From an uncultured Oscillospiraceae bacterium (GTDB taxonomy: Bacteria > Bacillota > Clostridia > UBA1212 > UBA1255), in assembly GCA_902472555.1 (NCBI GenBank), contig CABROF010000001.1, forward strand, positions 32,025 through 96,024: a DNA stretch of 64,000 nt, read 5' to 3'. The position numbers were made by a program, and so were the translations under genes. The notes beneath the pieces were generated by a model. That model was not told the DNA's origin. It did no database searches and saw nothing but the letters and a program-made list of their open reading frames with translations. Below, piece by piece: positions 1-64,000 of this stretch. How positions within the stretch are numbered: position 1 is the stretch's first letter; each line of letters starts with the position of its first letter.

Positions 1-565
1 TCGGATCCGGCGACGTAAGGTACAGCACATACTCTCCCGCAGGCAGCTCTGAAAATGTCATAACATTCTCGTTGTTATCAGGATAATTCGCAAACTCCTG
101 TGTCGCCGCCGTATTGGTAAACATATGGCGGTAGCTGCCTTCCCATTTGTATAAGTCGAATATCAGAGTTCCGACTGCATCGGACCAGCTCGGACAGGTC
201 AGCTGCAAAGAATCAAACGGCGCGGTAGCATAGAACTGAATTGCAATCGATTCTGTAAGCATTTGCGGTTTTTTTATTGCAACCGCCGTTTCATTGAAAA
301 ATTGGACGGTAACAGACTCTTCCGAAATAATTTCAATTTTCGGAGTCGGCGCCGGGGTAGGCACTTCTGTCGGCATCTGCGTGGGAACCTCCGTGGGAAC
401 CTCTGTTGGCTGCACAGGAGAAGTAGGAACGGGCGTCTGTGTAGGGACCACAGCAGCAGGCGTTGTCTGGACATTTCCTGTATCTCCTGCACAGGCGCTT
501 GCCGCAAGGAGCAGTGCCGCAACAATACAGGTACAAAATAAAGTACTAAAAATTTTCTTTTTCAT
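1..565 (-). CDS. Partial lipoprotein (N-terminal 188 aa; C-terminus runs off the window). It has a signal peptide with a lipobox (LAASAC), then a Pro/Thr-rich linker (EVPTEVPTQMPTEVPTPAPTP), then a globular domain.
   Basis: Translating the minus strand by hand from the ATG at 565 gives MKKKIFSTLFCTCIVAALLLAASACAGDTGNVQTTPAAVVPTQTPVPTSPVQPTEVPTEVPTQ... with no stop codon before the window edge. An RBS (GGAGGC) lies upstream. The ORF track does not list it because it is truncated by the window edge. Confidence 0.5.
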   Translation of the reverse strand, partial: MKKKIFSTLFCTCIVAALLLAASACAGDTGNVQTTPAAVVPTQTPVPTSPVQPTEVPTEVPTQMPTEVPTPAPTPKIEIISEESVTVQFFNETAVAIKKPQMLTESIAIQFYATAPFDSLQLTCPSWSDAVGTLIFDLYKWEGSYRHMFTNTAATQEFANYPDNNENVMTFSELPAGEYVLYLTSPDP

Positions 566-585
566 GATTTGAGCCTCCGTTTATT

Positions 586-1944
586 TTAAGTTTCCTGTAC
601 AATACATGCACCGGTCAGCGCAATTTTGTTGTTTCTGCCGAGTGCATTTTCCGCAATGACCGTATATCCGCTGCCGGACACATCGAGAGACAGCGCGCGC
701 TCTGAAACAACAAATGTATTAGATAGAATCAGCATATTCTTTGTCTCTTCCAGATAAACGCCTGCCTCAGACTGTCCTTCAAACAGGTTATCACGCATAA
801 AGCCCTTATTGACGCCAATCGTATCATAAAAGCCGTACCGGCCGCCGGTAAGCTGATTATCGCTTACCGATACCATGGAGATATATGCCTCCGGAGCGCC
901 CTCTGTCCGGATACAGGAAAAAGCAGCCGTAATCTCATTCCGGTTGATAAAAATTCCGTCAGGGCCATGCCCTGCGCTGCGCAGTACGATGGCGCTTGCA
1001 CTGCTGCCGGACATTTTATTTCCTGCAATATCCACATGCAGAATCTCCTGGATCACAATCTGGCTGTCACCCGTATTTTCAAAAATATTTCCGTTAATCT
1101 TCAGGCCCTCGCTCCGGCCGGAAGACGTATATCTGCCGTCGCCTACCAGAATGCCCCGGCCCGTTCCTGTGAAATGGTTATCTACGATATAATCGTTAAT
1201 GGAAATTTCCTGTTCCAGCATAGAATAATAAACTGCATATGCCTCTGGATTGGAAACCGCAAATGTACAGCCGTCAATTTTACTGTCAGAGCCGTGGAAC
1301 GTGACTGCGTTTGACGGATTCTCTCTTCCTGATATGAACGTGCAGTTGAACGCCCTCAGATATACGGCAGATACAAGGCTCCCGCAGGTTCCGCGGTGCT
1401 CTATCCGCAGATCTATCATCTGAAAATTATATTTCATGAAAACGCGGAACATATCATCTGCCAATGTTTCCGCACCGATAATGGTCGAATCTCCATCTCC
1501 TTTTAGTACCAGCACCCGTGCATCGTTTTTCGGCACCTGAATCGTTTCGGAGATCAAATAGCTGCCGGATGGAAAATAGACGGTTGCGTTTTTCGCATAG
1601 GCAGCTTCCATCGCCTTACGCACGGCGGCGGTATCATCTGTGCTGCCGTCTCCTGCCGCACCGTAATCTTTTACATTCATATAAGCACTCTCTATTTCTG
1701 ATAATAGAACTTTGTCAATTCGTGCGGTCTCACTATTTTGCATTTCATCACCTTCATTCATTTGATTGTTCAAAGCCGCCGCAGGCTGCGTATGCGCCGC
1801 TTCAGCTGCCTCCGCATATCCTGCGGCGGAAAGTCCCGTACAACCGCACAGCAGCACAGGCAATAAAACGAGGATACTCAGAAGCCCGATTTTAACGCAG
1901 CGCCCTGCAGCGCCGCTGAAGAATATTTTCATTTTCATATGCAA
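586..1944 (-). CDS. Secreted or lipoprotein right-handed beta-helix protein of the pectate-lyase superfamily (GH28-like; polysaccharide lyase or hydrolase).
   Basis: N-terminal signal peptide (LLPVLLCGCTG). The motif KDYGAAGDGSTDDTAAVRKAMEAA is typical of Pectate_lyase_3/GH28-type beta-helix proteins. The ORF track uses a TTG start. Confidence 0.6.
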   Translation of the reverse strand: MHMKMKIFFSGAAGRCVKIGLLSILVLLPVLLCGCTGLSAAGYAEAAEAAHTQPAAALNNQMNEGDEMQNSETARIDKVLLSEIESAYMNVKDYGAAGDGSTDDTAAVRKAMEAAYAKNATVYFPSGSYLISETIQVPKNDARVLVLKGDGDSTIIGAETLADDMFRVFMKYNFQMIDLRIEHRGTCGSLVSAVYLRAFNCTFISGRENPSNAVTFHGSDSKIDGCTFAVSNPEAYAVYYSMLEQEISINDYIVDNHFTGTGRGILVGDGRYTSSGRSEGLKINGNIFENTGDSQIVIQEILHVDIAGNKMSGSSASAIVLRSAGHGPDGIFINRNEITAAFSCIRTEGAPEAYISMVSVSDNQLTGGRYGFYDTIGVNKGFMRDNLFEGQSEAGVYLEETKNMLILSNTFVVSERALSLDVSGSGYTVIAENALGRNNKIALTGACIVQET

Positions 1945-1980
1945 TAAACCTCCTCTTTTCAGCCGATCGAAGCCGTCCTA

Positions 1981-3321
1981 TCAGAAAAAGTTATCCTGCT
2001 GATATTTCTCTGCATTTGGGATCCAGCATGCGCCGCTGATCACATTGTACCGCAGTACCGTCTCCTCATCTAAAGCGCCGATAAACACGGAATATAGAGC
2101 TTCACTGCCGCAGTACACGATATTTCCTTCAATGGTGTTCCGCACGGAATCGGTAATATAAATAGATGCGCCATTGCTTTCCACAAAATAATTATTTATG
2201 ATAGAAAAATCCGTAAATTTCGAGGATGTAATGCGGACTCCGTAATAACCCCAAAAATAGTTATCCGTAATCGTAACCCCGGTGATTGTGCCTCCCCCGG
2301 AAACATCAGTCACAACGCCCCCCGGCATATCCGTCCGTTCTTCATAGCCGGTAATATCCTTATTTTTCGATCCCATATAATTATAACGAATGTCCACATT
2401 TTGAATGCCGTTCTCATCCGGATTCAAAAGAATTGCTGTTGTAGCGGCATCCAGCATATTGTTTTGGATCACGCACCCGTCCACAGCCTTAATATAGACC
2501 TGACCCGGAGCAGGAAATAAGAATACGTTCCGCAAAATATGGATTTCCCGCGGACAGCTTCCGGAATCTTCACTGTCAATCAGCACAGAATGCGGAAGAT
2601 TTCCGCCGAAATAGGAATCTGCAAGCGTATTGCATTTCATTTCTCTGCCTGTTTTTTTTGTAAAGCGCACAATATAGCCGTTTGTCGTTCCCGGACCGAA
2701 ATAGCAGCTCCCGATATAATTATCAGAGCCGCTGACCACAACGGCAGTATCCCGATTCTTTTGATTTCCCTGAAGAAATGTACACTCCGTTATGACACTT
2801 CTTTCAGAAGCAAGCTCCAGGACAGAACCTTCCGATGCATTATTTTTTAAAGATAAATATGAGATATGCACATCCGGTCTTTCAATAACGAACAAATCTC
2901 CTCCCACCACAGGGCCGGACTGAATGACCGTCTCCCGCATACGGTTGGGATCCCCGGCCAGCGTAATCGTCCCGGCGCCCTCTGCGGCGATTCGAATTGG
3001 TTCATTGACCTTATATTTTCCTTCTGGAAAATAAATCGTGCCGCCGCCTGCCGCAGCTGCATAGGCAATTGCCTCCCGTATCGCCTGCGTATCGTCAATT
3101 CTGCCGTTTCCGGCCGCACCGAAATCCATAATGTTATAAACGGCACTGTCGCCTGTCAGTACAGGTGCCTTTTGATATACAACTTCATTTTTCACATGCT
3201 CACCATCCTTTGTTGCAGTTGGTTCCGGTTTATAATCGGAATCCGAACGCCCGCCGCAGCCGGCAATCCCGAAAATCAGAAAAACCGTCAGCATACAAAT
3301 CAAATAGACTTTTAATTTCAT
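1981..3321 (-). CDS. Lipoprotein right-handed beta-helix protein of the pectate-lyase superfamily, a paralogue of the preceding gene.
   Basis: Lipobox IAGCGG. Motif YNIMDFGAAGNGRIDDTQAIREAIAYAAAAGGGTIYFPEGKYKV (the Y-DFGA-GDG-DDT-AIQ signature). It sits in tandem with the 586..1944 gene. Confidence 0.6.
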   Translation of the reverse strand: MKLKVYLICMLTVFLIFGIAGCGGRSDSDYKPEPTATKDGEHVKNEVVYQKAPVLTGDSAVYNIMDFGAAGNGRIDDTQAIREAIAYAAAAGGGTIYFPEGKYKVNEPIRIAAEGAGTITLAGDPNRMRETVIQSGPVVGGDLFVIERPDVHISYLSLKNNASEGSVLELASERSVITECTFLQGNQKNRDTAVVVSGSDNYIGSCYFGPGTTNGYIVRFTKKTGREMKCNTLADSYFGGNLPHSVLIDSEDSGSCPREIHILRNVFLFPAPGQVYIKAVDGCVIQNNMLDAATTAILLNPDENGIQNVDIRYNYMGSKNKDITGYEERTDMPGGVVTDVSGGGTITGVTITDNYFWGYYGVRITSSKFTDFSIINNYFVESNGASIYITDSVRNTIEGNIVYCGSEALYSVFIGALDEETVLRYNVISGACWIPNAEKYQQDNFF

Positions 3322-3654
3322 TCACACAGCCTCCTTATCACTTATAACTGATAAGCCTAAAACAGATTGGATTGCTTATAGGCATTACATACCGATCGCC
3401 CCTTTCCGTATAAAATCCGATACAATTCCTATTTTTCTTATAAATTGCATACAATATTTATCAGTCATGACCCAAAGCCACCTATGTTTATAAGTATAGT
3501 GATTCCGTTCCGATCCTGTATATAGGAAATGGCGATATATATTTTTAGGGTTTTCCGATATGTGTTGTTTTTTATGGAATGCTGTGATATATTATCGGTA
3601 AGCACAAAATACATTAAAATAGCTATTCTGCAGAGAAAGGGCGGTCTGTCTGAT

Positions 3655-4557
3655 ATGATTGAAGAAAAGCTGTACCGATATGCCAGAGACGGCGAACAGC
3701 TCTGTCTCAATGAATCAATTGCAGCAGATCCGATCATCGCCATGCATACCCATGATTTTATTGAATTAAGTTATATTCGAAAAGGGCATGCAGTACATCT
3801 TCTGAACGGATCGCAAATTTCTGTATCTGAGGGAGATCTCTTTTTATTAGCATACGGCTGCAGTCACACCTTTGAAGCATGTTCTCATGACTTTACATAC
3901 ATGAATGTGCTGTTCCGCCCTCAGATTTTCGGAGAATCATATCAAGACTCTCCTTATTTAGATGATATTTTTCAAATGCCGTGTTTTAGAACAGGTTTTG
4001 AGTTTAAAGCAAAAAAAATTCCGCAGATTCATTTATTCCAAATCGGAAGCACCTTTGCAGCTGATTTCAAGGCTCTGATGGATGAATATTATAAGGGGCT
4101 TCCGGGATATCAGATCATTTGTAAAAATCAGCTTGCAAATATTCTGGTCAAGATCGGGAGAACCTATATGCAGGTCAGCCATATTACCGCAAAATGCCCG
4201 GAACAAGAACTGATCCATATTATTTATGACTATTTTAAGCTTACCTCCTCATTCAGAAAGGTACGGCTGGAGGATATTGCCCAGCGGGTCTATATGCATC
4301 CCGACTATCTTGCAAAAATTTTCAAGGAAAAGGTCGGGATTAATATTTCCGTCTTTATTCGGAATATCCGGCTGGAAACAGCCGCCATGCATCTGCGGAC
4401 GACAAATATGAACGTCTGCGATATCATGCGGTTTGTCGGCTATCAGGATACAAAAAATTTCTATAAGGCATTTAAAGCAGTTTATCATCTTACGCCTGCA
4501 AAATATCGTGCACAGTATAAGCACGCGGCAGAGACAGCACGGAAATGTGCAAAATAA
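3655..4557 (+). CDS. AraC/XylS-family transcriptional regulator (cupin sensor plus C-terminal HTH).
   Basis: The C-terminus IAQRVYMHPDYLAKIFKEKVGINISVFIRNIRLETAAMHLRTTNMNVCDIMRFVGYQDTKNFYKAFKAVYHLTPAKYR is an AraC HTH. The likely start is ATG 3655 (MIEEKLYRY), preceded by AAAGGG. The track ORF begins at 3529 through an AT-rich promoter region. Confidence 0.75.
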   Translation: MIEEKLYRYARDGEQLCLNESIAADPIIAMHTHDFIELSYIRKGHAVHLLNGSQISVSEGDLFLLAYGCSHTFEACSHDFTYMNVLFRPQIFGESYQDSPYLDDIFQMPCFRTGFEFKAKKIPQIHLFQIGSTFAADFKALMDEYYKGLPGYQIICKNQLANILVKIGRTYMQVSHITAKCPEQELIHIIYDYFKLTSSFRKVRLEDIAQRVYMHPDYLAKIFKEKVGINISVFIRNIRLETAAMHLRTTNMNVCDIMRFVGYQDTKNFYKAFKAVYHLTPAKYRAQYKHAAETARKCAK

Positions 4558-4601
4558 ACTGTCCATTATCCATTTACGCACAGCTCGCGTTCTGGCGGAG
4601 A

Positions 4602-5621
4602 TTAGTTACCATAATTTTCTGTATTTCTGCAAACGGATTCATAGTAATGCTTCAGCAGATCAGCCTGTTTTTGGAGATCGCGGCTTTTTGCGACCTGATA
4701 TCCGGCTTCTGTTAATCTGCATAATTTTCCTTCCAGGATTCCTGATATATATGCGGAAAACTGCTCATTATCCTTTGCCTTGTAAACCTGCAGTCCGTTT
4801 TCGAGCCATTTGTCGTATACCGGAATCGACCGCAGCAGCACTGGAATCTTTGTCGCCAGCGCTTCGAGCACTACAATTCCTTCCGTTTCCTCATAGGAGG
4901 GGAAGAAAAACAAATCGGCGCCACTGTATGCACCGCGCAATTCATCCTTTGTAACGTATCCGGCGAACTTTAAATTTGGAAGCTCCGTGCGCAGCGCTTT
5001 TCGGATCTTCCTCGGAATCAGAGCCGGGTTGGTATGACCAAACCAGATAAACTGATATTGCGGCATATGCTTTGCAATTTCCACAAAATCCAGGATTCCC
5101 TTTCGTTCAAAAAACAATCCTACGGACATAACGATCTTCTCGTCCGCTCCGTATCCGTATTTTTTTCGAAAAGCCTTTCCTGCTTCTGCATCCGGATAAA
5201 ACAGATTTGTGTCGACGCCATTGGAGATGGAACGGATCGGCTTCGTAATCCCGTATTCCTCCAAAAGTCCTTTCGAATATTCCGTAGGCGTTAAAATCAG
5301 ATCTCCGGTACTGTAGCATTTTTTGATCCATGATTTAAAAAGAGGTGCGATCAGATTAGACCCGACAAAGGAATTTTGAAAATCCTCCTTTGTTGAATGG
5401 GCATGATATACCACGGCCTTTCCCTGCCGTTTTGCCCGTTTGCTCATCAGGTAATCTCCGGGAAAGATCGTATTGATATGTATGATATCGTATGCATCTT
5501 TTGTATTTGTAGTTACCTCTATATTATTTTTCGTAAGCGATTCGACCTGCATTTGCATTGCTCTGCCGACGCCGCTCTGCCTCACTGTCTCCAAGTGTTT
5601 GGAATATATCAAAACTTTCAT
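4602..5621 (-). CDS. Family GT4 glycosyltransferase, probably a glycolipid (diacylglycerol) glycosyltransferase.
   Basis: MKVLIYSKH N-terminus and the EETEGIVVLEALATKIPVL (E-x7-E) motif. It overlaps the upstream GT by about 98 nt. Confidence 0.75.
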   Translation of the reverse strand: MKVLIYSKHLETVRQSGVGRAMQMQVESLTKNNIEVTTNTKDAYDIIHINTIFPGDYLMSKRAKRQGKAVVYHAHSTKEDFQNSFVGSNLIAPLFKSWIKKCYSTGDLILTPTEYSKGLLEEYGITKPIRSISNGVDTNLFYPDAEAGKAFRKKYGYGADEKIVMSVGLFFERKGILDFVEIAKHMPQYQFIWFGHTNPALIPRKIRKALRTELPNLKFAGYVTKDELRGAYSGADLFFFPSYEETEGIVVLEALATKIPVLLRSIPVYDKWLENGLQVYKAKDNEQFSAYISGILEGKLCRLTEAGYQVAKSRDLQKQADLLKHYYESVCRNTENYGN

Positions 5622-6786
5622 GATTTTTCACGGCCTTTTCCTTTAATATTTTTATATACAGCGATTCCATATTAAGACCGAATTGTTCGCGGCCGTACAG
5701 TAAAGAAATCTGTCTGCTGCGCCCCGAAGCAATTTTACGCCATTTCTCCGTATATAACGCAGCCGATACATAACGACAGAAATTTTTCCGGTCCGTATAA
5801 ATAAATCCGTTCTTCCCATGCTCCAGGACACCCTCCAAACAGGAATCCGCACGGCACACTAACGGCAGACCGCTGGCCGCTGCCTCAATATACGTCAGTC
5901 CCTGGGTCTCGCTGGTAGAGGCGCATACAAAGACATCGCCTAATTGATAATAGTCCGGCACCTGTTCAGGCAAAACCATTCCGGTAAAAACCACATGATC
6001 AGAAATCTGAAGTTCTGCTGCCAGCTGCTGCAGGCTCTCTTTCGCGGGTCCGCCTCCGACAATCAAAAAGGTTACATCCGGCTGTATCCGAAGAAAATCT
6101 TTAAAATAATACAGCAGCTCGGAAAGATTTTTCTCAAAGCCTAAGCGGCCTAAATTCAATATAATTTTATGATGCGCCGGAATTTTCAGACGGTCCCGCA
6201 GCTCTTGCTGTACCTTTTTATCCGCGGAACGGTAAAATACCGATAAATCAATTCCCGTCGGAATGACCGTGACCGGATTGGTCACGCCGTAGCTGCGGAG
6301 CGTCCGCATAACCTTTTTCGTCGGCGCAATGATTGCGGAAACATGACGCAGCCGTTTCCTGGTAAATGCCGGGAGGGCCCCCTTCGGCATAATCCGGCCG
6401 CCTAAAAGGTAACGCATATATTGCTCGTAAAGCGTATGATACGTATGAACCATCGGGGTATGCGTATGAGAGACCACCTTCTGCGCAAGGCCAAAACTGA
6501 AAAACTCACATTGGCTGTGCACAATATCCGGATTCCATCGGATAATCTCCTCAATCAGCGTACCACCGTATTTTACCGGGAATCGAATGTTCGGATATAC
6601 AAATCCCAGCGGAAGCGAGGACATATAATACACGTGGTTTTCACAATGCGACGTTTTATCATTGGAAACCGTCAGGACCCGGACTTCATGTCCTAAATTC
6701 TCAAGTTCCCCTCTCAAGTTCACGATAGAAGATACCACACCGTTGATCAGCGGTTCGTATAGGTCGGTTGTGATTAAAATTTTCAT
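5524..6786 (-). CDS. Family GT4 glycosyltransferase (processive glycolipid synthase-like).
   Basis: MKILITTDLYEPLINGVVSSIVNLRGELENLGHEV ... SETQGLTYIEAAASGLPLVC. The start is ATG 6786 with a GGAGGT RBS. The track ORF extends to 6810. Confidence 0.75.
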   Translation of the reverse strand: MKILITTDLYEPLINGVVSSIVNLRGELENLGHEVRVLTVSNDKTSHCENHVYYMSSLPLGFVYPNIRFPVKYGGTLIEEIIRWNPDIVHSQCEFFSFGLAQKVVSHTHTPMVHTYHTLYEQYMRYLLGGRIMPKGALPAFTRKRLRHVSAIIAPTKKVMRTLRSYGVTNPVTVIPTGIDLSVFYRSADKKVQQELRDRLKIPAHHKIILNLGRLGFEKNLSELLYYFKDFLRIQPDVTFLIVGGGPAKESLQQLAAELQISDHVVFTGMVLPEQVPDYYQLGDVFVCASTSETQGLTYIEAAASGLPLVCRADSCLEGVLEHGKNGFIYTDRKNFCRYVSAALYTEKWRKIASGRSRQISLLYGREQFGLNMESLYIKILKEKAVKNHESFDIFQTLGDSEAERRRQSNANAGRIAYEK

Positions 6787-6857
6787 AGCAACCTCCGTAT
6801 CCGCGCCCATTCTTCGGACGCCTGTTTATAAAACGCCTCTATTCTATACATACGGCC

Positions 6858-7454
6858 TTATCCTAACAATCCGACAAGCCATTCCTGGGCCGCAAGTAAA
6901 GCCAGACTATATAAAAATATAGATGCCGGCTTTCCAAAAACAATGACTGCAGAAAATCTTTTCAGCGATAAATTCGAGATTCCCGCAACCATACATAAAA
7001 AATCATCCGGCGCCACCGGAAAAATAATGGCCAGTGTAAAAAGCCGTGCGAATCTTTTTTCATTATCCAGCCATCCCATATATTTGTGATATGTTTTTTC
7101 CGATACAAAAGACTGGATAAAAGGCTTCCCGTAATACCGTGCTAAAAAGAAATTAATAAAGGATCCGATGACAATACCGATATAATTATAAAGGAATCCC
7201 CACCATACACCATACAGCAGAACCCCTGCCATGCAGCTGATGCCGCCGGGAATGATCGGAATCACCACCTGCACAATCTGGATAATAATAAACAGAAGAA
7301 TTCCCAGCCAGCCGGCATGATCAACAAAATCCGTCAATACCACTTGATCCTGAAACAGGCCGATGTGAAAGCCATAAATACAGAACGCCACGGTGCACAG
7401 CAGGCCTGTGATTGTCAAAATATGAATCGTTCTGCGCGAAATTGACCTTGTCAT
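6858..7454 (-). CDS. DedA/SNARE-associated (TVP38/YqaA) family membrane protein.
   Basis: Polytopic hydrophobic sequence with the DedA-like core GWLGILLFIIIQIVQVVIPIIPGGISCMAGVLLYG ... NFFLARYYGKPF. Confidence 0.7.
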   Translation of the reverse strand: MTRSISRRTIHILTITGLLCTVAFCIYGFHIGLFQDQVVLTDFVDHAGWLGILLFIIIQIVQVVIPIIPGGISCMAGVLLYGVWWGFLYNYIGIVIGSFINFFLARYYGKPFIQSFVSEKTYHKYMGWLDNEKRFARLFTLAIIFPVAPDDFLCMVAGISNLSLKRFSAVIVFGKPASIFLYSLALLAAQEWLVGLLG

Positions 7455-7588
7455 CGTTTTCCGGTATTCCTTTCCTCTCAGAGCATAAATACATCAAGCG
7501 CCCAATTTCACGCTTTATGCACGGGTTGTATTATAGCAGTTCATTCTTAATCTATTCTGGTGGAATTTTTAAGGTTTTCCTAAATAAA

Positions 7589-8986
7589 TTAAGAGAGATG
7601 TTTAAACTCCATGATAATCTCAAGCTTTTTATCCGAAAATCTGCCGTAAACCCGGCCGTTCATCAATCTCAGGATCTCCGCAACAATCGATAAGCCGAGC
7701 CCCGAGGATTCCGCGTGCCGATCTTCATTTCCCACATACATCCGTTCAAAAAGCAGATCCGTCTTTCCCTCCAGCTGCAGCTCTGTTTCATTTGCCAGTA
7801 TGACTGACGCCCGTTCATCAAGCACCTCCAAATTTAGCAGCACAGGTCTGCCGGGGGTACCGTATTTTCTGATATTATCGAATAAATTATCAAAAACTCT
7901 GTACAATAAGTTCGGATCGCAGTAAATCGGGACGTTCCCGCTGACACCGTGCAGTGCAACCGGCAGATCCTGTTCTCCTACATATTGCTCTACAAACGTT
8001 ACAAGATCGATTTTTGTGAGGTCAGTCTGAAAATCTCCGTTAATAAGCTTTGTATAAGTGAAAAGGTCATCTATTAAATGCTGCAGACGTCTGCATTTGC
8101 GAAGCGCGCCGTTTACATATTCCGCAGCCTCGGACGTATCTTTGAATTTACGGTTTACCAAAATATCCAGATACCCAATGATAATTGTCAGCGGGGTCCG
8201 CAGATCATGGGAAATATTGGTAATCAGCCGCCGCTGCTGCTGGTCCAAAACCTTCTCATGCTCCATGATCTCTTTCAGCGATTCGCTCATATGATTAAGG
8301 GATGAAGACAGATGCGCCAATTCACTGTTTCCGATTACCGGTAATTTGTAATCCAGCATTCCCCCTGCAATCATTTCAATTCCATCGTCAATGCATTTGA
8401 TATATTTCAGTTTTTTCCGCATTAAGAAAAATAAAATGACCAAAAATAAAAAAATAGACATTGCCAGCACCGAGCCCTCATACGCATAAGAAATTAATTT
8501 TTCTACGCGCGGGCGTGCAAGCACAAAACTGCTGAAGTCCGCATAGGTAATGGAAAAAACATACAGGCCGGTAGAAGCAAAACTCAGACTGCTCAAGTGG
8601 AAATCATCATCATCGCTTGCCGCAAATACGCCGTCTTCACCGAACAAATAGATATCATAATTTTCTACGCGGCTGAACACCTTTGTTTTTACGGCCTGGT
8701 CAAAAGACAGATTGCGTTCTGTAATTACTTTTTGAATATCCTCGATAATTCCGTTCAGAACATTCGTCTCATTTTCCCGCGCCTGCCGGTACTGATTCAG
8801 CGCGACGCGTTCCGCCAGCGTTGTCAGAAGGCCCCAGGTTCCGATGCTGATCACCGCCGCAATAATAACGGCAATCAAAACTTGTACGTATAGCTTACTT
8901 GCCGTCTGTTTTATCCACTTTATAGCCAACACCCCATATCGTCTTAATGTATTTCGGGTTTTTTGCATCCTCTTCCAGTTTTTCAC
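7589..8986 (-). CDS. Sensor histidine kinase with two transmembrane segments, a periplasmic sensor, HisKA and HATPase_c domains.
   Basis: H-box ISHDLRTPLTIIIGYLDIL and G-box GLGLSIVAEILRLMNGRV. The start is uncertain. The ORF overlaps the response-regulator gene by 92 nt, and a downstream TTG near 8876 is possible. Confidence 0.8.
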   Translation of the reverse strand: MKNWKRMQKTRNTLRRYGVLAIKWIKQTASKLYVQVLIAVIIAAVISIGTWGLLTTLAERVALNQYRQARENETNVLNGIIEDIQKVITERNLSFDQAVKTKVFSRVENYDIYLFGEDGVFAASDDDDFHLSSLSFASTGLYVFSITYADFSSFVLARPRVEKLISYAYEGSVLAMSIFLFLVILFFLMRKKLKYIKCIDDGIEMIAGGMLDYKLPVIGNSELAHLSSSLNHMSESLKEIMEHEKVLDQQQRRLITNISHDLRTPLTIIIGYLDILVNRKFKDTSEAAEYVNGALRKCRRLQHLIDDLFTYTKLINGDFQTDLTKIDLVTFVEQYVGEQDLPVALHGVSGNVPIYCDPNLLYRVFDNLFDNIRKYGTPGRPVLLNLEVLDERASVILANETELQLEGKTDLLFERMYVGNEDRHAESSGLGLSIVAEILRLMNGRVYGRFSDKKLEIIMEFKHLS

Positions 8987-9611
8987 GTAGCTTCCGAATA
9001 TGTACGGATACAGTATTCTCTGCGTTCAGAATACTTTCTTCCCCCCAAACCAGCCTGTATATTTTATCAATACTGAATACATTTCCGCAGTTTTGCGCCA
9101 GCAGGGTCAGGATGTTGAATTCCGTTTTTGTAAGAACGACCTGCCGGCCGTCTTTCAGCACTGTGTGTGCATCAAGATCAATCTCCAGGTCGCTGATCTG
9201 TAGTTTCGAAGAATCACTCCTATTTAGCGGCACAGCCTTCTCATACTCCAGATATCTGCGCAGATTTGATTTAATCCGCGCTATCAGCTCCACAGTGTTA
9301 AACGGCTTGGTGATATAGTCGTCGGCGCCGATGGTCAATCCGATTACTTTATCCGCATCATCTGCTTTTGCCGTCAAAAACAAAATCGGCATTGTATAAT
9401 GCTCTCGTATTTTCGCACACACTTCCATACCATCCATTCCCGGCATCATAATATCCAGCAGTACCAGGGCAATCGTTTCGTCTGCAAGCTGCAGCGCCTC
9501 TTCTCCGTCTGCCGCCTCAATAATATCATACTCTTCGCCGGATAAATATATTTTTACGATCTTTCTGATATCCGGATCGTCGTCCACAATCAGAATCCGT
9601 TCCCTTCCCAT
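8895..9611 (-). CDS. OmpR-family response regulator (receiver plus winged-helix DNA-binding domain).
   Basis: ILIVDDDPDIRK ... LLDIMMPGMDGMEV ... TIWGVGYKV. Start ATG 9611 (MGRERIL). Confidence 0.85.
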   Translation of the reverse strand: MGRERILIVDDDPDIRKIVKIYLSGEEYDIIEAADGEEALQLADETIALVLLDIMMPGMDGMEVCAKIREHYTMPILFLTAKADDADKVIGLTIGADDYITKPFNTVELIARIKSNLRRYLEYEKAVPLNRSDSSKLQISDLEIDLDAHTVLKDGRQVVLTKTEFNILTLLAQNCGNVFSIDKIYRLVWGEESILNAENTVSVHIRKLREKLEEDAKNPKYIKTIWGVGYKVDKTDGK

Positions 9612-9855
9612 ATAACCGCCTCTTTTCGTTTTTATTTCAGCCCCGCGAACACATAGCTGCATCCGCCGGTTTGCATTCCGTATGTATTATACCAAAAGAA
9701 ACCAAAAAAAGCACCGGCCGCAAAACAGCGTGCCGTATATTTCTGCTTCCCGCCCCTTGGGCATACTTGACATTGTAAAAAAATCAATGCATGATATGAT
9801 CCTGCCGGTAAACGGACACGCAGCGATAGAATGGATACGTCGGAGGAGTAGGAAA

Positions 9856-11598
9856 ATGCAATCAAGAAAAGAGATGAAATGCTGCGCAAGGAAGGTTTTG
9901 AGAAAACATTACGGTATTTTCGTCGTAATCTGTCTCATCGCGGCTTTTATCGGCGCGGAGTTTACACAGACGCTCAGCTATACAAAATATCAGCGTGCAG
10001 AAAACGAGGTTTCCGAAAATACGGCAGGCGGTACAAATGATCAGCCTGCCGCCGATGCGGTATGGAGCAGCAGTATTTTTCAGACGGAACGCGGGGTATT
10101 TGCAGATATTGTAAATGCGGTTACCTCCGGTTCGCTGCTGGCCACTATCGTCTCGGCAATGGATTCCATTTTCGGTTCTCAGAATATTACAATTATGATA
10201 CTGATTCTCCTCAGTCTTTTTCTGAATCTCGCGATCTGGATGTTTATAAAAAATATCTATGTGGTCGTTTCAAGGCGGATGTTTCTCGAGGGGCGTTGCT
10301 ATGATAGGCTGCCGGTACAGAGATTTCTTTTTATTGTAAAGGTAAAAAAATGGATGAAGGTTTCATGGTGCATGCTGGTACGTACGGTCTTCCTATTTTT
10401 GTGGTGGCTGACCATTGCGGGCGGAGTCATTAAAACCTTCTCTTATTATCTGGTCCCGTATATTGCGGCGGAAAATCCTGATATTTCTGCAAAAGAGGCG
10501 CTGACGCTTTCCAGGAAAATGATGAACGGCCATAAATGGGAGTGTTTTATATTTGAATGCTCCTATCTCGGCTGGGAGCTTCTGAGTCTTTTGACATTCG
10601 GACTTGTTGGTATATTTTACGCACATCCTTACAAAGCGGCTGCATTCAGCGAATATTATGCACAGCTGCGCACGCAGGCAAAGGAAGCCGCACTCCCCGG
10701 TTCCGAACTGCTGAACAACCGTTATCTATATGAGAAAGCAGATGAAGCGGCTTTGCGGCAGGTGTATGCCGATGTCATTGCAGTGATAGAAGAGCCGGCG
10801 CCTTCACGCCAGAAAGGAATTCCGGGTTTTCTGGCAGAAATCTTTGGAGTCACCCTCCGTTATACTGAAAAAGATCAGGCCTATGAAGAACGCCAAATCC
10901 GTCTGATTCGCATCCGGAAGCGAAAGGATGCCGCCGCCGGGCGCGTATATCCGTCAAGCCTGTCTCCGCTGCCGGAAAAGCAGAAGCACAGTCGTGCAGA
11001 AGTGCTGAACTATATGCGCCGTTATTCTGTCTGCTCATTGATTCTGATCTTCTTTGTCTTTTGTCTGATCGGATGGCTCTGGGAGGTCAGTCTCAGACTG
11101 ATTGAGGGCGGATATTTTGCAAATCGCGGCGTACTGCACGGGCCATGGCTTCCGATCTACGGCTCCGGCGGCGTGCTAATCCTTGTACTCCTGAATAAAT
11201 TCCGCAGCAGACCCGCACTGGAATTTGCCAGTACCGTGGTATTATGCGGCATAGTGGAATATTTTACAGCCTTTTATCTGGAAACGGTATATGACGGAAT
11301 GAAATGGTGGGATTACAGCGGATACTTTATAAATCTTCACGGCAGAATTTGTGCAGAAGGCCTGCTTGTTTTCGGAATCGGCGGCATGGCCGCGGTTTAT
11401 ATCATTGCGCCGATGCTTGATAATCTGTTGAAAAGACTGCCGCGAAAAGCACGGATTGCGGCATGCGCTGCTTTGCTCATACTTTTTGCCGCAGATGTTG
11501 TATACTCCGGAAAGCACCCGAATGCAGGCGCCGGTATTTCAAGCGGTACGTCTTTTATATGCATAGTAAGCAAACGTATATATACAGCTCTTTTCTGA
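9856..11598 (+). CDS. Polytopic membrane protein. The N-terminal domain is DUF975-like. The C-terminal domain resembles the 'putative ABC-transporter type IV' (CmpB-like) fold.
   Basis: Strong RBS GGAGGAGTAGGAAAATG at 9856. The C-terminus IGWLWEVSLRLIEGGYFANRGVLHGPWLPIYGSGGVLILVLL ... YDGMKWWDYSG matches the CmpB-family pattern. Multiple hydrophobic helices are present. The track ORF starts at 9682 through non-coding-looking sequence. Confidence 0.5.
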   Translation: MQSRKEMKCCARKVLRKHYGIFVVICLIAAFIGAEFTQTLSYTKYQRAENEVSENTAGGTNDQPAADAVWSSSIFQTERGVFADIVNAVTSGSLLATIVSAMDSIFGSQNITIMILILLSLFLNLAIWMFIKNIYVVVSRRMFLEGRCYDRLPVQRFLFIVKVKKWMKVSWCMLVRTVFLFLWWLTIAGGVIKTFSYYLVPYIAAENPDISAKEALTLSRKMMNGHKWECFIFECSYLGWELLSLLTFGLVGIFYAHPYKAAAFSEYYAQLRTQAKEAALPGSELLNNRYLYEKADEAALRQVYADVIAVIEEPAPSRQKGIPGFLAEIFGVTLRYTEKDQAYEERQIRLIRIRKRKDAAAGRVYPSSLSPLPEKQKHSRAEVLNYMRRYSVCSLILIFFVFCLIGWLWEVSLRLIEGGYFANRGVLHGPWLPIYGSGGVLILVLLNKFRSRPALEFASTVVLCGIVEYFTAFYLETVYDGMKWWDYSGYFINLHGRICAEGLLVFGIGGMAAVYIIAPMLDNLLKRLPRKARIAACAALLILFAADVVYSGKHPNAGAGISSGTSFICIVSKRIYTALF

Positions 11599-11837
11599 CC
11601 GCTTGACGTCTTATTGATCAGATGCTTCTGCGAAAAGCTGAAACAATAGGCACCTGCGCACAGCTGTTCTGCGATGGCGATTACAAGACTGTACATCCGA
11701 AAAGTCATCTGCACAACCGTTTGGAATCCGGATGCTTCGCCCCTCCGCAGATGCCTTAAAAACGCGGCATCCTGTTTACATCGGCATTATATCAGGTTTG
11801 AAGCGCAGAGTAAAAAAAGTACTGTACAGAGATTGTT

Positions 11838-12956
11838 TTATTTCTGTCTTAGGCAATCGGCTGCAAATTCCGCTCTACTTTTCCATGTATTTTTTCGGGC
11901 AATTTCGGCAATCCGCATACTTTTTTTCTGTAAATCCTCCGGATGATCATGTATATATGAAAGCGCCGCAATAACCGCAGCAGAATGATCTTCTATACAA
12001 TAGCCGATGTCATGCTCCGAAATAAACGCGGCTGCCGCAGATCCTTCTGTAACTAAAATAGGAATCTGATGACCGATATATTCAAATAATTTATATGGCA
12101 TAGCAAAATTTCGATACTCCGAATAGGTATAAATTAAACAGCACAGATCCGCCTGCTGATATAAATCATCCAACTGTCTTCCGGTTTGGTGCACGATTTT
12201 TATAGAACGATCCAGATAAGGGGCGTATCGGCCTCTATTTTCCTCCCACTCCGTCTCTCTGCAGCAAATTGTCAGTTCCGCCTGCGGATAATCATGAACA
12301 CCTACAATCAAGTTCATAATATCATATAATTCTTTTCCAATCCCGCCTATATACAGCAAACGAAGCGGCCGTTCCGTTTCACCTGCCGCTTTCTTTTTTA
12401 CAATCGCACAATCCTCTGTACCTGACGGTAGCGCCTTTTGCCGAACTTTGCAAAAAGCTTTCGGCAGATATCCCCCCATTTTTAGAGACGGCAGAAAAAG
12501 AACATCCAGCAGTCTGCAGTATTGGCGTAAATCATACCGATACAGGCCGACTGAAATAAGACGTTTCCACCAAGCAACATTTTTTTTATATTGATCAAAC
12601 ATCCAATGAATGTCCCTATAAAACAAGCCGATTCTAATTCCCTGCTTTTTACAGTATCTAAAAAAAGAAAAATCAAGGAAGAAGTATTTTGGTATATGAT
12701 TTTTTTCAGTAAAAGCAGTCGGCATGGTGCTGCTTTCGCTGTAAAGGAAATCATACTCTACACCATTTTCGATATTCTTTTTGATCTGCAGAATCTGTTT
12801 TTTCCGATCCGCACCATATCCCATAACAGTATCGGTCTGAAATCCGATATTCTGAAAGGCCTCCAACATCTTTTGCGGTCGAGCCGAGGAAGCAGATTTG
12901 CCGGAAGGATCAATATAACCGGGAAAATGAAAAATACAGCGCCTTATTCCTGACAA
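11838..12956 (-). CDS. Putative GT-B fold glycosyltransferase.
   Basis: C-terminal PYKLFEYIGHQIPILVTEGSAAAAFI is typical of the donor-binding end of GT-B enzymes. The gene is AT-rich relative to the rest of the window. Confidence 0.45.
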   Translation of the reverse strand: MSGIRRCIFHFPGYIDPSGKSASSARPQKMLEAFQNIGFQTDTVMGYGADRKKQILQIKKNIENGVEYDFLYSESSTMPTAFTEKNHIPKYFFLDFSFFRYCKKQGIRIGLFYRDIHWMFDQYKKNVAWWKRLISVGLYRYDLRQYCRLLDVLFLPSLKMGGYLPKAFCKVRQKALPSGTEDCAIVKKKAAGETERPLRLLYIGGIGKELYDIMNLIVGVHDYPQAELTICCRETEWEENRGRYAPYLDRSIKIVHQTGRQLDDLYQQADLCCLIYTYSEYRNFAMPYKLFEYIGHQIPILVTEGSAAAAFISEHDIGYCIEDHSAAVIAALSYIHDHPEDLQKKSMRIAEIARKNTWKSRAEFAADCLRQK

Positions 12957-12997
12957 AGTTGATTACACTCCAATACATTAAAATAAACCGAAAAACT

Positions 12998-14086
12998 CTA
13001 TTCTAATAATCCCTTTAGCAGATCGATTTCCTTTTTTACAGTATTCTGATAACAGTACTTATCATTGGGCGGATACGGTACTCCCGCCGTAAGCTGGTTT
13101 AATATATCAGTTAAATCGATCGGTATATCATTTTTGATGAAAGCAACATTTGGAAATTCATTGAATATCTCATGACAGATCGCGATATCCGAAGTAATCA
13201 AAGGTAAACCATACGTTGCCATTTCACAAGCCATAACGCCCTGGGTATCTTCACGCGTAGGTAGTAATCCGCAACGCGATGCATTAAAAAGCACGAGCAT
13301 TTCAGAATGCTGCAATGTCCGTTCAATCCATGTTAAATTTGGTGCTTTATGGTTATAATTAAAAAATGCACCTTTCCCCACTACTAAAAATCTTAAATTT
13401 GGGTTATATGCAGCAAGTGCATTCACAATATCAATGCCGTATTTTGAATCATCCATACAGGGACGAATTGTAATAAAGTCATATTTTTTTTCACATACAG
13501 GGTCATAAGCATGCTCTTCAAAAATACTTCCTACACTGTTATGAATGATATTTGTTCTATCAGCAATTTTATCTTTTGGAATTTTTGTATAGTCTAAAAA
13601 TTTATTATACAGCCAGTTGCTAACAAATACCAAGTGGCATTTTTCTTTGTAGCGCAAAAAAAATTTTCTCCATTGGAAAAGCTTAAATGTATCATATCTG
13701 TTCTGTATAAAGTTTCGAAGTCCTGACCATCGGCTCATGTATGGAAACGGGGCTGGATATACTTTCGGAATTTTCAGTATCTCGTGTCCATGGAAAAAGA
13801 AAACAAATCGTGGAAAATTGTTGTGATATTTTTTTAAAAACCGGTAATGATTCCGGATATTTGCTGCATGACAAATTAAAATATCATAAAATTCAGGATT
13901 ATTCTTATAGTGCATCAAAGATATTACTGAGATTCCGTCAAATTCATAATCAGAATCACAATTAAAATTTAATACGGTCACATCAATACCGTTTTGAATA
14001 TAGTACTTGTTTCTCACATGTACAAACATTAAAGAGACAGTGCCATCAGGCTTCGGATAATCCACAACCGCAACCAATACTTTCAT
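12998..14086 (-). CDS. Family GT4 glycosyltransferase.
   Basis: GLLPTREDTQGVMACEMATYGLPLITSDIAICHEIF (E-x7-E region). The gene is markedly AT-rich. Confidence 0.7.
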   Translation of the reverse strand: MKVLVAVVDYPKPDGTVSLMFVHVRNKYYIQNGIDVTVLNFNCDSDYEFDGISVISLMHYKNNPEFYDILICHAANIRNHYRFLKKYHNNFPRFVFFFHGHEILKIPKVYPAPFPYMSRWSGLRNFIQNRYDTFKLFQWRKFFLRYKEKCHLVFVSNWLYNKFLDYTKIPKDKIADRTNIIHNSVGSIFEEHAYDPVCEKKYDFITIRPCMDDSKYGIDIVNALAAYNPNLRFLVVGKGAFFNYNHKAPNLTWIERTLQHSEMLVLFNASRCGLLPTREDTQGVMACEMATYGLPLITSDIAICHEIFNEFPNVAFIKNDIPIDLTDILNQLTAGVPYPPNDKYCYQNTVKKEIDLLKGLLE

Positions 14087-14194
14087 TAGAAAATAAACTC
14101 CTTATAATAAATCTTACATTTTCTCATGAAGTATAGCATACAGGGATCGAAAAGTCCACTTTCAAAAGAACTCTGCCCAGTGAGGCGTCCGAGT

Positions 14195-14770
14195 TCAGCC
14201 TGTATTTCCTGTAAGCGCCAAAAATCGTTGGTGTACGGTAAATTGATGATCCAGCTCCGGATGAAAGGCAACCGCAATTTGATTGCGGTATTGTACCCCA
14301 ACGATTTTTCCATCCGTTTCTGCCAAAACAGCTACCTCCGGAGCGGCTTGTTCAATATAGGGCGCACGGATAAAGGTCATGGGAATCGGTCCGCTGCCGC
14401 CGAAATCCGATTCTGTGTAAAAGCTGCCGAGCTGTCTCCCATAAGCGTTGCGCTTGACTGTTACAGGCAGCGTTCCAAAGTGAACCGTCTGCTCTCCGCT
14501 GATGGTGCGGGCCAGCAGTATCAGGCCCGCACACGTTCCTAAAACCGGCAGTCCGTTCAGGATCCTGCTGCGCAGCGGTTCAAAAAGTCCCAGGTCCCGC
14601 AAAAGCTTTCCTTGAACCGTGCTTTCGCCGCCCGGCAGGACAAGCCCGTCAAAAGATCTGTTCAGATCTGCCGGTTTCCGGAGTTCGAAGCAAGCAGCAC
14701 CAAGTCTGTGCAGCATATCCTCATGTTCAATAAACGCGCCCTGCAGCGCAAGCACGGCAATGGTTGCCAT
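14195..14770 (-). CDS. pdxT: Pyridoxal 5'-phosphate synthase glutaminase subunit PdxT.
   Basis: MATIAVLALQGAFIEHEDMLHRLGA ... GTCAGLILLA (catalytic Cys). It lies immediately downstream of pdxS. Confidence 0.85.
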   Translation of the reverse strand: MATIAVLALQGAFIEHEDMLHRLGAACFELRKPADLNRSFDGLVLPGGESTVQGKLLRDLGLFEPLRSRILNGLPVLGTCAGLILLARTISGEQTVHFGTLPVTVKRNAYGRQLGSFYTESDFGGSGPIPMTFIRAPYIEQAAPEVAVLAETDGKIVGVQYRNQIAVAFHPELDHQFTVHQRFLALTGNTG

Positions 14771-14775
14771 AAATA

Positions 14776-15640
14776 CTACTGCCCCCTCTCTGCCATCAGG
14801 AGCTGGATTTCCTGTTCATTGATGCCGATCATAGCCTCTCCTAAATCCTCCGACAGCGCCGCAAGCATGCGCGCATCGGTATAGTTTGTTACAGCCTGCA
14901 CGATCGCCCGGGCTCTTTTTGCCGGATTTCCCGATTTGAAAATGCCGGATCCCACAAATACGCCCTCAGCTCCCAGCTGCATCATCGGCAGGCGTTGCAA
15001 TGCCGCCTGCCGCGAAATTCACAACAGGCAGCCTTCCGTTTTCATGTACAAATAAAATAAGATCATACGGTACCTGCGATTCCTTTGCCGCCTGATACAG
15101 CTCATCTTCACGCATAGCAGAAATCCGTGAAATTTCACTGTTCATCTTGCGCATATGACGGACTGCCTGCACAATATCGCCGGTTCCGGGCTCCCCTTTT
15201 GTCCGGATCATAGCAGCACCTTCGCTGATTCTGCGCAGCGCTTCCCCCAGATCTTTCGCACCGCAGACAAACGGAACCTGAAACTGTGTTTTATCAATAT
15301 GGTATCTGTCGTCCGCAGGCGACAGCACCTCGCTTTCATCAATATAGTCGATTTCGATGGCCTCCAGAATCTGTGCCTCCGCAAAATGTCCGATTCTGCA
15401 TTTGGCCATTACCGGAATGGAAACAGCCTCCTGAATTTCCCGAATCAGCCGGGGGTCGCTCATTCGGGCAACGCCGCCCGCAGCCCGGATATCCGCGGGA
15501 ATCCGTTCTAATGCCATGACTGCGCAGGCTCCCGCCGCCTGTGCAATCTGCGCCTGCTCCGGGCTCGTCACATCCATAATCACGCCGCCTTTTAACATCT
15601 GCGCCAATTCCTTATTCAGCATCTCCCTTTTTGAATCCAT
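14776..15640 (-). pseudogene. pdxS: Pyridoxal 5'-phosphate synthase lyase subunit PdxS, split into two reading frames by a frameshift near 14985..15000. This may be an authentic pseudogene or an assembly error.
   Basis: The 224-aa upstream ORF ends ...[19 protein letters not shown]. The next frame continues (L)[39 protein letters not shown]. Canonical PdxS reads ...[28 protein letters not shown]. Confidence 0.7.
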
Positions 15641-15666
15641 CTCAGCCGCCTCCTGCGTTCATTTAT

Positions 15667-15703
15667 CGTACTCCTTTACAAGAAGTACGGTTTTCATTAT
15701 AAT
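15667..15703 (+). promoter_or_regulatory. Candidate pdxR promoter (-35 TTTACA 15675..15680, 17-nt spacer, -10 TATAAT 15698..15703) overlapped by the inverted repeat CGTACT-N11-AGTACG (15667..15689). This is a likely PdxR operator in the pdxS/pdxR divergent region.
   Basis: Read directly from the intergenic sequence. MocR/PdxR regulators typically bind repeats in the pdxR-pdxS intergenic region. Confidence 0.4.
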
Positions 15704-15772
15704 ATCAACTGACCATATTGAAATAACCATTTTATGATTATTTTATAATACCAGTTTGGAGCGAAGCAAACT

Positions 15773-17209
15773 ATGCTGACTTACATATTTGATCAGGCAA
15801 GCGGCAAAAGCCTGTATGAACAGCTCTATGGATATATCAAACAGGATATTCTGCGCAGCACGCTCCGTGCCGGCGAAAAGCTGCCGTCAAAACGCGCCTT
15901 GGCAAAAAACTTAGGAATCAGCAGCATTACGGTTGAGCACGCTTATGCGCAGCTGATTCAGGAGGGATATCTGTATGCGATAGAAAAAAAAGGATATTTT
16001 GTATCGGAAACAGAAAGTGCCGCTTTGCCATGTAAAAAAAACCGGCTTCCCGCCGAGCCGTTCAGCCTGCCTGTGCATAAAAATGAGTTCCCGGTATTTT
16101 TTGTGGATTTTAAAAACAATTCTGTGAATCATGAATATTTTCCATTCAGCCAATGGTCTAAAATTATGCGGGAGCTCCTTTCCGGCAGAAGCACCGATTT
16201 GCTGCAAAGCGCACCTTCAAACGGCATTCCGGAGCTGCGGCATGCAATTGCCGGCCATCTGTACCATTTCAGAGGCATTGCCGTAGATCCGGAACAGCTT
16301 GTGCTCGGCGCAGGCACCGAATATCTTTATGGGCTCTTGGTACAGCTTCTCGGACGCCGCCGGGTCTGTGCCGTTGAAAACCCCGGCTATCCGAAAGTAG
16401 CCCGCATTTTTACCAGCAACGGTATCGCCTGTGTCCCGGCTGCCATTGATCATGCGGGAATGTCTGTGGCTGCACTGCGCAGAAGCGGCGCCGATCTCGT
16501 ACACATATCACCTGCACATCACTTTCCCACCGGTATTGTTATGCCGGTGAGAAGGCGCCAGGAATTTTTGATTTGGGCTTCGGAAGCACCGTCACGCTAT
16601 ATTATCGAAGATGACTATGACTGTGAATTTCGTCTGATAGGCAAACCTATACAGACGCTGCAAAGTACGGATATGGAGGAAAAAGTCATTTATATGAATA
16701 CCTTTTCCAAAACCTTAGCGCCTTCCTTTCGGATCAGCTATATGATCCTTCCCCCACATTTAGCAGTCCGCTGCCGGCAGCAGCTATCATTTTACGCCTG
16801 TACCGTACCAACCCTCGAGCAATATGCACTTGCGGAATTTATACGCCGCGGATACTATGAGCGCCATATCAATCGGATGCGCAAATATTACCGTATGCTG
16901 CGGGATCAGATTATTCAGAAGGTAAAATCAAGTCCGCTTTCTGATATAACCCGGATCCGTGAGGAAAACGCAGGGCTGCATTTTTTGCTGCAAATTCTGC
17001 ATCCGGTTTCGGACGATCGGCTGCTTGTTGAAAATGCGAAAAAGAAAGGTATCCGAATCTCATGCCTCTCCGAATATTATCAAAATCCTGACGATTGTGC
17101 CTTACAAGCAATTGTCCTGAACTATTCCGGAGTCAGGGCGGAATGTGTTCCGGAAGCCGTCGACCGTCTGTCTGCCGCAATTTTCCCCGGCAGCTGTCCA
17201 ACATCTTAA
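15773..17209 (+). CDS. pdxR: MocR/GabR-family regulator (GntR HTH fused to a class-I aminotransferase-like domain). It is the likely PdxR controlling pdxST.
   Basis: N-terminal HTH YEQLYGYIKQDILRSTLRAGEKLPSKRALAKNLGISSITVEHAY. A long aminotransferase-like C-terminal domain. Divergent from pdxS-pdxT. Confidence 0.7.
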   Translation: MLTYIFDQASGKSLYEQLYGYIKQDILRSTLRAGEKLPSKRALAKNLGISSITVEHAYAQLIQEGYLYAIEKKGYFVSETESAALPCKKNRLPAEPFSLPVHKNEFPVFFVDFKNNSVNHEYFPFSQWSKIMRELLSGRSTDLLQSAPSNGIPELRHAIAGHLYHFRGIAVDPEQLVLGAGTEYLYGLLVQLLGRRRVCAVENPGYPKVARIFTSNGIACVPAAIDHAGMSVAALRRSGADLVHISPAHHFPTGIVMPVRRRQEFLIWASEAPSRYIIEDDYDCEFRLIGKPIQTLQSTDMEEKVIYMNTFSKTLAPSFRISYMILPPHLAVRCRQQLSFYACTVPTLEQYALAEFIRRGYYERHINRMRKYYRMLRDQIIQKVKSSPLSDITRIREENAGLHFLLQILHPVSDDRLLVENAKKKGIRISCLSEYYQNPDDCALQAIVLNYSGVRAECVPEAVDRLSAAIFPGSCPTS

Positions 17210-17215
17210 AAAGAC

Positions 17216-17971
17216 TTATAAACCTGGTAATGCATTTTTTCTGCAGGACGCCGTTCCGATCTTTTTTCTCAGATCCGGGCCGTATTTGCGATTTACCGCA
17301 GAATGAATGAAATACAGATACGGCAGCCCCATGTTGGTTTCCAGCAGGGAATTGACGATCAATGTCGCAATGCTCTGATTCCGGATTCCTGAAATCGTTA
17401 GAATAAACTCCCAACCGAACTGCACTAAAATTCCGATGGAAAGGATCCAAAGAAGCGGCGCGCGTTTTTGTTTGTCCTGACAGCGGATATTCCATAGACA
17501 GAGAATCGCATACCCAACAAACAAAAACACCGCCATGATCCCGTGATAACCAGAGGTCCCGCGAAAAATGGAGATTTTTGTGAAACAGCTGCCGAAATTT
17601 TGGCTGAGCAGCGCTGTACACAGCCATCCGCTCGTAATCAGCAGGGACCATTCCAGCGCGTGGCCATCCCGATCCAGCCAGACCCAAATCCAAACGAAGT
17701 TGGTAAAACCATAACTCATGGATAGCCAGAGAAGAAACCAGACCGGATCCGCACCTTCCACAGTCCGCGTCCCAAGCCACATATAAAAAACTCCGTAATC
17801 TACAATAAAATATAAAATCCCGCCAAGAAAGCCCGCGACTGCCGCCTGATACCGCCGGTTCCAAAGCAGCACCGCCAGCAAAAAGCATAAAAACAAAATA
17901 TCCAGAATGATATATAGCGTATTCATGGTACGCGCTGCCACTACCTCGGAAAATAAGCCGTTCATCAGCAA
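17216..17971 (-). CDS. Hypothetical polytopic membrane protein.
   Basis: Trp- and Phe-rich hydrophobic helices (ILDILFLCFLLAVLLW..., FLLWLSMSYGFTNFVWIWVWL). A competing 309-aa ORF in another frame on the same strand looks non-protein-like. Confidence 0.4.
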   Translation of the reverse strand: MLMNGLFSEVVAARTMNTLYIILDILFLCFLLAVLLWNRRYQAAVAGFLGGILYFIVDYGVFYMWLGTRTVEGADPVWFLLWLSMSYGFTNFVWIWVWLDRDGHALEWSLLITSGWLCTALLSQNFGSCFTKISIFRGTSGYHGIMAVFLFVGYAILCLWNIRCQDKQKRAPLLWILSIGILVQFGWEFILTISGIRNQSIATLIVNSLLETNMGLPYLYFIHSAVNRKYGPDLRKKIGTASCRKNALPGL

Positions 17972-18648
17972 TCACCGGTTTTATCCGTATCTGCGCACTG
18001 CTTCCACGCTTCCATAATCGCAAGACCGGAAGAGGTTCCCAGACGTTCTGCTCCTGCCGCAATCAGCGCCTTGGCAGCCTCATATGTCTTAATACCGCCG
18101 GAAGCTTTTATTTTTACACCGCCGGAAAGATGAGCTTTTATCAGTCGTACATCTTCTATCGTCGCGGCCCCTGCCGATACGCCGGTACAGGTTTTCACAT
18201 AAGCGGCGCCGCCTTCACAAGCCAATTTGGTGGCTGCTGCCTTTTCCGCATCCGTCAGCAGACCCGTCTCAATAATGACTTTTACAATTTTTCCTTTTGC
18301 CACAGCCGCGACCGCACGGATTTCATCGCGCACATAATCCAGCCGGCCATCTTTCAGCGCGCCTACGGAAATCACCATATCGAACTCATCACAGCCCAAG
18401 CGATACGCATCTTCCGTCTCCGCAATTTTTACTGCAGCGTTATTGGCCCCTAAAGGAAAACCGATTACAGTGCACACGTTGACATGGGTGCCTGATAATA
18501 GATGTTTTGCCAGCGAAACATAACAGGGGTTGACACAGACCGAGGCAAACCGTGCCTCTGCAGCCTCCGCGCACAGCCTGCGGATATCCGCCTCTGTTGC
18601 GTACGGTTTCAAATTCGTATGATCAATATACGCGTTGATTGGATTCAT
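17965..18648 (-). CDS. deoC: Deoxyribose-phosphate aldolase.
   Basis: MNPINAYIDHTNLKPYATEADIRRLCAEA ... FASVCVNPCYV ... IKASGGI (Schiff-base Lys region). Start ATG 18648. Confidence 0.85.
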   Translation of the reverse strand: MNPINAYIDHTNLKPYATEADIRRLCAEAAEARFASVCVNPCYVSLAKHLLSGTHVNVCTVIGFPLGANNAAVKIAETEDAYRLGCDEFDMVISVGALKDGRLDYVRDEIRAVAAVAKGKIVKVIIETGLLTDAEKAAATKLACEGGAAYVKTCTGVSAGAATIEDVRLIKAHLSGGVKIKASGGIKTYEAAKALIAAGAERLGTSSGLAIMEAWKQCADTDKTGDC

Positions 18649-18883
18649 ATAGGAACATCCCTTCTTCTCTGTTTTTATACACGTTTTATATCGTGCCTTC
18701 ATTCAATATTATACCAATAATCTATCATCCTTTTCCAGCGTTTCTTTTATTTGTCTCAGAACGTCGCGGGCACGCCGCCTGCTTGTTAAATCATTTCAAT
18801 GATTTTGGCAGTACCGAACCGCAATGAGATATGATATAATATAGATATTAATATACTGCAGTATAAATGTTGAAGGAGCATCT

Positions 18884-21463
18884 ATGAAGCACAGAAAAGA
18901 TTTTTTTCATATTTTAATTCGTTGTATGCTTGCCTTTCTTTTTATTTATACAGCCGCCGGCTGTACCGTACAATCCCTGCCGCAGCATACAGCGCCTGCT
19001 GCTTCCGCTTCAGATCGGACGGATTTTCCTGTGCAAACGACTGCTGAAGCCTCGCCTGCCCAAACACCTTCCTCGGAAACGCCCAATCCGGCACACTTTT
19101 TAAAAATCAGTGAACTAATGGCTTCCAACACCTTAGGAATTACAGACCGTCAGGGCGTCAGGCAGGATTGGATTGAACTTACAAATTACGGCAGCGTTCC
19201 CATCCATCTCAAGGGCTTTTCCCTGAGTCTTTCTCCCGGAAGCGTAAAATGGACATTTCCCGACGTATGGATAGCGCCGCAGGCATCCCTGCTGCTATTT
19301 GCTTCCGGCGCAGGCACCTATACCGGCGAGCTGCACATTGCCTTCAAATTGAGCAAGGAGAGCAAAACCGTCCTGCTTGCAGATCCGGAAGGCCTTTTGA
19401 TTGACAGCGTTACATATCCTGATCTAAAAGACGATTATGCCTATGCACGGACCGGGGCTCAGCCCACGGATCCCTTTGCGGTCACAAACATTGTCTCGCC
19501 GGGATATCCAAATACGGTTGCCGGTGTGGAGGCATATTTTGCAGAAGCAGAGGCCGGGGGTAAAATGCTGGTGATCAACGAAGCGGTAAGCTCTAATTTT
19601 CAGCAGCTGGAACAAAACGGAGCATATTATGACTGGATTGAAATTAAAAATGTCACTTCTGCTTCCGTCAATCTAAAAAATTATTATTTATCCGACAGCA
19701 AAAAGGATCCGTTGAAATGGAATATGCCGGATCAAATACTCGCGCCCGGTGAAATCTGTGTTTTTCTCGCCTCCGGGGATGAAAGTCTGACTGGCGGTTC
19801 CTATGTACATACAAATTTTAAGCTGGACGGAATATCAGAATGCCTATATCTATCAGACGCTGCCAAAAATTTGCTTGACGGTGTGCTGCTAACGGACATT
19901 CCCTATGGCGGAAGCTGCGGCAGAATGCCCGGGAAAGCCGGCTTCTTTTACTTTGAAAAAGCAACGCCCGGCGAAGAAAACACTGCCGGGAAACGAGAAA
20001 TCTCCCATACGCCGGTCTCATTGACGCCGGATGGTATTTACGACGAATCCGCCGCACCGATTCTTGTTACGCTTTCCGGAGAAGGCAGGATTTATTATAC
20101 GCTTGACGGAAAGGAACCGACGGATAAGAGCCTGCTCTATACAGGTCCCTTCACGATCTCCGAAACCACAGTGGTCAGAGCGGTTTCCATCGCGCCGGAT
20201 AAAATCAAAAGTGACGTATACACAGCCGGCTTTTTTATAAACGAAGGCCATACGCTTCCGATTCTGAGCGTTGTATTGGATCCGGACGATCTCTGGAGCG
20301 ATGAAACGGGGATTTATGTAAAAGGGCCGGATGCCTCTCCGGAGGCACCCTATTACGGAGCAAATTATTATAAAGACTGGGAGCGAAAGGCCAGTGCCGC
20401 ATTTTATGAAAAAGGCGGAAGCGGATTTACCATTGACTGCGGTCTCAAAATCGCGGGCGGAGGAAGCCGGTATCTCGAAAAGAAATCATTCAGCCTGAAA
20501 TTCAAATCCCGTTACGGCAGCGAATTTCTTGAATATCCCATATTTGAAAATCCAGATGCACCAGCCCGCTTCAAAACGCTCATGATTCGCTGCGGCGAAG
20601 ATTATACCCGTTCTATTTTCCGCGATGAATTTCTCACCGCACTGGCCGCAGACGGCATGCAGAATCTCGAGGTGCAGAATTACAGGTTCTGTGTTCTGTA
20701 TCTGAACGGCGCGTATTGGGGAATCTATGCCATCCGGGAAAAAGTCGACGAAGACTTCGTGGTTTCCCGTCACCCAGAGACGGACCCGGAAACGGTCTCT
20801 CTCATCCGCAGCAGCGCAGATGTGGAGTTCGGCAGCGGAAAAGCTTATGATGCGCTGTGCCAATACGTAAAAAAACATGATATGTCCCTGCCTGAAAGCT
20901 ACCGTTATCTCGCGGATCGTGTCAATGTCGACAGCATGATCGAATGGCTGGTGGCGGAAGTCTACTCCGGTAATAAGGATTTGGCCAACATCCGCTGCTT
21001 TACGGCAGCAGACCCTGCAGGCAAGCAAACGCTGAAATGGTACTGGGTATTTTATGACCTTGACTGGGGATATATTCATCACGTCGCGCCCTTTTATTTT
21101 CTGCAGGGCAGCGCCGAGGACTCCCGCTCCGTTTTATTCCGCGCGCTTCTGAAAAGTGAAGAAGGCCGCGACCGATTCCTTACGCAGCTGGCATATCACC
21201 TGAGAAATACATTTTCAGAGCAGAAGGCGCTGCAGAAAATCGCGCTGCTGGAATCACTGCTGGAGCCTGAGGTTCTGCGCAACTGCCGCCGATGGGATGT
21301 GCCCGTAGAAAATTACAGGCAAAGCGTTGCGGCGCTAAAAGCCTACGCCTCCTCCGGGCGAGAGCAAGAGGTGATTGATGCAGCAGTCCTTTATTTCAAT
21401 CTTTCCGCCGCAGAGCAGCAGCATTATTTCGGAATGATCTCTGATGAACGCCTGCGCAAATAG
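18884..21463 (+). CDS. Secreted CotH-family (atypical kinase-like) protein with two N-terminal lamin-tail domains (LTD).
   Basis: Signal peptide. Two LTD motifs (ISELMASNTLGITDRQGVRQDWIELTNYGSVPIHLKGFSLS and VINEAVSSNFQQLEQNGAYYDWIEIKNVTSASVNLKNYYLSD). The C-terminal region has the CotH-like RFCVLYLNGAYWGIYAIREKVDEDFV ... NKDLANIRCF. Confidence 0.65.
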   Translation: MKHRKDFFHILIRCMLAFLFIYTAAGCTVQSLPQHTAPAASASDRTDFPVQTTAEASPAQTPSSETPNPAHFLKISELMASNTLGITDRQGVRQDWIELTNYGSVPIHLKGFSLSLSPGSVKWTFPDVWIAPQASLLLFASGAGTYTGELHIAFKLSKESKTVLLADPEGLLIDSVTYPDLKDDYAYARTGAQPTDPFAVTNIVSPGYPNTVAGVEAYFAEAEAGGKMLVINEAVSSNFQQLEQNGAYYDWIEIKNVTSASVNLKNYYLSDSKKDPLKWNMPDQILAPGEICVFLASGDESLTGGSYVHTNFKLDGISECLYLSDAAKNLLDGVLLTDIPYGGSCGRMPGKAGFFYFEKATPGEENTAGKREISHTPVSLTPDGIYDESAAPILVTLSGEGRIYYTLDGKEPTDKSLLYTGPFTISETTVVRAVSIAPDKIKSDVYTAGFFINEGHTLPILSVVLDPDDLWSDETGIYVKGPDASPEAPYYGANYYKDWERKASAAFYEKGGSGFTIDCGLKIAGGGSRYLEKKSFSLKFKSRYGSEFLEYPIFENPDAPARFKTLMIRCGEDYTRSIFRDEFLTALAADGMQNLEVQNYRFCVLYLNGAYWGIYAIREKVDEDFVVSRHPETDPETVSLIRSSADVEFGSGKAYDALCQYVKKHDMSLPESYRYLADRVNVDSMIEWLVAEVYSGNKDLANIRCFTAADPAGKQTLKWYWVFYDLDWGYIHHVAPFYFLQGSAEDSRSVLFRALLKSEEGRDRFLTQLAYHLRNTFSEQKALQKIALLESLLEPEVLRNCRRWDVPVENYRQSVAALKAYASSGREQEVIDAAVLYFNLSAAEQQHYFGMISDERLRK

Positions 21464-21605
21464 CTTAGCTTCGGCAGCTGAGCCGCGAAAAAGGCGCCTG
21501 CCTGTTTCGCAGGCCAATACTTCCTTGCGATAAACCGGCGGCTGTCATCCGGTAAATGGGGCTGTAAAAAAACGCGATAAAAGTAAAAATCGCACATGAT
21601 AAATT

Positions 21606-21640
21606 CCGGCCAAACCACGGTTTACCGTGAATTGGCCGGG
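21606..21640. terminator. Perfect hairpin CCGGCCAAACCACGG-TTT-ACCGTGAATTGGCCGG between convergent genes. It is nested inside a longer roughly 20-bp inverted repeat (21557..21577 / 21658..21677).
   Basis: Read directly from the sequence. It lies between the CotH gene (+) and the 21699 gene (-). Confidence 0.4.
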
Positions 21641-21698
21641 AAGCTTTTGGGAAAAGGCGTTTTTTACAGCCCCATCGTCGTATGTCTGGCCAGCCCCT

Positions 21699-22619
21699 TT
21701 ATTCGCGTCTCATTCTGCGTTTCGTTGCAGACACCGCACCTGCCAATACTGCGGCTGCACAGATACAAGCACAAAGGAAATCCGCATCACCGGTCTCTAC
21801 AGGTTCCAATCCGCCCTTTACGATAAACGGCTGTTCTTCCACTACCGTGCCGGCTTTGTTTCTCATCACAACCTTATATGCACCTGCCGGAATATCAATA
21901 TAAGGCTTCACCTCGGCATTGTCCGGAGTAGGACAATAAAAATCAAACAAATCCAGAGCAACGCCTGGCTGAATAACCGTATAATCCTGCGTGGTCTCCG
22001 TAAGCGTAAAGTATGCATAATAAATACCTGCATTCTGACCAGGCACACTGTCTTTTAAGTAAAGCACTACGGAATCTGTGTCTCCGCCGGTTGCCGTCAC
22101 CATAATCGGTTCCCCTTCTTCATAAACTTCTTTGTTCAGCGATAAAGAACGTTCAATGCCGGCAGTAATCGTAAATTCTTTTGTGGCTAAAACAGAACCA
22201 CTTGTGGCTCTGACTACAATTTTATAATTTCCCTCTTTCAGAGCCTTTGTTTCGGCATCAATAAATGGTTTCACATCATTCGGATTCTCCGGAGTCGGAC
22301 AAGCCCACTTTAAAAGATCGCTGGCAACGCCATTGTCCAGCTTTGTATACGATTCCCTTCCTGTTATGGTATTATCAAAACAAGCATAATAAATACCACC
22401 GTTCACGCCGGGCGTCTTATCCTTTTGGTAGACCACCACATAATCTGTATCTTCACCTGTAGCGGTAACCAGAATTGTTTCTCCTACTTCATAAACGGTT
22501 TTATCCGTCGACAAGGAACGTTCCGCTTCTGCCCGCACCTGTATCACAGGCAGAAAAGACAGCAGCAAACAAACCGCCAATAAACCTAAAATACCCTTAC
22601 TCACATATTTCATATACAC
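21699..22619 (-). CDS. Cell-surface protein with two copies of a roughly 130-aa repeat domain, a signal peptide and a C-terminal hydrophobic anchor with a basic tail.
   Basis: The internal repeat is [SLS-DKTVYEVGETILVTATGEDTDYVVVYQKD..PG.NGGIYYA.F] x2. The C-terminus is FLCACICAAAVLAGAVSATKRRMRRE. Confidence 0.5.
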   Translation of the reverse strand: MYMKYVSKGILGLLAVCLLLSFLPVIQVRAEAERSLSTDKTVYEVGETILVTATGEDTDYVVVYQKDKTPGVNGGIYYACFDNTITGRESYTKLDNGVASDLLKWACPTPENPNDVKPFIDAETKALKEGNYKIVVRATSGSVLATKEFTITAGIERSLSLNKEVYEEGEPIMVTATGGDTDSVVLYLKDSVPGQNAGIYYAYFTLTETTQDYTVIQPGVALDLFDFYCPTPDNAEVKPYIDIPAGAYKVVMRNKAGTVVEEQPFIVKGGLEPVETGDADFLCACICAAAVLAGAVSATKRRMRRE

Positions 22620-22633
22620 CCAACCTTTCTTAA

Positions 22634-23560
22634 TTATTTTCTCTTTTTAAGAACAACTATCACAATTACTGCAATTACAGCAGCCGCAACTACGCCTACA
22701 ATCATCCAGACAGCAGTATTGGTACCGTCTTGAGAAGAATTGGCTGGTTTTGTTGTGGGATCAGTCGTATCATCCGGTTCTGCAGTCACAATCTTTGCCG
22801 TTGTCGGAGTCGGGCTCGGCGCTTCCGTTGCATTCGGGTCTTCTGTTGCATTGGGATCCTTTGTCGGAGTCGCCAGCCGCCAGACAACCTCAAATGCCTG
22901 CTCTGCCACCACCGTACCGCTGTTATCCCGTATGACAATCTTGTACGCGCCTTCCGGTATATCTATATACGGAGCTACCTGCGGATTTGAGGGGGTGGCG
23001 CAGAACCAGTCAAATACATCGATCGGTACATGATTTTCAATTAAAGTGTAGTCTGCTCTTGCTCCTATTGACGTATCAAACGCAGCATAATAAATACCGG
23101 CATCCTGACCCGGAATATAATCCTGTGGATAGAGACATATATAGTCCGTCGCTTCCCCGGATGCCGTAACCAGAATCGCCTCTCCCTCTTCATAAACCGT
23201 CTTATCCAAGGATAAAGAACGTCCCGTGCCTGCTTCCGGATCTGTTCCCGCTGCCGTTCCCGGCGTCATATCCTGTACTGCGAAAGCCCCCCCCTTTTCC
23301 ACCGTCTTTATTGATGTGTCATTCGTAAAAACTGCGTAATAAATTCCTGAATTTTGTCCCGGGACATCGTCTTCTCTGTAAAAGCCAACAAAATCCGTAT
23401 CTTCACCTGTGGCGGTAACCAGAATTGTTTCTCCTACTTCATAAACGGTTTTATCTGCTGACAGGGAACGTTCCGCTTCTGCCTGCACTTTTACAGGCAG
23501 AAAAGACAGCATTACACAGACCGCCAGCAAACCAAAAATACATCTGAATCCATTTCTCAT
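22634..23560 (-). CDS. Paralogous cell-surface repeat protein. It has two copies of the same domain, then a Thr/Pro-rich stalk, then a C-terminal transmembrane anchor.
   Basis: The same repeat signature (SLSADKTVYEVGETILVTATGEDTDFV ... SLSLDKTVYEEGEAILVTASGEATDYICLY ... AGIYYAAF). Stalk PTKDPNATEDPNATEAPSPTPTT. Anchor MIVGVVAAAVIAVIVIVVLKKRK. Confidence 0.5.
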   Translation of the reverse strand: MRNGFRCIFGLLAVCVMLSFLPVKVQAEAERSLSADKTVYEVGETILVTATGEDTDFVGFYREDDVPGQNSGIYYAVFTNDTSIKTVEKGGAFAVQDMTPGTAAGTDPEAGTGRSLSLDKTVYEEGEAILVTASGEATDYICLYPQDYIPGQDAGIYYAAFDTSIGARADYTLIENHVPIDVFDWFCATPSNPQVAPYIDIPEGAYKIVIRDNSGTVVAEQAFEVVWRLATPTKDPNATEDPNATEAPSPTPTTAKIVTAEPDDTTDPTTKPANSSQDGTNTAVWMIVGVVAAAVIAVIVIVVLKKRK

Positions 23561-23585
23561 AACTCTCCGCTCCTTTTTATATAAA

Positions 23586-25835
23586 TTATTTTACAATCCA
23601 TACCGGATTGGAAAACGCAAAACCGCCCATATAATCCGAATCACCGAATAACGAATGCTGCGTGTACACTTCTACTCTGTAAAACTCATTTTCCGCCACA
23701 TCAATTTTTTGACTGTATTCAAACAGATGTGCCCCCTTGGATCCTTTTGCATCCTCATAAAGCACCTTTACTTCCCGATTCTTATAAGCGGTATCCACAT
23801 CGCCGCCTATTGTATATCGATATAAGACCACCTTTTTAATTGTCGAATATTGGTCCGCAGCTCTGATTTTCACAGTTGCCGTGCCGTTTTCCGGAAGCAG
23901 CAAAGACTGTCCGTTGCCGGCGCCGCTAATAGAAAAACGCAATTCCGGTCCGTTTGTTCCATAGAAGGTTCCATTCTTCAGCGCTTGAATGATGTTCTCT
24001 TCATTCAATTCATTGATCAGCACCGCGTTCCCTGCCGTACCCACAATCTGATCGGTATGACCGTCGGTATTGCAAATGCCATAGTAATGCTGCTCACCTT
24101 TCAGATTATAACGATCCCACCACTCAAACGCATCATCCGTCCATTCTGAATGCCTACGATAATTATGTCCATCCTCATTGTAGACCTCAATTCCGGTAAA
24201 ACCCGTGTAATAATCCACTTTCGTCGGATCCGTTCCCACTCCGGGCCAAATCCAGCGGCCGTCTCCAGTGTAAAACGGATGCGCAATATAGCACAGCCCG
24301 CCTTCCTCAATAATCGTATCCATAATTTCCTGCCATTCCCCTACTGTGGGCCGGATCGCCGCCATGATTTCCCACATACCGCCAGTATATCCCGCTGGAT
24401 GCATGTAAGTCGTATTATATTCCAGCATGTGGCCATAGTTGGTCGTAATTTCATTTCCCACAATCGGAATAAAGTCCGTAAGGCCTTTTGCCGCAGCCCG
24501 GGCAAACGCTTTATTGCCGGGATTGCAGTTGTGTTCCGTAGTCAGAATCCACGCATGGCCTTTGTGATACACGGAAAGAAAGTTATCTTTTAAAGGGCTG
24601 TGGCCGTCGCTTAGCGTACTGTGCGTATGCGCATCTCCCACATAATAGCCTTTGCCATCGGCAATCAGGCGGAAGGATTCTTGAGATAAAATTTTATTGC
24701 TTTTTGTCAGTAATTGTACCGAACAAAGTCCGCTGCCGCCTTCCTGTATAGTGAAATCATATTTGAAATCAGCCGATCCCTGGGCTTCAACCACAATCGC
24801 CAGCTGATCCGCATGGGCATTATGCGTCATCAAAAGCGGCCGCTCTAACTTTACTTTAAACGTTCTATCAGTATCTGTGTGGTTTTCCAGTGTACCGGTA
24901 ATAGACATGGTGTTTCCTGCCGCTGCCTCTCCTGTCAGAACTACATCTCGCATAATATAGCTTTCCACCTCGGCAGACCCACGGTTTTCAAGCGTTTGTG
25001 GATCCGTTATTACATTTTTAAAGCTCTGATAAGCTTGCTGAACCTCCTGTTCAGTCAAAGCACCGCTGTAAAGCGCTGCCTTCGTATAGATAGATGCGCC
25101 TGCCGCATAATCCGTGATTGTTTTGCCGGTCCCGATATCAGCACCGATTACATAGATAAAAGGAGACTCGCCGAATGTCAGACCCGATACATGCAATGTA
25201 TTCTGCAACTGGCCATTCACATAAAACAGGATCTGATTTTTCTCGGCATCATAAACACCCATCAGATGATACAATTCTCCAATCCGTATTTTTTCCTTTC
25301 CGAAAACCGTTCTGTAATCTGTATCAAAATGTTGGAATTTAAAGAAACCGTTATCAAACCAAAGCCCAAACATCCCGTTCTGCGTGGAAGAAAAAATTCC
25401 GATTTGCCGATTGCCCGGCTCCTCTGTATACTGTACTGCCGCTTCAATACTGTAGCCGCCGGACAGTGTCTTCTGAAATGCTTCCTCTTCGGCATAAGCA
25501 GATAAATCGACGCCCATGGCCTGTTTATCCTCTCCCGTATTCCGGTATCCCGGAATTGTCGCAGTTATGCCCTGATGTGTTACTGAGACAGGCTCCACCA
25601 TACCGCTGCCTTCTGTTCGGAACGAAGCATTGTGCGCCAGATCCGCATAGGTCCCGTCACGATAGAAGCACACATCCGCAATGACATGATTCTGATATAA
25701 TGAAAACCCCTCTTTTACGGCAGAATCCGGAATCGCCGGAGGCCCGCTTTCAGCAGGATCCGCAGTTTCTGGACTGCATGCATATAAACTCAGGAAAACC
25801 ATCAAAAGCAACCCGATGATACCTTTTTGTTTCAT
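23586..25835 (-). CDS. Secreted lipoprotein with a PHP-family metal-dependent phosphoesterase domain and a LamG/concanavalin-like domain.
   Basis: Lipobox LSLYACS. PHP signature GDAHTHSTLSDGHSPLKDNF ... ILTTEHN. The preceding region (GIFSSTQNGMFGLWFDNGFFKFQHF ... LYHLMGVYD) resembles LamG. Confidence 0.55.
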   Translation of the reverse strand: MKQKGIIGLLLMVFLSLYACSPETADPAESGPPAIPDSAVKEGFSLYQNHVIADVCFYRDGTYADLAHNASFRTEGSGMVEPVSVTHQGITATIPGYRNTGEDKQAMGVDLSAYAEEEAFQKTLSGGYSIEAAVQYTEEPGNRQIGIFSSTQNGMFGLWFDNGFFKFQHFDTDYRTVFGKEKIRIGELYHLMGVYDAEKNQILFYVNGQLQNTLHVSGLTFGESPFIYVIGADIGTGKTITDYAAGASIYTKAALYSGALTEQEVQQAYQSFKNVITDPQTLENRGSAEVESYIMRDVVLTGEAAAGNTMSITGTLENHTDTDRTFKVKLERPLLMTHNAHADQLAIVVEAQGSADFKYDFTIQEGGSGLCSVQLLTKSNKILSQESFRLIADGKGYYVGDAHTHSTLSDGHSPLKDNFLSVYHKGHAWILTTEHNCNPGNKAFARAAAKGLTDFIPIVGNEITTNYGHMLEYNTTYMHPAGYTGGMWEIMAAIRPTVGEWQEIMDTIIEEGGLCYIAHPFYTGDGRWIWPGVGTDPTKVDYYTGFTGIEVYNEDGHNYRRHSEWTDDAFEWWDRYNLKGEQHYYGICNTDGHTDQIVGTAGNAVLINELNEENIIQALKNGTFYGTNGPELRFSISGAGNGQSLLLPENGTATVKIRAADQYSTIKKVVLYRYTIGGDVDTAYKNREVKVLYEDAKGSKGAHLFEYSQKIDVAENEFYRVEVYTQHSLFGDSDYMGGFAFSNPVWIVK

Positions 25836-25854
25836 GTCTTTCTCCTCCTCTTAA

Positions 25855-28179
25855 TTAATCTATCAATTCTCCGTAAACTTCCATTTCCGCAATTTCAACA
25901 CAATACCCGGCGGATGCCGTCCCCGAACGAGTCAGCTTTGTTGCGGCGAATTGAACATAACGTGCTTGTATGGGCTCAATTTCTAATGTACGTACATCCT
26001 GACGCTGCGGAGTATTATCATGCTTCATCTGTTTGACGGCTGTCCACTGAACGCCGTCTTGGGAAACCCGGATTTCATAATCATCCGGAAAAACATTTAC
26101 ACCATTCCATACCTTTTGCGGCGTCAGTACAACACGTTCTACTTTATAACTTCCCAACAGATCGATTATGATCCATTCTTCTGCGTTTTCGGTGGAATTT
26201 CGATTCATTCCGCTGGACCAGACTTTAGATGTACCATCGTTAATATAGGTATAATGGCAGTTCCAATCCGGCTGATCCGTACTGGAGGAATAACTTAAAA
26301 CCGGTTTATGCAATGCAATATTTTCGCCATCTGTATAGGCTGGCGGTTCATAAGAAGTAGCAATATGGTCTTCAATAGAACCGTCATCATGATAAACCGC
26401 GATCTCACCGATTTCACAGAAGCAATTCCCCTCCGATAGCAAAAAATCCGTTACCACCAGACGCATATAGCGTGCCTGTATCGCATGAAAACGAAATACC
26501 GGTACTTTGGTACGGTCCAGGATATCATTTTCTTCTCTCACAACCTCCGTCCATTCCCGGCCATCTGCCGAAGTCAGAATCAGAAAGGATTTCGGAAAAT
26601 AAGCCCCGCAGCGAACACCATTGCCCATCGGATACAAGTCCACGCGATTCAGCGTCTCTATATCACCGAAATCCAATGTGATATATTGTGCCCTTCCGTC
26701 CGTGGTTATCAGTTTTGCACCGTTTCCATCTGTTCCTTCTCCGTCATGCACATCACATAAGAAAGCAGTACCGTCCCCTGCCGCGCTGCTGGCAAAGAGA
26801 CGGGCAGAGACAGCTAAATTTCGTGATCTTTCATGACTATCTTCAACTAAATTCCCGTCAATCACCTGAAATACCGCACCGTCGCCGGCTGCCAGCTGCA
26901 GCGTCAGCACCCCGTTTTCCACCGGCGCATCCACCAGCGCTCCGGTACGCTCGTCAACCATCTTCAGCCGAAGCGCTCCTACATCCAGACGGATCTGCTG
27001 TGTTTTTCTAAAATCTTTGTTTACAATCATGAAATACGAATTCTCGTCGCTGCGCGGCTGAATAACAGATAAGATAACATCTGTTTTATCGATTGCTTGT
27101 ATCGGGAAGTCATTCGGAATTTTTTTATAAGCACCGGGAGTTCTTATCATACTGTGGTAAACTGCCACTGCATCGCCGGAAGCCAGATACGTCCCCAGAC
27201 GATGGATTTTTTTGTTGATTTCACACACTGCGAAAAAAAGATCCGTCGGTTCATAATCCCTATCAAAAATAGCATTGCTGTATGTACCTTCCCCGCTGGG
27301 GGGCGTTCCCCATGTAAAAAACTTAAGTTCTTTTACACCGTACGCCAATGCCGCCATCATATTGTAACGCAGATCAGCGGCAGTCGGTCTCCGATAATGA
27401 TCCTGATATCCGACAGACTGTACGTATACCGCTGTGTTTTTTCCGGTAGCCAGCGCGGCGCGGCGCAGATCATCATAATTTCTGAATAATTCAAGCTCAT
27501 TAACGCCGCCGTTTAAATCAAAGCAATAGGTATCCAAAGACAACGTCCCGCCGTAAGGAATCAAGCTTCCAAAATCGGTTAGACGTTTATAATAGGTTCC
27601 CTCCGGATAACATCCTCTCGGCAGGAAGTTGATATTGATATACGAATCCGGACAGACAGAACGCAGTAAATTTTCCACATCGGCATAAACATTCGGATTG
27701 ACCGGCTCATCCACCACATAAAAGCCGGCAAATCCCGGTAAATCCTTATATTCTTCAGCAATCTCCAGCAGCGCTTCATCGGTTTGTTCAAGGCACGTCT
27801 GAATGCGGTAATCTCTGGAATAAATACGCAGACCGTGTTCCGCAGCTTCTGCCATAATCTGCTTGTACTTATCTGCCGTATGGCCTTCCGCGACCCATAC
27901 AGGATCCACATATATATGAGAAACCACATCAATTTCCGCTTCATTCATATAAGCAAATTGTCTTTTCCGTACCTCTTCGTCGTGCAGTGGTACCAGATAT
28001 GCATTAATAATAATATTGTCCCGCGTAATCGGCTGTACATTGTTCATTGGCAGCATATAGTCCTCCTTTTTGTCCTGTTCAGGCTGATTGCTCCGGCGGC
28101 ACCCCGGCAGTATGAAAAGCAGCAGTAATGAGAAAAGTATGATTACAGTCAGCTGCCATCTCCTGAATATTGGATTCAT
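25855..28179 (-). CDS. Secreted glycoside-hydrolase-like TIM-barrel protein with two C-terminal F5/8 type C (discoidin) domains.
   Basis: Signal peptide. The N-terminal half has FAGFYVVDEP-type GH-like motifs. Two discoidin-like blocks (...AQYITLDFGDIETLNRVDLYP... and ...EEWIIIDLLGSYKVERVVLTPQ...). Confidence 0.5.
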   Translation of the reverse strand: MNPIFRRWQLTVIILFSLLLLFILPGCRRSNQPEQDKKEDYMLPMNNVQPITRDNIIINAYLVPLHDEEVRKRQFAYMNEAEIDVVSHIYVDPVWVAEGHTADKYKQIMAEAAEHGLRIYSRDYRIQTCLEQTDEALLEIAEEYKDLPGFAGFYVVDEPVNPNVYADVENLLRSVCPDSYININFLPRGCYPEGTYYKRLTDFGSLIPYGGTLSLDTYCFDLNGGVNELELFRNYDDLRRAALATGKNTAVYVQSVGYQDHYRRPTAADLRYNMMAALAYGVKELKFFTWGTPPSGEGTYSNAIFDRDYEPTDLFFAVCEINKKIHRLGTYLASGDAVAVYHSMIRTPGAYKKIPNDFPIQAIDKTDVILSVIQPRSDENSYFMIVNKDFRKTQQIRLDVGALRLKMVDERTGALVDAPVENGVLTLQLAAGDGAVFQVIDGNLVEDSHERSRNLAVSARLFASSAAGDGTAFLCDVHDGEGTDGNGAKLITTDGRAQYITLDFGDIETLNRVDLYPMGNGVRCGAYFPKSFLILTSADGREWTEVVREENDILDRTKVPVFRFHAIQARYMRLVVTDFLLSEGNCFCEIGEIAVYHDDGSIEDHIATSYEPPAYTDGENIALHKPVLSYSSSTDQPDWNCHYTYINDGTSKVWSSGMNRNSTENAEEWIIIDLLGSYKVERVVLTPQKVWNGVNVFPDDYEIRVSQDGVQWTAVKQMKHDNTPQRQDVRTLEIEPIQARYVQFAATKLTRSGTASAGYCVEIAEMEVYGELID

Positions 28180-28455
28180 TGCAAATAAAACCTCCCTGCT
28201 TTATAAGTTTCACTGATCATACGTTAACACAGCCGAACACTTTTCTGCTATTTCTAAAAAGACCACTTTTGTCATTTTTTCGACTTTTTGGCTGATTACA
28301 GAATCCTTCAGCCTTCCTCTGCATAAAACTATACATTTGAGTATGATACAGGTTACACCGCTGAAAACACGGATTGATTCGGCTGCGGAATACATCTTGA
28401 ATATTTTGTAAATCTGCGTTAAACTCTCTGCATACAGTAGAGTTCAGGAGGGTAG

Positions 28456-28478
28456 CGTGAAAAATAAAATTTTTCACG
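28456..28478. promoter_or_regulatory. Perfect 10-3-10 palindrome CGTGAAAAAT-AAA-ATTTTTCACG, 30 bp upstream of the merR-like gene. Candidate operator.
   Basis: Read directly from the sequence. No T-tract follows, so it is not a typical terminator. Confidence 0.35.
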
Positions 28479-28506
28479 CGGAAATTGCGAAAGGATGGAG
28501 ATGATT

Positions 28507-29352
28507 ATGAAATCTGAATTGCTATCTATCGGCAAGATGGCAAAGCTGAACCGGCTTTCTATCCCAACGCTGAGATTGTATGACGAAAAGGGACTTCTGA
28601 AGCCGCGCTACATTGACCCCTGCAGCGGATACAGATATTATGATATTCATCAAAATGCACGTCTGGATATGATTGCATACATGAAGGAATTAGGTATGAG
28701 CCTGTCTGAAATTGCAGATGTATTTCAAAAAGAAGATCTCACCCGAATCGAGGATATCCTTGCCCAAAAGAATGAGCAGATTCACGAACAGATCCGCCGC
28801 TTGAAAGCCAGACATGATGCAGTAGAACGTGCAATTGTGTCTATTGAACGCTATCGGAAATCGCCGGCAACAGGCACGCTGTCACTGGAATATATTGACC
28901 GGCGCTGCATCTGGGGAATTCCATGTTCCTCTAATTTTTACAGCAGCGATATTTCCGGCTATGAAAAAATGCTGCTGGAACTTCGCCATTCCCTGGAGAA
29001 ACATGCATTTGAGCAGATTCATTCCTATAATATCGGCACATCGATTACCAAGGAAAATTTTATCAATGACCGCTTTATTGCAAACGAAATTTTCATTTTC
29101 ACCAATCGGCATGAGCAGAATGCCCAGGCAACACTGCAAACCATAGACAGCGGCATGTACGCGTGTATCTATCTGGATAATTATGATGATGAGATGGCTT
29201 ATGCACGGATGCTGAAAGATTATTGCGCACAAAATCATTATGATATTTCCGGCGATTATATCTGCGAAGTTATGACGGAATTCAACGTATTTGACAGCGA
29301 TCATCGCAGTATGTTCCTGAGACTGCAGGTTCCGGTAAGCTTTTTTAAATAA
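28507..29352 (+). CDS. MerR-family transcriptional regulator with a C-terminal GyrI-like effector-binding domain.
   Basis: N-terminal HTH LSIGKMAKLNRLSIPTLRLYDEKGLLKPRYIDPCSGYRYY and coiled-coil linker. Start ATG 28501 or 28507. Confidence 0.8.
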   Translation: MKSELLSIGKMAKLNRLSIPTLRLYDEKGLLKPRYIDPCSGYRYYDIHQNARLDMIAYMKELGMSLSEIADVFQKEDLTRIEDILAQKNEQIHEQIRRLKARHDAVERAIVSIERYRKSPATGTLSLEYIDRRCIWGIPCSSNFYSSDISGYEKMLLELRHSLEKHAFEQIHSYNIGTSITKENFINDRFIANEIFIFTNRHEQNAQATLQTIDSGMYACIYLDNYDDEMAYARMLKDYCAQNHYDISGDYICEVMTEFNVFDSDHRSMFLRLQVPVSFFK

Positions 29353-29429
29353 ATGTGCCATATACTTATGACGGCGCTGCCTTTCATCTGTGACCGAGGC
29401 ACCAAAGCCAATGTAAAATAATTTCCGAA

Positions 29430-29466
29430 AAACCCTTGACTCTCCTGCGGGCTGAGGGTTTAAACT
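29430..29466 (+). promoter_or_regulatory. MerR-type promoter: -35 TTGACT (29436..29441), 19-nt spacer, -10 TAAACT (29461..29466), with dyad AAACCCT / AGGGTTT (29430..29436 / 29455..29461).
   Basis: Read directly from the sequence. Over-long 19-bp spacers with dyad symmetry are the hallmark of promoters activated by MerR-family regulators. It sits between the merR-like gene and the downstream oxidoreductase gene. Confidence 0.45.
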
Positions 29467-29540
29467 ATTTCTATAAAATACCTGTTATCAAAATTGCGTC
29501 AGTACGCATAATGTATGCAGGAAAAAGAGGAGGTATTTCT

Positions 29541-30566
29541 ATGGAAAAAATTAAAGTCATTCAGTACGGCTGCGGTAAGATGTCCAAATATACCCTGCGG
29601 TACCTGTACGAACACGGCGCCCAAATTGTAGGCGCAATCGACGTAAACCCCGCGGTTGTGGGTATGGATGTCGGCGATTATGCGAATCTCGGTGTAAAAA
29701 CAGGGATCCTGATTTCCAGCGATGCGGACAGTGTCCTTGATGCGTGTGATGCGGATGTCGCCATTGTGACATTATTCAGCTTTATCGGCGATATCTATGA
29801 GCATGTGGAAAAATGCGTGTCCCGCGGAATCAACGTAATCACCACCTGCGAGGAAGCGATTTACCCCTGGACTACTTCCGCCGCACAGATCAATCGTCTG
29901 GATGCGCTGGCCAAAGAAAACAACTGCACGATCACAGGATCCGGTATGCAGGATATTTTCTGGATCAATATCGTCGCAATGGTCGCCAGCGGCTGCAACA
30001 AATTGACGAAGATTAAAGGGGCATACAGCTATAATGTAGAAGATTACGGTTTGGCACTGGCTGAGGCCCATGGATGCAATTTGACCAAAGAGGAGTTTGA
30101 AGCGAAAATCGCACATCCGGCGGAGTTTGAACCTTCCTATGCCTGGAACGCCAGCGAAGCGCTGTGCAACAAGCTCGGACTGACGATCAAATCCATTTCT
30201 CAAAAACATGTTCCCTACACCATTGATCACGACATTTACAGTGCTACGCTGGGGCAAACCATTAAAGCGGGCAAATGCATCGGGATGTCTGCCGTGGTGA
30301 CCATCGAAACCATGCAGGGCATCACGATTGAGGAAGAAACCATTGGCAAGGTATACGGCCCAGAGGACGGCGACATGTGTGACTGGTGGCTAACCGGTGA
30401 ACCGGATACGGAGTTTCATGTGGTCAAGCCGGCTACTGTTGAGCATACCTGTGCTACAATCGTAAACCGGATTCCCTCTCTGCTTACCGCACCGGCCGGT
30501 TATGTAACCTGCGATCAGCTGGAGCCGCACACATATCTGACTTATCCGATGGAGTACCATCTGTAA
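29541..30566 (+). CDS. NAD(P)-binding oxidoreductase of the DapB-like, amine dehydrogenase / 2,4-diaminopentanoate dehydrogenase family.
   Basis: Strong RBS AAGAGGAGG before ATG 29541. N-terminal Rossmann motif [33 protein letters not shown]. The architecture resembles DapB-fold amine dehydrogenases. Confidence 0.45.
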
Positions 30567-30718
30567 GCGATTCCTGCAGCGACAGTTCAGCCACGCGGTA
30601 TTTCCTTCTCCGGACTGCCGCGTGGTTTTTTTATATTGATCGGACGGAACGCGCTTCTATCGTTGTCAATGACCTTAGACAACGATTCCTGCCCCAGCCC
30701 TGTTTTCAAGGTGCCCAA

Positions 30719-32023
30719 TCAATCATTTTGTGATATGCCCTTCGATAAACATTGGTATCGATATCTCAATATACTACTTCCACATAGGATAAACGCAACA
30801 CCAATGATCAAAAGTGAAAATGTATTGTCCGCGGTGATTGGGTTCTTCCCATCCACTTCGATCGACCTAACGTCTGCCTTCCAATCTTCATATAAAGTTT
30901 TCGACATTAATGTAATAACAAATGGCTTGTTATCAAAAAGACCTTCTGTGGACGCTAAAACCTTTGCGGCATAAGTTCCCTGTTCTGAAAAAGACAAAGT
31001 TCCGTCACTATTTTCAATTCTTTCATAGTCGGCACTGCATTCTATTATTTGAAGTGAAGAGAATATAATATCTTTTTGGAAATACGTCTGCAACGCATCT
31101 TGCACGCTATACTCAGCAATCTGGGTATATAATAACGGATAATACATAAAATATTTATTTGGTCTTTCACTACGTTCGCCGGTATGTGATGGACAAAACA
31201 GATCGGCCAAGGAACCGCCGTTAATCCTCCAACCGTTTTCTGTATAGATAAAGGATACAGACAAAATTAACGGAACCAGAGCGCCTTGATACTTTTCAGA
31301 AGCGTTATCTAACCTAAGATAACCAAAAGCTTCGCGGGGGTCCCTTTTCTCCATCCAGCAGCCGGTTTGGTCATTGCTGCCGCCAACCTGCATGCTGTCG
31401 AAATTGGTTGGATAAATAATCGGTTGCCAATTCACAGGGGTGTTCTCTAAAAAATATGCTTTGCCTTCATGATTGGTCAGCATTCCCAGCATGTGACCGG
31501 TTCCGCGCCCGTGTTCAATTGCATATTGATAATAATTATCGGTATAAATAGTTTGGGCAAGTTCCTCCCAATACGCGTAATCCGTCATACCCTCTTTCGC
31601 TGGCAAATATTTTACGATATGCCCATTGCGTTCCAAAAAGACAGGTTCGCCACCTTGATCAATATAGGGGGACGCATCATGATAAACCAATTCAAACAGT
31701 TCGCAGGCTTTGGCGCATAACGCAATAATCTCCCCATCCGTAATGCTGTCTTCTGCGGCTTGAACCTTATTCAGTACGCTCACAAATATGGCGTTATCAA
31801 GGCTGCCATCAAATACAAAACCAATCGCCAGCATGTCTATCGCCGGCTGCGCCGTTATGATGGTTCTGTTGACTCTTTGCGCGACCGCTCCAGAAGACCG
31901 CACGCCCATCCGAATCAGCATACCCCAGAAGAGATAAAACTCATTTCCGATATGCGCAGACGGAATCCGGCTGCCGGTCTTATCGTCTTCTGGGTTAAGC
32001 TTACGCAGCGAGGCTGCTCCCAT
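30719..32023 (-). CDS. Hypothetical protein with a C-terminal transmembrane anchor. The true start is probably far downstream of 32023.
   Basis: Protein-like composition over most of its length, with a C-terminal hydrophobic segment LLIIGVAFILCGSSIL. Its first 90 or so codons overlap an IS481-type transposase fragment encoded on the opposite strand. The gene is therefore either shorter or truncated. Confidence 0.35.
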   Translation of the reverse strand: MGAASLRKLNPEDDKTGSRIPSAHIGNEFYLFWGMLIRMGVRSSGAVAQRVNRTIITAQPAIDMLAIGFVFDGSLDNAIFVSVLNKVQAAEDSITDGEIIALCAKACELFELVYHDASPYIDQGGEPVFLERNGHIVKYLPAKEGMTDYAYWEELAQTIYTDNYYQYAIEHGRGTGHMLGMLTNHEGKAYFLENTPVNWQPIIYPTNFDSMQVGGSNDQTGCWMEKRDPREAFGYLRLDNASEKYQGALVPLILSVSFIYTENGWRINGGSLADLFCPSHTGERSERPNKYFMYYPLLYTQIAEYSVQDALQTYFQKDIIFSSLQIIECSADYERIENSDGTLSFSEQGTYAAKVLASTEGLFDNKPFVITLMSKTLYEDWKADVRSIEVDGKNPITADNTFSLLIIGVAFILCGSSILRYRYQCLSKGISQND

Positions 32024-32065
32024 TCGATTTCAGGTCTTTACCGCCTCTTACGGAGACAGGCGTTG
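31760..32065 (+). mobile_element. IS481-family transposase N-terminal fragment (about 100 aa), truncated remnant.
   Basis: YGVIKAAIKYKTNRQHVYRRLRRYDGSVDSLRDRSRRPHAHPNQHTPEEIKLISDMRRRNPAAGLIVFWVKLTQRGCSHSISGLYRLLRRQ carries the family hallmark DRSRRPH.PN.TPEEI ... RNP.(W)G ... YR.L(K/R)RQ. Similarity then breaks off into junk. Confidence 0.5.
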
Positions 32066-32655
32066 ATGGCTCTTTCTATTCTTTTCAGGACTTTGCTGCC
32101 TCAGCTGAAGAGCTACAGCCGCAGAGACTACAATGCCTTTCCTATGCGTCGTTCAAGCAGTTCGAAGAGTTCGCGGATTGTTTTGGCGGGCAGATCCAAA
32201 AGGCGGCAGTTATTGACCTTTCCCTGCGCAATAATTAATTTGGCCTTATTCAGTTCTAAGACGATTTTACGGAAGGTATATTTGTGTTCATCCAGGTAAG
32301 CTTACAGCTTGTTCTGTATGTAGGACAGGACAATGAAACATGACATTTCCCTCGCTGAGCATATACTGTGCAGCCGTCAATATTTCTTTATGATTCTCGG
32401 GAAAGTATTTTTTAATAACTTGGAAACACCCAGCTTTGCTGCTACCTCTTCAAAAACGCGATTCACTCTGCAGTCATATATTCCCGTGGTATTGTATAGC
32501 CTAATTATACCATTTCGCATACAAAAAAATGCAAGCGCTTTTTTCTTGAATTTGCTCTTGTTTTCTTATTTTTCTCAATGTATAGGGTAATTTTCGGAGA
32601 ATTCAGGATTCAGGTTCTATGAAATCGCTTACCTGAAATCAAGTCTTAAAACGCA

Positions 32656-32690
32656 CAAAAACCCGTTGTTTAACGGGTTTTTGTGCCTGC
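32656..32690. terminator. Hairpin AAAAACCCGTTGTTTAACGGGTTTTT downstream of tRNA-Pro. Bidirectional rho-independent terminator.
   Basis: GC-rich stem flanked by A and T runs on both sides. Confidence 0.5.
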
Positions 32691-32711
32691 ATCTATTTTG
32701 TCCTGCAGAGA

Positions 32712-32788
32712 TGGTCGGGATGACAAGATTTGAACTTGCGGCCTCTGCGTCCCGAACGCAGCGCTCTACCAAACTGAGCCACATCCCG
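32712..32788 (-). tRNA. tRNA-Pro (anticodon CGG).
   Basis: The minus-strand sequence CGGGATGTGGCTCAGTTTGGTAGAGCGCTGCGTTCGGGACGCAGAGGCCGCAAGTTCAAATCTTGTCATCCCGACCA folds as a cloverleaf. The acceptor stem is CGGGATG/CATCCCG. The anticodon stem CTGCG/CGCAG carries the loop TTCGGGA. A T-loop TTCAAAT and a 3' CCA are present. Confidence 0.85.
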
Positions 32789-32881
32789 AAAACGTTGTTT
32801 ATACTACCATGTTCCGGGAGCGGCGTCAATAGGTAAAATAAAATTTTTTTCATTTAATCGACTACAATCGGCAAAACGGCA

Positions 32882-33712
32882 TTACAGGAGGGTGCCGGCG
32901 TTTTCAGTCACAGAGACCTCTACAGTCTGGCGCTGTACAGTCTGTCCGGAAAAAAAGCCGCGGTCTACCATACAATCTCCATAGTCCCGGCCATGGCAAA
33001 GCTTGATATAACGGTCGTCCGTACGGCAATTGTTCGTCGGATCCAACCCGATCCAATATTCATCATAAATCTCCACCCAAGCATGTGTCGTGGTCCCGCC
33101 CAGCACAATGCCTGCCGCATATCTGGCATAAATCCCCCGCATCCTGCACAATGCGATCATCAAATGTGCATAGTCCTGACATACGCCTTTTCCCTGCCGG
33201 AACGCCTCCGCCGCAGTGGTTCCCGTATTGGTACTCAAACTCTCGTATCGCATGTTTTGGTATACCATCTTCATGAAATATACAGCCTCCTCCAAAACAG
33301 AAAACACTTCGCTCCGTCCCTCTGTCAGCGATAAATAAAAGCTTCGGATATTTTCCTCATATCGGGTAAAATGGGAGGCATAGCGGTACATCGGATATAC
33401 CAGGTCTGCCTGAAGCTGCTGTTTCTGCAGCGCACTTTCGGCATCCTGGCACGCTACAAACGCCACCCCGGCAACGCAAAAGGTAAAATACGTATGCGGC
33501 TCCAGTATTTTACCAACAAACAGACAATTTCCGAAGCCGTCCGTTACGCGGGAAAGATTGCCGCCGGGATCAATATTGCAATTTACATTATAAATTTTCT
33601 GCGCGGCCGTATTGCCGGGCACGCAGCGGATCGAATAAAAATGGCGGGTAACAGGCGTATCGAACTCCAGCCGCATACCGTACCGGAAATATAATTTACG
33701 CACCCAATACAC
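32882..33712 (-). CDS. Transglutaminase-like protein (Bact_transglu_N plus transglutaminase core cysteine protease-like domain).
   Basis: Catalytic core GKGVCQDYAHLMIALCRMRGIYARYAAGIVLGGTTTHAWVEIY (Cys...His). It is the third gene of the ATP-grasp / Alpha-E / transglutaminase triad. Confidence 0.75.
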   Translation of the reverse strand: MYWVRKLYFRYGMRLEFDTPVTRHFYSIRCVPGNTAAQKIYNVNCNIDPGGNLSRVTDGFGNCLFVGKILEPHTYFTFCVAGVAFVACQDAESALQKQQLQADLVYPMYRYASHFTRYEENIRSFYLSLTEGRSEVFSVLEEAVYFMKMVYQNMRYESLSTNTGTTAAEAFRQGKGVCQDYAHLMIALCRMRGIYARYAAGIVLGGTTTHAWVEIYDEYWIGLDPTNNCRTDDRYIKLCHGRDYGDCMVDRGFFSGQTVQRQTVEVSVTENAGTLL

Positions 33713-33716
33713 CTCT

Positions 33717-34397
33717 CTAAAGAATACAGCGGTTGATAGCCTCCAGAACCGGAAACGGGTCTGCCAGCCAGCTTACGGTATCCATCACATATTCGGAAAT
33801 CAGCGTCAGGGCTTCGGGATCATAAATCCGTTCCCCTTCCATATGCTCCAGAAGACTTCTTAATTTCCGGAATTCATCCTTCACTGTCTCCGTGCGATAT
33901 CCTAAACGGATATATAAATCCAGCCGTTCAATATTTTTTCCGCATTTCATCATGGCTAAGCTCATCCAATCCGCCACATTTTCATCTGCGCTGCCCCAAA
34001 ACGCATATAAGTCATCAATGACAGGCTGGAGCTTCAGAAGCGGCGCCGCATTTTCCCGGTCGTGCCTGAGAGAGTCAATGGCAAGCTGCAGATACGCCAG
34101 CGTCTCGCCTGTCAGCTCGTCCCGCAAAACCACACCGTTGTCAAAAGCATTTACTAAACTGCTGAATACAGAGTTCGGATCCTTTTCATCAAATAAAAAA
34201 CCTGAAATAAATTCCTCCCGCGACGCATACTCCCTGTCGAGCCGCAGTTTTCCGCAGAATACCCGGTAAGCCTCTGCATCCTCATCAATCATAGTATCCA
34301 GATACCAAATCAGGCAGCGGCACGTGGTATGCACGCGTTCACAATACCTGCCCAGCCAGAATAAATGCTCTTTGCGCTCTATTGACATAATACCCAT
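33717..34397 (-). CDS. Alpha-E domain protein.
   Basis: All-alpha protein with the conserved E-R-containing N-terminal segment (HLFWLGRYCERV). Its position between the circularly permuted ATP-grasp and transglutaminase genes matches the Alpha-E family context. Confidence 0.6.
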   Translation of the reverse strand: MGIMSIERKEHLFWLGRYCERVHTTCRCLIWYLDTMIDEDAEAYRVFCGKLRLDREYASREEFISGFLFDEKDPNSVFSSLVNAFDNGVVLRDELTGETLAYLQLAIDSLRHDRENAAPLLKLQPVIDDLYAFWGSADENVADWMSLAMMKCGKNIERLDLYIRLGYRTETVKDEFRKLRSLLEHMEGERIYDPEALTLISEYVMDTVSWLADPFPVLEAINRCIL

Positions 34398-35692
34398 GTA
34401 TCTTTAAACCCTCCCCCCTGCGATGAATTCACAACATAAGAATCTGCTTTTCTTGAAAAACGGGTCAAGCCTCCGGGCCATACCTTGCAGTCCGCGCCAG
34501 TCAGCACAAAAGCACGGAGATCCGCCTTCCGCCATACCTCCTGTCCTTCTTCCATGACAGGCAGTTCCACGAAGTCAATCACTTCCTGCGCAATAAAAGC
34601 TCTCGGATGATCGGAAATTTTACCGCGCAGCTCCGCACGCTGCTCCTCTGTGAGCTTGCTGCCGAATACCACCCCATATCCGCCGGACTCCGCCACATCT
34701 TTTATAACCAGCTGCTCTAAATGCTCTAAGATATATGCGCGGTCCTCCTCATAAAAGGCCAGATAGGTCGGCGCATTGCACAAAATCGGCGTTTCATTTA
34801 AATAATAGGAGATCATTTTCGGTACGAAGTAGTAAATCCCTTTGTCGTCCGCCACACCGTTGCCCGGCGTGTTGATCAATGCCACATTTCCGGCGCGGTA
34901 GGCATCCAGAATATGCGGCACTCCGATCAGAGATTCCGGATAAAATGCCATGGGATCCAGAAATTCATCTGATATCCGCCGGTATAGGGCTCCCACCTGC
35001 TCCTTGCTGCCGTCATACTTTTTATAATAGAGCCGGCAGTCTTCCACAATCAAATCCTCCGGCAGAACCAAAACAGCGCCCGCCTGTTCCGCCAAATATA
35101 AATGTTCAAAAAATGCTGCATTATAGCGGCCGGGCGTCAGGATACAGTTGATTCCGCCGGTGTTGACCGCTTCCATCACCTCACGCAGCATTTCCCCGTA
35201 ACATCGATTTTCCGTAACATTTACATCCTGAAATGCCTCCGGACAAGCCTTTCTGCAAAGCTCTCTGGCAATCAGCGGATAGGAAGCGCCGGATGGAATC
35301 CGCAGGTTATCCTCCAGTACGTACCAGATCCCGTCCTTCCCCTGTACCAGATCAATCCCTGAAATGTGCGCATAAATGCCGCCGGGCGGAAGCACTCCTT
35401 CACAGCATGGCAGATATCCCGGAGAGGCATATACAAACTCTTCCGGCACCACACCGTCCCGCAGAATCATTTTCCCTCCGTAAATATCCGCTAAAAATAG
35501 ATTGAGCGCACGGACCCGCTGAATTAAGCCGCGCTGCAGCAGTTCAAACTCATCTGCACGGATTATGCGCGGGAGCACGTCAAATGGAAACAGCTCCTCG
35601 TGAAATTCATTATTTTTATAGATTCCAAATCGAACGCCGTACCGGGCCAAAAGCTGATTGATTTCGTCCGCATGACGGACCAGTTGGTTCAT
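34379..35692 (-). CDS. Circularly permuted ATP-grasp type 2 family protein (predicted amidoligase).
   Basis: About 437 aa. The sequence features match the CP_ATPgrasp family that always precedes Alpha-E. It overlaps the next gene by 19 nt, which suggests translational coupling. Confidence 0.7.
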   Translation of the reverse strand: MNQLVRHADEINQLLARYGVRFGIYKNNEFHEELFPFDVLPRIIRADEFELLQRGLIQRVRALNLFLADIYGGKMILRDGVVPEEFVYASPGYLPCCEGVLPPGGIYAHISGIDLVQGKDGIWYVLEDNLRIPSGASYPLIARELCRKACPEAFQDVNVTENRCYGEMLREVMEAVNTGGINCILTPGRYNAAFFEHLYLAEQAGAVLVLPEDLIVEDCRLYYKKYDGSKEQVGALYRRISDEFLDPMAFYPESLIGVPHILDAYRAGNVALINTPGNGVADDKGIYYFVPKMISYYLNETPILCNAPTYLAFYEEDRAYILEHLEQLVIKDVAESGGYGVVFGSKLTEEQRAELRGKISDHPRAFIAQEVIDFVELPVMEEGQEVWRKADLRAFVLTGADCKVWPGGLTRFSRKADSYVVNSSQGGGFKDTWVLCQ

Positions 35693-35791
35693 TGTTCCTG
35701 CCTCCAGTTTTATAAATTAATACTTTCCATCCACCCTATTATGTTGTATACTGTACAAAAATATTTATCATTTAAAGGATGTGCATAATTT

Positions 35792-37420
35792 ATGTTGCAA
35801 ATGAAAACACTGCATTCACTCTCACGGGTTTTCCCCGACCGGCCAATACGGGAGGAGGATCTGCAAACACGCGGAAGCATGCTAAAAAATGAAGTTTTTT
35901 CATTTCAGATCGCCTATTGGCTAACAGACGGCGGACAAGTCCCCTGTGTAATTACAGATATCTCGCACACCCTCGGCGATGCGCTGACAATCAGCAGTGT
36001 AAATTTCGTTCCCTGCGACCATCCCGCTGTGCCGGACGCATATCCTTATTGTGAACGCACACAACCCGGATTATTCCCGGATATTCTGCAGCCTATACCA
36101 AAACAGCTCTGGGCTTACGAGGGCTCCTGCCGCAGTCTTTGGCTGCGTGTCGACGGGACAGAAGCGCCGCTGACTCCCGGCGAATATGATATCACCATCT
36201 CCATATTCGCGCTTGGCCAAGGAACAGAGCAGATTACATATCATTTGACCGTTTTAGATGCAGTTCTGCCGCCGCAGACGCTGATCTGCACAAATTGGTT
36301 TCACACAGATTGTCTCTGCAATTATTATCATGTAGAATTTGACAGCGAAGCATATTGGAAAATCACGCAGCAGTTTGCGGAGACAGCAGTAAAATATGGT
36401 ATTAACATGCTTTTGACGCCGATTTTCACGCCGCCCCTGGATACGGAGGTCGGCGGCCAGAGACGTACGATTCAGCTGATCGACGTTCGGAAGGAAGGCA
36501 ATACTTATACCTTCGGATTTGATAAGCTGCATCGCTGGATCGGAATGTGCCGAAAGGCCGGCGTACAGTATTTTGAAATTTCACATTTATATACACAGTG
36601 GGGCTGCAAGCATGCGCCGAAAATCATGGGATATGCAGATGGTACCTATCAGCAGCTGTTCGGCTGGGATACCGAGGCGCAGGGAGCGGAATACCGCGGT
36701 TTTCTATCTCAGCTGCTGCCTGCCCTCACTGCCTTTTTAGACGCAGAAGGGGTACGTGATTGCTGCTATTTCCATGTATCGGATGAACCGTCTATCGAAA
36801 TGCTTGAGGACTACCGCCAAAGCGCTGAATTTTTAAAACAGTATTTAGAGGGATTCCACATTTTCGATGCACTGAGTTCCATTGAATTTTACCGGACCGG
36901 CGCAGTGCCTTGTCCTGTTCCAGCTACAGATCATATCGAGCCGTTTCTGAAAGAAAAGCCCGAAGGCCTCTGGACTTATTACTGCTGCGGCCAGGTAACA
37001 ACGTCAAACCGTTTTTTAGCTTTTTCTTCCGCAAGAAATCGAATTCTCGGCACGCAGCTTTTCCGGTATGATATTGTCGGTTTTCTGCAATGGGGCTTTA
37101 ATTTTTATAATACCTTCCTGTCAAGAGAAACAATTGATCCTTATGCCAGCAGCACGGCCGGCGGCTGGGTTCCGGGAGGCGATACATTCGTGGTATATCC
37201 CGGTCCGGACGGCGAGGCGGTGCCTTCCCTGCGCTTGGAGGTATTCCGAGAGGCACTGCAGGATATGCGGGCACTTCAGGCACTTTCTGCCAAAAAAGGC
37301 AAACAGGCCGTGTTGGCCCTGTTGGATCCGGCGCTCACCTTTAAAAATTTCCGTGATGATCCGCAGGAAATTCTCTCTCTGCGGGAAACCGTAAATCGGA
37401 TGCTGTGCGCATGTGATTAA
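35792..37420 (+). CDS. Hypothetical protein, possibly a DUF4091/GH123-like glycoside hydrolase.
   Basis: 542 aa, no signal peptide. Motifs such as YFHVSDEPS and WTYYCCGQ resemble DUF4091-containing hydrolases. This is from memory only. Confidence 0.3.
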   Translation: MLQMKTLHSLSRVFPDRPIREEDLQTRGSMLKNEVFSFQIAYWLTDGGQVPCVITDISHTLGDALTISSVNFVPCDHPAVPDAYPYCERTQPGLFPDILQPIPKQLWAYEGSCRSLWLRVDGTEAPLTPGEYDITISIFALGQGTEQITYHLTVLDAVLPPQTLICTNWFHTDCLCNYYHVEFDSEAYWKITQQFAETAVKYGINMLLTPIFTPPLDTEVGGQRRTIQLIDVRKEGNTYTFGFDKLHRWIGMCRKAGVQYFEISHLYTQWGCKHAPKIMGYADGTYQQLFGWDTEAQGAEYRGFLSQLLPALTAFLDAEGVRDCCYFHVSDEPSIEMLEDYRQSAEFLKQYLEGFHIFDALSSIEFYRTGAVPCPVPATDHIEPFLKEKPEGLWTYYCCGQVTTSNRFLAFSSARNRILGTQLFRYDIVGFLQWGFNFYNTFLSRETIDPYASSTAGGWVPGGDTFVVYPGPDGEAVPSLRLEVFREALQDMRALQALSAKKGKQAVLALLDPALTFKNFRDDPQEILSLRETVNRMLCACD

Positions 37421-37596
37421 AAGTACATAATACAGATTCTGTTTGAAAAGTAAAGAAAAAGAAAGAATAAACTTAGAACCGCCCGCTCGGACGGTTCTTT
37501 CCGTTATTGCGAAAAAATTTCCAAAGGCGGCAGCAGAAACGCCCCCCAAAAAAAGATACGGCCTTTGATCAAGCTTGTGGTATAGCCGAATACAGC

Positions 37597-39234
37597 CTAA
37601 AACAAGCCTACGATTGTGCCGTCCTCATAAATATCAAGCTGCTGCGCCGAGGGCACTTTCGGCAGCCCCGGCATAGCCAGAACGCTGCCGGTCATAACGA
37701 CAATAAACCCGGCGCCTGCCGAAAGGGTCACTTCTGATACCGAAACCGTAAAATGCTCCGGACGGCCAAGCAGCTTCGCTTTATCCGAAAAGGAATACTG
37801 CGTCTTTGACATACATATGGGCAGATCGCCATAGCCCAAGGCCTCAATATTGGCAATGGCCTCATCTGCCTTTTGGCTGTATTCCACGGCATCCGCACCA
37901 TATATCTCCTGGCAGATACATAAGATCTTATCCTTCACCGGCTGCCGCGTGTCATACAAAGGCCGGAAATCTGCCTGACCCTCTTCAACCAGTGCGACAA
38001 GCGCCTCTGCCAAAGAAATTCCTCCGGCACCGCCCTGTGCATGCACATTGCACAAAGCGGCCAATGTCCCCCGTTCCGCGCAGTATTCCTGTACCAAACG
38101 CAATTCCGCATCCGTGTCGTCTGCGAATTGATTGACTGCCACGATCGGAGGTACGCGGAACTTATGCACATTCTCGATGTGCTTTCCGAGATTTGCAAGT
38201 CCTTCTGTTAAATCACCGTGTCCATGATGCTTCAGCGCCCGGATAGAGACAACAATCACCGCGGCATCCGGTTTCAAGCCCGCCTGTCTGCATTTGATAT
38301 CAAAAAACTTCTCAGCGCCCAGATCCGCACCGAAGCCGGCTTCCGTAATACAATATTCGCCGAGCTTCAGCCCCAGCTTTGTGGCAGTAACGCTGTTGCA
38401 GCCATGCGCAATATTGGCAAAGGGACCGCCGTGCATCAGGGCCGGCGTATTTTCAATCGTCTGAATGAGATTTGGCTTCACTGCATCCTTAAGCAGCAGC
38501 GCCATGGCGCCTTGCACCTTAAGATCGCCTACTGTGACCGGCATGCCGCTTTTATTGTATGCAACGATCATCCTGCTGAGCCGTTCCTTGAGGTCCTGAA
38601 AACCCTCTGCAAGACATAAAATCGCCATGACCTCAGTCGCTACGGTAATCACAAAGCCGTCCTCTCGGGGAATGCCCTGTTTGGCTCCGCCTAAACCGAT
38701 TACAATATGGCGCAGAGAACGGTCGTTCATATCAATACACCGCCGGCAAAAGACTTTATGGACATCAATCTCCAGTGTATTGTCCTGATATATATGATTA
38801 TCCACAACCGCAGCCAGCAGATTATTTGCCGCAGTTACCGCGTGAAGATCCCCTGTAAAATGCAGATTGATATCCTCCATGGGCAGTACCTGCGAATAGC
38901 CGCCGCCGGTAGCGCCGCCTTTGATTCCCATGACCGGCCCCAGCGACGGCTCCCGCAGTGCGATAAACGTCTTTTTTCCGATCCGGTTCAGGGCCTGTCC
39001 CAATCCAATGGTAACCGTCGTTTTTCCCTCTCCCATAGGGGTCGGGTTCATCGCAGTAACCAGCACCAGCTTTCCGTTCCTGCGCTCCTGTATTCCCCGT
39101 ACAAATGTATTCGTTATTTTTGCTTTATAATTTCCGTACAGCTCCAAGGCATCTTCCGGAATTCCCGCCGCAGCCGCTACCTCTCGAATCGGCCGTATGT
39201 CTGCCTGCTGTGCAATCTGAATATCTGTCAGCAT
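37597..39234 (-). CDS. fhs: Formate--tetrahydrofolate ligase.
   Basis: [40 protein letters not shown] ... [16 protein letters not shown] is diagnostic of FTHFS. Confidence 0.95.
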
Positions 39235-39246
39235 AAAATCGATCCT

Positions 39247-40116
39247 TTACCTCTGAATTTTTTCTCCGATTCCCTCGCCCATTTTCACGATGGTCTCATA
39301 ATGCTCCATAGAATTCTTCATGATATCCGCATCAAAACGGACTCTGTCTTTTTTGATCAGCAATACGACGGTAGAACCGCCGAATTCAAAATATCCCTTT
39401 TCCTGACCGCGGATTACATTTTCCGAAGCCTGATGGTTTCGAATCTTTCCGACCACCATGGCGCCAACCTCCATCTGTACTACCGCACCGAAATTTCTGG
39501 TGTTAATAATACAATATTCTCTGGCGTTTTCCTTGTATACGTCGACATAATCCAGCGCTAAGGGATTTACGGTATGCAGCTTGCCCGGAATTTTAACATT
39601 CTCAGTCTTCCAGCCTGAATCCACATAACAATATCTGTGATAATTATCTACGGTCAGACGGATCACCGCACAATAGCCGCCGTTATACCGGAGGGCCAGC
39701 TTTTCATTCTGCAGCAGGGAGGCAACAGAATAATGAGAATTTTTTATATAAAATAAGGTGTCTTCATGAATCGTGTGAACGGATATTTTTCCGTCGCAGG
39801 GACTGATGAGAATGTTGTCATCCATCGCGATCTCCCGCCGTTCCGGTTTGATCCGGCGGGTAAAAAAATCGTTATATGAGCGATACTTCTGTTCAATATA
39901 ATCATCCAGACAAATCCCGTTTTTATTTACAAAGGGTTTGATTGCCACGCGGGATGCCCTTGAATTCAGCACGGCTCCGGAAACACGGGAAAAAGAACGC
40001 GTAACAAGCAGTTTTACCAGCATACGCCCCCATGTTTTCGAATACAAACCGTTTAATACCCGATCCTGCTTTTCATTTCCTGTAATTACATTTCCGCAGC
40101 GATCCTTATAATTCAT
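39247..40116 (-). CDS. psd: Phosphatidylserine decarboxylase proenzyme.
   Basis: FFTRRIKPERREI ... ISPCDGKIS ... FEFGGSTVVLL (the G-S-T self-cleavage site). Confidence 0.85.
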   Translation of the reverse strand: MNYKDRCGNVITGNEKQDRVLNGLYSKTWGRMLVKLLVTRSFSRVSGAVLNSRASRVAIKPFVNKNGICLDDYIEQKYRSYNDFFTRRIKPERREIAMDDNILISPCDGKISVHTIHEDTLFYIKNSHYSVASLLQNEKLALRYNGGYCAVIRLTVDNYHRYCYVDSGWKTENVKIPGKLHTVNPLALDYVDVYKENAREYCIINTRNFGAVVQMEVGAMVVGKIRNHQASENVIRGQEKGYFEFGGSTVVLLIKKDRVRFDADIMKNSMEHYETIVKMGEGIGEKIQR

Positions 40117-40158
40117 GCAATGCCTCCGGATAGATAGATATGATATACGGCTGTAGCC

Positions 40159-40785
40159 TCAAGAACCTAAGATTACGCCGACTAAGACCAGCAGGCCGAC
40201 TCCGCACATAATGACTGTTTCTGCAGTACCCGGCTTTTTCACTTTGACATTCAGCACAAACAGCACCGCAATAACAAGCATGAGGATTCCGTAAAAAAGC
40301 TGATAGTCAAAACCCTTTCCGAGAGGTCTGTCCAAAGCGTATACCATCGGCAGAAACAGTGCTACAGAGGTAACGGGAAGCCCCTGGTAATGCGTTCGCT
40401 TTCCGCTGCTGCCGCGCTGCCGTTCTTCTTCAAAAACATTAAAGTAACCGAGACGGATAATCGCGCCTAAAATATAGACCACAGCTACGGCGATCCAATA
40501 CCAGCGGAAGGTGTCTCGAAAAAAATTATACAGTAAAATAACAGGAAACACGCCGAAACAAACGAGGTCGCACAGAGAATCAATCTGGATTCCGAACATC
40601 TTTTCATGTTCGGAACGCTTCACTTTCGATGCCACACGGCCATCAAACAAATCACAGATGCCGGAAAGCATCAGACATAGGAATGCAATTTTATATGCGC
40701 CGCGCATTGCCATCGCCATACCGACCACAGAAGATGCCAAACCGAAATATGTAAGTATTACTGAACAATTGTAAAATCCTATCAT
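40159..40785 (-). CDS. pssA: CDP-diacylglycerol--serine O-phosphatidyltransferase (CDP-alcohol phosphatidyltransferase family).
   Basis: CDP-OH-transferase motif DLFDGRVASKVKRSEHEKMFGIQIDSLCDLVCFGV. Polytopic membrane protein. It lies upstream of psd. Confidence 0.8.
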   Translation of the reverse strand: MIGFYNCSVILTYFGLASSVVGMAMAMRGAYKIAFLCLMLSGICDLFDGRVASKVKRSEHEKMFGIQIDSLCDLVCFGVFPVILLYNFFRDTFRWYWIAVAVVYILGAIIRLGYFNVFEEERQRGSSGKRTHYQGLPVTSVALFLPMVYALDRPLGKGFDYQLFYGILMLVIAVLFVLNVKVKKPGTAETVIMCGVGLLVLVGVILGS

Positions 40786-40888
40786 AGCTTCAACCCTCAT
40801 TTAATTGACTCTCTTTTGTGCCGTACAAACTATATTGTAAACGGTACAATATATAAATTCAAGTATATTTTATATCCAAAACACACGC

Positions 40889-41281
40889 TCAGCGGTCATT
40901 CAGCTTGCTTTGGGCCTTTTGAAAAAACGGCTCCCGTTCTACAATAAACCGCTCGTGCCGCCCCTTTCCGATCAATCCCTTTCCATCATATGCCGCAACC
41001 TCGAAAACAAGTCGCTTTCTGTCGATTTCAATTAAATTGCTGTCGCACCAGACCTTCATTCCCACCGGCGTGGCAGACACATGCTGTATGTGCAAAGAAA
41101 TGCCTACCGTACAGAAGCCCTCCTCCAGATAAGGCGCCACGCTTTCCGCAGCCGTCAGCTCCATCAATGCCGTTAGAAAAGGAGTTCCGTACACTTCAAG
41201 CAGTCCGCTGCCGATGTGCAGCGCTGTTCTGTCATACGTCACCACGTCCTCAGCATGTCCCTTAATTCCGGTTTCCAGCAT
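40889..41281 (-). CDS. Hotdog-fold thioesterase superfamily protein.
   Basis: About 130 aa with a thioesterase-like core (TALHIGSG ... TVGISLHIQHVSATPVGMKV). Confidence 0.5.
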   Translation of the reverse strand: MLETGIKGHAEDVVTYDRTALHIGSGLLEVYGTPFLTALMELTAAESVAPYLEEGFCTVGISLHIQHVSATPVGMKVWCDSNLIEIDRKRLVFEVAAYDGKGLIGKGRHERFIVEREPFFQKAQSKLNDR

Positions 41282-41359
41282 TGTAAAAACCTCCTATTTT
41301 CTGATTGAATTTTTATTGTATCAAAAATAAAGGTAAAATACAATCAGATGATCTGTACA

Positions 41360-41396
41360 TAAAAAACGCCGCCCTTCAAAAAACAGGACGGCGTTC
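41360..41396 (-). terminator. Rho-independent terminator downstream of the 41444..42550 gene.
   Basis: On the minus strand, the stem AACGCCGTCC...GGGCGGCGTT is followed by TTTTTAT. Confidence 0.45.
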
Positions 41397-41443
41397 CCTC
41401 AATAGCCGCATATTCTTGGTATAAGCATGCCATACAGAAAGGG

Positions 41444-42550
41444 TTACAGGTTTTTCAGCAGGGACAGCACTTCATCAATTTCATCTTTTGTATTGAAATA
41501 GTTAAAGCTAAACCGGACCGTTCCCCGTTCCTGTGTGCCGATCGCTCTGTGCGCAAGCGGCGCACAGTGAAATCCGGGTCTGCTGCAGACGGATTGATCG
41601 CCTAGAAAAGAGCCTACCCGAACCGGATCCCTGCCCTTAATATTGATCGATACCACCCCTGCAAAACGGTCGGGACATTCGGTGCCGCCGTATACGATGA
41701 TATTCGGCAGCCGCAGCGCCCGTTCAACAAAATATTGGCGCAGCGTGCGGTCCTTTGCACGGATCTGCTCCAGACCCACGGATTTTATAAAATCCAGTCC
41801 TGCGCCCAGTGCTGCAACTCCGTGGGTATTTACGGTTCCGGCTTCAAAGCAGTCGGGCATATCCTTAGGCTGCGTCAGTTCAAAGCTTTTGCTGCCGGTT
41901 CCGCCGCACATATACGGCCGAATCCGGACATGCGGCGCAACATAAATGCCGCCGGTCCCCTGTATGCCAAACAATCCTTTGTGACCGGTAAAGCACAATA
42001 CATCAATATTCATTTTTTCTACATCAAGTTCTTCGACGCCTGCACTTTGCGCTGCATCAACAATAAATGTGACGCCCTTCTCTCTGCATGCCGCACCGAT
42101 TTTCCGTATATCGTAAATCTGTCCGGTAACATTTGAAATATGCGTCATCATGACGGCTCCGGTGACATCGGAGATGGATTTAATCACTTTGTCGGCTTCA
42201 ATTCCGCCGTTTCGGTCCGCCTTCACAATATGATAATACCCTCTTGATACGCAGGGCCGCAGTACGGAGTTGTGATCCATTTCTGTAATTACAATCTGTC
42301 CGTAACATAAATTTGCCGCAATATTCAGCGCATGTGTCGCATTCATAGTAAATGCAATGCGCAGCGGGTCTTTTACATGAAATAATTCCGCTGCCTTTTC
42401 CCGCACCTCGAATAATTTATACGCAGACCATTTTGCTGCACTGTGCGTCCCGCGGCCGGGATTTCCCGCGTTCTCCAAGGATTCCAGCAGGGCCTCTTTC
42501 ACACCCGGCGGTTTTGGCCAGCTCGTTGCGGCATTATCAAAATATATCAT
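41444..42550 (-). CDS. Class-V aminotransferase / cysteine desulfurase family protein (NifS/selenocysteine-lyase-like).
   Basis: MIYFDNAATSWPKPPGV ... PLP-lysine region FTGHKGLFGIQGTGGIY. Confidence 0.7.
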   Translation of the reverse strand: MIYFDNAATSWPKPPGVKEALLESLENAGNPGRGTHSAAKWSAYKLFEVREKAAELFHVKDPLRIAFTMNATHALNIAANLCYGQIVITEMDHNSVLRPCVSRGYYHIVKADRNGGIEADKVIKSISDVTGAVMMTHISNVTGQIYDIRKIGAACREKGVTFIVDAAQSAGVEELDVEKMNIDVLCFTGHKGLFGIQGTGGIYVAPHVRIRPYMCGGTGSKSFELTQPKDMPDCFEAGTVNTHGVAALGAGLDFIKSVGLEQIRAKDRTLRQYFVERALRLPNIIVYGGTECPDRFAGVVSINIKGRDPVRVGSFLGDQSVCSRPGFHCAPLAHRAIGTQERGTVRFSFNYFNTKDEIDEVLSLLKNL

Positions 42551-42744
42551 AGAAAAATCAATCCTTTCAAATTCAATCTACAGCCCTTACGGCCTGCTGC
42601 CAAACTGCCGATATTTTATAATATGAATTGAAGCGGATAAAATTGCGCATACTATACAAGATGGAAAGCAGAAGGTCCGGAGTCCGCAGCAAAAGGACTT
42701 TCGCACGAATAAAAAATACAAACTGCGGAGAAACGGAGTCAAAT

Positions 42745-43341
42745 ATGGCAGTAAACTTTTTGGAAAGCGCAACAAAAGAAAATCTCATGCGGGCATTTGC
42801 CGGCGAAAGCCAAGCCAGAAACCGTTATACGTTTGCGGCTTCTCAGGCGAAAAAAGCAAATCTGCACATCATCGAACAATTATTCACTTATACCGCGCAG
42901 CAGGAAAAGGAACACGCGGAAATATTCTATCACTTCTTATCAGCGGCAGCAAAGGAAAATATCAATATCAGCGGCGGATATCCGGTGGATATTTCCGACA
43001 GCATTGCAGATCTTCTGCAGATGGCGCATCATAATGAATATGAAGAATATCAGATTGTCTATAAGCAATTCGGAGATCAGGCAAAAGAAGAGGGATTCGA
43101 CAGCATTGCCGGAACCTTTTATATGATCGCAGGAATTGAAAAAATACATGGAGACCGCTTTGCCCGCTTTGCGGATATGCTGCGGCAGAATCAATTATTT
43201 TCCGCAGATCAGGAAACAGGCTGGCTCTGTCTGAACTGCGGCTATGTGCATACAGGCAAGGAGGCCCCCAAAATATGTCCGGTCTGCAGGCATAATCAGG
43301 GATATTATATCCGGTGGGCAGACTCTCTGTTTGAAAACTGA
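42745..43341 (+). CDS. rbr: Rubrerythrin (ferritin-like diiron domain plus C-terminal rubredoxin-like CxxC...CxxC).
   Basis: ESATKENLMRAFAGESQARNRYTFAASQA ... QQEKEHAE ... WLCLNCGYVHTGKEAPKICPVCRHNQGYY. Start ATG 42745 with an RBS. The track ORF extends to 42628. Confidence 0.9.
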   Translation: MAVNFLESATKENLMRAFAGESQARNRYTFAASQAKKANLHIIEQLFTYTAQQEKEHAEIFYHFLSAAAKENINISGGYPVDISDSIADLLQMAHHNEYEEYQIVYKQFGDQAKEEGFDSIAGTFYMIAGIEKIHGDRFARFADMLRQNQLFSADQETGWLCLNCGYVHTGKEAPKICPVCRHNQGYYIRWADSLFEN

Positions 43342-43378
43342 TCAGCACCATGCCGAACATTGAAAAAGCGAAAAACAC

Positions 43379-43424
43379 TTCTGCCGGAGATTCTGCGCTG
43401 TTTTGACGCAGTTCTCCGGCAGGA
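43379..43424. terminator. Compound hairpin (CTTCTGCCGGAGA ... TCTCCGGCAGGA with an inner CTGCG/CGCAG hairpin) between convergent rbr and the GH43-like gene.
   Basis: Read directly from the sequence. On the minus strand it is followed by GTTTTTCGCTTTTT. Confidence 0.4.
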
Positions 43425-43450
43425 ATCGAAATCAGCGTTATACGCGCTTC

Positions 43451-45003
43451 TTATAAATTCATTGCATACAGCTTTAAATCAGAGCATTCTACTTTTGCAT
43501 TCTGCAGCACAAAGCCGATTCTGCCTGTGCCGGTTCCAAGATTTACAAAAGTCTGAACAAGGAAGCCTCCGACATATAGCTCAAACATATTCCGCCTGTA
43601 AAGAAAACGGAACGCATATTCCTTCCCGGCATCAATGCCTCTGACAGTTGCGCAGTCCTCTCCTGTAACGTCAATCATCTCCCGGTTCATCCGATCCTGT
43701 TCCAAGCGAATTGTTTCCACGATCGAATACCGCTTATAAGGATGTCCGATCTCCAGAGAAATCGCCATTCCCCGGGGCGTCTCGCCTTCCTCTTCTACAA
43801 AAAATCCCATCGAGGCAGGACGCCAATTTTCAGTTGCATGACGCACCTCGTCGTAAACCGGATAAGAATAAGCCTTCAATATTCCCTGAAAGACCATGCC
43901 CTGCGTCAGATCCATAGGGATATCCAACGTAACCAGCATATGACGGTCACTGACGGTCGGCCCGTAAAATGCGTTGACATTGGCGCAAAGCTTTCCGTCC
44001 GAAGGTTCGAATACCGTGGGTCTGCAGCGTTCCGGAAGCGGCGCTTCCGGGCGCAGCGTCGCATATGTTAGTTGAAAAGCTTCTTTAGGAACAGGGATCT
44101 CCCGGCCCTTTACCAGTTCATTTCCTTCCCAATAGCCCAGACGCAGATGCCCGGCTGCATCCACCACGGCCTTACGCATCGGCAGCAGCCAAATCTGACG
44201 GGAACCGCCGCCGTCCACTGCGTTGCTGATCAAAAGCGTGTCATCCTTGCCTCTGGCAAACGCCGCCAGATTCTGAATAAAAACCCGGCCCTCCAGCCGA
44301 TCAAATCCGCATAGCCGGAAAGCCTCTTTATCCGGACGGAAGGGCCCTTTCGGTGAATCTGCCGTAAAGGTGTACAGTCCGTATCCGTAATTTCCCGCAT
44401 ATCCGACAAATCCGCCGATATAGTAGTAAGTATCCCCGATTTTTTCCATGCCTCCGCCTTCCAGGCAGTCAATGGGCGGGACCTCCCCCCATTCAATTAC
44501 CGGCGGCGCCTGCACCTCCCACTGATATCCGTCTTTGCTGATACTAAGCCCCCAGGCGGAAAGCAGCTCCGGATGCGGCGTGGCCACAGGATAACCGTAA
44601 TAGGTATCCTTTTCCCGATAAACATACATATGATCCCAGCGTCCCGTTGTCCGATACCACGTGCCGTCCGGATGATCGGCACCAATAAACTCCCAATGCT
44701 CCATATCCGTTGATTTATAATATCGAATCGTATCATTGTTTACTTTCGAAGGCTCACTGAAGCTGCCGAAATCCGCCACCACGCATGTATCTGTTTCATA
44801 GAGAAACATTTTACAGATACCGGCCGGATCCTCCAGCACTGCCCCCACATCCTTCCAGTGGACACCGTCCTCGGATTGTGCAAGCCACATAAAATCATGC
44901 CGCACATCCTCATCCTTAAAATACATGGATACCATGTAATATTTACCGTTTCGGTACAGTACGGTGGGATCCCAGATTCCTCCGTGCTCAGGTTTATAAA
45001 ACA
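43451..45003 (-). CDS. Five-bladed beta-propeller glycoside hydrolase, GH43-like (GH32/GH43 clan).
   Basis: MFYKPEHGGIWDPTVLYRNGKYYMV resembles the GH43 N-terminal DP..(R).G..YYL signature. The ATG is at about 45003. The track ORF (to 45295) carries a roughly 97-codon junk extension that overlaps the Fur-family gene. Confidence 0.5.
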
Positions 45004-45167
45004 TGACCTTCCTCTTTCTCCGGCAGTCTGATTGTTTGAAAAATGCGCCGCATCCTCTGCCGGCAAAACGAACGCTGAGGATTTTCATTATAAAAGAAGC
45101 CCCGCTGCCTGAACAGTGACATTTTACGGCCGGAGCGGAGAAAATACGACATTTTCCAAAAACGCTG

Positions 45168-45566
45168 TTATTTTGCTGCTGCGCAGTTTCGGCAGATTCC
45201 GCCGAACATGATATAGCAGCTGCTGATTTCTGCCGCTTGTGCAAACAAGGCCGCCTGCAACTGTGACTGAAGCAATGCCAGAAGCTCCTCCTCATCCTTT
45301 AGATCATATACACAGCCGCAGCTTTCACAGGTAAAATGCAGGTGCGGTGCGGTACAGCCATCATAACGCTCCGGGCCGTCTGACATCGGCAGTTTTAAAA
45401 TCATTCCGTTTTTCGACAAATCATTTAAATTGCGGTAAACCGTCCCGAGACTGTAGTTGGGCATTTTATCCCGCACCGCACGGTACAGCTCCTCTGCGGT
45501 GGGATGGTCCTTCCTCCCTCGCAATTCATTTAATAATATTTCACGCTGCTTACTGTATTTTTTCAT
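45168..45566 (-). CDS. Fur-family metalloregulator (Fur/PerR/Zur type).
   Basis: MKKYSKQREILLNELRGRKDHPTAEELYRAVRDKMPNYSLGTVYRNLNDL (winged helix) ... HLHFTCESCGCVYDL ... CYIMFGGICRNC (two CxxC pairs). Confidence 0.8.
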   Translation of the reverse strand: MKKYSKQREILLNELRGRKDHPTAEELYRAVRDKMPNYSLGTVYRNLNDLSKNGMILKLPMSDGPERYDGCTAPHLHFTCESCGCVYDLKDEEELLALLQSQLQAALFAQAAEISSCYIMFGGICRNCAAAK

Positions 45567-45586
45567 AATCAACCGCCTCTTAAATC

Positions 45587-45599
45587 AGGAATAATTCCT
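45587..45599. promoter_or_regulatory. 13-bp perfect palindrome AGGAATAATTCCT immediately upstream of the RBS of the Fur-family gene. Candidate autoregulatory operator.
   Basis: Read directly from the sequence. AT-rich palindromes in this position are typical of Fur/PerR boxes, although this one does not match the 7-1-7 consensus. Confidence 0.3.
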
Positions 45600-45756
45600 A
45601 TCTTTATTTAGCTTATCAAAAAAGAATTATTTTGTCAAGGCAGGGTACACGTGCCGCGTCGGATTATGCATTTACAGAAAAATGAAATTCGTATTATAAT
45701 AGAAAGGTACGCGTACTATACCGCAGAAGAAAAAACACAAGCAACGGAGTGATGCT

Positions 45757-47364
45757 ATGCCGGCCATTGCCGTCCGCAATAAAAAATGGATCTTATTTCT
45801 TTTGGTCGCCGCGTTTCTTTTTATGTCACTGTGCACGATGACATCCTATCTATTTCCGCTTCACAGCCGCGTAGACCAAAATATCTTTTTTACCATCGGA
45901 CGTGAACTGCTGAACGGAAAGGTTCTGTACAGGGATCTGTTCGATCACAAAGGACCTTTGATTTACTTTATGCATGCGTTCGCCGCCATGATTTCCGAAA
46001 CAACTTTTATCGGCGTATTTCTGCTTGAAGTACTCTTTTTTGCCGTTTTAATGTACTACATTTATAAGATCGCGCTTCTTTTTGCCTCCAAACAAAACGC
46101 GGCCTGTACAGCCGTGCTGTCCGGTGCATTGATTGCCACCGCCAGCTGCTTTAAGCGCGGCGACAACGCAGAAGAGTTCTGTCTGACCTTTTTCGCGGTC
46201 AGCCTGTTTTATCTGCTCCGGTATTTTAAGGAGCGTGAAAATCATACCGGAACGTCTGATGGGCCTGTCTGTATGCGCTACCGGCTGATCCTGTTTAACG
46301 GACTTCTGGCAGGATGTGTCCTTTGGATCAAGTTTACGCTTTTGGGCTTCTGGATTGTTTGGATGGCAGCCGTCTTTTTTATCTGCTGTATGCAGAAGCA
46401 ATATGCACGCGGAGTCATCAGCTGCTTGGTATTTCTCGGCGGCATGCTGATCACAGCGATTCCTTGGTTCCTCTATTTCTGGCGCTGCGATGCAGTCGCG
46501 GTCTGGCTGCAGACATATTTTTACGCCAATATCTTCCAGTATACCGCAGAGGCAGATCTTACACAGCGCCTTTTGGTATTGATTGAACGCGTCGGTTATG
46601 ATCTCGCGGTAAATCCGCTTCTTTGGTTTACGATCCTGTGGGGAATCGCCAAATTTTCATTTACAAAGCAGTATTTCCGGCTTAAAATTCACCGCATCGT
46701 TTTTGCGGTCTCTTTCTTTTTTTCTTATTTTATCCTTTATATCGGCGGCGTCGGTTATGATTACTATATGCTGATTGTCGCTGTGTTTACCATGTTCGGC
46801 ATATCGGATATTTGGGAGCGCATACAAAAGCGCAGAAAAAACGCCGGCATTCCGGCGGAAGGCGCCGCTGCCGGCAGAAAAGCAGAAAAACGATTTCTGC
46901 TCTTTTTTGCAGCAGTAATCTGCGGGATAGCACTGCTCAGCAACTGTCTGCCCTATTATGGAAAAAGCAGGCAGGATTATCCGCAGTATCTTTTTGCGGA
47001 AGAAATGCAAAAGTCAGAAAATCCGACGCTGCTGAATTATGGTTTTATCGATCAGGGCTTTTATTTTGCCGCCGGCATCAGACCGATCAATCAATTCTTC
47101 TGCAAGGTCAATATTCCACGTTCCGGACTTCCGGAGATGTATGAAGAGCAGGAAACGCTTGTGCAGCGCCGAGAAGTTGAATTTGTCGTTGTCCGGATGA
47201 ACAAAGGCGAGGATTTCAGCACGCTTTTGCACGCTGAAAAATATACCGCCAGTCCGTATCAGGTAGATTATACCCTGCTGCCGGCAGGCTATGAAGTGGT
47301 CCGATACGGAGAGGACCCCTTTGAGAATTATAAATTTGCGCTGCTGAGACGTACGGATAGATAA
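45757..47364 (+). CDS. Polytopic membrane protein, a putative GT-C fold glycosyltransferase (GT39/PMT- or ArnT-like).
   Basis: 535 aa with roughly 12 or more hydrophobic helices. The N-terminal loop is ...DQNIFFTIGRELLNGKVLYRDLFDHKGPLIYFMHAF. It has a large C-terminal soluble domain. Confidence 0.4.
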   Translation: MPAIAVRNKKWILFLLVAAFLFMSLCTMTSYLFPLHSRVDQNIFFTIGRELLNGKVLYRDLFDHKGPLIYFMHAFAAMISETTFIGVFLLEVLFFAVLMYYIYKIALLFASKQNAACTAVLSGALIATASCFKRGDNAEEFCLTFFAVSLFYLLRYFKERENHTGTSDGPVCMRYRLILFNGLLAGCVLWIKFTLLGFWIVWMAAVFFICCMQKQYARGVISCLVFLGGMLITAIPWFLYFWRCDAVAVWLQTYFYANIFQYTAEADLTQRLLVLIERVGYDLAVNPLLWFTILWGIAKFSFTKQYFRLKIHRIVFAVSFFFSYFILYIGGVGYDYYMLIVAVFTMFGISDIWERIQKRRKNAGIPAEGAAAGRKAEKRFLLFFAAVICGIALLSNCLPYYGKSRQDYPQYLFAEEMQKSENPTLLNYGFIDQGFYFAAGIRPINQFFCKVNIPRSGLPEMYEEQETLVQRREVEFVVVRMNKGEDFSTLLHAEKYTASPYQVDYTLLPAGYEVVRYGEDPFENYKFALLRRTDR

Positions 47365-47404
47365 TCAGGAACGCTGCTGAAACAGAAACTTTACAAATGT
47401 TCCG

Positions 47405-48310
47405 TTATCCCTGCGTGATTTCCCCGCTCCGGTTCAATCGGCTTTTCTGTTTTTTTCGGTACTCTCGAGGCGTTATTCCGGTTATTTCTTTAAAGCGCTT
47501 TGTGAAATATCCCAGTGAAACAAATCCGCTCAGTCCCGCGACTTCTGTGATACTGCGTGATGCGTCCTTCAGAAGATACAGGCTCTGCCCGATACGATAC
47601 CTGTTCAGATAAGTAAAAAATGTTTCTCCCATATATTTTTTAAAGGCCCTGCAGCTCTCGCTTTTGCACAAATTCATTTCTGCAGCCAGTTGGTCAAGGG
47701 TTATCTGTTCCGAATAATGCGCCGCAATATATTCGATAGCACTTTTGATACGCGCCGTGTCACACCGCTCATTGTAATCATTGGCCGAGCTTGTATGTGC
47801 AGTAATTTCCTCCCATATACAGAGCAGAATAATATTCTGGCGAAGCGGTGTATTACCTCTATCCATTTCATGGATCAGTGCAAGCACGCGGCTCTGCCAA
47901 TCTCCGTCCGGCCTAAAATGTATGGCAGCCAGCGTTTTATTTTCCAGAACCGGAGTCACATATTCCGTTTGTATCAGACTTGACGGAAATGAAGAAATCA
48001 GTCTTGGATGAAACGTCACAGAAAGGTATCGGCAGTTCTCAGAGGAATGCCTCTGACCTGCATGAAGTACATTCGCATTGCAGAAAAGGCCCTCTCCCGC
48101 TTGCAGATAATGAACGGTTTCATTGGTCTGATACGCAATGTCTCCCTCCTGTACCAGCGTAAGCTCAATCTCCGGATGCCAATGACACAAAAAACTTTTT
48201 GTATCAAAGTCCGACAAGCTTTCGTGGCTGATCAGCAAGGGAAAATGATAACTGCCGTGTTCTTTTATTTCTTTTTTCTGGTCATCAATCTGCAGCTGCA
48301 TAATATTCAT
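47405..48310 (-). CDS. AraC-family transcriptional regulator (cupin plus HTH). It is divergent from galT and likely regulates galT and the GH2 gene.
   Basis: C-terminal ITEVAGLSGFVSLGYFTKRFKEITGITPREYRKK. Confidence 0.75.
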   Translation of the reverse strand: MNIMQLQIDDQKKEIKEHGSYHFPLLISHESLSDFDTKSFLCHWHPEIELTLVQEGDIAYQTNETVHYLQAGEGLFCNANVLHAGQRHSSENCRYLSVTFHPRLISSFPSSLIQTEYVTPVLENKTLAAIHFRPDGDWQSRVLALIHEMDRGNTPLRQNIILLCIWEEITAHTSSANDYNERCDTARIKSAIEYIAAHYSEQITLDQLAAEMNLCKSESCRAFKKYMGETFFTYLNRYRIGQSLYLLKDASRSITEVAGLSGFVSLGYFTKRFKEITGITPREYRKKQKSRLNRSGEITQG

Positions 48311-48560
48311 CTCGGGATAAATTGCCGTCTACAAGTCATATTCTCAATATTGTTGTAAAAAAAGCAAATATCTTAATAGTTTTCTATTTATAAACCTATT
48401 ATAATTTTAATTCGAAAAAAATCAAGTATCGGATGGAGCTTACGATTATTCTCAAAGAGATCGAAAAAACTTTAGGCAGCTGCAGACACCCCTCAATTCT
48501 GCACCCGGACGAGCCAGGCAGATCCCGAACACACCGACTATAACGCTGGAGGAATCATAA

Positions 48561-50093
48561 ATGAATCTATCTGATAAAATAAACACATTGGTCTGTTACG
48601 GCATACACTGCGGCCTTACGCCTGTATGCGAAAGGATATATACCATAAACAGCCTTCTATCGCTGCTTCATGAAAATGCATATACTCCTTCCGCAGGCAC
48701 TGCAGATATGCCGGAGGACGACGTTCTTTTCTCCGGAACTGCGCCCGCCGGCGGTCTGGAAAAAATTCTGTCAGGCCTGCTTGACGAAGCAATCGAACGC
48801 GGAATTATAGAAGACAATACGGTTGCAAGAGATTTATTTGATACAAAACTGATGAACTGCCTGCTTCCCCGTCCATCCCAAGTGCAGAAGGAATTTCGCA
48901 GGAGATATGCGCAATCGCCCGAGGCTGCAACAGAATACTATTATAAATTCAGTCAAGACAGCAACTACATCCGTCGTTACCGCATTGTCCGGGATAGAAG
49001 ATGGACTGTGGATTCTAAATACGGAAAGATTGATATTACAATAAACCTTTCTAAGCCTGAGAAAGATCCTAAGGCGATTGCGTCAGCCGGAAAAGAGGCG
49101 CCATCCGGATATCCGAAATGTCTGCTTTGTTCTGAAAATGAAGGCTATGCAGGGAATTACAGACAGCCTGCACGCGATAATCACCGTATGATTCCATTAT
49201 CAATCTGCGGACAGGACTGGGGCCTTCAGTATTCGCCGTACATCTATTATAATGAACACTGCATTGTTTTTAACAGCAGACATGTCCCAATGAAAATAGA
49301 CAGCGCCACGTTTGAAAAGCTGTTTTCTTTTATTACCGCCTTTCCTCATTATTTCATAGGCTCCAACGCAGATCTGCCGATTGTCGGCGGTTCTATTCTC
49401 AGTCATGAACATTTCCAGGGAGGACGTTATCCCTTTGCTATGGAAAAAGCAGTAATCGAGCAGCAGGTGATGATTCCGGGATACGAGGATGTAGAGACAG
49501 GGATTCTCAAATGGCCGCTCTCCGTTCTCCGGCTTCGCCATGCCAATGAAAAGCGTCTGGTCAGACTGGCCGCCCATATTCTGGACACATGGCACAATTA
49601 CAGCGATGCGGAAGCTTTTATATTTGCAGAAACGAAGGGTGAGCGTCACAATACCATTACTCCGATTGCAAGGAAAAACGGTGATATCTATGAGCTTGAC
49701 CTCGCACTGCGCAATAATATCACAACACAGGCCCATCCGTTTGGGGTTTATCATCCGCATGCGGAGCATCATCACATCAAAAAAGAGAACATCGGACTGA
49801 TAGAGGTGATGGGACTTGCAGTACTTCCCGCACGGTTGATGACAGAGCTGGCGCTGCTGAAAGAATATATATTAGCGGGAAAAGAGATTGCCTCCAATCA
49901 TATGATTGAAAAACATGCAGAATGGGTATCTGAATTTCTGCCGGAATACCACCGGATAGATGAAAATAACATTGATGAAATTTTAAAAAAAGAGGTCGGA
50001 AATGTCTTTATCCGTGTGCTGGAGGATGCAGGCGTGTATCCATGCACGCCTGCAGGGCGCCAGGCCTTTATGCGCTTTGTCAAAAAACTGTAA
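48561..50093 (+). CDS. galT: Galactose-1-phosphate uridylyltransferase, Firmicutes type-2 form (about 500 aa).
   Basis: GIIEDNTVARDLFDTKLMNCLLPRPSQVQKEFRRRY closely resembles B. subtilis GalT (...SRDIFDTELM...TPRPS...). Confidence 0.85.
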   Translation: MNLSDKINTLVCYGIHCGLTPVCERIYTINSLLSLLHENAYTPSAGTADMPEDDVLFSGTAPAGGLEKILSGLLDEAIERGIIEDNTVARDLFDTKLMNCLLPRPSQVQKEFRRRYAQSPEAATEYYYKFSQDSNYIRRYRIVRDRRWTVDSKYGKIDITINLSKPEKDPKAIASAGKEAPSGYPKCLLCSENEGYAGNYRQPARDNHRMIPLSICGQDWGLQYSPYIYYNEHCIVFNSRHVPMKIDSATFEKLFSFITAFPHYFIGSNADLPIVGGSILSHEHFQGGRYPFAMEKAVIEQQVMIPGYEDVETGILKWPLSVLRLRHANEKRLVRLAAHILDTWHNYSDAEAFIFAETKGERHNTITPIARKNGDIYELDLALRNNITTQAHPFGVYHPHAEHHHIKKENIGLIEVMGLAVLPARLMTELALLKEYILAGKEIASNHMIEKHAEWVSEFLPEYHRIDENNIDEILKKEVGNVFIRVLEDAGVYPCTPAGRQAFMRFVKKL

Positions 50094-50139
50094 ATAAAAA
50101 TAAGAATGATTTTACATGAAGCAAAGGAGATGTTAAGAA

Positions 50140-51870
50140 ATGTATCATGTGAATATTCCACGCCCGGAATACCCAAGGCCGCAGCTGGTACGTGAGCATT
50201 GGATGAATTTGAACGGAAGCTGGGATTTTGAAATTGACAATACCGAGACCGGAAGAGAGAGAGGGCTTCCCGAGGCAGCGACCCTACGCGGAAAAATAAT
50301 GGTCCCGTTTTGCCCTGAAAGCAAACTTTCAGGCGTGGAGAACTTGAATTTTATGCGTGCCGTATGGTATAAGCGCTGCTTTACCATTCCTCTGGCATGG
50401 CGGTCGGGACCGAATCATGTAATTTTACATATCGGTGCATGTGATTATCAGACGGAAGTATGGATCAACGGCACATCCGCAGGAACACACAGCGGCGGAT
50501 ATGCGTCATTTTCTTTTGATATCACCGATCATCTGAAAGATGGCGACAATATGATAACAATCTGTGCAGCCGACGATGTACGTTCCGGATTGCAGCCTGC
50601 GGGAAAGCAAAGCAGCCGCTACCATTCATACGGCTGTTTTTACACCAGGACCACCGGTATTTGGCAGACCGTATGGCTTGAATGCGTACCGCAGGCATAT
50701 ATATCCGAGCTGAAATATACGCCGGATATTCAAAATAAACTCCTTATGATAGAAGCGGTATGCGAAAACGCCGACGGCAGGACGCTTACCGCCAGCGCAG
50801 CGTTCCAGGGCCGGCCGGCGGCATACGGAAAAAGTACTGTATCAGGCAAACGATGTGTTATTTATCTGCAAATCAGCGAGCTTCACTTATGGGCGCCCGG
50901 AAAGCCGGAGTTGTACGATCTGACGCTTCGTCTGCATCACGATCACATCGACAGCTATTTCGGCATGCGGGATGTCTCTGTTGTTGACGGAAAAATGTAC
51001 ATAAACGGTGAAGCGGTATTCCAGCGGCTGATACTCGACCAGGGTTTTTACCCGGAGGGGGTTATTACTGCGCCTGACGACAATGCATTAAAGGCCGATA
51101 TCGAGCGTTCAATGGCCATGGGCTTCAATGGCGCAAGACTGCATCAGAAGGTATTCGAACCGCGATTTCTTTATTACTGTGATCTGCTGGGATATATGGT
51201 ATGGGGTGAACAGGGCAATTGGGGTCTTGATATCAGAGGCAATCATTGCATGCAGTATTTTCTGCCCGAATGGCTTGAGGTTTTGAAAAGAGATTATAAC
51301 CATCCTGCTATTATCGGCTGGTGCCCGTTAAATGAGACCCAATACAATCAGAATCCGCAATTTGTCAGATTTCTTCTGCAAATGACAAAGGCTTTTGACA
51401 GTACACGTCCCGTAATCGATGCCTCAGGTTGGCGGCATGAAGGCGATATTTCGGATATCACAGACTGTCACGATTATGAACAGAACGGAGAGATTTTCAA
51501 AAAGCATTATGATCCCCTTGCAAAAGGAGAAAGCGTTGATATCACACCGCCGATTCCGAATATCGATAAAGTTTTCACCAATAAATTGACCTTTATGAGC
51601 GAATACGGCGGCATCTGGTGGAGCGATGCCGCGGAGAACGGCTGGGGCTACGGCAACAGGCCGGCAAGCCGTGAAGAATTTATGGAACGCTTCAAAAGCC
51701 TTACCGATGCGCTTCTTGATAATCCTGCCTTCTGCGGATTATGCTATACACAGCTTACGGATGTTGAACAGGAGCAAAACGGGCTGTATACATACGACAG
51801 AAAGGCGAAATTTGACCCAGAGGCGATCCAAAAGATTGTGATGAGAAAAGCCGCATTTGAAGAAGCATAG
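50140..51870 (+). CDS. Glycoside hydrolase family 2 protein (beta-galactosidase/beta-glucuronidase-like).
   Basis: GH2 sugar-binding-domain region NLNGSWDFEIDN ... VILHIGACDYQTEVWINGTSAGTHSGGYASFSFDITDHL. No signal peptide. Confidence 0.75.
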   Translation: MYHVNIPRPEYPRPQLVREHWMNLNGSWDFEIDNTETGRERGLPEAATLRGKIMVPFCPESKLSGVENLNFMRAVWYKRCFTIPLAWRSGPNHVILHIGACDYQTEVWINGTSAGTHSGGYASFSFDITDHLKDGDNMITICAADDVRSGLQPAGKQSSRYHSYGCFYTRTTGIWQTVWLECVPQAYISELKYTPDIQNKLLMIEAVCENADGRTLTASAAFQGRPAAYGKSTVSGKRCVIYLQISELHLWAPGKPELYDLTLRLHHDHIDSYFGMRDVSVVDGKMYINGEAVFQRLILDQGFYPEGVITAPDDNALKADIERSMAMGFNGARLHQKVFEPRFLYYCDLLGYMVWGEQGNWGLDIRGNHCMQYFLPEWLEVLKRDYNHPAIIGWCPLNETQYNQNPQFVRFLLQMTKAFDSTRPVIDASGWRHEGDISDITDCHDYEQNGEIFKKHYDPLAKGESVDITPPIPNIDKVFTNKLTFMSEYGGIWWSDAAENGWGYGNRPASREEFMERFKSLTDALLDNPAFCGLCYTQLTDVEQEQNGLYTYDRKAKFDPEAIQKIVMRKAAFEEA

Positions 51871-52048
51871 CCTTTCTTTCGGATATCATTTCATATTCTT
51901 CAACGCTTTAAAACTTCAAAACGGCCGTGTTACTCTGTATAAAACAGTAAAACGGCCGTTTGCATTTGATTTTATAAAGCCTTCAAGCTGCGAGAAAGAA
52001 AATTTCTTTTATTTCTGGAGCAAAACAATCTGCTGCATTGTTTTGTAA

Positions 52049-53197
52049 CTATTCGCCGGCTTCTAATCTGGTCACGGCATCCGCGGACACGCGTACCACC
52101 GGCCGGATTCCCACTGCTGTATCATTGACGGCATAGCCGTTGCCAATGTCGCCGAAGCGGTAAACAGCCTGCATATAGGTGCTAATTCCCGGCGAACGCA
52201 GCCACCAGATGCACTCATTTTTGCTGCCTGCAGATACGCCCCTGCTCACTGCATAAGGAGTCGCATAAACAACACGAGTACTGTTTGCATTTTCCGGATG
52301 ATCCGCAGTAATGTTCTCAACAGAAAAAATCTTGTATGTACCATCCGCTTCCTGACTGCTGAGTAAATAAATATAATCCGTTGTTTCGCCTCCGCCTAAA
52401 GTCCCATAGACTTCATGATCCTCCGTTTGAATTACGGACGGACGGATGGCGCCGCGTTCTTCCTCAGAAAACGCACGATGATAAAAATTCCAGTAATTTT
52501 TGTACTTTGCGCCGCCGACTGCGTATTCATCCGTACCATTCAGCCAATCTCTCATAGAGGAATCCGCCCAGCTGACCGCGCCGTATTGATCATGGAACGG
52601 CAGTCCGCTTTCGATTACCGATTCTGTAATCAGCAGCAGCGTATTGTCCTTCGATTCCAGAACCAGCCAAGTGATGGGTTCTACCAAAAAATAATTGCTT
52701 CCCTGCAAAACGTAATATTGTGTCTCCCCATATTCTACATTTACAGGCGGCGCCGTCGCCTCTTCAGAAGAAGAGCCAGCCGTTGCCGCAGGTGTTTCCG
52801 CAGGATCGGCTGTGGCGGCGGGAGTCGGAGCGGCTAACGCCGGCTGATAGCAATAAAAGCCATATTCTCTGTCATACCAGGCCTTTCCGTCAGCGCCTGC
52901 ATACTCTGTCCAGTTTCCTGTATCCGCGTCGATTTTTACATTTCCATTCAGCAAAGATGCAACATTGGCGGCTGCCTGCGATTTCGGATAGCTTCCAAAG
53001 TTAACGCGCTCCGGCGCTGCAGTAGGCTGAACCGACAATGTATCCTCATGCCCTTTTGCCGACCACTTTTCATCCTTCTGCGGAGTCTCCGAACAACCGG
53101 CAAAAATCAACAGAGCCGCGGCAATGACTGCCATAAATACAGCGAAGCACCATTTTCTTGACATTCTAATTCCTCCTGAATCCGTTACAAGTACCAC
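52049..53197 (-). CDS. Hypothetical secreted lipoprotein with an Ala/Thr/Pro-rich linker.
   Basis: Lipobox IFAGCSE. Low-complexity PTPAATADPAETPAATAGSSSEEATAPP. The C-terminal region has a WWLRSP motif. Confidence 0.4.
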   Translation of the reverse strand: MVLVTDSGGIRMSRKWCFAVFMAVIAAALLIFAGCSETPQKDEKWSAKGHEDTLSVQPTAAPERVNFGSYPKSQAAANVASLLNGNVKIDADTGNWTEYAGADGKAWYDREYGFYCYQPALAAPTPAATADPAETPAATAGSSSEEATAPPVNVEYGETQYYVLQGSNYFLVEPITWLVLESKDNTLLLITESVIESGLPFHDQYGAVSWADSSMRDWLNGTDEYAVGGAKYKNYWNFYHRAFSEEERGAIRPSVIQTEDHEVYGTLGGGETTDYIYLLSSQEADGTYKIFSVENITADHPENANSTRVVYATPYAVSRGVSAGSKNECIWWLRSPGISTYMQAVYRFGDIGNGYAVNDTAVGIRPVVRVSADAVTRLEAGE

Positions 53198-53301
53198 ATA
53201 TTATTCTTTCACAATCGCCGCGCAGCCCTCTTGTCAGAAAACGCGGATTGCTGTCAAAACACAATGAAAAGTATACATGGATGTCTGTTTATTGTCAATG
53301 T

Positions 53302-54492
53302 CTAACTATCATACACCTGCACATCCGCCGCCGCGGTATCCTCAAGCCGGGCAAAATCCACTTTTGCCTCCTGTTCCAGAATTTCATGCAGCTGCGGTCT
53401 GGTCCGCGGATGCTTCGGCGTAAATACCGTACAGCAATCTTCATACGGTAAAATGCTGGTATCAAAGGTGCCGATCCGCCTTGCTACGGCGACTACCTCC
53501 ATTTTATCCATTCCGATCAAAGGACGGAATACAGGCATAGCGGCAGCGGCATCCGTACAATAAATCGCCTGCATGGTCTGACTTGCCACCTGACCTAAGC
53601 TCTCTCCCGTTACCAGAGCTGAGCAGCCGTATTTCCGCGCCAGGCGCTCTGCAATACGCATCATGGAGCGCCGCATAAGCACCGTGCTCAGGTCTTCCCG
53701 GCAGTTCTCATTAATTGCAAGCTGAATGTCCGTAAACGGTACCACCAGGATACGCATATTTCCCGTATATTCGGCCAGCAGCCGTCCGAGCTCCAGCACT
53801 TTTTCTTTCGCGCGTTCGCTCGTATAAGGATAGCTGTGAAAATGTACGGCGCAGAGACTGACCCCTCTTTTACCGATCATATATCCCGCAACCGGACTGT
53901 CAATGCCGCCGGAAAGCAGCAGACAGGCCTTCCCGTTGCAGCCGGACGGCATACCGCCTTGGGCAGGAATCACATCCGTATATAAATAAGACTCCTCCCG
54001 AACCTCAATAAACAACGTAAAATCCGGCTGTTTGACATCCACCCGCAGAAGTGGAAAGCGCTCCAGCAGCACTGCCCCTATCGCTGCGGAAATTTCCGGC
54101 GATGTCATGGGGAAGCTTTTCATACCGCGTTTTGTTTCCACTTTAAAAGTAATATATTCTTTACGGGCTCCCGTCCCGATCCGATCCACCACGGTCTGCA
54201 CCAGCGCAATTGATTTTTTTACAATCACCTCATAATCAGAGGCCGTCACATGCGCAGGACTCAGCGATACGATGCCGAAAACCCGTGACAAACAGTCGAG
54301 GGCCTTTTCAAATTGAAAATCCAGGCCTGTCGGTTCTACGAAAAAACGGGATTGAGACCAGCGGATATCAGCCGTCCCGCAGCCGGCTATGGCAGTTTTC
54401 ATATTACGGGCAAGACGCTGTTCAAACGTACTGCGATTCAACCCCTTCAGCGCAATTTCTCCGATTCTTGCCAAAATCACACGTTCTGTCAT
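53302..54492 (-). CDS. thiI: tRNA 4-thiouridine(8) synthase.
   Basis: MTERVILARIGEIALKGLNR (THUMP) ... LLSGGIDSPVAGYM (PP-loop SGGxDS). Confidence 0.9.
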   Translation of the reverse strand: MTERVILARIGEIALKGLNRSTFEQRLARNMKTAIAGCGTADIRWSQSRFFVEPTGLDFQFEKALDCLSRVFGIVSLSPAHVTASDYEVIVKKSIALVQTVVDRIGTGARKEYITFKVETKRGMKSFPMTSPEISAAIGAVLLERFPLLRVDVKQPDFTLFIEVREESYLYTDVIPAQGGMPSGCNGKACLLLSGGIDSPVAGYMIGKRGVSLCAVHFHSYPYTSERAKEKVLELGRLLAEYTGNMRILVVPFTDIQLAINENCREDLSTVLMRRSMMRIAERLARKYGCSALVTGESLGQVASQTMQAIYCTDAAAAMPVFRPLIGMDKMEVVAVARRIGTFDTSILPYEDCCTVFTPKHPRTRPQLHEILEQEAKVDFARLEDTAAADVQVYDS

Positions 54493-54493
54493 T

Positions 54494-56401
54494 TTATTCT
54501 CCTTTTCCCCCGTTTTTTCCGTATTTTCTGTGATTTCTCGCCCGAAGCTTTTTTACCTCCGCGCAAAGGGCATCACCGGCGGCTTCTGCCTCTTCCATTG
54601 TATTATAAGGCGAAAAGCTAAGCCTAACCGCTCCGTCGATGGCTTTGACATCATATCCCATAGCCGTCAGGACATGGCTCCGGTTTTTCTTGTGGGACGA
54701 ACAGGCAGATCCGACGGAGAGGAAGACCCCTCTTGCTTCCAAGCTGTGCAGCAGCACTTCGCCCCGCAGCCCCGGAAAAGCCACGCAGAAAATATACGGC
54801 GAACATGTCTCGTCGCTGATCATTTCATAAGTATGCAGCTGACTGCGGATGATTTCCGCAAGACGGTCCCGAATCCGGCGTACATGTGCAGCATGCTGTT
54901 CTATTTCCGCGCACATCTGCTCCGCCGCAACGCGAAATCCGGCAATTGCTGGAAGATTTTCCGTACCAGAGCGCAGACCTGCTTCCTGTCCGCCCCCGAT
55001 CAGAAGCGGATCCATTTTTATCCCTTTTCTGACATACAGAAACCCAACACCTCTGGGACCGTGAATTTTATGACCGCTGCCGCTCAGAAGATCAACTCCC
55101 ATAGATTCTGCGGAAATAGGCAGTTTGCCGAAGCTTTGTACTGCATCCGTATGAAGGACCGTCTGCGGGTTCATCCGGCGGCGAATTTCGGAAATTTCGC
55201 GGATCGGCTGCACCGCACCGGTTTCACTGTTCACATGCATAACGGAAATCAACGCGGTATCCGGCCGTATCATACTCTGCAGTGCAGAAAGGTTGGTCTT
55301 TCCATCCGCATGTACGGGAATCAACTGCACCTCATAGCCGCACTTTTCGAGATATACGGCGGTCTCAAGTACAGACGGATGTTCCGTGGAAGAAACCAAA
55401 ATATGCTTTCCTTTTCTGGGGTTTGCACTTAGATAGCCGCGCAGTGCCCAATTATTGGATTCCGTTCCGCCTGAGGTGAAATAAATATTCCCTGCTGCGC
55501 CGTTTCTCTCAGAAACGCCGATTCCGGCAGCAATGGTCTCCCGGCAGGCCTTCAGTTCTTTTTCTGCCGTCAAGCCGAGATGGTGCAAAGAGGAAGGATT
55601 TCCGTATATCCGGCTGCTGACGCGAACCATTTCCGCCGTCACGGCAGGAAGCTGCCGCGTCGTTGCGCTGTTATCCAAATAAATTGTTTTCTCAAGTTCC
55701 TTTTGTTCTGTATACCGCTGATATAAATCAGGCCGTTTTTTTGCCGTCCTGCTGAGGGCCTGTTCATACCGCCATGCATCTATTTGTGCATGATTTCCGG
55801 AAAGCAGCACTTCTGGGACCGCCATCTGATCAATGATAACCGGCCGTGTATACTGGGGATATTCCAGCAGGCCGTCGGCATGTGATTCCGTCCGATAAGC
55901 CTCCTCGCAGGCAAGTACACCGGGGATCAGGCGGCAGACACAATCAGCAAGCGCCATTGCCGGAATTTCACCTCCGGTCAGCACATAATCACCGATAGAA
56001 ATTTCCTCGTCGACAATCGTATCAAGGACACGTTCGTCGATGCCCTCATAATGGCCGCAGATAATTGCAAGATTATGCTTGCCGGCCAGCCGTTCCGCCG
56101 CCGGCGTCAGCGGTGTTCCCTGAGGCGACATATAAATACAGTACGGCTTTTCATAGCCGGCCTTTTGATTCTCCTCCGTCACATGTGCAAACGCATCCCG
56201 AAGGGGCTGATACGACAGAATCAGTCCGGGACCGCCTCCGTACGGATAATCGTCTACTTTTCCCTGTTTATTGTCCGTATAGTCTCTGATTTGATGAAAA
56301 AAGACAGAAAAACAGCCGTTTTCAATTCCTCTGGCAAGAATGCTTTCCGCAAAGGCAGCCCGTACCATATCAGGAAATAAAGTTAAAATATCAATCCGCA
56401 T
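54494..56401 (-). CDS. trmD: Single 635-aa ORF: tRNA (guanine37-N1)-methyltransferase TrmD (residues about 1..245) fused in frame to a NifS/IscS-type cysteine desulfurase.
   Basis: N-terminus: MRIDILTLFPDMV ... ICGHYEGIDERV ... LTGGEIPAMALADCVCRLIPGVL ... LLSGNHAQIDAWR. It then runs directly into TIYLDNSATT ... SGSGHKIHGPRGVGFLYV (PLP-Lys). There is no stop at the junction near 55690. Confidence 0.75.
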   Translation of the reverse strand: MRIDILTLFPDMVRAAFAESILARGIENGCFSVFFHQIRDYTDNKQGKVDDYPYGGGPGLILSYQPLRDAFAHVTEENQKAGYEKPYCIYMSPQGTPLTPAAERLAGKHNLAIICGHYEGIDERVLDTIVDEEISIGDYVLTGGEIPAMALADCVCRLIPGVLACEEAYRTESHADGLLEYPQYTRPVIIDQMAVPEVLLSGNHAQIDAWRYEQALSRTAKKRPDLYQRYTEQKELEKTIYLDNSATTRQLPAVTAEMVRVSSRIYGNPSSLHHLGLTAEKELKACRETIAAGIGVSERNGAAGNIYFTSGGTESNNWALRGYLSANPRKGKHILVSSTEHPSVLETAVYLEKCGYEVQLIPVHADGKTNLSALQSMIRPDTALISVMHVNSETGAVQPIREISEIRRRMNPQTVLHTDAVQSFGKLPISAESMGVDLLSGSGHKIHGPRGVGFLYVRKGIKMDPLLIGGGQEAGLRSGTENLPAIAGFRVAAEQMCAEIEQHAAHVRRIRDRLAEIIRSQLHTYEMISDETCSPYIFCVAFPGLRGEVLLHSLEARGVFLSVGSACSSHKKNRSHVLTAMGYDVKAIDGAVRLSFSPYNTMEEAEAAGDALCAEVKKLRARNHRKYGKNGGKGE

Positions 56402-56927
56402 GGTACACTTCCCTCAGTCCGGGCAATAGCTTGACTGTGATCTCTCCGGCCGCGATGTCAATCCGCAGAATAACCTCTCCGATTGCAGGCAATAAAATCT
56501 CAGCGCCCTGTTCAGATACCACCCGATATACGTCATTGCTGCCCGTCTGGAAGACATCCCGTACGAAGCCAAGGACAGTCCCGTCGGATTCCGTAACACG
56601 GCATCCGATCAGATCCCCAATAAAATAATGATCCTCAGGAAGTACAATGGCCTCCTCCCGGGGGATTTCCAGCAAAGCACCGCGCAGCATCATCGCTTTG
56701 TCGCGGTCGTCAATTCCTTCTAACTGCAATAAAACAAAATTGCCCGCCAAAACGGCAGACACAACGGCATAAATTTTTTTCTCGGTCTTTTTATGGTTCT
56801 GATGGGAAACCGTAACCTGTTTCAACGTGCGGAATCGTTTGGGATCATCCGTCAGGGGCGTCACCTTCAGCGCCCCCCTGACGCCATGAACATTCACGAT
56901 CTCACCGATAATCAATGATTTGAGCAA
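56391..56927 (-). CDS. rimM: Ribosome maturation factor RimM.
   Basis: MLKSLIIGEIVNVHGVRGALKVTPLTDDPKRF. The gene order is ffh-rpsP-KH-rimM-trmD. Confidence 0.85.
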   Translation of the reverse strand: MLKSLIIGEIVNVHGVRGALKVTPLTDDPKRFRTLKQVTVSHQNHKKTEKKIYAVVSAVLAGNFVLLQLEGIDDRDKAMMLRGALLEIPREEAIVLPEDHYFIGDLIGCRVTESDGTVLGFVRDVFQTGSNDVYRVVSEQGAEILLPAIGEVILRIDIAAGEITVKLLPGLREVYHAD

Positions 56928-56942
56928 CGTATATATGCCTCC

Positions 56943-57170
56943 CTACGCGATGTCGACAAATACAGGTTTTTCCTCATTAACCGCAGCAGCCTTTACCACT
57001 GTACGGATCGCTTTTGCAATTCGGCCTTCTCTGCCGATCACCTTTCCCATATCGTCATCGGAAACGCGCAGCTTCAGCGTAATGCTTTTCTCCGTTTCTT
57101 CAACGTCGACCTGCACGTCCTCCGGCTTGCTGACAAGTTGTTTGGCAATGAATTCTAATAATTCTTTCAT
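56943..57170 (-). CDS. KH-domain RNA-binding protein (YlqC/UPF0109 family).
   Basis: MKELLEFIAKQLVSKPEDVQVDVEETEKSITLKLRVSDDDMGKVIGREGRIAKAIRTVV. Confidence 0.8.
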   Translation of the reverse strand: MKELLEFIAKQLVSKPEDVQVDVEETEKSITLKLRVSDDDMGKVIGREGRIAKAIRTVVKAAAVNEEKPVFVDIA

Positions 57171-57276
57171 GGTGACCTCCCAAACTACGACATTTCACAA
57201 AAGCATAAAGACACAATCCGCAAAGCCAACGATGCAGCAAGCACCGTCAGCTTTGCAGGAAAACCGCCGCCGGCGC

Positions 57277-57516
57277 TTATGCCTCTTGTGCTTTTTTCAG
57301 AAGCGCTTTTACCGTGTCGGTAGGCTGCGCTCCTTTTTGGATCCACGCATTTGCTTTTTCAAGATCAATTTTGATTTCGGCCGGATCTACCAGCGGGTTG
57401 TAGGTACCGATCTCTTCTACGAATCTTCCATCTCTCGCATATTTCGAGTCCGCTACAATCACTCTGTAAAACGGAGCTTTCTTGGCACCGATTCTTTTCA
57501 GTCTGATTTTTACCAT
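57277..57516 (-). CDS. rpsP: 30S ribosomal protein S16.
   Basis: [41 protein letters not shown]. Start at MVKIRL. The track ORF extends 15 codons upstream. Confidence 0.9.
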
Positions 57517-57557
57517 AATGTCACCTCCATTTTCTTTTGTAGGATATTTATATAGGA

Positions 57558-58907
57558 TCAAAAAGGAAGTCCGGGAAAGCCTCTTTTTCCAAGCCCCTTT
57601 TTGCCGATACCTTTTTTGCCCGCGCCGCTGAACTGCTTCATCATGGCGCGCATGTCGTCGAACTGCTTCATCACGCGGTTCACGTCCTGTACGGTCGTTC
57701 CGCTTCCGGCGGCAATCCGTTTTCTTCTGCTGGCATTCAGAATATCCGGATGGTTTTTTTCTTTCTTTGTCATGGATTGGATAATGGCCTCCACCTTCAC
57801 CAAACCCCGCTCGTCAACATCTGCCTCCCCAAGGCTTCCTGCGTTCGGCAATAATTTGATCAAACCGGAAATCCCGCCCATCTTTTTAATCTGCTGCAGC
57901 TGATCCAAAAAATCATCCAGCGTAAATGTTTGCGTACGGATCTTTTTCTCAAGTTCCTCTGCTTTTTTAGCATCATACATTTCAACGGCTTTATCAATCA
58001 GCGTCAGCACATCTCCCATACCGAGGATGCGTTCGGCCATCCGTTTTGGATAAAAAACCTCCAGATCATTCATCTTTTCTCCGCTGGAGGCGAATTTAAC
58101 AGGTTTTCCGGTAATGGCTCTAACAGACAGCGCAGCGCCGCCCCTTGTATCACTGTCCAGCTTTGACAGAATGATTCCGCTCACCGCCAAACGCTCGTTA
58201 AAAGTACGCGCCACGTTTGCCGCTTCCTGACCGGTCATGGCATCCACCACCAGCAGAATCTCAGACGGCGTGACAGCGGCCTTGATATCGTCCAGCTCCT
58301 GCATCAATTCCTCATTGATCTGCAGACGGCCCGCTGTATCCAAAATCACAACGTCGTTCAGTCCGCGCACCGCGCGCTTGACCGCCTCCTGTGCAATTGC
58401 CACAGGCTTTGTTCCCTCCGGCGCCGTATGCACCGGCACATCGATCTGACGTCCCAGCACCTCTAACTGTTTCACTGCGGCCGGCCGGTAAATGTCACAG
58501 GCAGTCAGAAGCGGATTTTTTCCCTTTTTTCTCAAATGCAAAGCAAGCTTTGCAGCAGCAGTGGTCTTGCCCGCACCTTGAAGGCCGACCATCATAATCA
58601 CATTAGGCGGCGTCCTGGAAAAATCCAGCTTACTGTCCTCTGCGCCCAAAAGCGCAGTCAATTCGTCATATACAATCTTAACGATCTGTTGTCCCGGAGA
58701 CAAGCTCTCCAAAACAGACTGGCCCACCGCTTTCTCTGAAACGGAGGAAATAAAGTCCTTTACCACCTTATAGTTTACATCTGCCTCCAGCAATGCCAGA
58801 CGGATTTCCCGCATGAACTCCTTGACATCTTTTTCTGTCACACGTGTCTGGCCTTTCAGACGTTTTATGGTTGCCTGCAGCTTTGCAGACAGACTTTCAA
58901 AAGCCAA
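57558..58907 (-). CDS. ffh: Signal recognition particle protein Ffh.
   Basis: [19 protein letters not shown] ... [18 protein letters not shown] ... M-domain. Confidence 0.95.
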
Positions 58908-58973
58908 ATGGACCCACCCTTCCCCATTTTATTTCATGCATCCTTCTCATTTCATCCGCCGTATACGCTTCGT

Positions 58974-59336
58974 TCAGAGCTTTGAAATAATCTCAAACAG
59001 CTTCTTCTCCATTTGTTCGACCAAATAGAGATCGCCCTCTGCCAGCATGCTTCTGTCCATGAAGTTAAAATCGTCCTGCAGCGATTCCAGCTGTCTCTTT
59101 ACCTCCTGAAACCGTGCAAGCAGCCCAAGCTTTTCTTCATATTCACAAAGCATAGCGCGGCCGCGTTTAATAAAATCGTGGACACCCTGGCGGCTGATCT
59201 CGAGTTCTTCGGCAATTTCAGCCAGGCTCAAATCCTGATTATAATGCATATCAAGGCATTTCAGCTGGCTTTCGGTCAGCAGCTGCCCGTAGAAATCAAT
59301 CAGCATACTCATTTCATAAATATCAAAATCCGACAT
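58974..59336 (-). CDS. ylxM: YlxM/UPF0122 putative DNA-binding protein (sigma-70 region-4-like), conserved upstream of ffh.
   Basis: MSDFDIYEMSMLIDFYGQLLTESQLKCLDMHYNQDLSLAEIAEELEISRQGVHDFIKRG. The start is probably the MSDF Met. Confidence 0.7.
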   Translation of the reverse strand: MSDFDIYEMSMLIDFYGQLLTESQLKCLDMHYNQDLSLAEIAEELEISRQGVHDFIKRGRAMLCEYEEKLGLLARFQEVKRQLESLQDDFNFMDRSMLAEGDLYLVEQMEKKLFEIISKL

Positions 59337-59472
59337 ATGAGCTCCCATTCCGTCCGCCGATCTTTGACTGCCTCTGCAATCATCGCGAGAACAATGAAGC
59401 ATCACCTGTAAAGGCAATGCTCTTTACAAAAATACAGCAAAATCTTTCGCTTGTCAATACGTAAATAAAAAT

Positions 59473-60387
59473 TTATGTTTCCTCAAACAGCGCCTGCACA
59501 TAATCTGCCGCAACAAACGGCTGCATATCATCGATGCCTTCTCCAACACCCACTAACCGGACGGGTATTTTCAGATCATTGCATATGGATACGATAATAC
59601 CGCCCTTTGCCGTTCCGTCAAGCTTTGTCAGAATAATTCCCGTCAGATTTGCTACCTCGGAAAAAGCCTTTGCCTGGCTGACCGCATTTTGTCCGGTGGT
59701 TGCATCCAGCACCAAAAAGGTTTCCCGCTTCACCTGCGGAAGCTCACGTTCCGCCACTCTGGCCATCTTGGCCAATTCTTCCATTAGATTTTTCTTATTA
59801 TGCAGCCGGCCTGCGGTATCACAGATCAGAACATCATATTTTCGGGCAGAAAAAGACTTGCAAGCATCAAATAAAACAGCCGCCGGGTCTGAACCCTCTC
59901 CCTGCCGCACCATCTCCGTACCGCTGCGCTGTGCCCAAATTCCCAGCTGATCAATTGCCGCTGCACGGAATGTATCTCCGGCGGCCAGCAGCACCTTTTT
60001 GCCCGCGGATCGATACAGGTGGGCCATTTTACCGATGGAAGTTGTTTTTCCCACTCCGTTTACGCCAATGACCGTAATCACCGCCGGGGTATCCTCCACA
60101 TCCAGCCCCTGCCGGCCCACTGTCAGCAGTCCGGCAATTTCTTCCTGCAGAAACAGCCGGACCATACCGGGATCCGTTGTCTTCTGCTCTTTGACACGTC
60201 TGCGCAGATTCTCAAGAATCACTTCTGTTGTCTGCACGCCGAAGTCGGATGAGATCAGAATATCCTCAAGCTCATCAAAAAGATCCTCATCCACTTTACC
60301 GAACCCGGCCAGGATAGAATCTACCTTTCCCATAAAACTTTCCTTTGTTTTCTTCAGCCCTGATTTCAGTTTATCAAAAAAACCCAT
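59473..60387 (-). CDS. ftsY: Signal recognition particle receptor FtsY.
   Basis: MGFFDKLKSGLKKTKESF ... VIGVNGVGKTTSIGKMA ... DTAGRLHN. Confidence 0.9.
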   Translation of the reverse strand: MGFFDKLKSGLKKTKESFMGKVDSILAGFGKVDEDLFDELEDILISSDFGVQTTEVILENLRRRVKEQKTTDPGMVRLFLQEEIAGLLTVGRQGLDVEDTPAVITVIGVNGVGKTTSIGKMAHLYRSAGKKVLLAAGDTFRAAAIDQLGIWAQRSGTEMVRQGEGSDPAAVLFDACKSFSARKYDVLICDTAGRLHNKKNLMEELAKMARVAERELPQVKRETFLVLDATTGQNAVSQAKAFSEVANLTGIILTKLDGTAKGGIIVSICNDLKIPVRLVGVGEGIDDMQPFVAADYVQALFEET

Positions 60388-60388
60388 T

Positions 60389-63300
60389 TTATGATTGCTC
60401 CTTCTCTATTTTCAGCGACAGCACCCTTGAGATTCCCTTTTCCTCCATGGTTACGCCGTAAAGCGCATCCGCTGTTTCCATGGTACCCTTTCTGTGCGTC
60501 ACCATAATAAATTGCATATTGCCCACATTTTTTCTAAGATAATCTGCCAGTCGATAAACGTTCGCATCATCCAGCGCCGCTTCGATTTCATCCAGCAGAC
60601 AAAAAGGAGACGGACGCATGCGTAAAATGCCGAACAACAGCGCGATGGCTGTCAGCGCACGCTCTCCGCCCGACAGCAGCAGCATGTTCTGCAGCTTTTT
60701 TCCCGGAGGCTGCACCTGAATTTCAATTCCGCATTCTAGAACATCCTCGCCTTCCGCCAATACGATATCCGCTCTGCCGCCTCCGAATAATTCACGGAAC
60801 ACATTCTGAAAATTGGAACGGATCACTGCAAATTGCTCCGTAAACTGCCTGCGCATAACGCCGGTTACTTCAACGATCACTTTGTGCAGCTTATCTCTGG
60901 CCTCTTCCATATCATCACGCTGCGCCGCCATAAAATCCCGGCGTTTTACAGTCTCCTCCAGCTCCTCGATGGCATTGACATTAATCGGTCCGAGCTGCTT
61001 AATTGCAGTGCGCAGCTCATTGATCCGCTTTGTACACGCTGCATAATTCTCCACGGGCTTTCCGTCCGTTAATGCATATGCACTGCCGTATGTCAGCTCA
61101 TATTCTTCCCATAGTCTGTTTTTATACGTCTCCATCTCGCTTTCGATTTTCGTCCTTCGGATGTTCAGCTTGCCGGTCTGCTCCCGAATACCGGCAAGCT
61201 GCTCATTGATAACAGTCAGCTTTTCCATCATGCCTGACAGTGCGTCTTCCATTTCCTGCTTTTCCGCGGCTAAACTTTCGTATGCAGCCAACTCGCCGAG
61301 CTTTCTCTCCTCCTGTGCTTTGATCTGCGCTTCATACCCTGCGTTTTCTGCAGCAAGCGCTGCGGAAGTCTGCTCATTTTCCGCAATCTGCGCCAAAACA
61401 TACGTTTTGCGTTCCGCATTTGTTTCAATTGCCGCGCGGTGCCGCTGCTGCTGCTCAGTCAGCTGTTGCACCGCATTGCGCAGCTCCGCTTCCTGAAGCT
61501 GCTGTTCCATCAGCCTTTGGTTCAGATAATCTCTGGTTCGTTCATTCGCTCGGATCTGTTCCTCCGCAGATCCAAGGGCTTTCTGGGTACGGTTCATTTC
61601 CGTTTCCAGCTCAGTCGCCGCCTGCTCGAACTCCGCAATTGCCTCCCGGTACTGGGCTATATATGCATCCTGCCCCGCAAGCTCCTCTTCCAGCTGCGCA
61701 TATCTGCGCTCTCCGCCGGCTTTTTGTTCCCGCAGGCCTGCGCAGCGGGAGGACAGTGTGCCGGCCTGCACCTCAAGCCGCCGTACCGTTTCTAAAGCAG
61801 AAGCCTGCGTTTGTTCCAGCTCCGTAAGACGCCGCCGGCCTTGTTCCTGCCGCTGCTTTGCCTGTTCCATGCGTTTATGCACTGTCTGAAGATCCTGTTC
61901 TAAAGAGGGAATCTCTCTGGTCCTGGATAATGCGCCGCCCATCCGTTTTCCCGTATCGCTGCTGCCGCCTGTAATCGCACCGGAGGTTCGTAAAATATCC
62001 CCCTCTATCGTAACGCATACAAAACTGTAGCGGAAGCGGCGCGCGGCAGCCACAGCGCTGTCCAGCGTTTCAAAAACAGCCACTCTTCCTAATAAATTTG
62101 TAACAATATTATCGTACCTGTTATCATATGCAACAAGTTCACAGGCAATGCCCGCAAAACCCTTCATTGCAGATAGTTCTCTTACCACGGAAATTTCCAT
62201 TTTGCGGCCTGAAACAGCGGAAATCGGCAAAAACGTCGCTCTGCCCAAATGCCGCTGCTTTAAATAATCAATTGCAGCCTTTGCTTCATTTTCCGATTCC
62301 GTCACGATATTCTGATAGGCGGCTCCCAACGCTGTTTCTACCGCTATCTCATATTCTGCCGGTACGATAATAATCTGCGCAACAGCGCCGTGTATTCCAC
62401 TGCCGAAGGCCGGATTTTCTTTGCAAAGCGTAAGCACTTCCTTCACGCTTTTCGCATAGCCTTCAAAATCCGCTTCCATTTCACGCAGCAGTCTGAGCCT
62501 TGCCGACTTACTCTGATATTCTCCAACACAGGAATTATAAACTACAGTATATTCTTCGATTTTCTTTTTTTGCAGAAGCATTTCTTCATCTGCGCCGCCG
62601 AGCGCTCCTTGTGCCTGTTTTAGAGAAAGAACCGTCTCAGCATAGGACGCCTCAGCCTGTTTCAGCGCCTCTTCCGATATTCCTGCGTTCTCCCGGAGTC
62701 TGCCAAGCTCCGCTGCGAGCTCCGCTTTTCGCCGTAAAATCAGCTCGATATTGCCCGATAAAGCATCTGCGGAACTTTTTTTTTGACTGTATGCAACTTT
62801 CTGTTCCATTAGAGTTTCACGGATCTGTTCGGCAGAATCACCGGATTGCCGCATAAGGCGCACAGCTTCCTCCAACTCATACGCTGTCTGCTGCCGATTC
62901 TGCGCGCTTTCCGAAAGAAGCAGGCGGCGGGATTGGATCTGTTCCTCTGCCTCCTGAATCTGCCGTGCAAACTGCGCGTTCTGTGTCTCTCTGATTTTCT
63001 GCTCCTCCGCAATCCGAATACTCTGCTCTGTGGTATGTGCAATCCGTTCCTGATTTAATGTAATTGCCGCGCGGAGGCGCTCAATCGTCTTATCAAGCTC
63101 ATGTTCGCGTTCTGCCGCAGCTGTCAGCCGCTCCTGAAGTAATCGGCTCCGCTCTGTTTTATCGACGTTCTCCTGCTTAATATCTTCTATTATATGTTCT
63201 TTTTCCGCAGCCTCTTGATCCAGAATTGCCATCTGTTCCTGCAGTTCTGCGGCTTTCTCATCCGCCCGGCGGATTCCGTCTGCCAGAACGCCTACTTCGA

Positions 63301-63973
63301 TATCCCGCAGTTCATATTTATATTCCAGATACTGCTTTGCCGTGCCGGCCTGTTTTTCCAGCGGTGCAACCTGATACTCCAGCTCGGATACGATATCCTG
63401 AATCCGCAGCAGATTTTGCTCCGCCGCAGCTAGCTTCCGCTCACTTTCCTGCTTGCGCATACGATATTTCATAATACCGGAAGCATCTTCAAAGATACTG
63501 CGCCGGTCTTCAGACCGGCTGTTCAGTACTTCGTCTACTTTTCCCTGTCCGATAATGGAATACCCGTCTTTCCCGATTCCCGTATCGGCAAATAATAAAT
63601 GGATATCCTTCAGACGGCATGCGGTTCCGTTAATCAGATATTCGCTTTCTCCCGAACGGTACAGTCTTCGTGTTACCCGCACCTCTTCATAATCTATATG
63701 GAGAACGCCGTCACTGTTATCCATAATAATAGAAACCTCTGCGACGCCTACGGCACGCCGGTTTTCTGTACCGGCAAAAATCACATCCTCCATTTTGCCG
63801 CCTCGCAGACTTTTTGGGCTCTGTTCTCCTAAAACCCATTTTACCGCATCGGAAATATTGCTTTTACCGCTGCCGTTCGGGCCTACGATTGCAGTGATTC
63901 CTCTGTCAAACTCTAAAATTGTTTTATCCACAAAGGATTTAAATCCCTGCATTTCAAGCCGCTTTAAATACAA
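60389..63973 (-). CDS. smc: Chromosome partition protein SMC.
   Basis: MYLKRLEMQGFKSFVDKTILEFDRGITAIVGPNGSGKSNISDAV (Walker A). Long coiled coils. C-terminal LSGGERALTAIALLF ... LLDEIEAALD (signature and Walker B). Confidence 0.9.
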   Translation of the reverse strand: MYLKRLEMQGFKSFVDKTILEFDRGITAIVGPNGSGKSNISDAVKWVLGEQSPKSLRGGKMEDVIFAGTENRRAVGVAEVSIIMDNSDGVLHIDYEEVRVTRRLYRSGESEYLINGTACRLKDIHLLFADTGIGKDGYSIIGQGKVDEVLNSRSEDRRSIFEDASGIMKYRMRKQESERKLAAAEQNLLRIQDIVSELEYQVAPLEKQAGTAKQYLEYKYELRDIEVGVLADGIRRADEKAAELQEQMAILDQEAAEKEHIIEDIKQENVDKTERSRLLQERLTAAAEREHELDKTIERLRAAITLNQERIAHTTEQSIRIAEEQKIRETQNAQFARQIQEAEEQIQSRRLLLSESAQNRQQTAYELEEAVRLMRQSGDSAEQIRETLMEQKVAYSQKKSSADALSGNIELILRRKAELAAELGRLRENAGISEEALKQAEASYAETVLSLKQAQGALGGADEEMLLQKKKIEEYTVVYNSCVGEYQSKSARLRLLREMEADFEGYAKSVKEVLTLCKENPAFGSGIHGAVAQIIIVPAEYEIAVETALGAAYQNIVTESENEAKAAIDYLKQRHLGRATFLPISAVSGRKMEISVVRELSAMKGFAGIACELVAYDNRYDNIVTNLLGRVAVFETLDSAVAAARRFRYSFVCVTIEGDILRTSGAITGGSSDTGKRMGGALSRTREIPSLEQDLQTVHKRMEQAKQRQEQGRRRLTELEQTQASALETVRRLEVQAGTLSSRCAGLREQKAGGERRYAQLEEELAGQDAYIAQYREAIAEFEQAATELETEMNRTQKALGSAEEQIRANERTRDYLNQRLMEQQLQEAELRNAVQQLTEQQQRHRAAIETNAERKTYVLAQIAENEQTSAALAAENAGYEAQIKAQEERKLGELAAYESLAAEKQEMEDALSGMMEKLTVINEQLAGIREQTGKLNIRRTKIESEMETYKNRLWEEYELTYGSAYALTDGKPVENYAACTKRINELRTAIKQLGPINVNAIEELEETVKRRDFMAAQRDDMEEARDKLHKVIVEVTGVMRRQFTEQFAVIRSNFQNVFRELFGGGRADIVLAEGEDVLECGIEIQVQPPGKKLQNMLLLSGGERALTAIALLFGILRMRPSPFCLLDEIEAALDDANVYRLADYLRKNVGNMQFIMVTHRKGTMETADALYGVTMEEKGISRVLSLKIEKEQS

Positions 63974-64000
63974 ATAAACACCCCTTGCCCGTCTCCCGCG

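Follow-up and report, generated by a model that had tools for sequence, protein, structure and literature searches.

A four-gene surface operon, probably directed at glycoconjugates, and a neighbouring CotH gene in an uncultured gut Clostridium

Introduction

Enzymes of family GH42 are intracellular and trimeric, by contrast with the CBM32-bearing lipoprotein enzyme reported here; the typical ligands of CBM32 domains are of galactose type and sit on foreign glycans, and the bond that the named CehA/McbA members cleave is a carbamate ester rather than a phosphoester. In GH123-like barrels, substrate-assisted catalysis is supported by an Asp-Glu (D-E) pair with Tyr and Trp nearby (PMC11087588). 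Regarding CotH proteins, the sole member with a demonstrated function is the Ser/Thr kinase of the Bacillus spore coat, whose catalytic aspartates in B. subtilis are D228 and D251 (PMC7821199), and in C. thermocellum the CotH protein CseP (Cthe_0044) is cellulosomal (PMC6083626). Literature searches on "CotH" with "lamin tail" returned cellulosome inventories only, and those on CehA, McbA and PHP nothing beyond a review of carbamate-pesticide degradation.

In this context, we analysed five genes (G1 to G5) lying in a stretch of 64,000 nucleotides, hereafter the window, from an uncultured gut Clostridium. On balance, the region appears to hold two separate things, namely a four-gene surface operon (G5-G4-G3-G2) and an independent CotH gene (G1).

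Results

The initial annotation had presented the five genes as a single block encoding exported proteins. Open reading frames were found at all five positions, and all five products look exported, with export signals read directly in the sequence; however, the genes are not co-directional, G1 lying on the plus strand and convergent to a cluster of four genes on the minus strand. The elements of the locus are the following:

18884-21463, plus strand: G1, 859 aa; stand-alone lipoprotein gene, LTD-LTD-CHB_HEX_C/Fn3_assoc-CotH
21496-21514, minus strand: terminator-like hairpin and T-run downstream of G2 (consensus scan and sequence reading)
21699-22619, minus strand: G2, 306 aa; signal peptide, two module copies, C-terminal membrane anchor
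22634-23560, minus strand: G3, 308 aa; signal peptide, module copies, stalk, membrane anchor
23586-25835, minus strand: G4, 749 aa; lipoprotein, LamG, middle beta-rich region and PHP-type CehA/McbA metallohydrolase
25855-28179, minus strand: G5, 774 aa; lipoprotein, GH42-like (beta/alpha)8 barrel, beta-sandwich and two discoidin/CBM32 domains
28180-28494, no strand assigned: promoter region common to G5 and the divergent regulator gene
28495-29352, plus strand: MerR-family regulator gene, divergent from G5

The intergenic gaps along G5-G4-G3-G2 are 19, 25 and 14 bp, a GGGAGG ribosome-binding site precedes the G5 start, and gene callers place the G2 start at the ATG at 22613, giving 304 aa. We infer from the sequence that the four genes are co-transcribed, and the hairpin at 21496-21514 is the probable end of this minus-strand operon. 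G1 is monocistronic, divergent from an upstream DeoC-like gene and separated from the operon by a structured spacer of 235 bp that contains the terminator-like hairpin. Rfam gave zero family matches in the region. The MerR-family regulator is conserved beside the operon in the same species only, and relatives of the operon have AraC-type regulators in its place. Furthermore, a canonical Gram-positive polysaccharide utilisation locus (regulator, transporter and CAZymes) was rejected for the window, since no sugar transporter adjoining the operon was found there; unlike the window, the relative L035 carries genes for an MFS transporter and GH20 immediately upstream.

Conservation was counted in 17 lineages carrying the TIM-barrel enzyme (G5), for which flanks of up to 10 kb were fetched, less where contigs end. 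The co-conservation of all five genes, which a single surface system of CotH kinase, phosphoesterase and lectins would predict, failed. Indeed, the repeat module accompanies G5 in 12 of the 17 lineages, either fused or encoded separately, and the PHP enzyme in 5-6, but a CotH gene in only two, being absent from the fetched flanks of the remaining 15. G4 and G5 are adjacent in the window species, L007, L013-15/L028, L016-18/L024 and L032-34, and since this is about a third of the lineages, cooperation between the two enzymes would be optional. The window, L007, L008 and L009 encode the module apart from the enzymes, in anchored proteins; it is fused to the G5 homologues P0006 and P0023 and to those of the L016-L026/L035 group, and G4 homologues of ~1,050 aa end in two fused copies (e.g., P0033, aa 812-1052).

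Other neighbours of G5 homologues were MFS, GH20 and GH43 genes (L035); AraC, GH43 and GH123-like genes (L027); DUF4838 and an NPP-phosphodiesterase-LamG gene (L012); a GH78-type rhamnosidase (L011); SusC/SusD and GH78 (L040, Niabella); and EEP or phospholipase-C-type genes (L010, L013 and L016). The earlier suggestion that the locus acts on a glycoconjugate, possibly one bearing phosphate, is compatible with these neighbourhoods. Four unannotated neighbours (546 aa in L008, 481 aa in L012, 470 aa in L040 and 254 aa in L013) were rejected as extra module components because they share no homology among themselves or with any window gene. A 416-aa cytoplasmic protein of L016 recurs in L022 only.

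Alternatively, the operon could remodel the envelope of its own cell, for instance through turnover of a wall teichoic-acid-like or other phosphodiester-linked glycopolymer, with G2 and G3 as wall-spanning anchors. We consider this unlikely, since the AraC, MFS and GH20/GH43/GH123 genes of G5 relatives, and more distantly SusC/D, are catabolic signatures, the distribution among close relatives is patchy, CBM32 domains typically have their ligands on foreign glycans, and pdxST and other unrelated genes stand between the glycosyltransferases and the operon.

Regarding the two small surface proteins, G2 and G3 are paralogues, each with a signal peptide and a C-terminal hydrophobic anchor with a K/R tail, and are built as follows:

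22161-22529 and 21816-22154, minus strand: two full module copies of G2
21702-21785, minus strand: C-terminal membrane anchor of G2 (sequence)
23222-23479, minus strand: short degenerate module copy of G3
22883-23221, minus strand: full module copy of G3
22712-22882, minus strand: Pro/Thr/Asp-rich stalk of G3 (sequence)
22637-22711, minus strand: membrane anchor of G3, ending KKRK (sequence)

The tandem paralogy and the C-terminal anchors agree with the initial annotation, but the repeat unit measures about 113-123 aa instead of the roughly 130 aa proposed. Likewise, the repeat had been called novel, and it is indeed absent from Pfam, but it is not unique, since a module profile search returned 1,247 protein clusters, a large uncurated family. 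Its predicted fold is a beta-sandwich of the purple-acid-phosphatase-N / macroglobulin / SKICH-like type. Compared with shorter relatives such as P0005, the window version is longer by an insertion of ~20-40 residues in which Cys, Pro and Trp are conserved. DUF5722 TIM barrels accompany the module in six of 18 proteins scanned, and further partners were G5-like enzymes, calcineurin-like phosphoesterases and CWB2 wall-binding proteins; DUF5722 was mentioned in no paper found. Sortase anchoring was rejected because neither protein has LPXTG: only "PVETG" precedes the hydrophobic segment and KRRMRRE tail of G2, and G3 has no such motif.

G2 and G3 might instead be primarily adhesins or surface-layer-like structural proteins, with the enzymes as merely co-transcribed neighbours. 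The Ig-like beta-sandwich fold, Pro/Thr-rich stalks and membrane anchors would suit such a role, as would a weak similarity of G3 to the tail model of a haloarchaeal S-layer glycoprotein, at 21 bits far below the cut-off of 400; however, the module is directly fused to enzymes in most lineages and adjoins G4 or G5 homologues in every close relative examined, which makes this reading improbable.

The TIM barrel with two discoidin domains that had been read in G5 was recovered:

26845-28056, minus strand: barrel and beta-sandwich of G5, GH42-like (beta/alpha)8
about 26386-26766 and 25915-26289, minus strand: discoidin/CBM32 domains of G5, F5_F8_type_C

The discoidin profile F5_F8_type_C matched in two stretches (112.9 bits, cut-off 28.2, E 1e-32) and CBM32 structures were matched in the PDB. 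In turn, Pfam GH42 gave a partial match (30.8 bits, E 2.6e-07, profile positions 221-375 of 376) and no full-length one, and the predicted model points to a GH42-type (beta/alpha)8 fold. PDB sequence searches with the G5 barrel gave no significant match, CBM32 domains alone being found at E<=0.01, with marginal matches to GH35 chains (E about 0.08) and GH42 chains (E about 0.1). The lipobox of G5 is atypical (LPG|C27), and clear lipoboxes occur in its homologues.

In 38 sequences, D157, E158, P159, N184, S214, D216, Y218 and P265 are invariant. The strand assignment and catalytic reading derive from secondary-structure positions in the predicted model, and put the invariant D-E-P on the fourth strand of the barrel and D-x-Y on the sixth. 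At the end of strand 7, position 254 is Q in 33 sequences, L in four and C in one, and never a carboxylate, while E284 on strand 8 is not conserved. Membership of GH42 was therefore rejected: the strand-7 Glu nucleophile of that family is absent and its strand-4 N-E is replaced by D-E-P.

The residues seen at position 254 and the variable E284, with the lack of the clan GH-A nucleophile, would fit a non-catalytic or non-glycosidase TIM barrel such as a binding protein, an esterase or a lyase. We think that this, too, is improbable, because D157-E158-P159, N184, D216 and Y218 do not vary at all, even at 25% identity, implying that the active site is conserved; moreover, a D-E pair with Tyr/Trp supports substrate-assisted catalysis in GH123-like barrels (PMC11087588), and the genomic contexts are glycan-degrading. 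G5 may represent a new glycosidase family, as far as its sequence and predicted model indicate.

The second enzyme of the operon, G4, carries two recognisable domains:

25038-25469, minus strand: LamG domain of G4, PF13385
23595-24650, minus strand: CehA/McbA metallohydrolase domain of G4, NF038032, residues 396-747

The reading of G4 as a lipoprotein (lipobox LYA|C20) joining LamG and PHP domains was upheld by Laminin_G_3 (PF13385; 51.7 bits, cut-off 27.6, E 1e-13), by NCBIfam NF038032 (CehA/McbA; 115 bits, cut-off 80, E 4.5e-33, profile positions 1-314 of 315) and by intact motifs (H-x-H...H...E...H...H...D-x-H), but not by the Pfam PHP model PF02811, which gave no match at E<=0.01. The PHP assignment thus rests on the NF038032 match and the intact metal-ligand motifs, whose residues H403, H405, H435, E462, H469, H519, D591 and H593 are invariant in 10 homologues. 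A PDB sequence search with G4 returned nothing usable, and a profile of its homologues matched there only a 37-residue PHP motif of PolX, which aligns with motif I of G4.

As had been annotated, G1 is a CotH protein with two lamin-tail domains:

19100-19420, plus strand: first lamin-tail domain of G1, PF00932, aa 73-179
roughly 19559-19918, plus strand: second lamin-tail copy of G1, limits read off the sequence
20447-21352, plus strand: CotH domain (atypical kinase fold) of G1, PF08757, aa 522-823

PF08757 matched over profile positions 2-316 of 322 (118.6 bits, cut-off 23.8, E 5e-34), PF00932 (LTD) in two stretches (90.9 bits, cut-off 34.3, E 9e-26) and CHB_HEX_C_1 at aa 383-447 (E 1e-14); the lipobox is TAAG|C27. 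The motifs "GNKD...N" and "YDLDWGY" were read in the sequence as candidates for the catalytic aspartates (D228 and D251 in B. subtilis CotH), and PDB sequence searches with G1 and with the CotH domain alone gave nothing usable. A metagenome scan with G1 found one relative (30% identity), and the 8 kb around it contained neither G4 nor G5 nor repeat genes. In L022, a CotH gene (LTD, CHB_HEX_C, CotH and RCC1; 1,348 aa) lies two genes upstream of the G5 homologue; its product is non-orthologous to G1, and the adjacency arose independently, as the two are only 23-27% identical. Given L022, there may be some loose link between the operon genes and CotH.

Since a CotH gene is found near the G5 homologue in two of 17 lineages, and G1 is convergent and monocistronic, G1 is outside the conserved module, a neighbour of the operon and not its partner. 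We lean towards viewing it as an independently transcribed surface lipoprotein of an extracellular class already known in Clostridia. The reading of the region as one five-gene system, in which phosphate is added by the CotH kinase and removed by the PHP phosphoesterase on a lectin-bound host or matrix glycoconjugate, draws on the exported look of all five products and on the independently arisen L022 adjacency, but is very improbable given the opposite, convergent strand of G1 behind its structured spacer and hairpin, the missing CotH in 15 of 17 lineages, and the sole other G1 relative, which stands apart from the operon genes.

Discussion

Our analysis rather favours the view that G5-G4-G3-G2 is a cell-surface apparatus for degrading glycoconjugates, a substrate class that we infer. 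In such an apparatus, G5 would be a lipoprotein glycosidase-like enzyme with a non-canonical set (D-E on strand 4, D-x-Y on strand 6, no strand-7 nucleophile), directed to its substrate by the two CBM32 lectin domains. G4, combining a lectin-like LamG domain with an intact trinuclear PHP-type metallohydrolase, would most likely clear the way for the glycosidase by stripping an obstructing substituent, a phosphoester or another ester; its phosphoesterase chemistry is a prediction from sequence, against which the carbamate-ester hydrolysis of the named CehA/McbA members counts. Finally, the stalked, membrane-anchored G3 and G2 would present the module that is found in relatives as a C-terminal fusion to G4 or G5, most likely supplying in trans a substrate-binding or spacing function beside the enzymes.

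A more specific joint reading is possible, albeit doubtful: G5 would found a new GH family, dismantling a decorated glycoconjugate together with interchangeable phosphodiesterases, and the module would be a new carbohydrate-binding module. G5 would then be a GH42-like barrel working without the clan GH-A nucleophile, either by a substrate-assisted mechanism via D157-E158 or by one that uses D216 on strand 6. Degradation would take place at the surface of gut and rumen Clostridia, on a glycoconjugate decorated with phosphodiesters or esters, the phosphodiesterases would be of PHP type in the window, NPP-LamG in L012 and EEP/phospholipase-C-type in L010, L013 and L016, and the purple-acid-phosphatase-N-like module could serve as part of an enzyme or, in trans, on membrane stalks.

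If the apparatus exists as proposed, gut and rumen Clostridia would hold an uncharacterised family of GH42-like enzymes whose catalytic set is unusual, and the surface PHP-type hydrolase partnering the G5-type enzyme would be a second uncharacterised target. Moreover, a beta-sandwich module outside Pfam would be widespread (>1,200 clusters) among secreted proteins of TIM-barrel (DUF5722, GH42-like) and phosphoesterase type. Knowledge of the substrate would extend the list of gut-anaerobe enzymes for complex or host-type glycans. Consequently upon the status of the CotH gene as neighbour, not partner, the notion of an extracellular kinase-phosphatase pair loses support.

Compared with known systems, G1 shares its domain order with the cellulosomal Cthe_0239 of C. 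thermocellum ("LTD, LTD, Fn3, CotH"), both being extracellular (PMC6083626), although Cthe_0239 and CseP are attached by dockerins and G1 via its lipoprotein signal. The module of G2 and G3 is likened to the N-terminal beta-sandwich of purple acid phosphatases and to the macroglobulin (MG) and SKICH domains, and no Pfam model of any kind reaches threshold on either protein. G4 matches the CehA/McbA family end to end and shares its metal ligands, but differs in its lipoprotein attachment at the surface, in its additional LamG domain and middle beta-rich region, and in the glycosidase-like gene adjoining. Lastly, G5 is 10-17% identical to GH42 and to the structural neighbours GH164, GH35 and GH140, in or near clan GH-A, and has Asp where GH42 has Asn before the acid/base Glu; it resembles instead the N-acetylhexosaminidases of GH123/GH20 type, which likewise have an adjacent Asp-Glu pair at a strand end, a downstream Tyr/Trp and no separate nucleophile.

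Gene organization

The initial annotation had taken five genes as one block; strand and spacing divide them instead into one monocistronic gene, G1, and a probable four-gene operon, G5-G4-G3-G2, in which we infer co-transcription from spacing only.

Genes and terminator-like element of the locus
18884-21463, +, G1, LTD-LTD-CotH lipoprotein, ORF of 859 aa
21514-21496, -, hairpin with T-run downstream of G2
21699-22619, -, G2, anchored repeat-module protein, ORF of 306 aa
22634-23560, -, G3, paralog of G2, ORF of 308 aa
23586-25835, -, G4, LamG and PHP-type metallohydrolase, ORF of 749 aa
25855-28179, -, G5, GH42-like barrel with two discoidin/CBM32 domains, ORF of 774 aa

Intergenic gaps in the G5-G4-G3-G2 order are 19, 25, and 14 bp, a GGGAGG ribosome-binding site precedes G5, and the 316-bp region upstream of G5 is common to a divergent MerR-family gene. 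G1 lies in the opposite orientation, divergent from a DeoC-like gene and convergent with G2, whose start was placed by gene callers on identical contigs at an ATG six bases further in (304 aa). Moreover, proteins identical to those of the window were found, in the same gene order, on ENA, NCBI, and Logan (meta)genome contigs of up to 174 kb, among them a sample labeled NIEL14-1, presumably from the human gut; the relatives are Clostridia MAGs from rumen, colon, and faeces.

The best-supported reading, held with moderate confidence, is a surface glycoconjugate-processing operon with an unrelated LTD-CotH lipoprotein gene beside it. Here the GH42-like enzyme G5, whose catalytic residues are non-canonical, would process a glycoconjugate at the surface. 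The PHP-type hydrolase G4 would be an optional partner, and G2 and G3 would provide in trans the beta-sandwich module that they share.

The stop codons of the convergent genes G1 and G2 are separated by a highly structured spacer of 235 bp (21464-21698), in which nested inverted repeats, GGGGCTGTAAAAAAACGC (21559-21576) and GCGTTTTTTACAGCCCC (21659-21675), flank a hairpin of the form CCGGCCAA...TTGGCCGG; folded as minus-strand RNA, the spacer has a dG of -93.8 kcal/mol (z = -5.0 vs. shuffles), and no Rfam family matches it. Across all 64 kb, Rfam yields only one match at gathering threshold, a tRNA gene (32715-32788, -). Elsewhere, the reading frame of pdxS (SOR_SNZ; ~14760-15640, -) breaks near 14966, with the canonical continuation in another frame; pdxS is intact (291 aa) in the same-species contig L001, the 22,250-nt alignment to which has a single gap opening, and the break is either a frameshift (pseudogene) or an assembly error. 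An ORF of 434 aa (30719-32023, -) matches no Pfam family and was observed on same-species contigs only. A trio of genes (circularly permuted ATP-grasp, Alpha-E, and transglutaminase-like) adjoins a GH123-family gene some 8 kb from the operon (32882-35692, -; 35792-37420, +), and a GH123-like gene also occurs near the G5 homologue of locus L027.

Domains and export signals

At the domain level, the initial annotation was largely right. Pfam matched LTD twice (9e-26), CHB_HEX_C_1/Fn3_assoc (1e-14), and CotH (5e-34, profile nearly complete) in G1, Laminin_G_3 (1e-13) in G4, and two F5/8 type C domains (1e-32) plus a partial GH42 match in G5, whose matches among PDB sequences were CBM32 modules. 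The Pfam PHP model had no match in G4; residues 396-747 form an end-to-end NCBIfam CehA/McbA metallohydrolase domain (115 bits, cut-off 80), in which the PHP metal ligands H403, H405, H435, E462, H469, H519, D591, and H593 are invariant (ten homologues). Since this trinuclear site is intact, metal-dependent hydrolysis is the very likely activity of G4. For G2 and G3, neither Pfam nor NCBIfam gave a family above threshold.

Lipoboxes were read from the sequence in G1 (TAAG|C27) and G4 (LYA|C20); that of G5 is atypical (LPG|C27), and its homologues have clear ones (e.g., LAGC, FAGC, LTGC). G2 and G3 carry a signal peptide and a C-terminal hydrophobic anchor followed by KRRMRRE (G2) or KKRK (G3), with no LPXTG in either. 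The G2 C-terminus (21702-21800) runs from LEPVETGDAD through the hydrophobic segment to KRRMRRE, a layout like a sortase sorting signal with non-canonical PVETG instead of LPXTG; the G3 anchor is of plain membrane type.

Catalytic residues and neighborhoods of G5

The residues conserved in the G5 barrel (D157-E158 on strand 4, D216 on strand 6) are compatible with two candidate mechanisms. In one, the neighboring Asp and Glu would support substrate-assisted catalysis, like the DE motif that, with Tyr and Trp close by, characterizes GH20 and GH123 (PMC11087588); in the other, D216 would be the nucleophile and E158 the acid/base. Furthermore, the neighborhoods of G5 homologues support a glycan-degrading role.

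Neighborhoods of G5 homologues
L035: MFS transporter, GH20, G5 homologue; fucosidase-like gene and GH43 beyond
L027: AraC, collagen-repeat/CBM32 protein, G5 homologue, two GH43, GH123-like gene
L012 (3892-10009): AraC, G5 homologue, DUF4838 (a Pfam domain covering GH163 and GH185; PMC10570127), NPP-type phosphodiesterase-LamG fusion, second G5 homologue
L040 (Niabella, 29% identity): SusC, SusD, surface-glycan-binding DUFs, G5 homologue, GH78
L011 (34% identity): GH78-type rhamnosidase

Envelope remodeling by the exported products appears unlikely beside such neighborhoods; that G5 is not a glycosidase seems improbable.

The repeat module

G2 contains two module copies of 113-123 aa. G3 has a full copy and another that is short and degenerate, with a stalk rich in Pro, Thr, and Asp after them. 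A word-indexed search retrieved only five homologous clusters. In relatives, G4 homologues of ~1,050 aa end in two copies (P0033, residues 812-1052), and one copy ends the G5 homologues P0006, P0023, and the L016-L026/L035 group, the last finishing in "...YKVVIRD..G.V..EVFF.VE"; in L007, L008, and L009, the module is instead a separate anchored protein, encoded next to a G4 or G5 homologue. Because the module is fused in some relatives and a separate gene in others, G2 and G3 probably work with G4 and G5, and this is the strongest evidence for it; a function of G2/G3 as adhesins is likewise improbable.

In the 5' regions encoding their signal peptides, G2 (22546-22594) and G3 (23493-23541) have a 49-nt stretch in common (86% identity), and the first ~30 mature residues are near-identical compared with ~50% identity overall, which suggests recent duplication or gene conversion at these 5' ends.

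Co-conservation in relatives

Loci were gathered via the repeat protein, G4, G5, and a one-genome-per-species scan with a G5 alignment, and all were searched with each window domain; merging loci >90% identical left 17 lineages in which the G5 catalytic domain shares 49% identity or more with that of the window. The repeat module was present in 12 of the 17, the PHP enzyme in five (plus one further locus truncated at a contig end), and CotH near the G5 homologue in two, the window species and L022. Lack of co-conservation, named with the initial annotation as refuting, applies to the proposed five-gene unit and leaves a narrower module standing; judged by strand and co-occurrence, G1 is probably unrelated to the operon.

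In L022, a rumen Clostridia MAG and the sole other CotH adjacency found, the CotH gene (4224-8270; 1,348 aa; LTD, CHB_HEX_C/Fn3_assoc, CotH, and RCC1 repeats) lies two genes upstream of the G5 homologue. Since this CotH is only 23-27% identical to G1, and not orthologous, whereas the G5 proteins share 67%, the adjacency there does not reflect inherited synteny; a loose link to CotH keeps a small probability. Scanning metagenomes with G1 yielded a single relative (30% identity), with no operon genes within 8 kb. No other window genes between 10 and 42 kb recur in related loci, bar a GntR/aminotransferase-type regulator match in three Niabella loci, which is unrelated.

The name of the CehA/McbA family comes from carbaryl (carbamate ester) hydrolases, and PHP enzymes are mostly phosphoesterases, so a phosphoester as the bond cut by G4 is a putative assignment. 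Near G5 homologues, L012 has an NPP phosphodiesterase, non-homologous to G4, fused to LamG; L010 an Exo_endo_phos protein (3176-5476); and L013 and L016 (985-5895) Zn-dependent phospholipase-C-type genes. Phosphodiesterase-type genes of different folds may be enriched there, a suggestive lead. A single phospho-system of all five genes, as first proposed, is very improbable with CotH in two lineages.

Comparison with known systems

Function has been demonstrated for one CotH only, the Ser/Thr kinase of the Bacillus spore coat, which requires D228 and D251 (PMC7821199); the G1 sequence carries the motifs GNKD...N and YDLD, which look like possible equivalents. In C. thermocellum, the cellulosomal Cthe_0239 is listed as "LTD, LTD, Fn3, CotH", and CseP is a second cellulosomal CotH protein (PMC6083626). 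Since its architecture is that of Cthe_0239, G1 can be placed, by sequence, as a lipoprotein-anchored member of an already known class of extracellular clostridial proteins. In brief, the kind of locus is familiar, the beta-sandwich module is an uncurated but widespread accessory domain, and what is new is possibly G5, as a new glycosidase family.

Follow-up and report, generated by a model that had tools for sequence, protein, structure and literature searches.

Two adjacent genes on the minus strand, designated A and B, close a four-gene operon that runs from a GH42-like glycosidase through a LamG-PHP hydrolase to B and then A (Table 1). A and B are the only genes carrying the module described below within the window, i.e., the whole 64-kb stretch of DNA that was analyzed. 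The gaps between the four genes comprise 19, 25, and 20 nt, and from this spacing the genes are predicted to be co-transcribed. Both enzymes possess apparent lipoprotein signal peptides (LPGC and LYAC, as read from the sequence). The 749-aa LamG-PHP protein was assigned by Pfam (1.4e-13) and by the NCBIfam model NF038032 (115 bits versus a cutoff of 80), and only about 22 homologs of the 774-aa GH42-like glycosidase were detectable. Sequence searches of the Protein Data Bank (PDB) returned nothing for the 749-aa protein, and for the 774-aa protein the matches were confined to its CBM32 domains. All strain contigs of sufficient length had the same gene order, and in other species (L002-L004) parts of the operon are kept, namely the glycosidase and/or the LamG gene followed by a module gene. 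The divergently transcribed MerR-family gene, a possible regulator of the operon, occupies the same position in the strain contigs L001 and L019-L023. A terminator-like hairpin downstream of A may mark the operon end, in a region in which the number of terminator-like sites is not above the shuffled expectation.

Table 1. Features of the A/B locus and of its surroundings (positions in the window)
Feature	Position (nt)	Strand	Residues	Description
Terminator-like hairpin	21496..21514	-		about 185 nt downstream of A; consensus scan only; possible operon end
Gene A	21699..22613	-	304 aa	ORF from ATG; signal peptide, module 1, module 2, sorting-signal-like C-terminus
A sorting-signal-like region	21702..21803	-		PVETG 21789..21803; 19-aa hydrophobic stretch 21723..21779; KRRMRRE 21702..21722
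A module 2	21816..22154	-	154-266	hmmsearch 2.7e-63; copy used for modeling
A module 1	22164..22523	-	31-150	A-type variant with longer loop IDAETKALKEGNYK; hmmsearch 4.7e-62
A signal peptide	22524..22613	-	1-30	MKYVSKGILGLLAVCLLLSFLPVIQVRAEA; basic N-region, hydrophobic core, AxA-type end; read by eye
Gene-conversion tract, A copy	22438..22594	-	codons ~7-59	core 22440..22523; blastn, pS and sister-species mosaic test
Gene B	22634..23560	-	308 aa	ORF; signal peptide, truncated module, linker, full module, PT-rich stalk, transmembrane anchor
B membrane anchor	22637..22717	-		transmembrane segment of 23 aa and KKRK tail
B T/P-rich stalk	22718..22882	-	55 aa	13 Thr, 9 Pro; holds imperfect 2 x 18-nt repeat
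B module 2	22883..23224	-	113-226	full length; hmmsearch 4.8e-66
B Gly/Thr/Pro linker	23225..23263	-		directly after truncated module 1
B truncated module 1	23264..23473	-	30-99	hmmsearch profile positions 1-72 of 109
Gene-conversion tract, B copy	23388..23541	-		same evidence as for A copy
LamG-PHP partner	23586..25835	-	749 aa	putative lipoprotein; LamG (Laminin_G_3) and CehA/McbA-type PHP metallohydrolase
GH42-like partner	25855..28179	-	774 aa	putative lipoprotein; GH42-like TIM-barrel glycosidase domain and two F5/8 type C (CBM32-like) domains
MerR-family regulator	28495..29352	+		Pfam; divergently transcribed

A first-pass annotation of this DNA had described tandem paralogs of 306 and 308 aa with an internal domain duplication, each containing two copies of a module of roughly 130 aa. 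The list of open reading frames confirmed the two adjacent genes as well as the length of protein B, whereas protein A reaches 306 aa only from a GTG at position 22619. We favor the ATG start at 22613 because of the gene callers and the ribosome-binding site, and the resulting 304-aa protein is also called in public assemblies (P0001, P0170). Tandem paralogy with internal duplication was supported as well, with a smaller module (113-120 aa, with a period of 123 aa) and an unequal copy number: A contains two copies, each matching the seed profile at about 1e-62, but B contains 0.6 of a copy and one full copy. In the hhalign comparison the truncated copy aligned only to columns 1-74 of 114 (probability 99.6%) and thus is without the last two long strands. 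This truncated module is unlikely to fold alone, so that a partial decay of B is possible. The longer loop of A module 1 is common to the A-type orthologs in L002, L004, and L025. Gene B is identical in L001, L019, and L021, and residues 114-285 of its product (module 2 and the start of the stalk) share 62.7% identity over 177 aa with a single-module ortholog in L003/L026. The PT-rich stalk preceding the anchor of B was found as annotated before; the 18-nt tandem repeat reported there consists of just two copies (22823..22858) that are identical in 15 of 18 nt and encode DPNATE-DPNATE, as confirmed by eye, and Tandem Repeats Finder did not report it even at the lowest score threshold. The stalk of a B ortholog (P0003) reads DPNATE-NPDVTE-NPTTEK. 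The possibility that A and B are lipoproteins (LAVC) was ruled out by inspection, as the cysteine lies midway within the hydrophobic core and is preceded by valine (position -1).

The structure of A module 2 was modeled by AlphaFold2, which predicted a beta-sandwich (pLDDT 96, pTM 0.88). No significant Pfam or NCBIfam match to the module was obtained on either A or B. Profiles of known bacterial Ig-like adhesin domains (Big_2, SpaA, FlgD_ig, MG2, and others) gave no significant match either, and the sub-threshold matches on A and B were to FlgD_ig (E 0.02), DUF4397 (E 0.03), and MG2 (E 0.047). Searching the solved structures of the PDB with the module profile revealed no match (best E 0.18). 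SKICH is a domain of the proteins NDP52, TAX1BP1, and SKIP, and its relatives include fn3_PAP (PF17808), the N-terminal domain of PPD1-type purple acid phosphatases, and HECW_N (PF16562). The SKICH model (PF17751, gathering threshold 23.4 bits) did not match A, B, or A module 2 alone at E up to 1. Several relatives of the module exceeded this threshold, i.e., P0019 (42.5 bits), P0092 (36.9 bits), P0107 (28.4 bits), P0059 (24.5 bits), and P0083 (23.7 bits), and P0019 was linked to A at E = 3.2e-15 in the exhaustive search. Weak Pfam matches among 64 module copies were to MG2 (7), SKICH (4), fn3_PAP (1), and HECW_N (1). Since relatives at E of about 1e-15 pass the Pfam threshold, the module represents a divergent bacterial SKICH-like domain within the beta-sandwich group formed by SKICH, fn3_PAP, and HECW_N; for the modules in the window, SKICH membership is transitive only, at the superfamily level. 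The earlier statement that the module matches no nameable family was confirmed for direct matches to Pfam and NCBIfam. The hallmark strand motif of SKICH, DW[IV]G[IL][FY], occurs in the family consensus and in most of the distant family members; the copies in the window are without it and read TDYVVVY, TDSVVLY, TDFVGFY, and TDYICLY at this position. A literature search for bacterial SKICH domains found nothing relevant.

The module subgroup has a 40-residue loop (W-x-C-x-TP-x-NP-x-V-x-PYIDIP) that is nearly invariant between free and fused copies. Scanning named genomes with a 10-sequence alignment located the closest module in rumen and gut metagenome-assembled genomes labeled Ruminococcus, Mageeibacillus, or Clostridia bacterium, with module identities not exceeding 50%. 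The relatives in the wider family are mostly secreted hydrolases, in which the module is attached to many unrelated catalytic domains. The commonest partner is not a glycosidase but a calcineurin-like phosphoesterase (Metallophos, 23 of the 58 proteins scanned), which suggests that the module may be a general-purpose extracellular domain. One relative in the wider family bears a dockerin.

In other species the module is found on the enzymes themselves. At 15 loci (L006-L014, L027-L032) the sole module forms the C-terminus of an ortholog of the 774-aa glycosidase (58-63% identical), and no free-standing module gene is present at these loci. Here the module occupies the place of the second CBM32 of the window enzyme. 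Likewise, P0011 is a full-length homolog of the 749-aa enzyme (44.6% identity over 736 aa) with two added C-terminal modules. The layout of P0121 is module-CBM32-module-module. The species with fused modules are gut and rumen Clostridia. Stand-alone anchored module proteins persist in at least four lineages, and the number of modules per ortholog varies (1, 1.6, 2, or 3). Because other species fuse the module to both upstream enzymes, A and B look like detached helper domains of a sugar-degrading system and not like a new adhesin. An adhesin, as suggested in the first-pass annotation, has no support: the operon containing the two surface enzymes is conserved, and elsewhere the module is fused to orthologs of each of them.

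The 5' segments of A and B had previously been described as almost identical and attributed to recent duplication or ongoing gene conversion. Comparison of the two tracts by blastn revealed 87.3% identity over 157 nt, which falls short of near-identity and is nevertheless far above the 40-70% found elsewhere in the genes. In the 84-nt core the identity amounts to 91.7%, with a longest exact run of 44 nt. The identity at third codon positions is 75-85% in the tract and 15-50% elsewhere; synonymous differences affect 11 of 39.5 sites in the tract versus 77 of 93 outside (Fisher p = 1.6e-9), corresponding to pS values of 0.28 and at least 0.8, respectively, and to a dS of about 0.35 within the tract. 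The core of either gene is only 67-76% identical to the sister-species orthologs. In the next 72 nt beyond the core the identity between A and B drops to 57%, versus 77.8% between A and the A gene of the sister species and 63.4% between B and the B gene of the sister species. The orthology signal therefore switches sharply at the tract edge, where each gene becomes closest to its sister-species ortholog. This pattern is clearly that of a gene-conversion mosaic resulting from an event of about 155 bp. The conversion postdates the split from the nearest sampled species and is too old for the copies to be identical. The donor was probably B, because the module part of the tract looks B-type. Sequence exchange between the paralogs was thus rightly proposed, but calling it recent or ongoing overstates the case, since the tract is 8-13% diverged and neither tract differs in those strain contigs of other samples that extend into it.

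The same 5' similarity would also arise if selection acted on the nucleotide sequence itself, e.g., on an mRNA element or on a translation or secretion signal, and the tract does encode the signal peptide along with the beginning of the mature protein, a region in which constraints at the mRNA level sometimes occur. This explanation is very improbable and already largely refuted, as the tract is only 67-76% identical to the sister species and 44-59% to L002, compared with 83-92% between the paralogs in one genome, the two L002 paralogs are only 53% identical over it, and the orthology switch at its boundary is sharp. As in the concerted evolution of other tandem surface-protein paralogs, a short tract has been homogenized in A and B, with a sharp return to orthology at its edge. 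In contrast to such systems, the exchange in A and B is limited to one old tract of about 155 bp, which is invariant among strains and gives no evidence of programmed variation. It represents a clean small case of concerted evolution, but not an unusual one. Two further candidates for conversion were rejected. The clustered strain polymorphisms in A module 2 do not appear as micro-conversions from B module 2 or A module 1, as only one of three variant residues fits either donor. A contig break in the sister species, considered as a sign of a homogenized 5' tract there, results from an internal duplication of a module, with nearly identical copies, within the A-type gene of that species.

The C-terminal regions of A and B differ. 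The PVETG sequence of A (residues 271-275 of 304) is located 34 residues from the C-terminus and is followed by the hydrophobic stretch FLCACICAAAVLAGAVSAT and the basic tail KRRMRRE, which the first-pass annotation had recognized as a hydrophobic anchor with an RRMRRE tail. The three-part, sortase-signal-like layout of this anchor was absent from that annotation. In possessing a signal-peptide-like sequence (by eye), an xxxTG motif, a hydrophobic stretch of 19 residues, and a tail of consecutive basic residues, A resembles the sortase substrates of Clostridia. The A-type orthologs carry NPKTGD (L025) and PPSTGD (L004), which likewise continue into a hydrophobic stretch with a basic tail. Among the 29 family proteins that end in a hydrophobic and a basic segment, 12 have an xxxTG sequence directly before the hydrophobic one. 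Unlike these substrates, PVETG does not conform to xPxTG, since valine stands where proline is expected; the sortase B motif of Clostridioides (C.) difficile is (S/P)PxTG (PMC4155245). PVETG may be likened to NVQTG, which has the status of a proposed sortase motif only and which C. difficile SrtB failed to cleave in vitro (PMC4155245). The LPXTG-anchor models of Pfam and NCBIfam did not match A, and neither a sortase (an ORF with the TLxTC motif) nor other sorting-signal proteins were found within the 64-kb window. Judged from these sequence features, A is probably attached to the cell wall via a sortase-type signal. No xTG motif is present in the C-terminus of B, which is probably attached to the membrane via its C-terminal helix on the 55-residue T/P-rich stalk.

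Taken with the operon and the fusions, these features lead us to lean towards a role of A and B as exported, non-catalytic surface proteins of an operon that processes an extracellular glycan, with the module binding the substrate. The module, elsewhere a C-terminal domain of enzymes, would here have been split off into separate self-anchoring proteins. It may bind the substrate of the operon in the manner of a carbohydrate-binding module, a putative role with contextual support from its fusion to glycosidase orthologs at the position of a CBM32, and the polymer would thereby be held at the surface beside the apparently lipid-anchored enzymes. Surface glycan-binding proteins are known from glycan-utilization loci, with CBM32 and SusE/F-like proteins as examples. 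Like these proteins and the carbohydrate-binding modules (CBMs), the module is an accessory beta-sandwich that is either fused to glycoside hydrolases or placed on separate surface-anchored proteins in the same operon; no sequence or close structural relation to any CBM family was found, however. Its nearest structural relatives (SKICH, HECW_N, MG domains, and fn3_PAP) bind proteins or are without a known function, none of them being an established CBM, which speaks against substrate binding. A more specific version is tentative: the subgroup with the W-x-C-x-TP-x-NP-x-V-x-PYIDIP loop could be an unrecognized CBM family for the substrate of the uncharacterized GH42-like family, with A (sortase, wall) and B (stalk, membrane) acting as glycan-capture proteins on a Gram-positive surface, as functional counterparts of the SusE/F-type proteins of Bacteroides.

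If the accessory-domain reading is true, the locus would make a small enzyme system of gut and rumen Clostridia, so far without a name, accessible to experiment. This system consists of a GH42-like glycosidase and a LamG-PHP hydrolase, together with a module for binding or anchoring that lies outside every domain library. Extracellular bacterial proteins would thereby join the known occurrences of the SKICH / fn3_PAP type of beta-sandwich, which could help to explain the function of the enigmatic N-terminal domain of purple acid phosphatases. Current understanding is not overturned by the findings on A and B.

Alternatively, the modules might dock enzymes instead of glycans: they would bind the glycosidase and/or the LamG-PHP enzyme, so that A in the wall and B in the membrane organize a surface complex, loosely like a scaffoldin. 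Fusion in some species combined with separate adjacent genes in others, as found for the module, is a classic sign of physical interaction; moreover, SKICH and HECW_N, which have the most similar folds, mediate protein interactions, and the different anchors of A and B would correspond to two envelope depths. We nevertheless regard such a scaffold as unlikely. The enzymes need none to stay on the cell, as they possess their own apparent lipoprotein signal peptides, and a module fused to its enzyme would need to bind the very chain of which it is part. Furthermore, the wider family joins the module to many unrelated catalytic domains, and besides the dockerin-bearing relative nothing resembling a cohesin-dockerin system was found.

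Less probable still is that A and B are stand-alone adhesins which bind host or matrix ligands via tandem Ig-like domains and are adjacent to the enzymes only incidentally. Surface-anchored tandem beta-sandwich repeats on a stalk and a labile domain copy number among orthologs would suit an adhesin, as would the clustering of amino-acid-changing polymorphism in A module 2 and the residues directly following it (in L019, four of the seven differences fall in A, and the protein variants differ at T200K, A249D, E254A, and L264S). However, no adhesin family was matched, the genes keep their place beside the enzymes in different species, fusions of the module with both enzymes occur elsewhere, and the relatives of the module are mostly secreted hydrolases. 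Finally, many fn3 or Ig linkers in secreted enzymes provide length only, and the module might likewise be an inert spacer, with A and B as functionless fission products and B part-degraded. This is the least probable of the functional readings. In independent samples the reading frames of A and B are uninterrupted and show few or no differences, and dN lies far below dS. Moreover, stand-alone anchored forms have been kept in at least four lineages, and the long loop of the subgroup hardly varies.

Genes A and B are the last of four minus-strand genes in one run (gaps of 19, 25 and 20 nt), in which the 774-aa and 749-aa enzymes precede them, and a divergently transcribed MerR regulator lies upstream. 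The order 774-749-308-304 aa was kept in all strain contigs of sufficient length. The 304-aa form of A begins at an alternative ATG at 22613, which is preceded by a GAAAGG ribosome-binding site and is also the start in public gene calls. Reading by eye revealed signal-peptide-like N-termini with AEA at the end in A and B, and lipoprotein-like signals in the 774-aa and 749-aa enzymes (LPGC, LYAC). For the 749-aa LamG-PHP protein no solved structure was detectable by sequence; its sister-species homologue is split in two ORFs (L026, 748..2175, 475 aa, and 2179..3024, 281 aa), and the homologue in locus L002 of another species has 515 aa as called and 556 aa in our own extraction. The CotH-LTD gene adjoins A in strain contig L019 and is not found beside the module genes of L002-L004.

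Features of the four-gene run and of the remaining window
Feature	Coordinates	Strand	Description
Gene A	21699..22619	-	ORF, 306 aa from GTG
Gene B	22634..23560	-	ORF, 308 aa
749-aa enzyme, second gene of run	23586..25835	-	Laminin_G_3 domain and CehA/McbA-type PHP metallohydrolase domain
774-aa enzyme	25855..28179	-	GH42-like glycosidase with two F5/8 type C (CBM32-like) domains
CotH-LTD neighbour, convergent, downstream of A	18884..21463	+	859-aa putative lipoprotein: two Lamin Tail Domains, Fn3_assoc/CHB_HEX_C, CotH kinase domain
5' tract, copy in A	22594..22438	-	
5' tract, copy in B	23541..23388	-	
DPNATE repeat, stalk of B	22858..22823	-	two 18-nt units
Second tandem paralogue pair	586..1944 and 1981..3321	-	putative lipoproteins, pectate-lyase-like right-handed beta-helix domains (Pect-lyase_RHGA_epim, NosD, Beta_helix)
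ORF	30719..32023	-	434 aa
ORF	45757..47364	+	535 aa
ORF	17216..17971	-	251 aa

Glycan genes abound in the remaining window, with pectate-lyase-like beta-helix lipoproteins, GT4 transferases, GH123, GH2 and GalT. The 434-, 535- and 251-aa ORFs had no Pfam match at E up to 1e-5; the first was also called in strain contig L001, likewise without Pfam matches.

The first-pass annotation had assigned two module copies to each gene. This held for A, which contains two full modules of 113-120 aa (aa 31-150 and 154-266), whereas in B only the second copy (aa 113-226) is full length. A profile built from three module copies matched each of these full modules at E 1e-62 to 1e-66, but on aa 30-106 of B the match was confined to profile positions 1-55; hhalign aligned columns 1-74 of 114 (probability 99.6%) and a broader profile positions 1-72 of 109. 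B thus comprises one full module and a preceding truncated copy, which lacks the last two long strands and has a Gly/Thr/Pro linker instead. The internal duplication is old, its copies being 69-71% identical as DNA. In the profile search of the 64-kb window, the module was absent from every ORF other than A and B.

Direct searches with A and B in Pfam and NCBIfam returned sub-threshold noise only. Five relatives were recovered from 5.8 billion proteins by word-indexed searching, and 144 (41 at E < 1e-10) by exhaustive phmmer against 1.84 billion cluster representatives, many of the latter being proteins of 700-2700 aa. The seed profile detected 282 module copies in 137 proteins, in tandem runs of up to five, and in 94 of these proteins the first copy begins within 60 residues of the N-terminus. 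AlphaFold2 modelled module 2 of A as a beta-sandwich (64-sequence alignment, pLDDT 96, pTM 0.88). Independent of this model, weak Pfam matches were obtained among the 64 copies to MG2 (seven), SKICH (four, best 8e-4), fn3_PAP (one) and HECW_N (one). Moreover, the SKICH gathering threshold (23.4 bits) was exceeded by five full-length relatives. P0019 scored highest, with 42.5 bits, and the matching stretch is one of the aligned modules. The family consensus contains DWVGxY and SIYWxY, in place of which the window subgroup has TDYVVVY; this subgroup has also acquired a loop of some 40 residues that is almost invariant (W-x-C-x-TP-x-NP-x-V-x-PYIDIP). These results place the module in a divergent bacterial branch, as yet unannotated, of the SKICH / fn3_PAP / HECW_N beta-sandwich group, outside Pfam SKICH as currently defined. 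Across the wider family, the module is most often paired with a Metallophos phosphoesterase (23 of 58 full-length relatives); further partners include fn3, Big_2, DUF5722, CWB2, GH25 and a dockerin. In P0017, P0025, P0057, P0059, P0083, P0116 and others, SKICH-like modules at the N-terminus are combined with a calcineurin-like phosphoesterase. The module-Metallophos relatives resemble plant PPD1-type purple acid phosphatases with their fn3_PAP-Metallophos layout, which hints that this pairing is an old, shared architecture.

The free-standing module genes of other species (L002-L004) come after homologues of the same enzymes. A further 15 loci (L006-L014, L027-L032), from Clostridia MAGs and metagenomes of rumen and gut, encode an orthologue of the 774-aa enzyme, 58-63% identical, which carries one C-terminal module in the place of the window enzyme's second F5/8 type C domain; none of these loci has a free-standing module gene. 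Similarly, the 749-aa enzyme has a full-length homologue, P0011 (44.6% over 736 aa), to which two C-terminal modules are added, and another fusion, P0121, has the layout module-CBM32-module-module. Since the module is fused to both enzymes in some species and adjacent to them in others, there is strong evidence that it works together with them. A and B most likely act as exported, non-catalytic accessory proteins of a surface enzyme system. Substrate binding, as by a CBM, is the favoured function, because the module replaces a CBM32 in the fused orthologues, the subgroup-specific loop is equally conserved in free and fused forms, and each enzyme seems to possess an anchor of its own. Its main rival is enzyme docking, as the closest folds are protein-interaction domains. 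The earlier proposal of a novel adhesin domain found no specific support, given the adjacency or fusion to both enzymes. A and B most likely belong to the accessory beta-sandwich proteins of glycan-utilisation operons; their significance is modest and lies chiefly in a module without annotation and in the rarity of its enzyme partners.

The 5' tracts of A and B share 87.3% identity over 157 nt, with a longest exact run of 44 nt, so that "near-identical", like the second copy of B, was an overstatement in a largely real observation. The identity is nevertheless raised above the rest of the genes: third positions agree at 75-85% (20-codon windows) versus 15-50% elsewhere, and synonymous differences per site are 0.28 (dS 0.35; 11 of 39.5) versus 0.8-1.0, saturated (77 of 93; Fisher test p = 1.6e-9). 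On the 5' side, the upstream regions and first seven codons are dissimilar. The sister species (metagenome GCA_016294925.1; contigs L003/L026 and L025) likewise has a B-type gene followed by an A-type gene, and the 84-nt module part of the tract was compared with the next 72 nt.

Nucleotide identity of A and B to each other and to their sister-species counterparts
Pair	84-nt part	Next 72 nt
A to B	91.7%	57.1%
A to sister A	69.0%	77.8%
A to sister B	75.0%	58.3%
B to sister B	76.2%	63.4%
B to sister A	66.7%	60.0%

Exactly inside the tract the orthology signal gives way to A-B identity, a pattern of gene conversion, as suggested, and not of selection. The tract looks B-type, as it lacks the extra residue of A-type modules before the TD motif and is nearer to B-type orthologues, and B therefore was probably the donor of its module part; over the signal-peptide part the sequence is too short for a donor to be named. 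The homogenisation is specific to the window lineage, because the paralogues in L002 are just 53% identical in this region. No tract differences occurred in five strain contigs from other samples that cover the tracts wholly or in part (both copies in L001, L019 and L021; the B copy only in L022 and L023), so that conversion, which had been suggested to be ongoing, gives no visible sign of it.

The hydrophobic anchors and the PT-rich stalk described before were recovered. In A, PVETG and a GDAD-type spacing lead into a hydrophobic stretch of 19 residues, and KRRMRRE closes the protein; this is the tripartite organisation of sortase sorting signals. In B, a stalk of 55 residues (13 Thr, 9 Pro) is followed by a 23-residue hydrophobic helix and KKRK. 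The tandem DNA repeat reported in this stalk exists as two units encoding DPNATE, but it is imperfect (three synonymous differences) and absent from the Tandem Repeats Finder output. A-type orthologues end in ENPKTGD (L025) or PPSTGD (L004), each before a hydrophobic segment with a basic tail, and 12 of the 29 family proteins with such a C-tail, including A, have xxxTG immediately N-terminal to the hydrophobic stretch (e.g., SPSTGD, PPQTGD, KPKTGD, NVTTGD, NIQTGD). C. difficile SrtB cleaved (S/P)PxTG in experiments, while the proposed motif NVQTG was uncleaved in vitro (PMC4155245); PVETG is therefore a non-canonical candidate motif. No sortase gene was found in the 64-kb window. A is probably wall-linked via sortase and B probably held in the membrane on its stalk.

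B-type orthologues have one module in L003 and L004, 1.6 in the window and two in L002. The sister-species A-type gene (L025 3..1118, contig JAEAME010010126.1) has three, the first and second being nearly identical across some 90 residues; this suggests a very recent tandem duplication inside the gene, which probably caused the L026/L025 assembly break. As module number varies from one to three among orthologues, duplication and loss continue in the family although the internal duplications of the window are old. A 273-aa version of A on a 1758-bp ENA contig (P0171), with an unrelated tail after VVA, reflects either a frameshift or an error of assembly or sequencing. Strain polymorphism was concentrated in A at 21808..22006 (module 2 and the following segment), with small numbers and possibly linked changes: four of the seven differences from L019 over 8.25 kb, and both differences from L001 and L021 (21853 and 21838, 16 nt apart), lie in A, the protein variants being T200K, A249D, E254A and L264S.

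Follow-up and report, generated by a model that had tools for sequence, protein, structure and literature searches.

An immobile IS481-type insertion-sequence remnant joined to a truncated surface-protein gene in an uncultured Oscillospiraceae bacterium

The stretch of DNA analyzed here, 64,000 nucleotides from an uncultured Oscillospiraceae bacterium, is referred to as the window. On its minus strand lies the body of a 5'-truncated surface-protein gene (30719..31765). The gene is followed on the right by two adjoining pieces of an IS481-type insertion sequence (IS) on the plus strand, an orphan spacer, and an intact tRNA-Pro gene on the minus strand. Together the two pieces form an immobile leftover of 387 bases that is fused to the truncated gene.

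Fragment A (31766..32072, plus strand) corresponds to element positions 153–459 and to approximately residues 12–116 of the transposase, which constitute its helix-turn-helix (HTH) and leucine-zipper part. A profile of 41 intact relatives (1064–1070 bp, TGTAGG...CCTACA) detected it by nhmmer with an E-value of 3.9e-72 and an envelope of 31759–32074. By tblastn it is 78% identical to a related 310-aa transposase over residues 12–116 (E 1e-50). The protein-level match begins at 31760, and the six-frame translation of plus-strand positions 31760–32074 reads LNLIQYAHKYG...YRLLRRQALMAL. This protein matches NF033577 'IS481 family transposase' (E 3.5e-16, profile positions 8–115 of 284) as well as the Pfam families HTH_28, HTH_32 and LZ_Tnp_IS481; its NF033577 score of 59.6 bits is far under the whole-protein cutoff of 224, because just a third of the protein remains. 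The original prediction of an IS481-family N-terminus at plus-strand 31760..32065 is thus borne out by NF033577, Pfam, tblastn and the nhmmer profile of the element, and the sequences quoted in it are present. The open frame of fragment A is unbroken over 105 codons, and heavy damage by point mutations is thus not apparent. At the nucleotide level it is at most 78% identical to the sampled relatives, which lineage rather than age may explain.

The stub was also said to degenerate after 32065, but a second, overlooked fragment follows at 32072–32152. This fragment B (plus strand) covers element positions 910–989 and was found by the same profile with an E-value of 2.9e-11. It encodes transposase residues 267–275 (SFYSFQDFA) and 277–292 (QLKSYSRRDYNAFPMR) with 89% and 81% identity, respectively (tblastn, E 2.7e-4), separated by a 1-nt insertion that causes one frameshift. 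Fragments A and B abut directly at 32072, so 450 nt with the DDE/rve core have been deleted. The IS profile has only these two matches on both strands of all 64 kb, and no other copy of the element is found in the window.

The window copy retains 36% of the element length. Element positions 460–909, encoding transposase residues 117–266, are missing from the window by both tblastn and nhmmer; the rve domain, located at residues 134–245 in an intact relative, falls within this deleted part. Element positions 1–152 and 990–1064 have no nhmmer match anywhere in the window, and no trace of the final 75 nt, which contain the right inverted repeat, was detected (the ungapped alignment is 25% identical, as in random sequence). 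Terminal inverted repeats (TGTAGGATTACA... / ...GACAAACCTACA) were sought around the stub, and the best candidates are within the window background; none is significant and both ends of the element are missing. Lacking the two inverted repeats as well as the DDE catalytic core, the fragment can neither transpose nor be mobilised.

The intact relatives, whose ends were defined from the 41 intact copies, are about 1.06 kb long and have terminal inverted repeats starting with TGT and one transposase of 307–310 aa with HTH and rve domains. In total, 80 intact copies encoding a protein of this length were found (loci L005–L084); they represent a related lineage without a name that is common in human-gut metagenomes. 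They score 210–221 bits on NF033577, slightly below the NCBI equivalog cutoff of 224, whereas their scores for other IS families do not exceed 79 bits. The IS481 family is reported to make target duplications of 2–15 bp, mostly 6 bp (PMC10045372), whereas 39 of the 41 intact copies from metagenomes are without a flanking duplication. The window fragment resembles the family in that it encodes the HTH/leucine-zipper region of the N-terminus and part of the C-terminal region, and differs from its elements in lacking the inverted repeats and the DDE domain. A family of stand-alone HTH proteins was our first reading, as the best 120 of 591 matches were all 110–186 aa long. It was rejected in view of their heterogeneous C-termini, their location mostly on very short contigs, and the 80 intact copies; the short homologues most likely represent frameshifted copies and fragments at contig ends.

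The IS fragment affects the reading of the neighboring gene. The annotated minus-strand ORF of 434 aa (30719–32023) shares 88 codons with the stub, in agreement with the overlap of about 90 codons originally pointed out. In an exhaustive HMMER search of 1.8 billion proteins this ORF has two disjoint classes of matches. Homologues of its body start at query residues 79–98. The other matches are confined to residues 2–89 in 85 of 87 cases, and 82 of these align with the IS consensus on its minus strand. The N-terminus is thus not conserved as protein in homologues, its matches being nearly all antisense IS translations. Judging from these alignments, the first 86–88 residues of the 434-aa protein are false: residues 1–86 (31766..32023, minus strand) are the codon-aligned antisense of fragment A. 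In this IS481-type family, the codon-aligned antisense frame is open by nature. The frame carries stops in all 41 intact elements, and in the six inspected the last two antisense stops are at codons equivalent to the junction.

The remaining part of the ORF (residues 87–434 and the stop codon) is the body of the surface-protein gene. Four homologues (P0122, P0123, P0124 and P0135) have signal peptides by N-terminal hydropathy, located 20–25 residues ahead of the point, at about residue 79–89, where their alignment with the window ORF begins. By this comparison, the window gene has lost its N-terminal Sec signal peptide, with IS-antisense sequence in its place and at most VQA kept. Its C-terminus (NPITADN...LLIIGVAFILCGSSIL RYRYQ) consists of NPITADN, a hydrophobic helix and a basic tail; it scores 18.9 bits against NF058670 (cutoff 32), and the AF2 model (pLDDT 68.5) places a terminal helix at residues 307–339. 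The complete gene would have encoded a secreted protein with a probable wall or membrane anchor. The closest fold is that of IseA/YoeB of Bacillus subtilis (PDB 8wt4 chain A), an inhibitor of DL-endopeptidases, at 12% sequence identity and on a model of moderate confidence. Unlike IseA/YoeB, the window protein carries a second domain of the NTF2/cystatin-like type and a probable C-terminal anchor, and it has no signal peptide. The gene is a member of a rare family of secreted proteins, possibly IseA-like by the modeled fold, which elsewhere is found in unrelated contexts (those of P0122 are short and not syntenic).

The same arrangement was observed in all ten loci compared, drawn from 17 contigs of different metagenome samples, at 99.5–100% identity. 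Exact-protein look-ups returned only strains with this arrangement at 99.5% identity or more, and on these ten loci it is fixed in the species. The gene body is an uninterrupted 348-codon frame in every strain. Its polymorphisms (three synonymous, three non-synonymous, and one stop four codons from the end) are too few to separate a young pseudogene from a selected gene. The gene has probably been inactivated in this species. A search for relatives lacking the insertion, using a contig scan with the neighboring transglutaminase, returned a 28%-identical Rhodanobacter locus only, and neither these searches nor the look-ups yielded a relative in which the site is empty or the gene intact.

Between the IS fragment and the tRNA gene lies an orphan spacer (32153..32652) with three minus-strand pieces (32520–32377, 32380–32288 and 32298–32135), an 85-aa plus-strand ORF, and no identifiable gene, RNA or repeat; no Rfam family was found in it. 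The three pieces had been placed at 32060..32480 on the minus strand and taken for possible remains of another HTH-containing transposase. The quoted sequences are there, at positions extending slightly beyond that range. As to a second transposase, searches with the pieces, both singly and concatenated, gave no homologue among 5.8 billion proteins or in Pfam, NCBIfam, PHROGs, plasmid and phage DNA, the fetched loci and the remainder of the window. Visual inspection suggested a likeness of FEEVAAKLGVSKLLKNTFPR to FDDFANQLKVYNRRDYNNFPMR, the C-terminus of the transposase, and of TGTAGGACAGG, at 32319, to an IS end. This candidate was rejected, as neither tblastn nor the nucleotide profile gave a minus-strand match and the IR-like matches are at the window background (14 for 32319; 24 at about 32250 vs 23 elsewhere). 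The longest stop-free stretches in 32153–32711 are 88, 62 and 53 codons, compared with a simulated longest of 76 ± 19; the observed longest was reached in 24% of simulations, hence the open frames are no longer than expected by chance. The codon score is 0.175 for piece 3 (YLDEHKYTFRKIVLELNKAKLIIAQGKVNNCRLLDLPAKTIRELFELLERRIG), 0.04–0.06 for pieces 1 and 2, and −0.14 for the plus-strand ORF, while real genes have 0.26 ± 0.13. The last six or so codons of piece 3 are the antisense of IS fragment B. The spacer piece with gene-like codon usage may be a relic of an orphan gene.

The tRNA-Pro gene (anticodon CGG; 32712..32788, minus strand) is intact according to ARAGORN and Rfam (RF00005, 68.3 bits) and is the sole tRNA in the window. 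A promoter scan yielded a promoter-like site upstream of it at 32829–32801. Directly 3' of it is a perfect 15-bp inverted repeat with a 4-nt loop (32653..32686; 100% complementary in the repeat search), which, by its position, is likely the tRNA terminator; a terminator scan match at 32674–32689 overlaps only its right arm.

The explanation that we favor, with a probability of roughly 0.85, is that an IS481-type element was cut to 387 nt in situ by three deletions and now extends the frame of the neighboring gene in antisense. This in-situ history is a reconstruction, as are the order and mechanism of the deletions. An element of about 1064 bp with a 310-aa HTH and DDE transposase would have been inserted at the 5' end of the minus-strand gene or a short distance upstream of it, in the opposite orientation to the gene. 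One deletion would have taken the first 152 nt of the element (the left inverted repeat, leader and codons 1–11) along with the promoter, ribosome-binding site and about 20 signal-peptide codons of the gene, creating the junction 31765/31766. Another would have removed the internal 450 nt with the DDE core (junction at 32072), and a third would have cut away the final 75 nt with the right inverted repeat, beyond about 32152. The left junction is in frame and would have removed the stops that end the antisense frame in intact elements. With the antisense frame open and an in-frame junction without stops, the gene body reads 86–88 codons further, to the ATG at 32023, and gene callers therefore report a 434-aa chimera. 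The original prediction was that the 5' end of this ORF is probably wrong or that the gene was truncated by the insertion. The 5' end is indeed not native, as the antisense matches and the missing signal peptide indicate. Simple insertion was rejected, since the 5' end of the gene was not found on the other side of the element: six-frame translation revealed no signal-peptide-like minus-strand frame to the right of the IS fragment. A deletion junction, at which the left IS end and the gene 5' end were lost together, is therefore preferred. The surface-protein gene would then be a young pseudogene.

A different mode of arrival is conceivable, though unlikely: the region of approximately 30630–32700, comprising the truncated surface gene, the IS fragment and the orphan spacer with relics of a minus-strand gene, could be the leftover of foreign DNA integrated at the tRNA 3' end, with the IS fragment arriving with it. 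The segment adjoins the tRNA 3' end, the surface-gene family is rare and scattered over unrelated contexts, and piece 3 of the spacer has a gene-like codon score. The GC content is lower in the gene (0.36–0.46) and in 32250–32700 (0.36–0.38) than in the flanks (0.48–0.54), in a segment of only about 2 kb and with spacers being usually AT-rich. As low-GC, orphan, decayed DNA beside a tRNA 3' end, the region resembles tRNA-linked genomic islands, but an integrase, an att-type direct repeat and cargo genes are all lacking. Scans for integrase or recombinase domains were negative both in eight flanking ORFs (Pfam), which instead encode glycoside hydrolases, a MerR protein, an oxidoreductase and a transglutaminase/alpha-E/ATP-grasp set, and in the ORFs of 30600–32700 (Pfam and NCBIfam). 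The 3' end of the tRNA is not repeated: its 27-mer, at up to three mismatches across the window, matches the tRNA itself only, and its 14-mers, at up to one mismatch, have no match in 20001–32680 (12.7 kb). Phage or plasmid similarity and homologues of the supposed relic gene are likewise absent, and IS481-type elements have no known preference for tRNA genes. The tRNA-targeted integration hotspot suggested at the outset thus finds no support in the integrase and repeat searches. Such an arrival would be compatible with the preferred explanation of the IS fragment and differs from it solely in how the DNA came in.

Two further readings assign a function to the remnant. It is improbable that the IS antisense supplies the start codon and N-terminal segment, and perhaps the promoter, of the surface gene, the 434-aa ORF or a shorter form from M35, M39 or M64 being a real expressed protein. 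In each of the ten loci the two parts are fused in frame, with 434 open codons, the gene body has no disabling mutation, residues 1–88 have a codon score of 0.21, within the real-gene range, and about 25 residues ahead of the VQA|A site there is a patch of moderate hydrophobicity (AIDMLAIGFVF). However, this patch contains acidic residues and lacks the canonical n-h-c layout of a signal peptide, the maximum hydropathy of the extension being 2.2 vs 2.8–3.9 in the four homologues. None of the candidate starts M1, M35, M39 and M64 has a Shine-Dalgarno sequence (2–4/6), though 8 of 10 neighboring genes checked have strong ones (5–6/6), and the promoter scan revealed no minus-strand promoter-like site between 32024 and 32700. 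The open antisense frame comes with the IS family and is not in itself a sign of selection here, an in-frame junction has a prior of one in three, and the strains are too alike to test constraint. That the antisense of a dead transposase fragment was recruited as the 5' coding region, possibly a substitute export or anchoring segment, of an IseA-like protein and fixed in the species is very doubtful; if true, N-terminal coding sequence would here have arisen de novo, in nature, from an IS antisense frame. Most improbable of all is the expression of the plus-strand ORF of 179 aa (31760..32299, TTG start in the mechanical ORF list) as a truncated HTH protein, such as an inhibitor of related IS copies at other sites of the genome, on the model of OrfA/InsA-type products of other IS families. 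The HTH frame is intact over its 105 codons and 78% identical to active-looking relatives, the fragment has zero polymorphisms among strains, and a weak promoter-like site (9/12) is found at 31700–31729, 30 nt upstream of the TTG. Yet the number of promoter-like sites in the region, seven, is as expected from shuffled sequence (5.4 ± 2.5), the TTG has no Shine-Dalgarno sequence (3/6), and the codon score is −0.06 in the fragment's own frame and −0.21 in the tail. The first 11 transposase residues are gone, along with the start of the HTH_28 domain (profile positions 1–7). The ORF consists of fragment A, nine junk residues, that portion of fragment B which is in frame, and about 50 non-homologous residues; its C-terminal 60 or so residues are out-of-frame or non-homologous, and conservation ends after residue ~106 in the alignment with 17 homologues. 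There is also no other copy of the IS in the window. The 179-aa ORF is probably not a gene.

The whole feature is ordinary genome decay and has no bearing on any open biological question. It matters chiefly for annotation: the 434-aa (or 430-aa) protein that was deposited from the examined contigs is a chimera, and antisense translation of this IS481-type family likewise accounts for at least 82 of the representative 'proteins' in public sets.

In a six-frame translation of 31700-32620, which contains all strings quoted in the original prediction, the plus strand encodes LNLIQYAHKYGVIKAAIKYKTNRQHVYRRLRRYDGSVDSLRDRSRRPHAHPNQHTPEEIKLISDMRRRNPAAGLIVFWVKLTQRGCSHSISGLYRLLRRQALMAL from 31760 onward. 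The stub was correctly recognised there as a piece of an IS481-type transposase: it matches positions 8-115 of the 284 in the NCBIfam model NF033577, 'IS481 family transposase' (E 3.5e-16), and the Pfam families HTH_28, HTH_32 and LZ_Tnp_IS481. Protein search yielded 591 homologues, the best with 77-80% identity; at the nucleotide level the remnant is at best 78% identical to the sampled relatives. One stub homologue led to a frameshifted, otherwise complete copy (locus L003), from which we rebuilt a 310-aa transposase, and metagenome contigs scanned with it contained 80 loci with intact genes of 307-310 aa. The alignment of 41 of these loci with their flanks has a sharp onset of conservation at TGTAGGATTACA and its end at GACAAACCTACA, and thus the element measures 1064-1070 bp and has inverted repeats that begin with TGT. 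The intact transposases score 210-221 bits against NF033577 and at most 79 for any other IS family, and their rve (DDE) domain occupies residues 134-245. Target duplications of 2-15 bp are reported for the IS481 family (PMC10045372). In 39 of the 41 intact metagenome copies (from loci L005-L084) no flanking direct repeat of at least 4 nt is found beside the TGTAGG...CCTACA ends, which may reflect either chimeric assembly across repeats or a real trait of this IS lineage. The frameshifted copy (L003/L004, 4001-4932) lies between AAA_23/MazG-like genes and a SMODS/AGS-C nucleotidyltransferase and NUDIX pair, in what looks like a CBASS-type defence neighbourhood.

A nucleotide profile built from the 41 elements and run unfiltered on both strands of the entire 64-kb window gave exactly two matches, both on the plus strand: fragment A at 31766-32072 (element positions 153-459, E 3.9e-72) and fragment B at 32072-32152 (positions 910-989, E 2.9e-11). 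The original prediction held for the stub formed by fragment A and overlooked fragment B. The tblastn search is in agreement, aligning transposase residues 12-116 at 78% identity (E 1e-50), followed by 267-275 and 277-292, the last two being split by a 1-nt insertion. The final 75 nt of the element were not found next to the remnant (25% ungapped identity at all offsets, and a global alignment no better than shuffles), and a search of the surrounding region for sites resembling the element's inverted repeats gave no matches above the window background. The remnant comprises 387 of 1064 nt. Both inverted repeats are missing, as are the leader, codons 1-11 and the 450 nt encoding the catalytic core. 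The remnant is unable to transpose or to be mobilised.

The minus-strand ORF of 434 aa (30719-32023) overlaps the stub by 88 codons. A word-indexed search with this ORF retrieved nothing but the ORF itself; an exhaustive search with HMMER against 1.84 billion representatives produced two disjoint classes of matches. Homologues of the body, a surface-protein gene at 30719-31765, are few (P0122, P0123, P0124, P0125, P0135 and P0172), the 355-aa P0122 being 49% identical over query residues 79-421 and subject residues 10-344 (E 1e-98). Of the other 87 matches, 85 are confined to residues 2-89, and for 82 of these the alignment lies on the minus strand of the IS consensus. These 82 are antisense translations of IS copies called as proteins by gene callers, and the suspicion that the annotated 5' end is wrong is therefore borne out. 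In this IS family the codon-aligned antisense frame is open across much of the element and has been taken for a gene time and again; such translations account for at least 82 cluster representatives of the public protein set (among P0126-P0212; up to 274 aa).

Four of the body homologues (P0122, P0123, P0124 and P0135) have a typical N-terminal signal peptide, with MKK preceding a hydrophobic stretch, which ends 1-3 residues ahead of a conserved A-x-x-(I/V)-(S/T)-D-x-E segment. The counterpart in the window, AEDSITDGE, begins at residue 89-90, and of the signal peptide at most V87-Q88-A89 may survive (compare VNA in P0122). This places the junction between the gene and the IS at 31765/31766, exactly where the nucleotide profile alignment starts. 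No Shine-Dalgarno sequence is found at M1, M35, M39 or M64 (2-4 of 6 positions match), while 8 of 10 neighbouring genes checked have 5-6 of 6, and no promoter-like site is found on the minus strand in 32024-32700. The most hydrophobic 11-mer of the extension, AIDMLAIGFVF, scores 2.2 and includes an Asp, compared with 2.8-3.9 for the homologues' signal peptides. Simple insertion of the IS into the surface gene is rejected: six-frame translation did not reveal the missing 5' end of the gene to the right of the remnant, and hence the event was a deletion. Over the homologous stretch, the codon-aligned antisense frame contains stops in all 41 intact elements; in the six elements viewed it is largely open apart from these, the last two of which are at the codons equivalent to 31760-31770. 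The deletion junction would have taken out these last stops and by chance been in frame, which suffices to account for the long chimeric ORF without selection.

The original prediction also proposed a possible second transposase in three minus-strand pieces, which lie at 32520-32377, 32380-32288 and 32298-32135. This is unsupported, as the joined pieces have no homologue among 5.8 billion proteins even with E up to 10, and the pieces, single or joined, do not match Pfam, NCBIfam or PHROGs. The final six or so codons of piece 3 are antisense of fragment B. The spacer DNA (32153-32652) matches no plasmid or phage sequence, none of the 80-odd loci retrieved and no other part of the window, and contains no Rfam family. 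Its stop-free stretches of 88, 62 and 53 codons are as expected by chance under a composition-matched first-order Markov model (longest 76 +/- 19; 24% of simulations reach or exceed the observed value). On a codon-usage log-odds scale, with 30 long ORFs from the window as training set, piece 3 scores 0.175 and pieces 1 and 2 score 0.04-0.06 (real genes 0.26 +/- 0.13, off-frames -0.17 to -0.39); given its score, piece 3 could conceivably be a relic of an orphan gene. The top promoter-like site of the region (32340-32367, plus strand, ATGACA-16-TATACT, 10 of 12 positions) faces the likely tRNA terminator and has no plausible gene beyond it, and the 85-aa ORF enclosing it (32333-32590) is non-coding by its codon score of -0.14.

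The tRNA-Pro(CGG) gene (32712-32788, minus strand) is intact and is the sole tRNA gene of the window. It is preceded by a promoter-like site at 32829-32801, and a perfect 15-bp hairpin is found just beyond its 3' end (32653-32686). The suggested tRNA-targeted integration found no support, since no integrase domain was detected in the eight neighbouring ORFs scanned and no further copy of the tRNA 3' end was found elsewhere. No targeting of tRNA genes is known for IS481-type elements. The whole 2-kb segment from the oxidoreductase gene to tRNA-Pro may be of foreign origin; its low GC content (0.36-0.46 in the gene at 30750-31650 and in the spacer at 32250-32700, versus 0.48-0.54 in flanking genes) is compatible with this, as weak evidence. 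On one contig (L086, 8-358), P0122, which alone among the surface-gene homologues is full-length, is 1.3 kb away from a small ORF that faintly matches an ISL3-transposase HTH; this single contig hints that the surface-gene family is prone to mobile-element-rich spots.

Exact matches to the neighbouring gene's product were found in 17 contigs of different metagenomes and one NCBI assembly, and all 10 loci retrieved have the same arrangement with 99.5-100% identity; no relative free of the remnant turned up. The gene body has seven variable sites (three synonymous, three non-synonymous and one stop), the IS remnant has none, and one more lies at 32186, together too few to test constraint. The stop, a G>T change at 30732 in two strains (L090 and L095), truncates the product at codon 431 to 430 aa and is probably harmless because it follows the hydrophobic anchor and basic tail. 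The feature is real but ordinary: a doubly truncated, internally deleted, immobile IS481-type fragment, joined by deletion to a surface-protein gene devoid of its start, signal peptide and expression signals.

Follow-up and report, generated by a model that had tools for sequence, protein, structure and literature searches.

Described relatives of the operon

The closest described systems share a module that encodes a circularly permuted ATP-grasp enzyme, an Alpha-E protein, and a transglutaminase-like protein. As reported in PMC6376114, PMC5666114, and PMC3597751, Iyer, Abhiman, Burroughs & Aravind (2009, Mol Biosyst 5:1636) predicted that this triad is a peptide-synthesis or peptide-modification system. 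The triad is still called uncharacterised in PMC6376114, PMC5666114, and bioRxiv 10.64898/2026.04.15.718621, and it is among the most widespread conserved bacterial operons that remain without a known product. In Proteobacteria and Cyanobacteria it is followed by Anbu, a proteasome beta-like Ntn hydrolase (order: ATP-grasp, alphaE, transglutaminase, Anbu), with examples in Yersinia bercovieri and Pseudomonas aeruginosa (PMC6376114, PMC5666114). The proteobacterial operon is regulated by nitrogen limitation through NtrC/sigma-54 (PMC5491218).

We analysed a 64-kb stretch of DNA from an uncultured Oscillospiraceae bacterium (hereafter, the window) that carries three adjacent genes of these types. 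They almost certainly belong to the CP-ATP-grasp / Alpha-E / transglutaminase-like family, and the operon is a typical copy of the widespread triad at the core of the Anbu operon. A preliminary description of this DNA had equated the genes with a comparative-genomics triad lacking an assigned function, in agreement with the three reports that call it uncharacterised. The locus shares with the triad of Iyer et al. the identity and order of the three domains, a tight co-directional arrangement, and an intact Cys-His-Asp triad. It differs in its short Alpha-E protein, in the lack of a fourth hydrolase gene, and in its host, which represents a poorly sampled gut-type Clostridia lineage. The first three genes of the Anbu operon correspond to those in the window, with an ATP-grasp enzyme homologous to PDB 3N6X over its whole length, but where Anbu stands the window has a tRNA gene. 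No Anbu or peptidase family was found among the window ORFs scanned, nor in the Pfam list for conspecific contig L074 (window positions 32756-49233).

Lachnospiraceae and other gut bacteria contain 70 related loci (L001-L070), in every one of which gene order and tight spacing are unchanged. A five-gene form, in which two M14-related AstE/AspA-like genes follow the homologue of gene 3, occurs in 47 loci from other species; a further 16 from other species stop at three genes although their contigs leave space for additional ones. Of the two AstE/AspA-like paralogues, only the first retains the His-x-x-Glu...His zinc motif, which is no longer present in the second. The five-gene variant resembles the window operon in gene order, in an ATP-grasp protein that is 62-70% identical, and in its short Alpha-E protein (every Alpha-E relative found is short, at about 225 aa), but the window operon lacks both paralogues. 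More distant is a soil metagenome locus (L072) with the three domains in the same order. Unlike the window, L072 encodes, in this order, a 1100-aa transglutaminase/DUF2126 protein, an 852-aa ATP-grasp::Alpha-E fusion (CP_ATPgrasp_2 1.9e-155, full-length Alpha-E 2.4e-60), the transglutaminase-like protein that it has in common with the window, and a zinc metallopeptidase, Peptidase_Mx. Mtb Rv2566-Rv2569c likewise represents a fused or large form.

Gene content and conservation

The three genes form a real, intact, tight co-directional operon (Table 1). Gene 1 was tested against the Pfam families for circularly permuted ATP-grasp (PF14403 and PF04174) and matched CP_ATPgrasp_2 at 9.5e-137 (456.4 bits, cut-off 32; profile positions 1-373 of 374) and CP_ATPgrasp_1 at 1.2e-123 (412.7 bits, cut-off 23.1), with no other Pfam family at E values up to 0.01. 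PDB 3N6X, whose source organism is presumably Methylobacillus flagellatus, matches gene 1 end to end (5e-112; 3e-134 with a profile). We assigned the fold from this match in place of an AlphaFold2 model built with 30 homologues, which reached a pLDDT of 54.

Table 1. Features of the operon and its surroundings, in window coordinates
Feature	Coordinates	Strand	Basis
IS481-family transposase 5' fragment, ~105 codons, helix-turn-helix part only	31760..32071	+	NCBIfam, Pfam
tRNA-Pro(CGG)	32712..32788	-	ARAGORN; Rfam tRNA 68.3 bits
Gene 3, transglutaminase-like cysteine hydrolase-fold protein, 276 aa as listed	32882..33712	-	Pfam, PDB match
Gene 2, short Alpha-E protein, 226 aa	33717..34397	-	Pfam
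Gene 1, circularly permuted ATP-grasp amidoligase, 437 aa	34379..35692	-	Pfam, PDB match
Divergent intergenic region between operon and GH123 gene, 99 nt	35693..35791		sequence read
GH123 gene	35792..37420	+	GH123_cat 6.8e-106

Gene 2 aligns with only positions 7-195 of the 294-position Alpha-E profile (PF04168; 1.3e-22, 81.3 bits, cut-off 20.8) and is thus a short form; its WLGRYxER and ERxDLY motifs are invariant. Gene 3 matches Bact_transglu_N (4.8e-9, 37.2 bits) and Transglut_core (2e-19, 70.3 bits), as well as PDB 3ISR (1.3e-13), and its Cys178, His210, and Asp224 are each at least 97% conserved in 66 sequences. The Pfam searches, in which all matches exceed the curated cut-offs, confirm the domain assignments that the preliminary description had made for the three genes. 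Its minus-strand coordinates, 19-nt overlap between genes 1 and 2 (34379-34397), and 4-nt gap between genes 2 and 3 (33713-33716) were also reproduced for the starts in Table 1. None of the three proteins matched the PADLOC models of anti-phage defence at E values up to 0.01.

The 19-nt overlap suggests translational coupling. Gene 1, which starts at the ATG at 35692, is preceded at a distance of 8 nt by a ribosome-binding site, GGAGG at 35705-35701. Gene 3 probably starts at the GTG at 33703 and encodes 273 aa, since AGAGG lies 6 nt upstream and the gene caller gave the same length on L074; with this start, the gap to gene 2 becomes 13 nt. The promoter of the operon must lie within the divergent intergenic region, although a consensus scan of its minus strand called no sigma-70-like site. 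No Rfam leader or riboswitch and no plausible small ORF were identified in that region.

Within the species, purifying selection acts on all three genes. Between the window and a conspecific copy the triad has 31 synonymous and 8 non-synonymous differences (pN/pS ~0.08), of which gene 1 contributes 9 and 1, and gene 3 contributes 10 and 7, respectively. Beyond the species, the ATP-grasp protein retains its 62-70% identity to homologues in 66 other species from many gut bacterial lineages, and identities are lower for the Alpha-E (29-50%) and transglutaminase-like (32-44%) proteins. The window copy introduces no new principle; it is a minimal three-gene form kept by selection, without an accessory hydrolase, in an anaerobic gut-type Clostridia lineage.

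Predicted chemistry and substrate

Taken as a whole, the reading that we consider probable is that the window holds an operon of the known triad family that is intact, lies on the chromosome, is maintained by selection, and would work as follows. With ATP, the ATP-grasp enzyme would convert a carboxylate into an acyl-phosphate and couple this to an amine, so that an amide bond of isopeptide or peptide-like type results. Alpha-E, an all-helical protein, would bind the enzyme as an obligate partner and serve as a subunit that presents the substrate or has a regulatory role. The transglutaminase-like protein, with its Cys-His-Asp triad, would then hydrolyse this amide or transfer it and in that way trim or recycle the product, although it could crosslink rather than hydrolyse.

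Several observations on relatives bear on these steps. Given that ATP-grasp and Alpha-E are fused in the soil locus, the two proteins probably form a complex; the 19-nt overlap of their genes in the window likewise favours a partnership. In Yersinia, a homologous ATP-grasp protein of the operon releases phosphate from ATP, but pull-downs of the proteins encoded there did not detect a stable complex (PMC6376114). For Mtb Rv2411c and Rv2567, one unrelated reaction, GABA-trehalose synthesis, gave a negative result (bioRxiv 10.64898/2026.04.15.718621), which has no bearing on the true function. In-vitro proteolysis reported for Mtb Rv2569c was sensitive to serine-protease inhibitors but not to E-64 or NEM (PMC11081392) and therefore does not demonstrate that the Cys triad is active. 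The slot after the transglutaminase-like gene is occupied by AstE/AspA-like zinc enzymes in the 47 five-gene loci, by Peptidase_Mx in the soil locus, and by the Ntn-hydrolase Anbu in Proteobacteria (PMC6376114, PMC5666114). Recruitment of unrelated amide hydrolases to this fourth slot points to an amide-linked product with a free carboxylate.

The substrate would most likely be a conserved compound of the cell with no gene beside the operon: an amino acid, for example, or a small peptide or some other metabolite that contains nitrogen. A co-evolving precursor peptide of ribosomal origin is unlikely. We lean slightly towards a small substrate that is not gene-encoded rather than a protein target. 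Conservation of the ATP-grasp protein, while the Alpha-E and transglutaminase-like proteins drift, fits an invariant small substrate, but a highly conserved ligase would fit a conserved protein target as well.

A protein target is the basis of the alternative that survives best, which we nevertheless regard as unlikely. By analogy with pupylation or RimK glutamylation, the ATP-grasp and Alpha-E proteins would modify proteins encoded elsewhere by attaching an amino acid, or a short chain, at their C-termini or side chains, and the transglutaminase-like enzyme would remove the tag or crosslink through it. Tagging is how the system was read by Iyer et al. 2009, as relayed in PMC6376114 and PMC5666114, and the association with proteasome-like Anbu in Proteobacteria, described in the same two papers, is in keeping with it. 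The carboxypeptidase-like AstE/AspA genes of the 47 relatives would suit trimming of C-terminal residues, and the very high conservation of the ligase could mirror that of a protein target. However, a tag or target gene is linked to none of the 70 loci, and experiments on the Yersinia and Pseudomonas operons found no complex or substrate (PMC6376114, PMC5666114). In addition, the proteobacterial operon is induced by nitrogen limitation alongside genes for scavenging urea, urate, and amino acids (PMC5491218), and in marine metagenomes the operon's domains co-vary with those of urea metabolism (PMC3597751); a metabolic role is what both observations suggest.

A further proposal, which we put forward as speculative and rather improbable, is that the three-gene form in gut Clostridia constitutes a self-contained, reversible cycle of protein or metabolite amidation with new chemistry. 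A short Alpha-E adaptor would hold the ATP-grasp enzyme as it adds an amino acid to a conserved cellular target, and the transglutaminase-like enzyme would act as the eraser. Judged from the AstE/AspA-type deacylases linked in relatives, the added amino acid would probably be acidic. If such a cycle exists, it would be a bacterial tagging system with a logic comparable to that of pupylation or tubulin glutamylation. The nearest functional analogues may be RimK / RIMKLA-type ATP-grasp ligases, which add amino acids to a carboxylate at the expense of ATP and have a dedicated hydrolase partner. This likeness is drawn from ATP-grasp chemistry and the deacylases of relatives; the window enzyme belongs to a different, circularly permuted ATP-grasp family and has no known target linked to it. 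Whatever the function, the survey of relatives offers handles on it: a helper that can be as short as ~225 aa, the ligase/helper fusion, and the varied hydrolases of the fourth slot.

Genomic setting and origin

The tRNA-Pro gene begins 93 nt downstream of the gene 3 stop codon, so that it does adjoin the operon as the preliminary description had stated, at a distance slightly greater than the 90 bp given there. It has a promoter-like site of its own in the promoter scan (TTGACG-17-TAGTAT with TG, 32829..32801) and a terminator consisting of a hairpin and T-run at ~32657-32679, within an inverted repeat at 32653-32686. The decayed IS fragments also mentioned in that description correspond to a real IS481 remnant, which is small and lies beyond the 3' end of the tRNA gene. 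It falls in a plus-strand ORF (31760..32299) that matches NCBIfam transpos_IS481 (3.5e-16) at model positions 8-115 of 284 only, with Pfam matches to HTH_32, HTH_28, and LZ_Tnp_IS481. The DDE/rve catalytic part is absent in every frame up to the tRNA gene, and the fragment is present in a single copy in the window.

The earlier suggestion that the triad may have been acquired horizontally, as judged from the tRNA gene and the IS fragments, is not borne out: the triad lies 5' of the tRNA gene, its composition is ordinary, no integrase was found in the window ORFs scanned, and the window has no att-like repeat. From composition, conspecific contigs, and tRNA geometry, we consider it likely that the triad was not recently acquired at tRNA-Pro, and a recent arrival with the tRNA gene as integration site and IS elements as vehicles is quite unlikely. 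That scenario draws on the presence of both the tRNA gene and the IS481 fragment within 1.2 kb of the triad, and on the different flanking genes of each of the 70 related loci. In addition, MAGs labelled Coriobacteriales, Burkholderiaceae, Selenomonadaceae, and Erysipelotrichaceae carry closely similar ATP-grasp genes, a distribution suggesting that the module has moved between gut bacteria in the past. The triad also shows somewhat more synonymous divergence within the species (0.03-0.08) than FTHFS and GH123 do (0.013-0.019).

The geometry, however, does not suit integration. Islands that target tRNA genes place their cargo beyond the tRNA 3' end, but the triad lies upstream of tRNA-Pro on the same strand, and the 3' end faces the IS fragment on the opposite side. 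In a blastn-short search of 32690-32810 against the window, no att-like repeat exceeded 14 nt. Neither the window ORFs scanned nor L074 yielded an integrase or recombinase domain, and there is no second IS copy in the window. In composition the triad (GC 0.48-0.51, GC3 0.54-0.56, codon-usage distance 0.076-0.107) resembles the housekeeping gene FTHFS; relative to the window's 47 genes its GC3 is within ~1.4 SD, and its GC and RSCU distance are within 1 SD. The FTHFS-GH123-triad-tRNA backbone is ~99% identical in conspecific metagenome contigs from other samples, and the triad is present on all three conspecific contigs that reach the region.

Similarity of the ATP-grasp gene to those of other taxa (70%) is no greater than that of FTHFS (69%). 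The next relatives outside the species have 68-69% FTHFS identity and share no synteny; on their FTHFS-anchored contigs (L080-L082) the triad is absent near FTHFS, an absence that, without shared synteny, carries no information on acquisition. No tRNA-Pro was found within ~10-kb flanks of the triad in the 23 relatives checked. Overall, the tRNA gene and the IS481 scrap appear to be incidental neighbours that lie outside the system.

A related possibility is that IS activity removed the 3' end of what was once a five-gene operon and left these three genes as a remnant. We consider this very unlikely, although 47 loci from other species do have two extra genes directly after the transglutaminase-like gene, an IS fragment is nearby, and AstE/AspA-like sequence is missing from the entire window (tblastn with six such proteins; best E 0.007 over 54 aa). 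Against it stand the 16 loci that end after three genes even though further genes would fit. In a neighbour-joining tree without support values, the window branches beside three-gene clades (Ca. Fimenecus, Oscillospiraceae, Ruminococcus sp.), with three-gene forms basal and the five-gene form nested and derived; its grouping with the basal forms argues that the window operon is not truncated. Moreover, gene 3 is full length, a tRNA gene with its own promoter separates it from the IS scrap, the same junction is found in conspecific contigs, and all three genes are still under purifying selection.

The 99-nt and 93-nt intergenic spaces that flank the triad contain spurious ORFs only, and no small ORF is conserved across clades in the 70 related loci, which upholds the preliminary view that there is no convincing precursor-peptide ORF nearby. 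Small ORFs that seemed conserved in relatives are internal frames of Alpha-E or the first AstE gene, or antisense frames of neighbouring genes.

RiPP pathways include both ATP-grasp ligases and transglutaminase-fold proteases, and RiPP enzymes co-evolve with their peptides. A graspetide- or lasso-like cluster, in which the ATP-grasp enzyme would cyclise a precursor and the transglutaminase-like protein would serve as leader protease, is nevertheless highly improbable: a weak NCBIfam match to the lasso B2 protease (NF033537, E 0.0048) scores 17.3 bits, far under the 33-bit cut-off, a precursor ORF is missing here and in the related loci, and a ligase 62-70% identical in distant taxa is unlike RiPP enzymes.

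Homologues of the ATP-grasp protein extend far beyond the 70 related loci. The ATP-grasp search returned at least 8000 candidates, every one at E <= 1e-20, and if the product were identified, many thousands of genes could be annotated at once. In the genome scan, no species exceeded 70% ATP-grasp identity to the window copy. The metagenome scan with the fast-evolving transglutaminase-like protein as query returned two distant soil loci alone, at 28-30% identity.

Domains, integrity, and family of the operon

Three minus-strand open reading frames occur exactly at the coordinates claimed in the preliminary description, and Pfam searches recovered every domain it had named, all with scores far above the curated cut-offs. 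With the starts as listed, the 19-nt overlap of the ATP-grasp and Alpha-E genes and the 4-nt gap before the transglutaminase-like gene are also borne out. The ATP-grasp ATG is preceded by GGAGG at 8 nt. For the transglutaminase-like gene, the GTG at 33703 (273 aa) is more probably the start, given the AGAGG located 6 nt upstream and the 273 aa predicted by the gene caller on L074, a metagenome contig of the same species.

Coordinates of the operon, neighboring features, and related loci, with differences from the conspecific contig L074
Feature	Position	Strand	Length	Domains or remarks	Synonymous	Non-synonymous
Circularly permuted ATP-grasp	34379..35692	-	437 aa	Pfam CP_ATPgrasp_2 9.5e-137; CP_ATPgrasp_1 1.2e-123	9	1
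Alpha-E protein	33717..34397	-	226 aa	Pfam Alpha-E 1.3e-22	12	0
Transglutaminase-like protein	32882..33712	-	276 aa as listed	Pfam Bact_transglu_N 4.8e-9; Transglut_core 2e-19	10	7
tRNA-Pro(CGG)	32712..32788	-		93 nt past the transglutaminase-like stop codon		
IS481-type transposase fragment	31760..32071	+	~105 codons	Single fragment, helix-turn-helix end		
ORF overlapping the IS481 fragment	30719..32023	-	434 aa	No Pfam family; hydrophobic C-terminal segment		
Glycosyltransferase-like genes (two, adjoining)	11838..14086	-		GC 0.41 and 0.34; GC3 0.375 and 0.31		
TrmD ORF	54494..56401	-	635 aa	TrmD tRNA (m1G) methyltransferase 26-224; class-V aminotransferase / cysteine desulfurase-like 240-606		
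AstE/AspA-like (M14-related) tandem pair, example	L004:10866-12735					
AstE/AspA-like (M14-related) tandem pair, example	L002:10805-12680					
Soil metagenome locus	L072:1261-10389			Other classic architecture		

The genes are intact and in use. In the transglutaminase-like protein, Cys178, His210, and Asp224 are at least 97% conserved across 66 aligned sequences. L074 is 98.98% identical to the window over 16.5 kb, and the 31 synonymous and 8 non-synonymous differences in the triad (pN/pS ~0.08) indicate purifying selection, with no decay beside the IS scrap. Within the species, synonymous diversity (pS) in the triad (0.029, 0.080, and 0.053) exceeds that of the adjacent GH123 gene (0.019) and FTHFS (0.013), based on small counts across 32882..39234; this could reflect chance or an old recombination tract.

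At the sequence level, the locus shows all the defining features of the system that Iyer et al. 2009 predicted, as two later papers present it (PMC6376114; PMC5666114), and it is a further member of that known family. It lacks the extra features that define the proteobacterial Anbu operon, whose first three genes are the triad (PMC6376114; PMC5666114), and the five-gene variant of gut bacteria; defining features of RiPP clusters, tRNA islands, and known defense systems were likewise not found. In the searchable literature the role of the triad is described as not established. Biochemically, the sole result is that the Yersinia ATP-grasp releases phosphate from ATP, and Anbu-operon studies detected neither complex nor substrate (PMC6376114; PMC5666114). 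The Mycobacterium tuberculosis homologues Rv2411c and Rv2567 were expressed in a hunt for another activity and were negative for it (2026 preprint 10.64898/2026.04.15.718621). The functional mystery raised earlier is thus real, but it is family-wide, and the interest lies in this open question rather than in the window copy. Structural matches are PDB 3N6X, which comes from structural genomics, has no described function, and aligns end to end with the ATP-grasp (5e-112; 3e-134 with a profile), and, for the transglutaminase-like protein, PDB 3ISR, whose depositors labeled it a "putative cysteine protease". No solved structural relative of Alpha-E was detectable by sequence.

Relatives and operon forms

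The ATP-grasp has at least 8000 homologues, every listed one at E <= 1e-20; among the matches listed, the best outside the species is 70% identical. A GTDB-based genome collection contained no species closer than this by ATP-grasp. Scanning one genome per species with the ATP-grasp yielded 66 loci, mostly from Lachnospiraceae and other gut Clostridia, with a few MAGs labeled Coriobacteriales, Burkholderiaceae, Selenomonadaceae, or Thomasclavelia. The order ATP-grasp, Alpha-E, transglutaminase-like holds in all loci of sufficient length. Identity to the window is 62-70% for the ligase, 29-50% for Alpha-E, and 32-44% for the transglutaminase-like protein. The window Alpha-E spans only positions 7-195 of the 294-position profile. 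This short form, common to the window and all relatives found here, is the norm of the clade and not a truncation, since full-length homologues among 98 matches are 221-233 aa. Beyond a handful of conspecific contigs the source lineage is poorly sampled (closest FTHFS 69%, closest ATP-grasp 70%).

We sorted 72 sequences by gene number, the window and its conspecific contigs among them. In 47, all from other species, the transglutaminase-like gene is immediately followed by two extra genes on the same strand, both from the AstE/AspA (succinylglutamate desuccinylase / aspartoacylase) family; 16 (15 loci and the window) have exactly three genes, and 9 are too short to classify. The His-x-x-Glu...His zinc motif is intact in the first paralogue. 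In the second, Arg-Gly-Asn-Glu replaces it and the later His is missing, so this paralogue is probably a non-catalytic pseudoenzyme partner. About 21 five-gene loci also encode a Sigma70_r3-containing protein of ~186-190 aa no more than a few kb downstream.

No AstE/AspA-like sequence occurs in the 64-kb window, which raised the question of whether its operon is a five-gene operon that lost its end. In a neighbor-joining tree of the ligase, computed without support values, the window lineage is deep, beside three-gene clades (Ca. Fimenecus, Oscillospiraceae, and a Ruminococcus sp.), and the five-gene form takes a nested, derived position. With this placement, a transglutaminase-like gene of full length, and a junction stable in conspecific contigs, the evidence favors three genes as the original state; because the tree lacks support values, we keep a small probability for truncation.

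Predicted chemistry and substrate

Combining ATP-grasp enzymology with gene-context patterns, we predict that the ligase would activate a carboxylate as an acyl-phosphate and form an amide bond with an amine, with Alpha-E as its obligate partner. The Cys-His-Asp transglutaminase-like enzyme may then hydrolyze or transfer the bond. In the distant soil locus L072, CP-ATP-grasp and full-length Alpha-E are fused in one 852-aa protein; the locus also encodes a transglutaminase/DUF2126 protein of 1100 aa, a transglutaminase-like protein, and a zinc peptidase of the Peptidase_Mx type. This Rosetta-stone fusion and the 19-nt overlap indicate that ligase and Alpha-E act together, probably as a complex. 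Depending on lineage, unrelated amide hydrolases, AstE/AspA-like or Peptidase_Mx (L072), occupy the fourth position, behind the transglutaminase-like gene; Anbu takes it in the Anbu operon (PMC6376114). Its recurrent filling by such hydrolases points to an amide-linked product requiring hydrolysis.

AstE/AspA enzymes act on N-acyl amino acids, from which they release the C-terminal amino acid, its carboxylate being free. Their linkage in relatives thus suggests a bond between an acyl group and the alpha-amine of an amino acid of this kind. The substrate would be a conserved cellular compound with no gene for it next to the operon. We lean modestly toward a small molecule or free peptide, given that the Burkholderia cluster is strongly NtrC- and sigma-54-dependent under nitrogen limitation (PMC5491218), that in marine metagenomes the triad domains co-vary with those of urea metabolism (PMC3597751), both in other phyla, and that searches for protein partners by other groups failed. 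We consider a protein target less probable.

A ribosomally made peptide substrate (RiPP) is unlikely. As noted earlier, no precursor ORF is evident: the flanking spaces of 99 and 93 nt contain only ORFs overlapping the GH123 start or the tRNA, and across 70 loci the small ORFs that looked conserved all proved to be frames inside a neighboring gene or antisense to one. A lasso-B2 match is weak, well under its cut-off. Rfam returned no match except the tRNA, and PADLOC no defense-system match for the triad.

Genomic setting

The preliminary description raised possible horizontal acquisition, given tRNA-Pro and IS remnants nearby. A remnant is present, but as one single-copy fragment lacking the catalytic part and lying beyond the tRNA. 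The evidence is mostly against recent acquisition and leaves that idea unsupported. Islands that target tRNAs sit beyond the tRNA 3' end, whereas this tRNA, which has its own promoter-like site and hairpin terminator, is co-directional with and downstream of the operon, leaving the triad on its 5' side and the IS scrap at its 3' end. In the window, the tRNA has no repeat >14 nt and the IS fragment occurs once; ORFs on either side of the triad yielded no integrase or recombinase domain. Triad composition (GC 0.48-0.51, GC3 0.54-0.56, codon-usage distance 0.076-0.107) is inside the spread of 47 window genes (0.474 ± 0.038, 0.490 ± 0.053, and 0.103 ± 0.027, respectively) and similar to that of the neighboring housekeeping FTHFS. 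Conspecific contigs from other samples carry FTHFS-GH123-triad at ~99% identity, and tRNA-Pro was within ~10 kb flanks in 0 of 23 relatives checked. The gene content of the window, which includes pdxS/pdxT, thiI, trmD, rimM, pssA, psd, fhs, and many carbohydrate-active genes, is that of ordinary chromosome. Over longer spans of time, mobility is favored by flanking genes that differ across all related loci and by similar modules in MAGs assigned to several phyla. The loci with the closest FTHFS outside the species (69% identical) share no synteny with the window.

The glycosyltransferase-like pair, with GC clearly below the window mean of 0.474, is a more plausible candidate than the triad for DNA of foreign or variable character. 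Two independent conspecific contigs (L074 and L075) end inside or just before tRNA-Pro (window 32756-32801), which suggests that sequence on the IS side of the tRNA, not the triad side, is repeated or strain-variable. There, the 434-aa ORF has a weak match to an LPxTATN-type sorting signal (E 0.0014); codons 1-88 of this ORF run antisense to the IS481 fragment, so it was probably 5'-truncated by the insertion. Elsewhere, the TrmD ORF, which adjoins rimM and thiI, represents an unusual fusion or else two genes read through as one.
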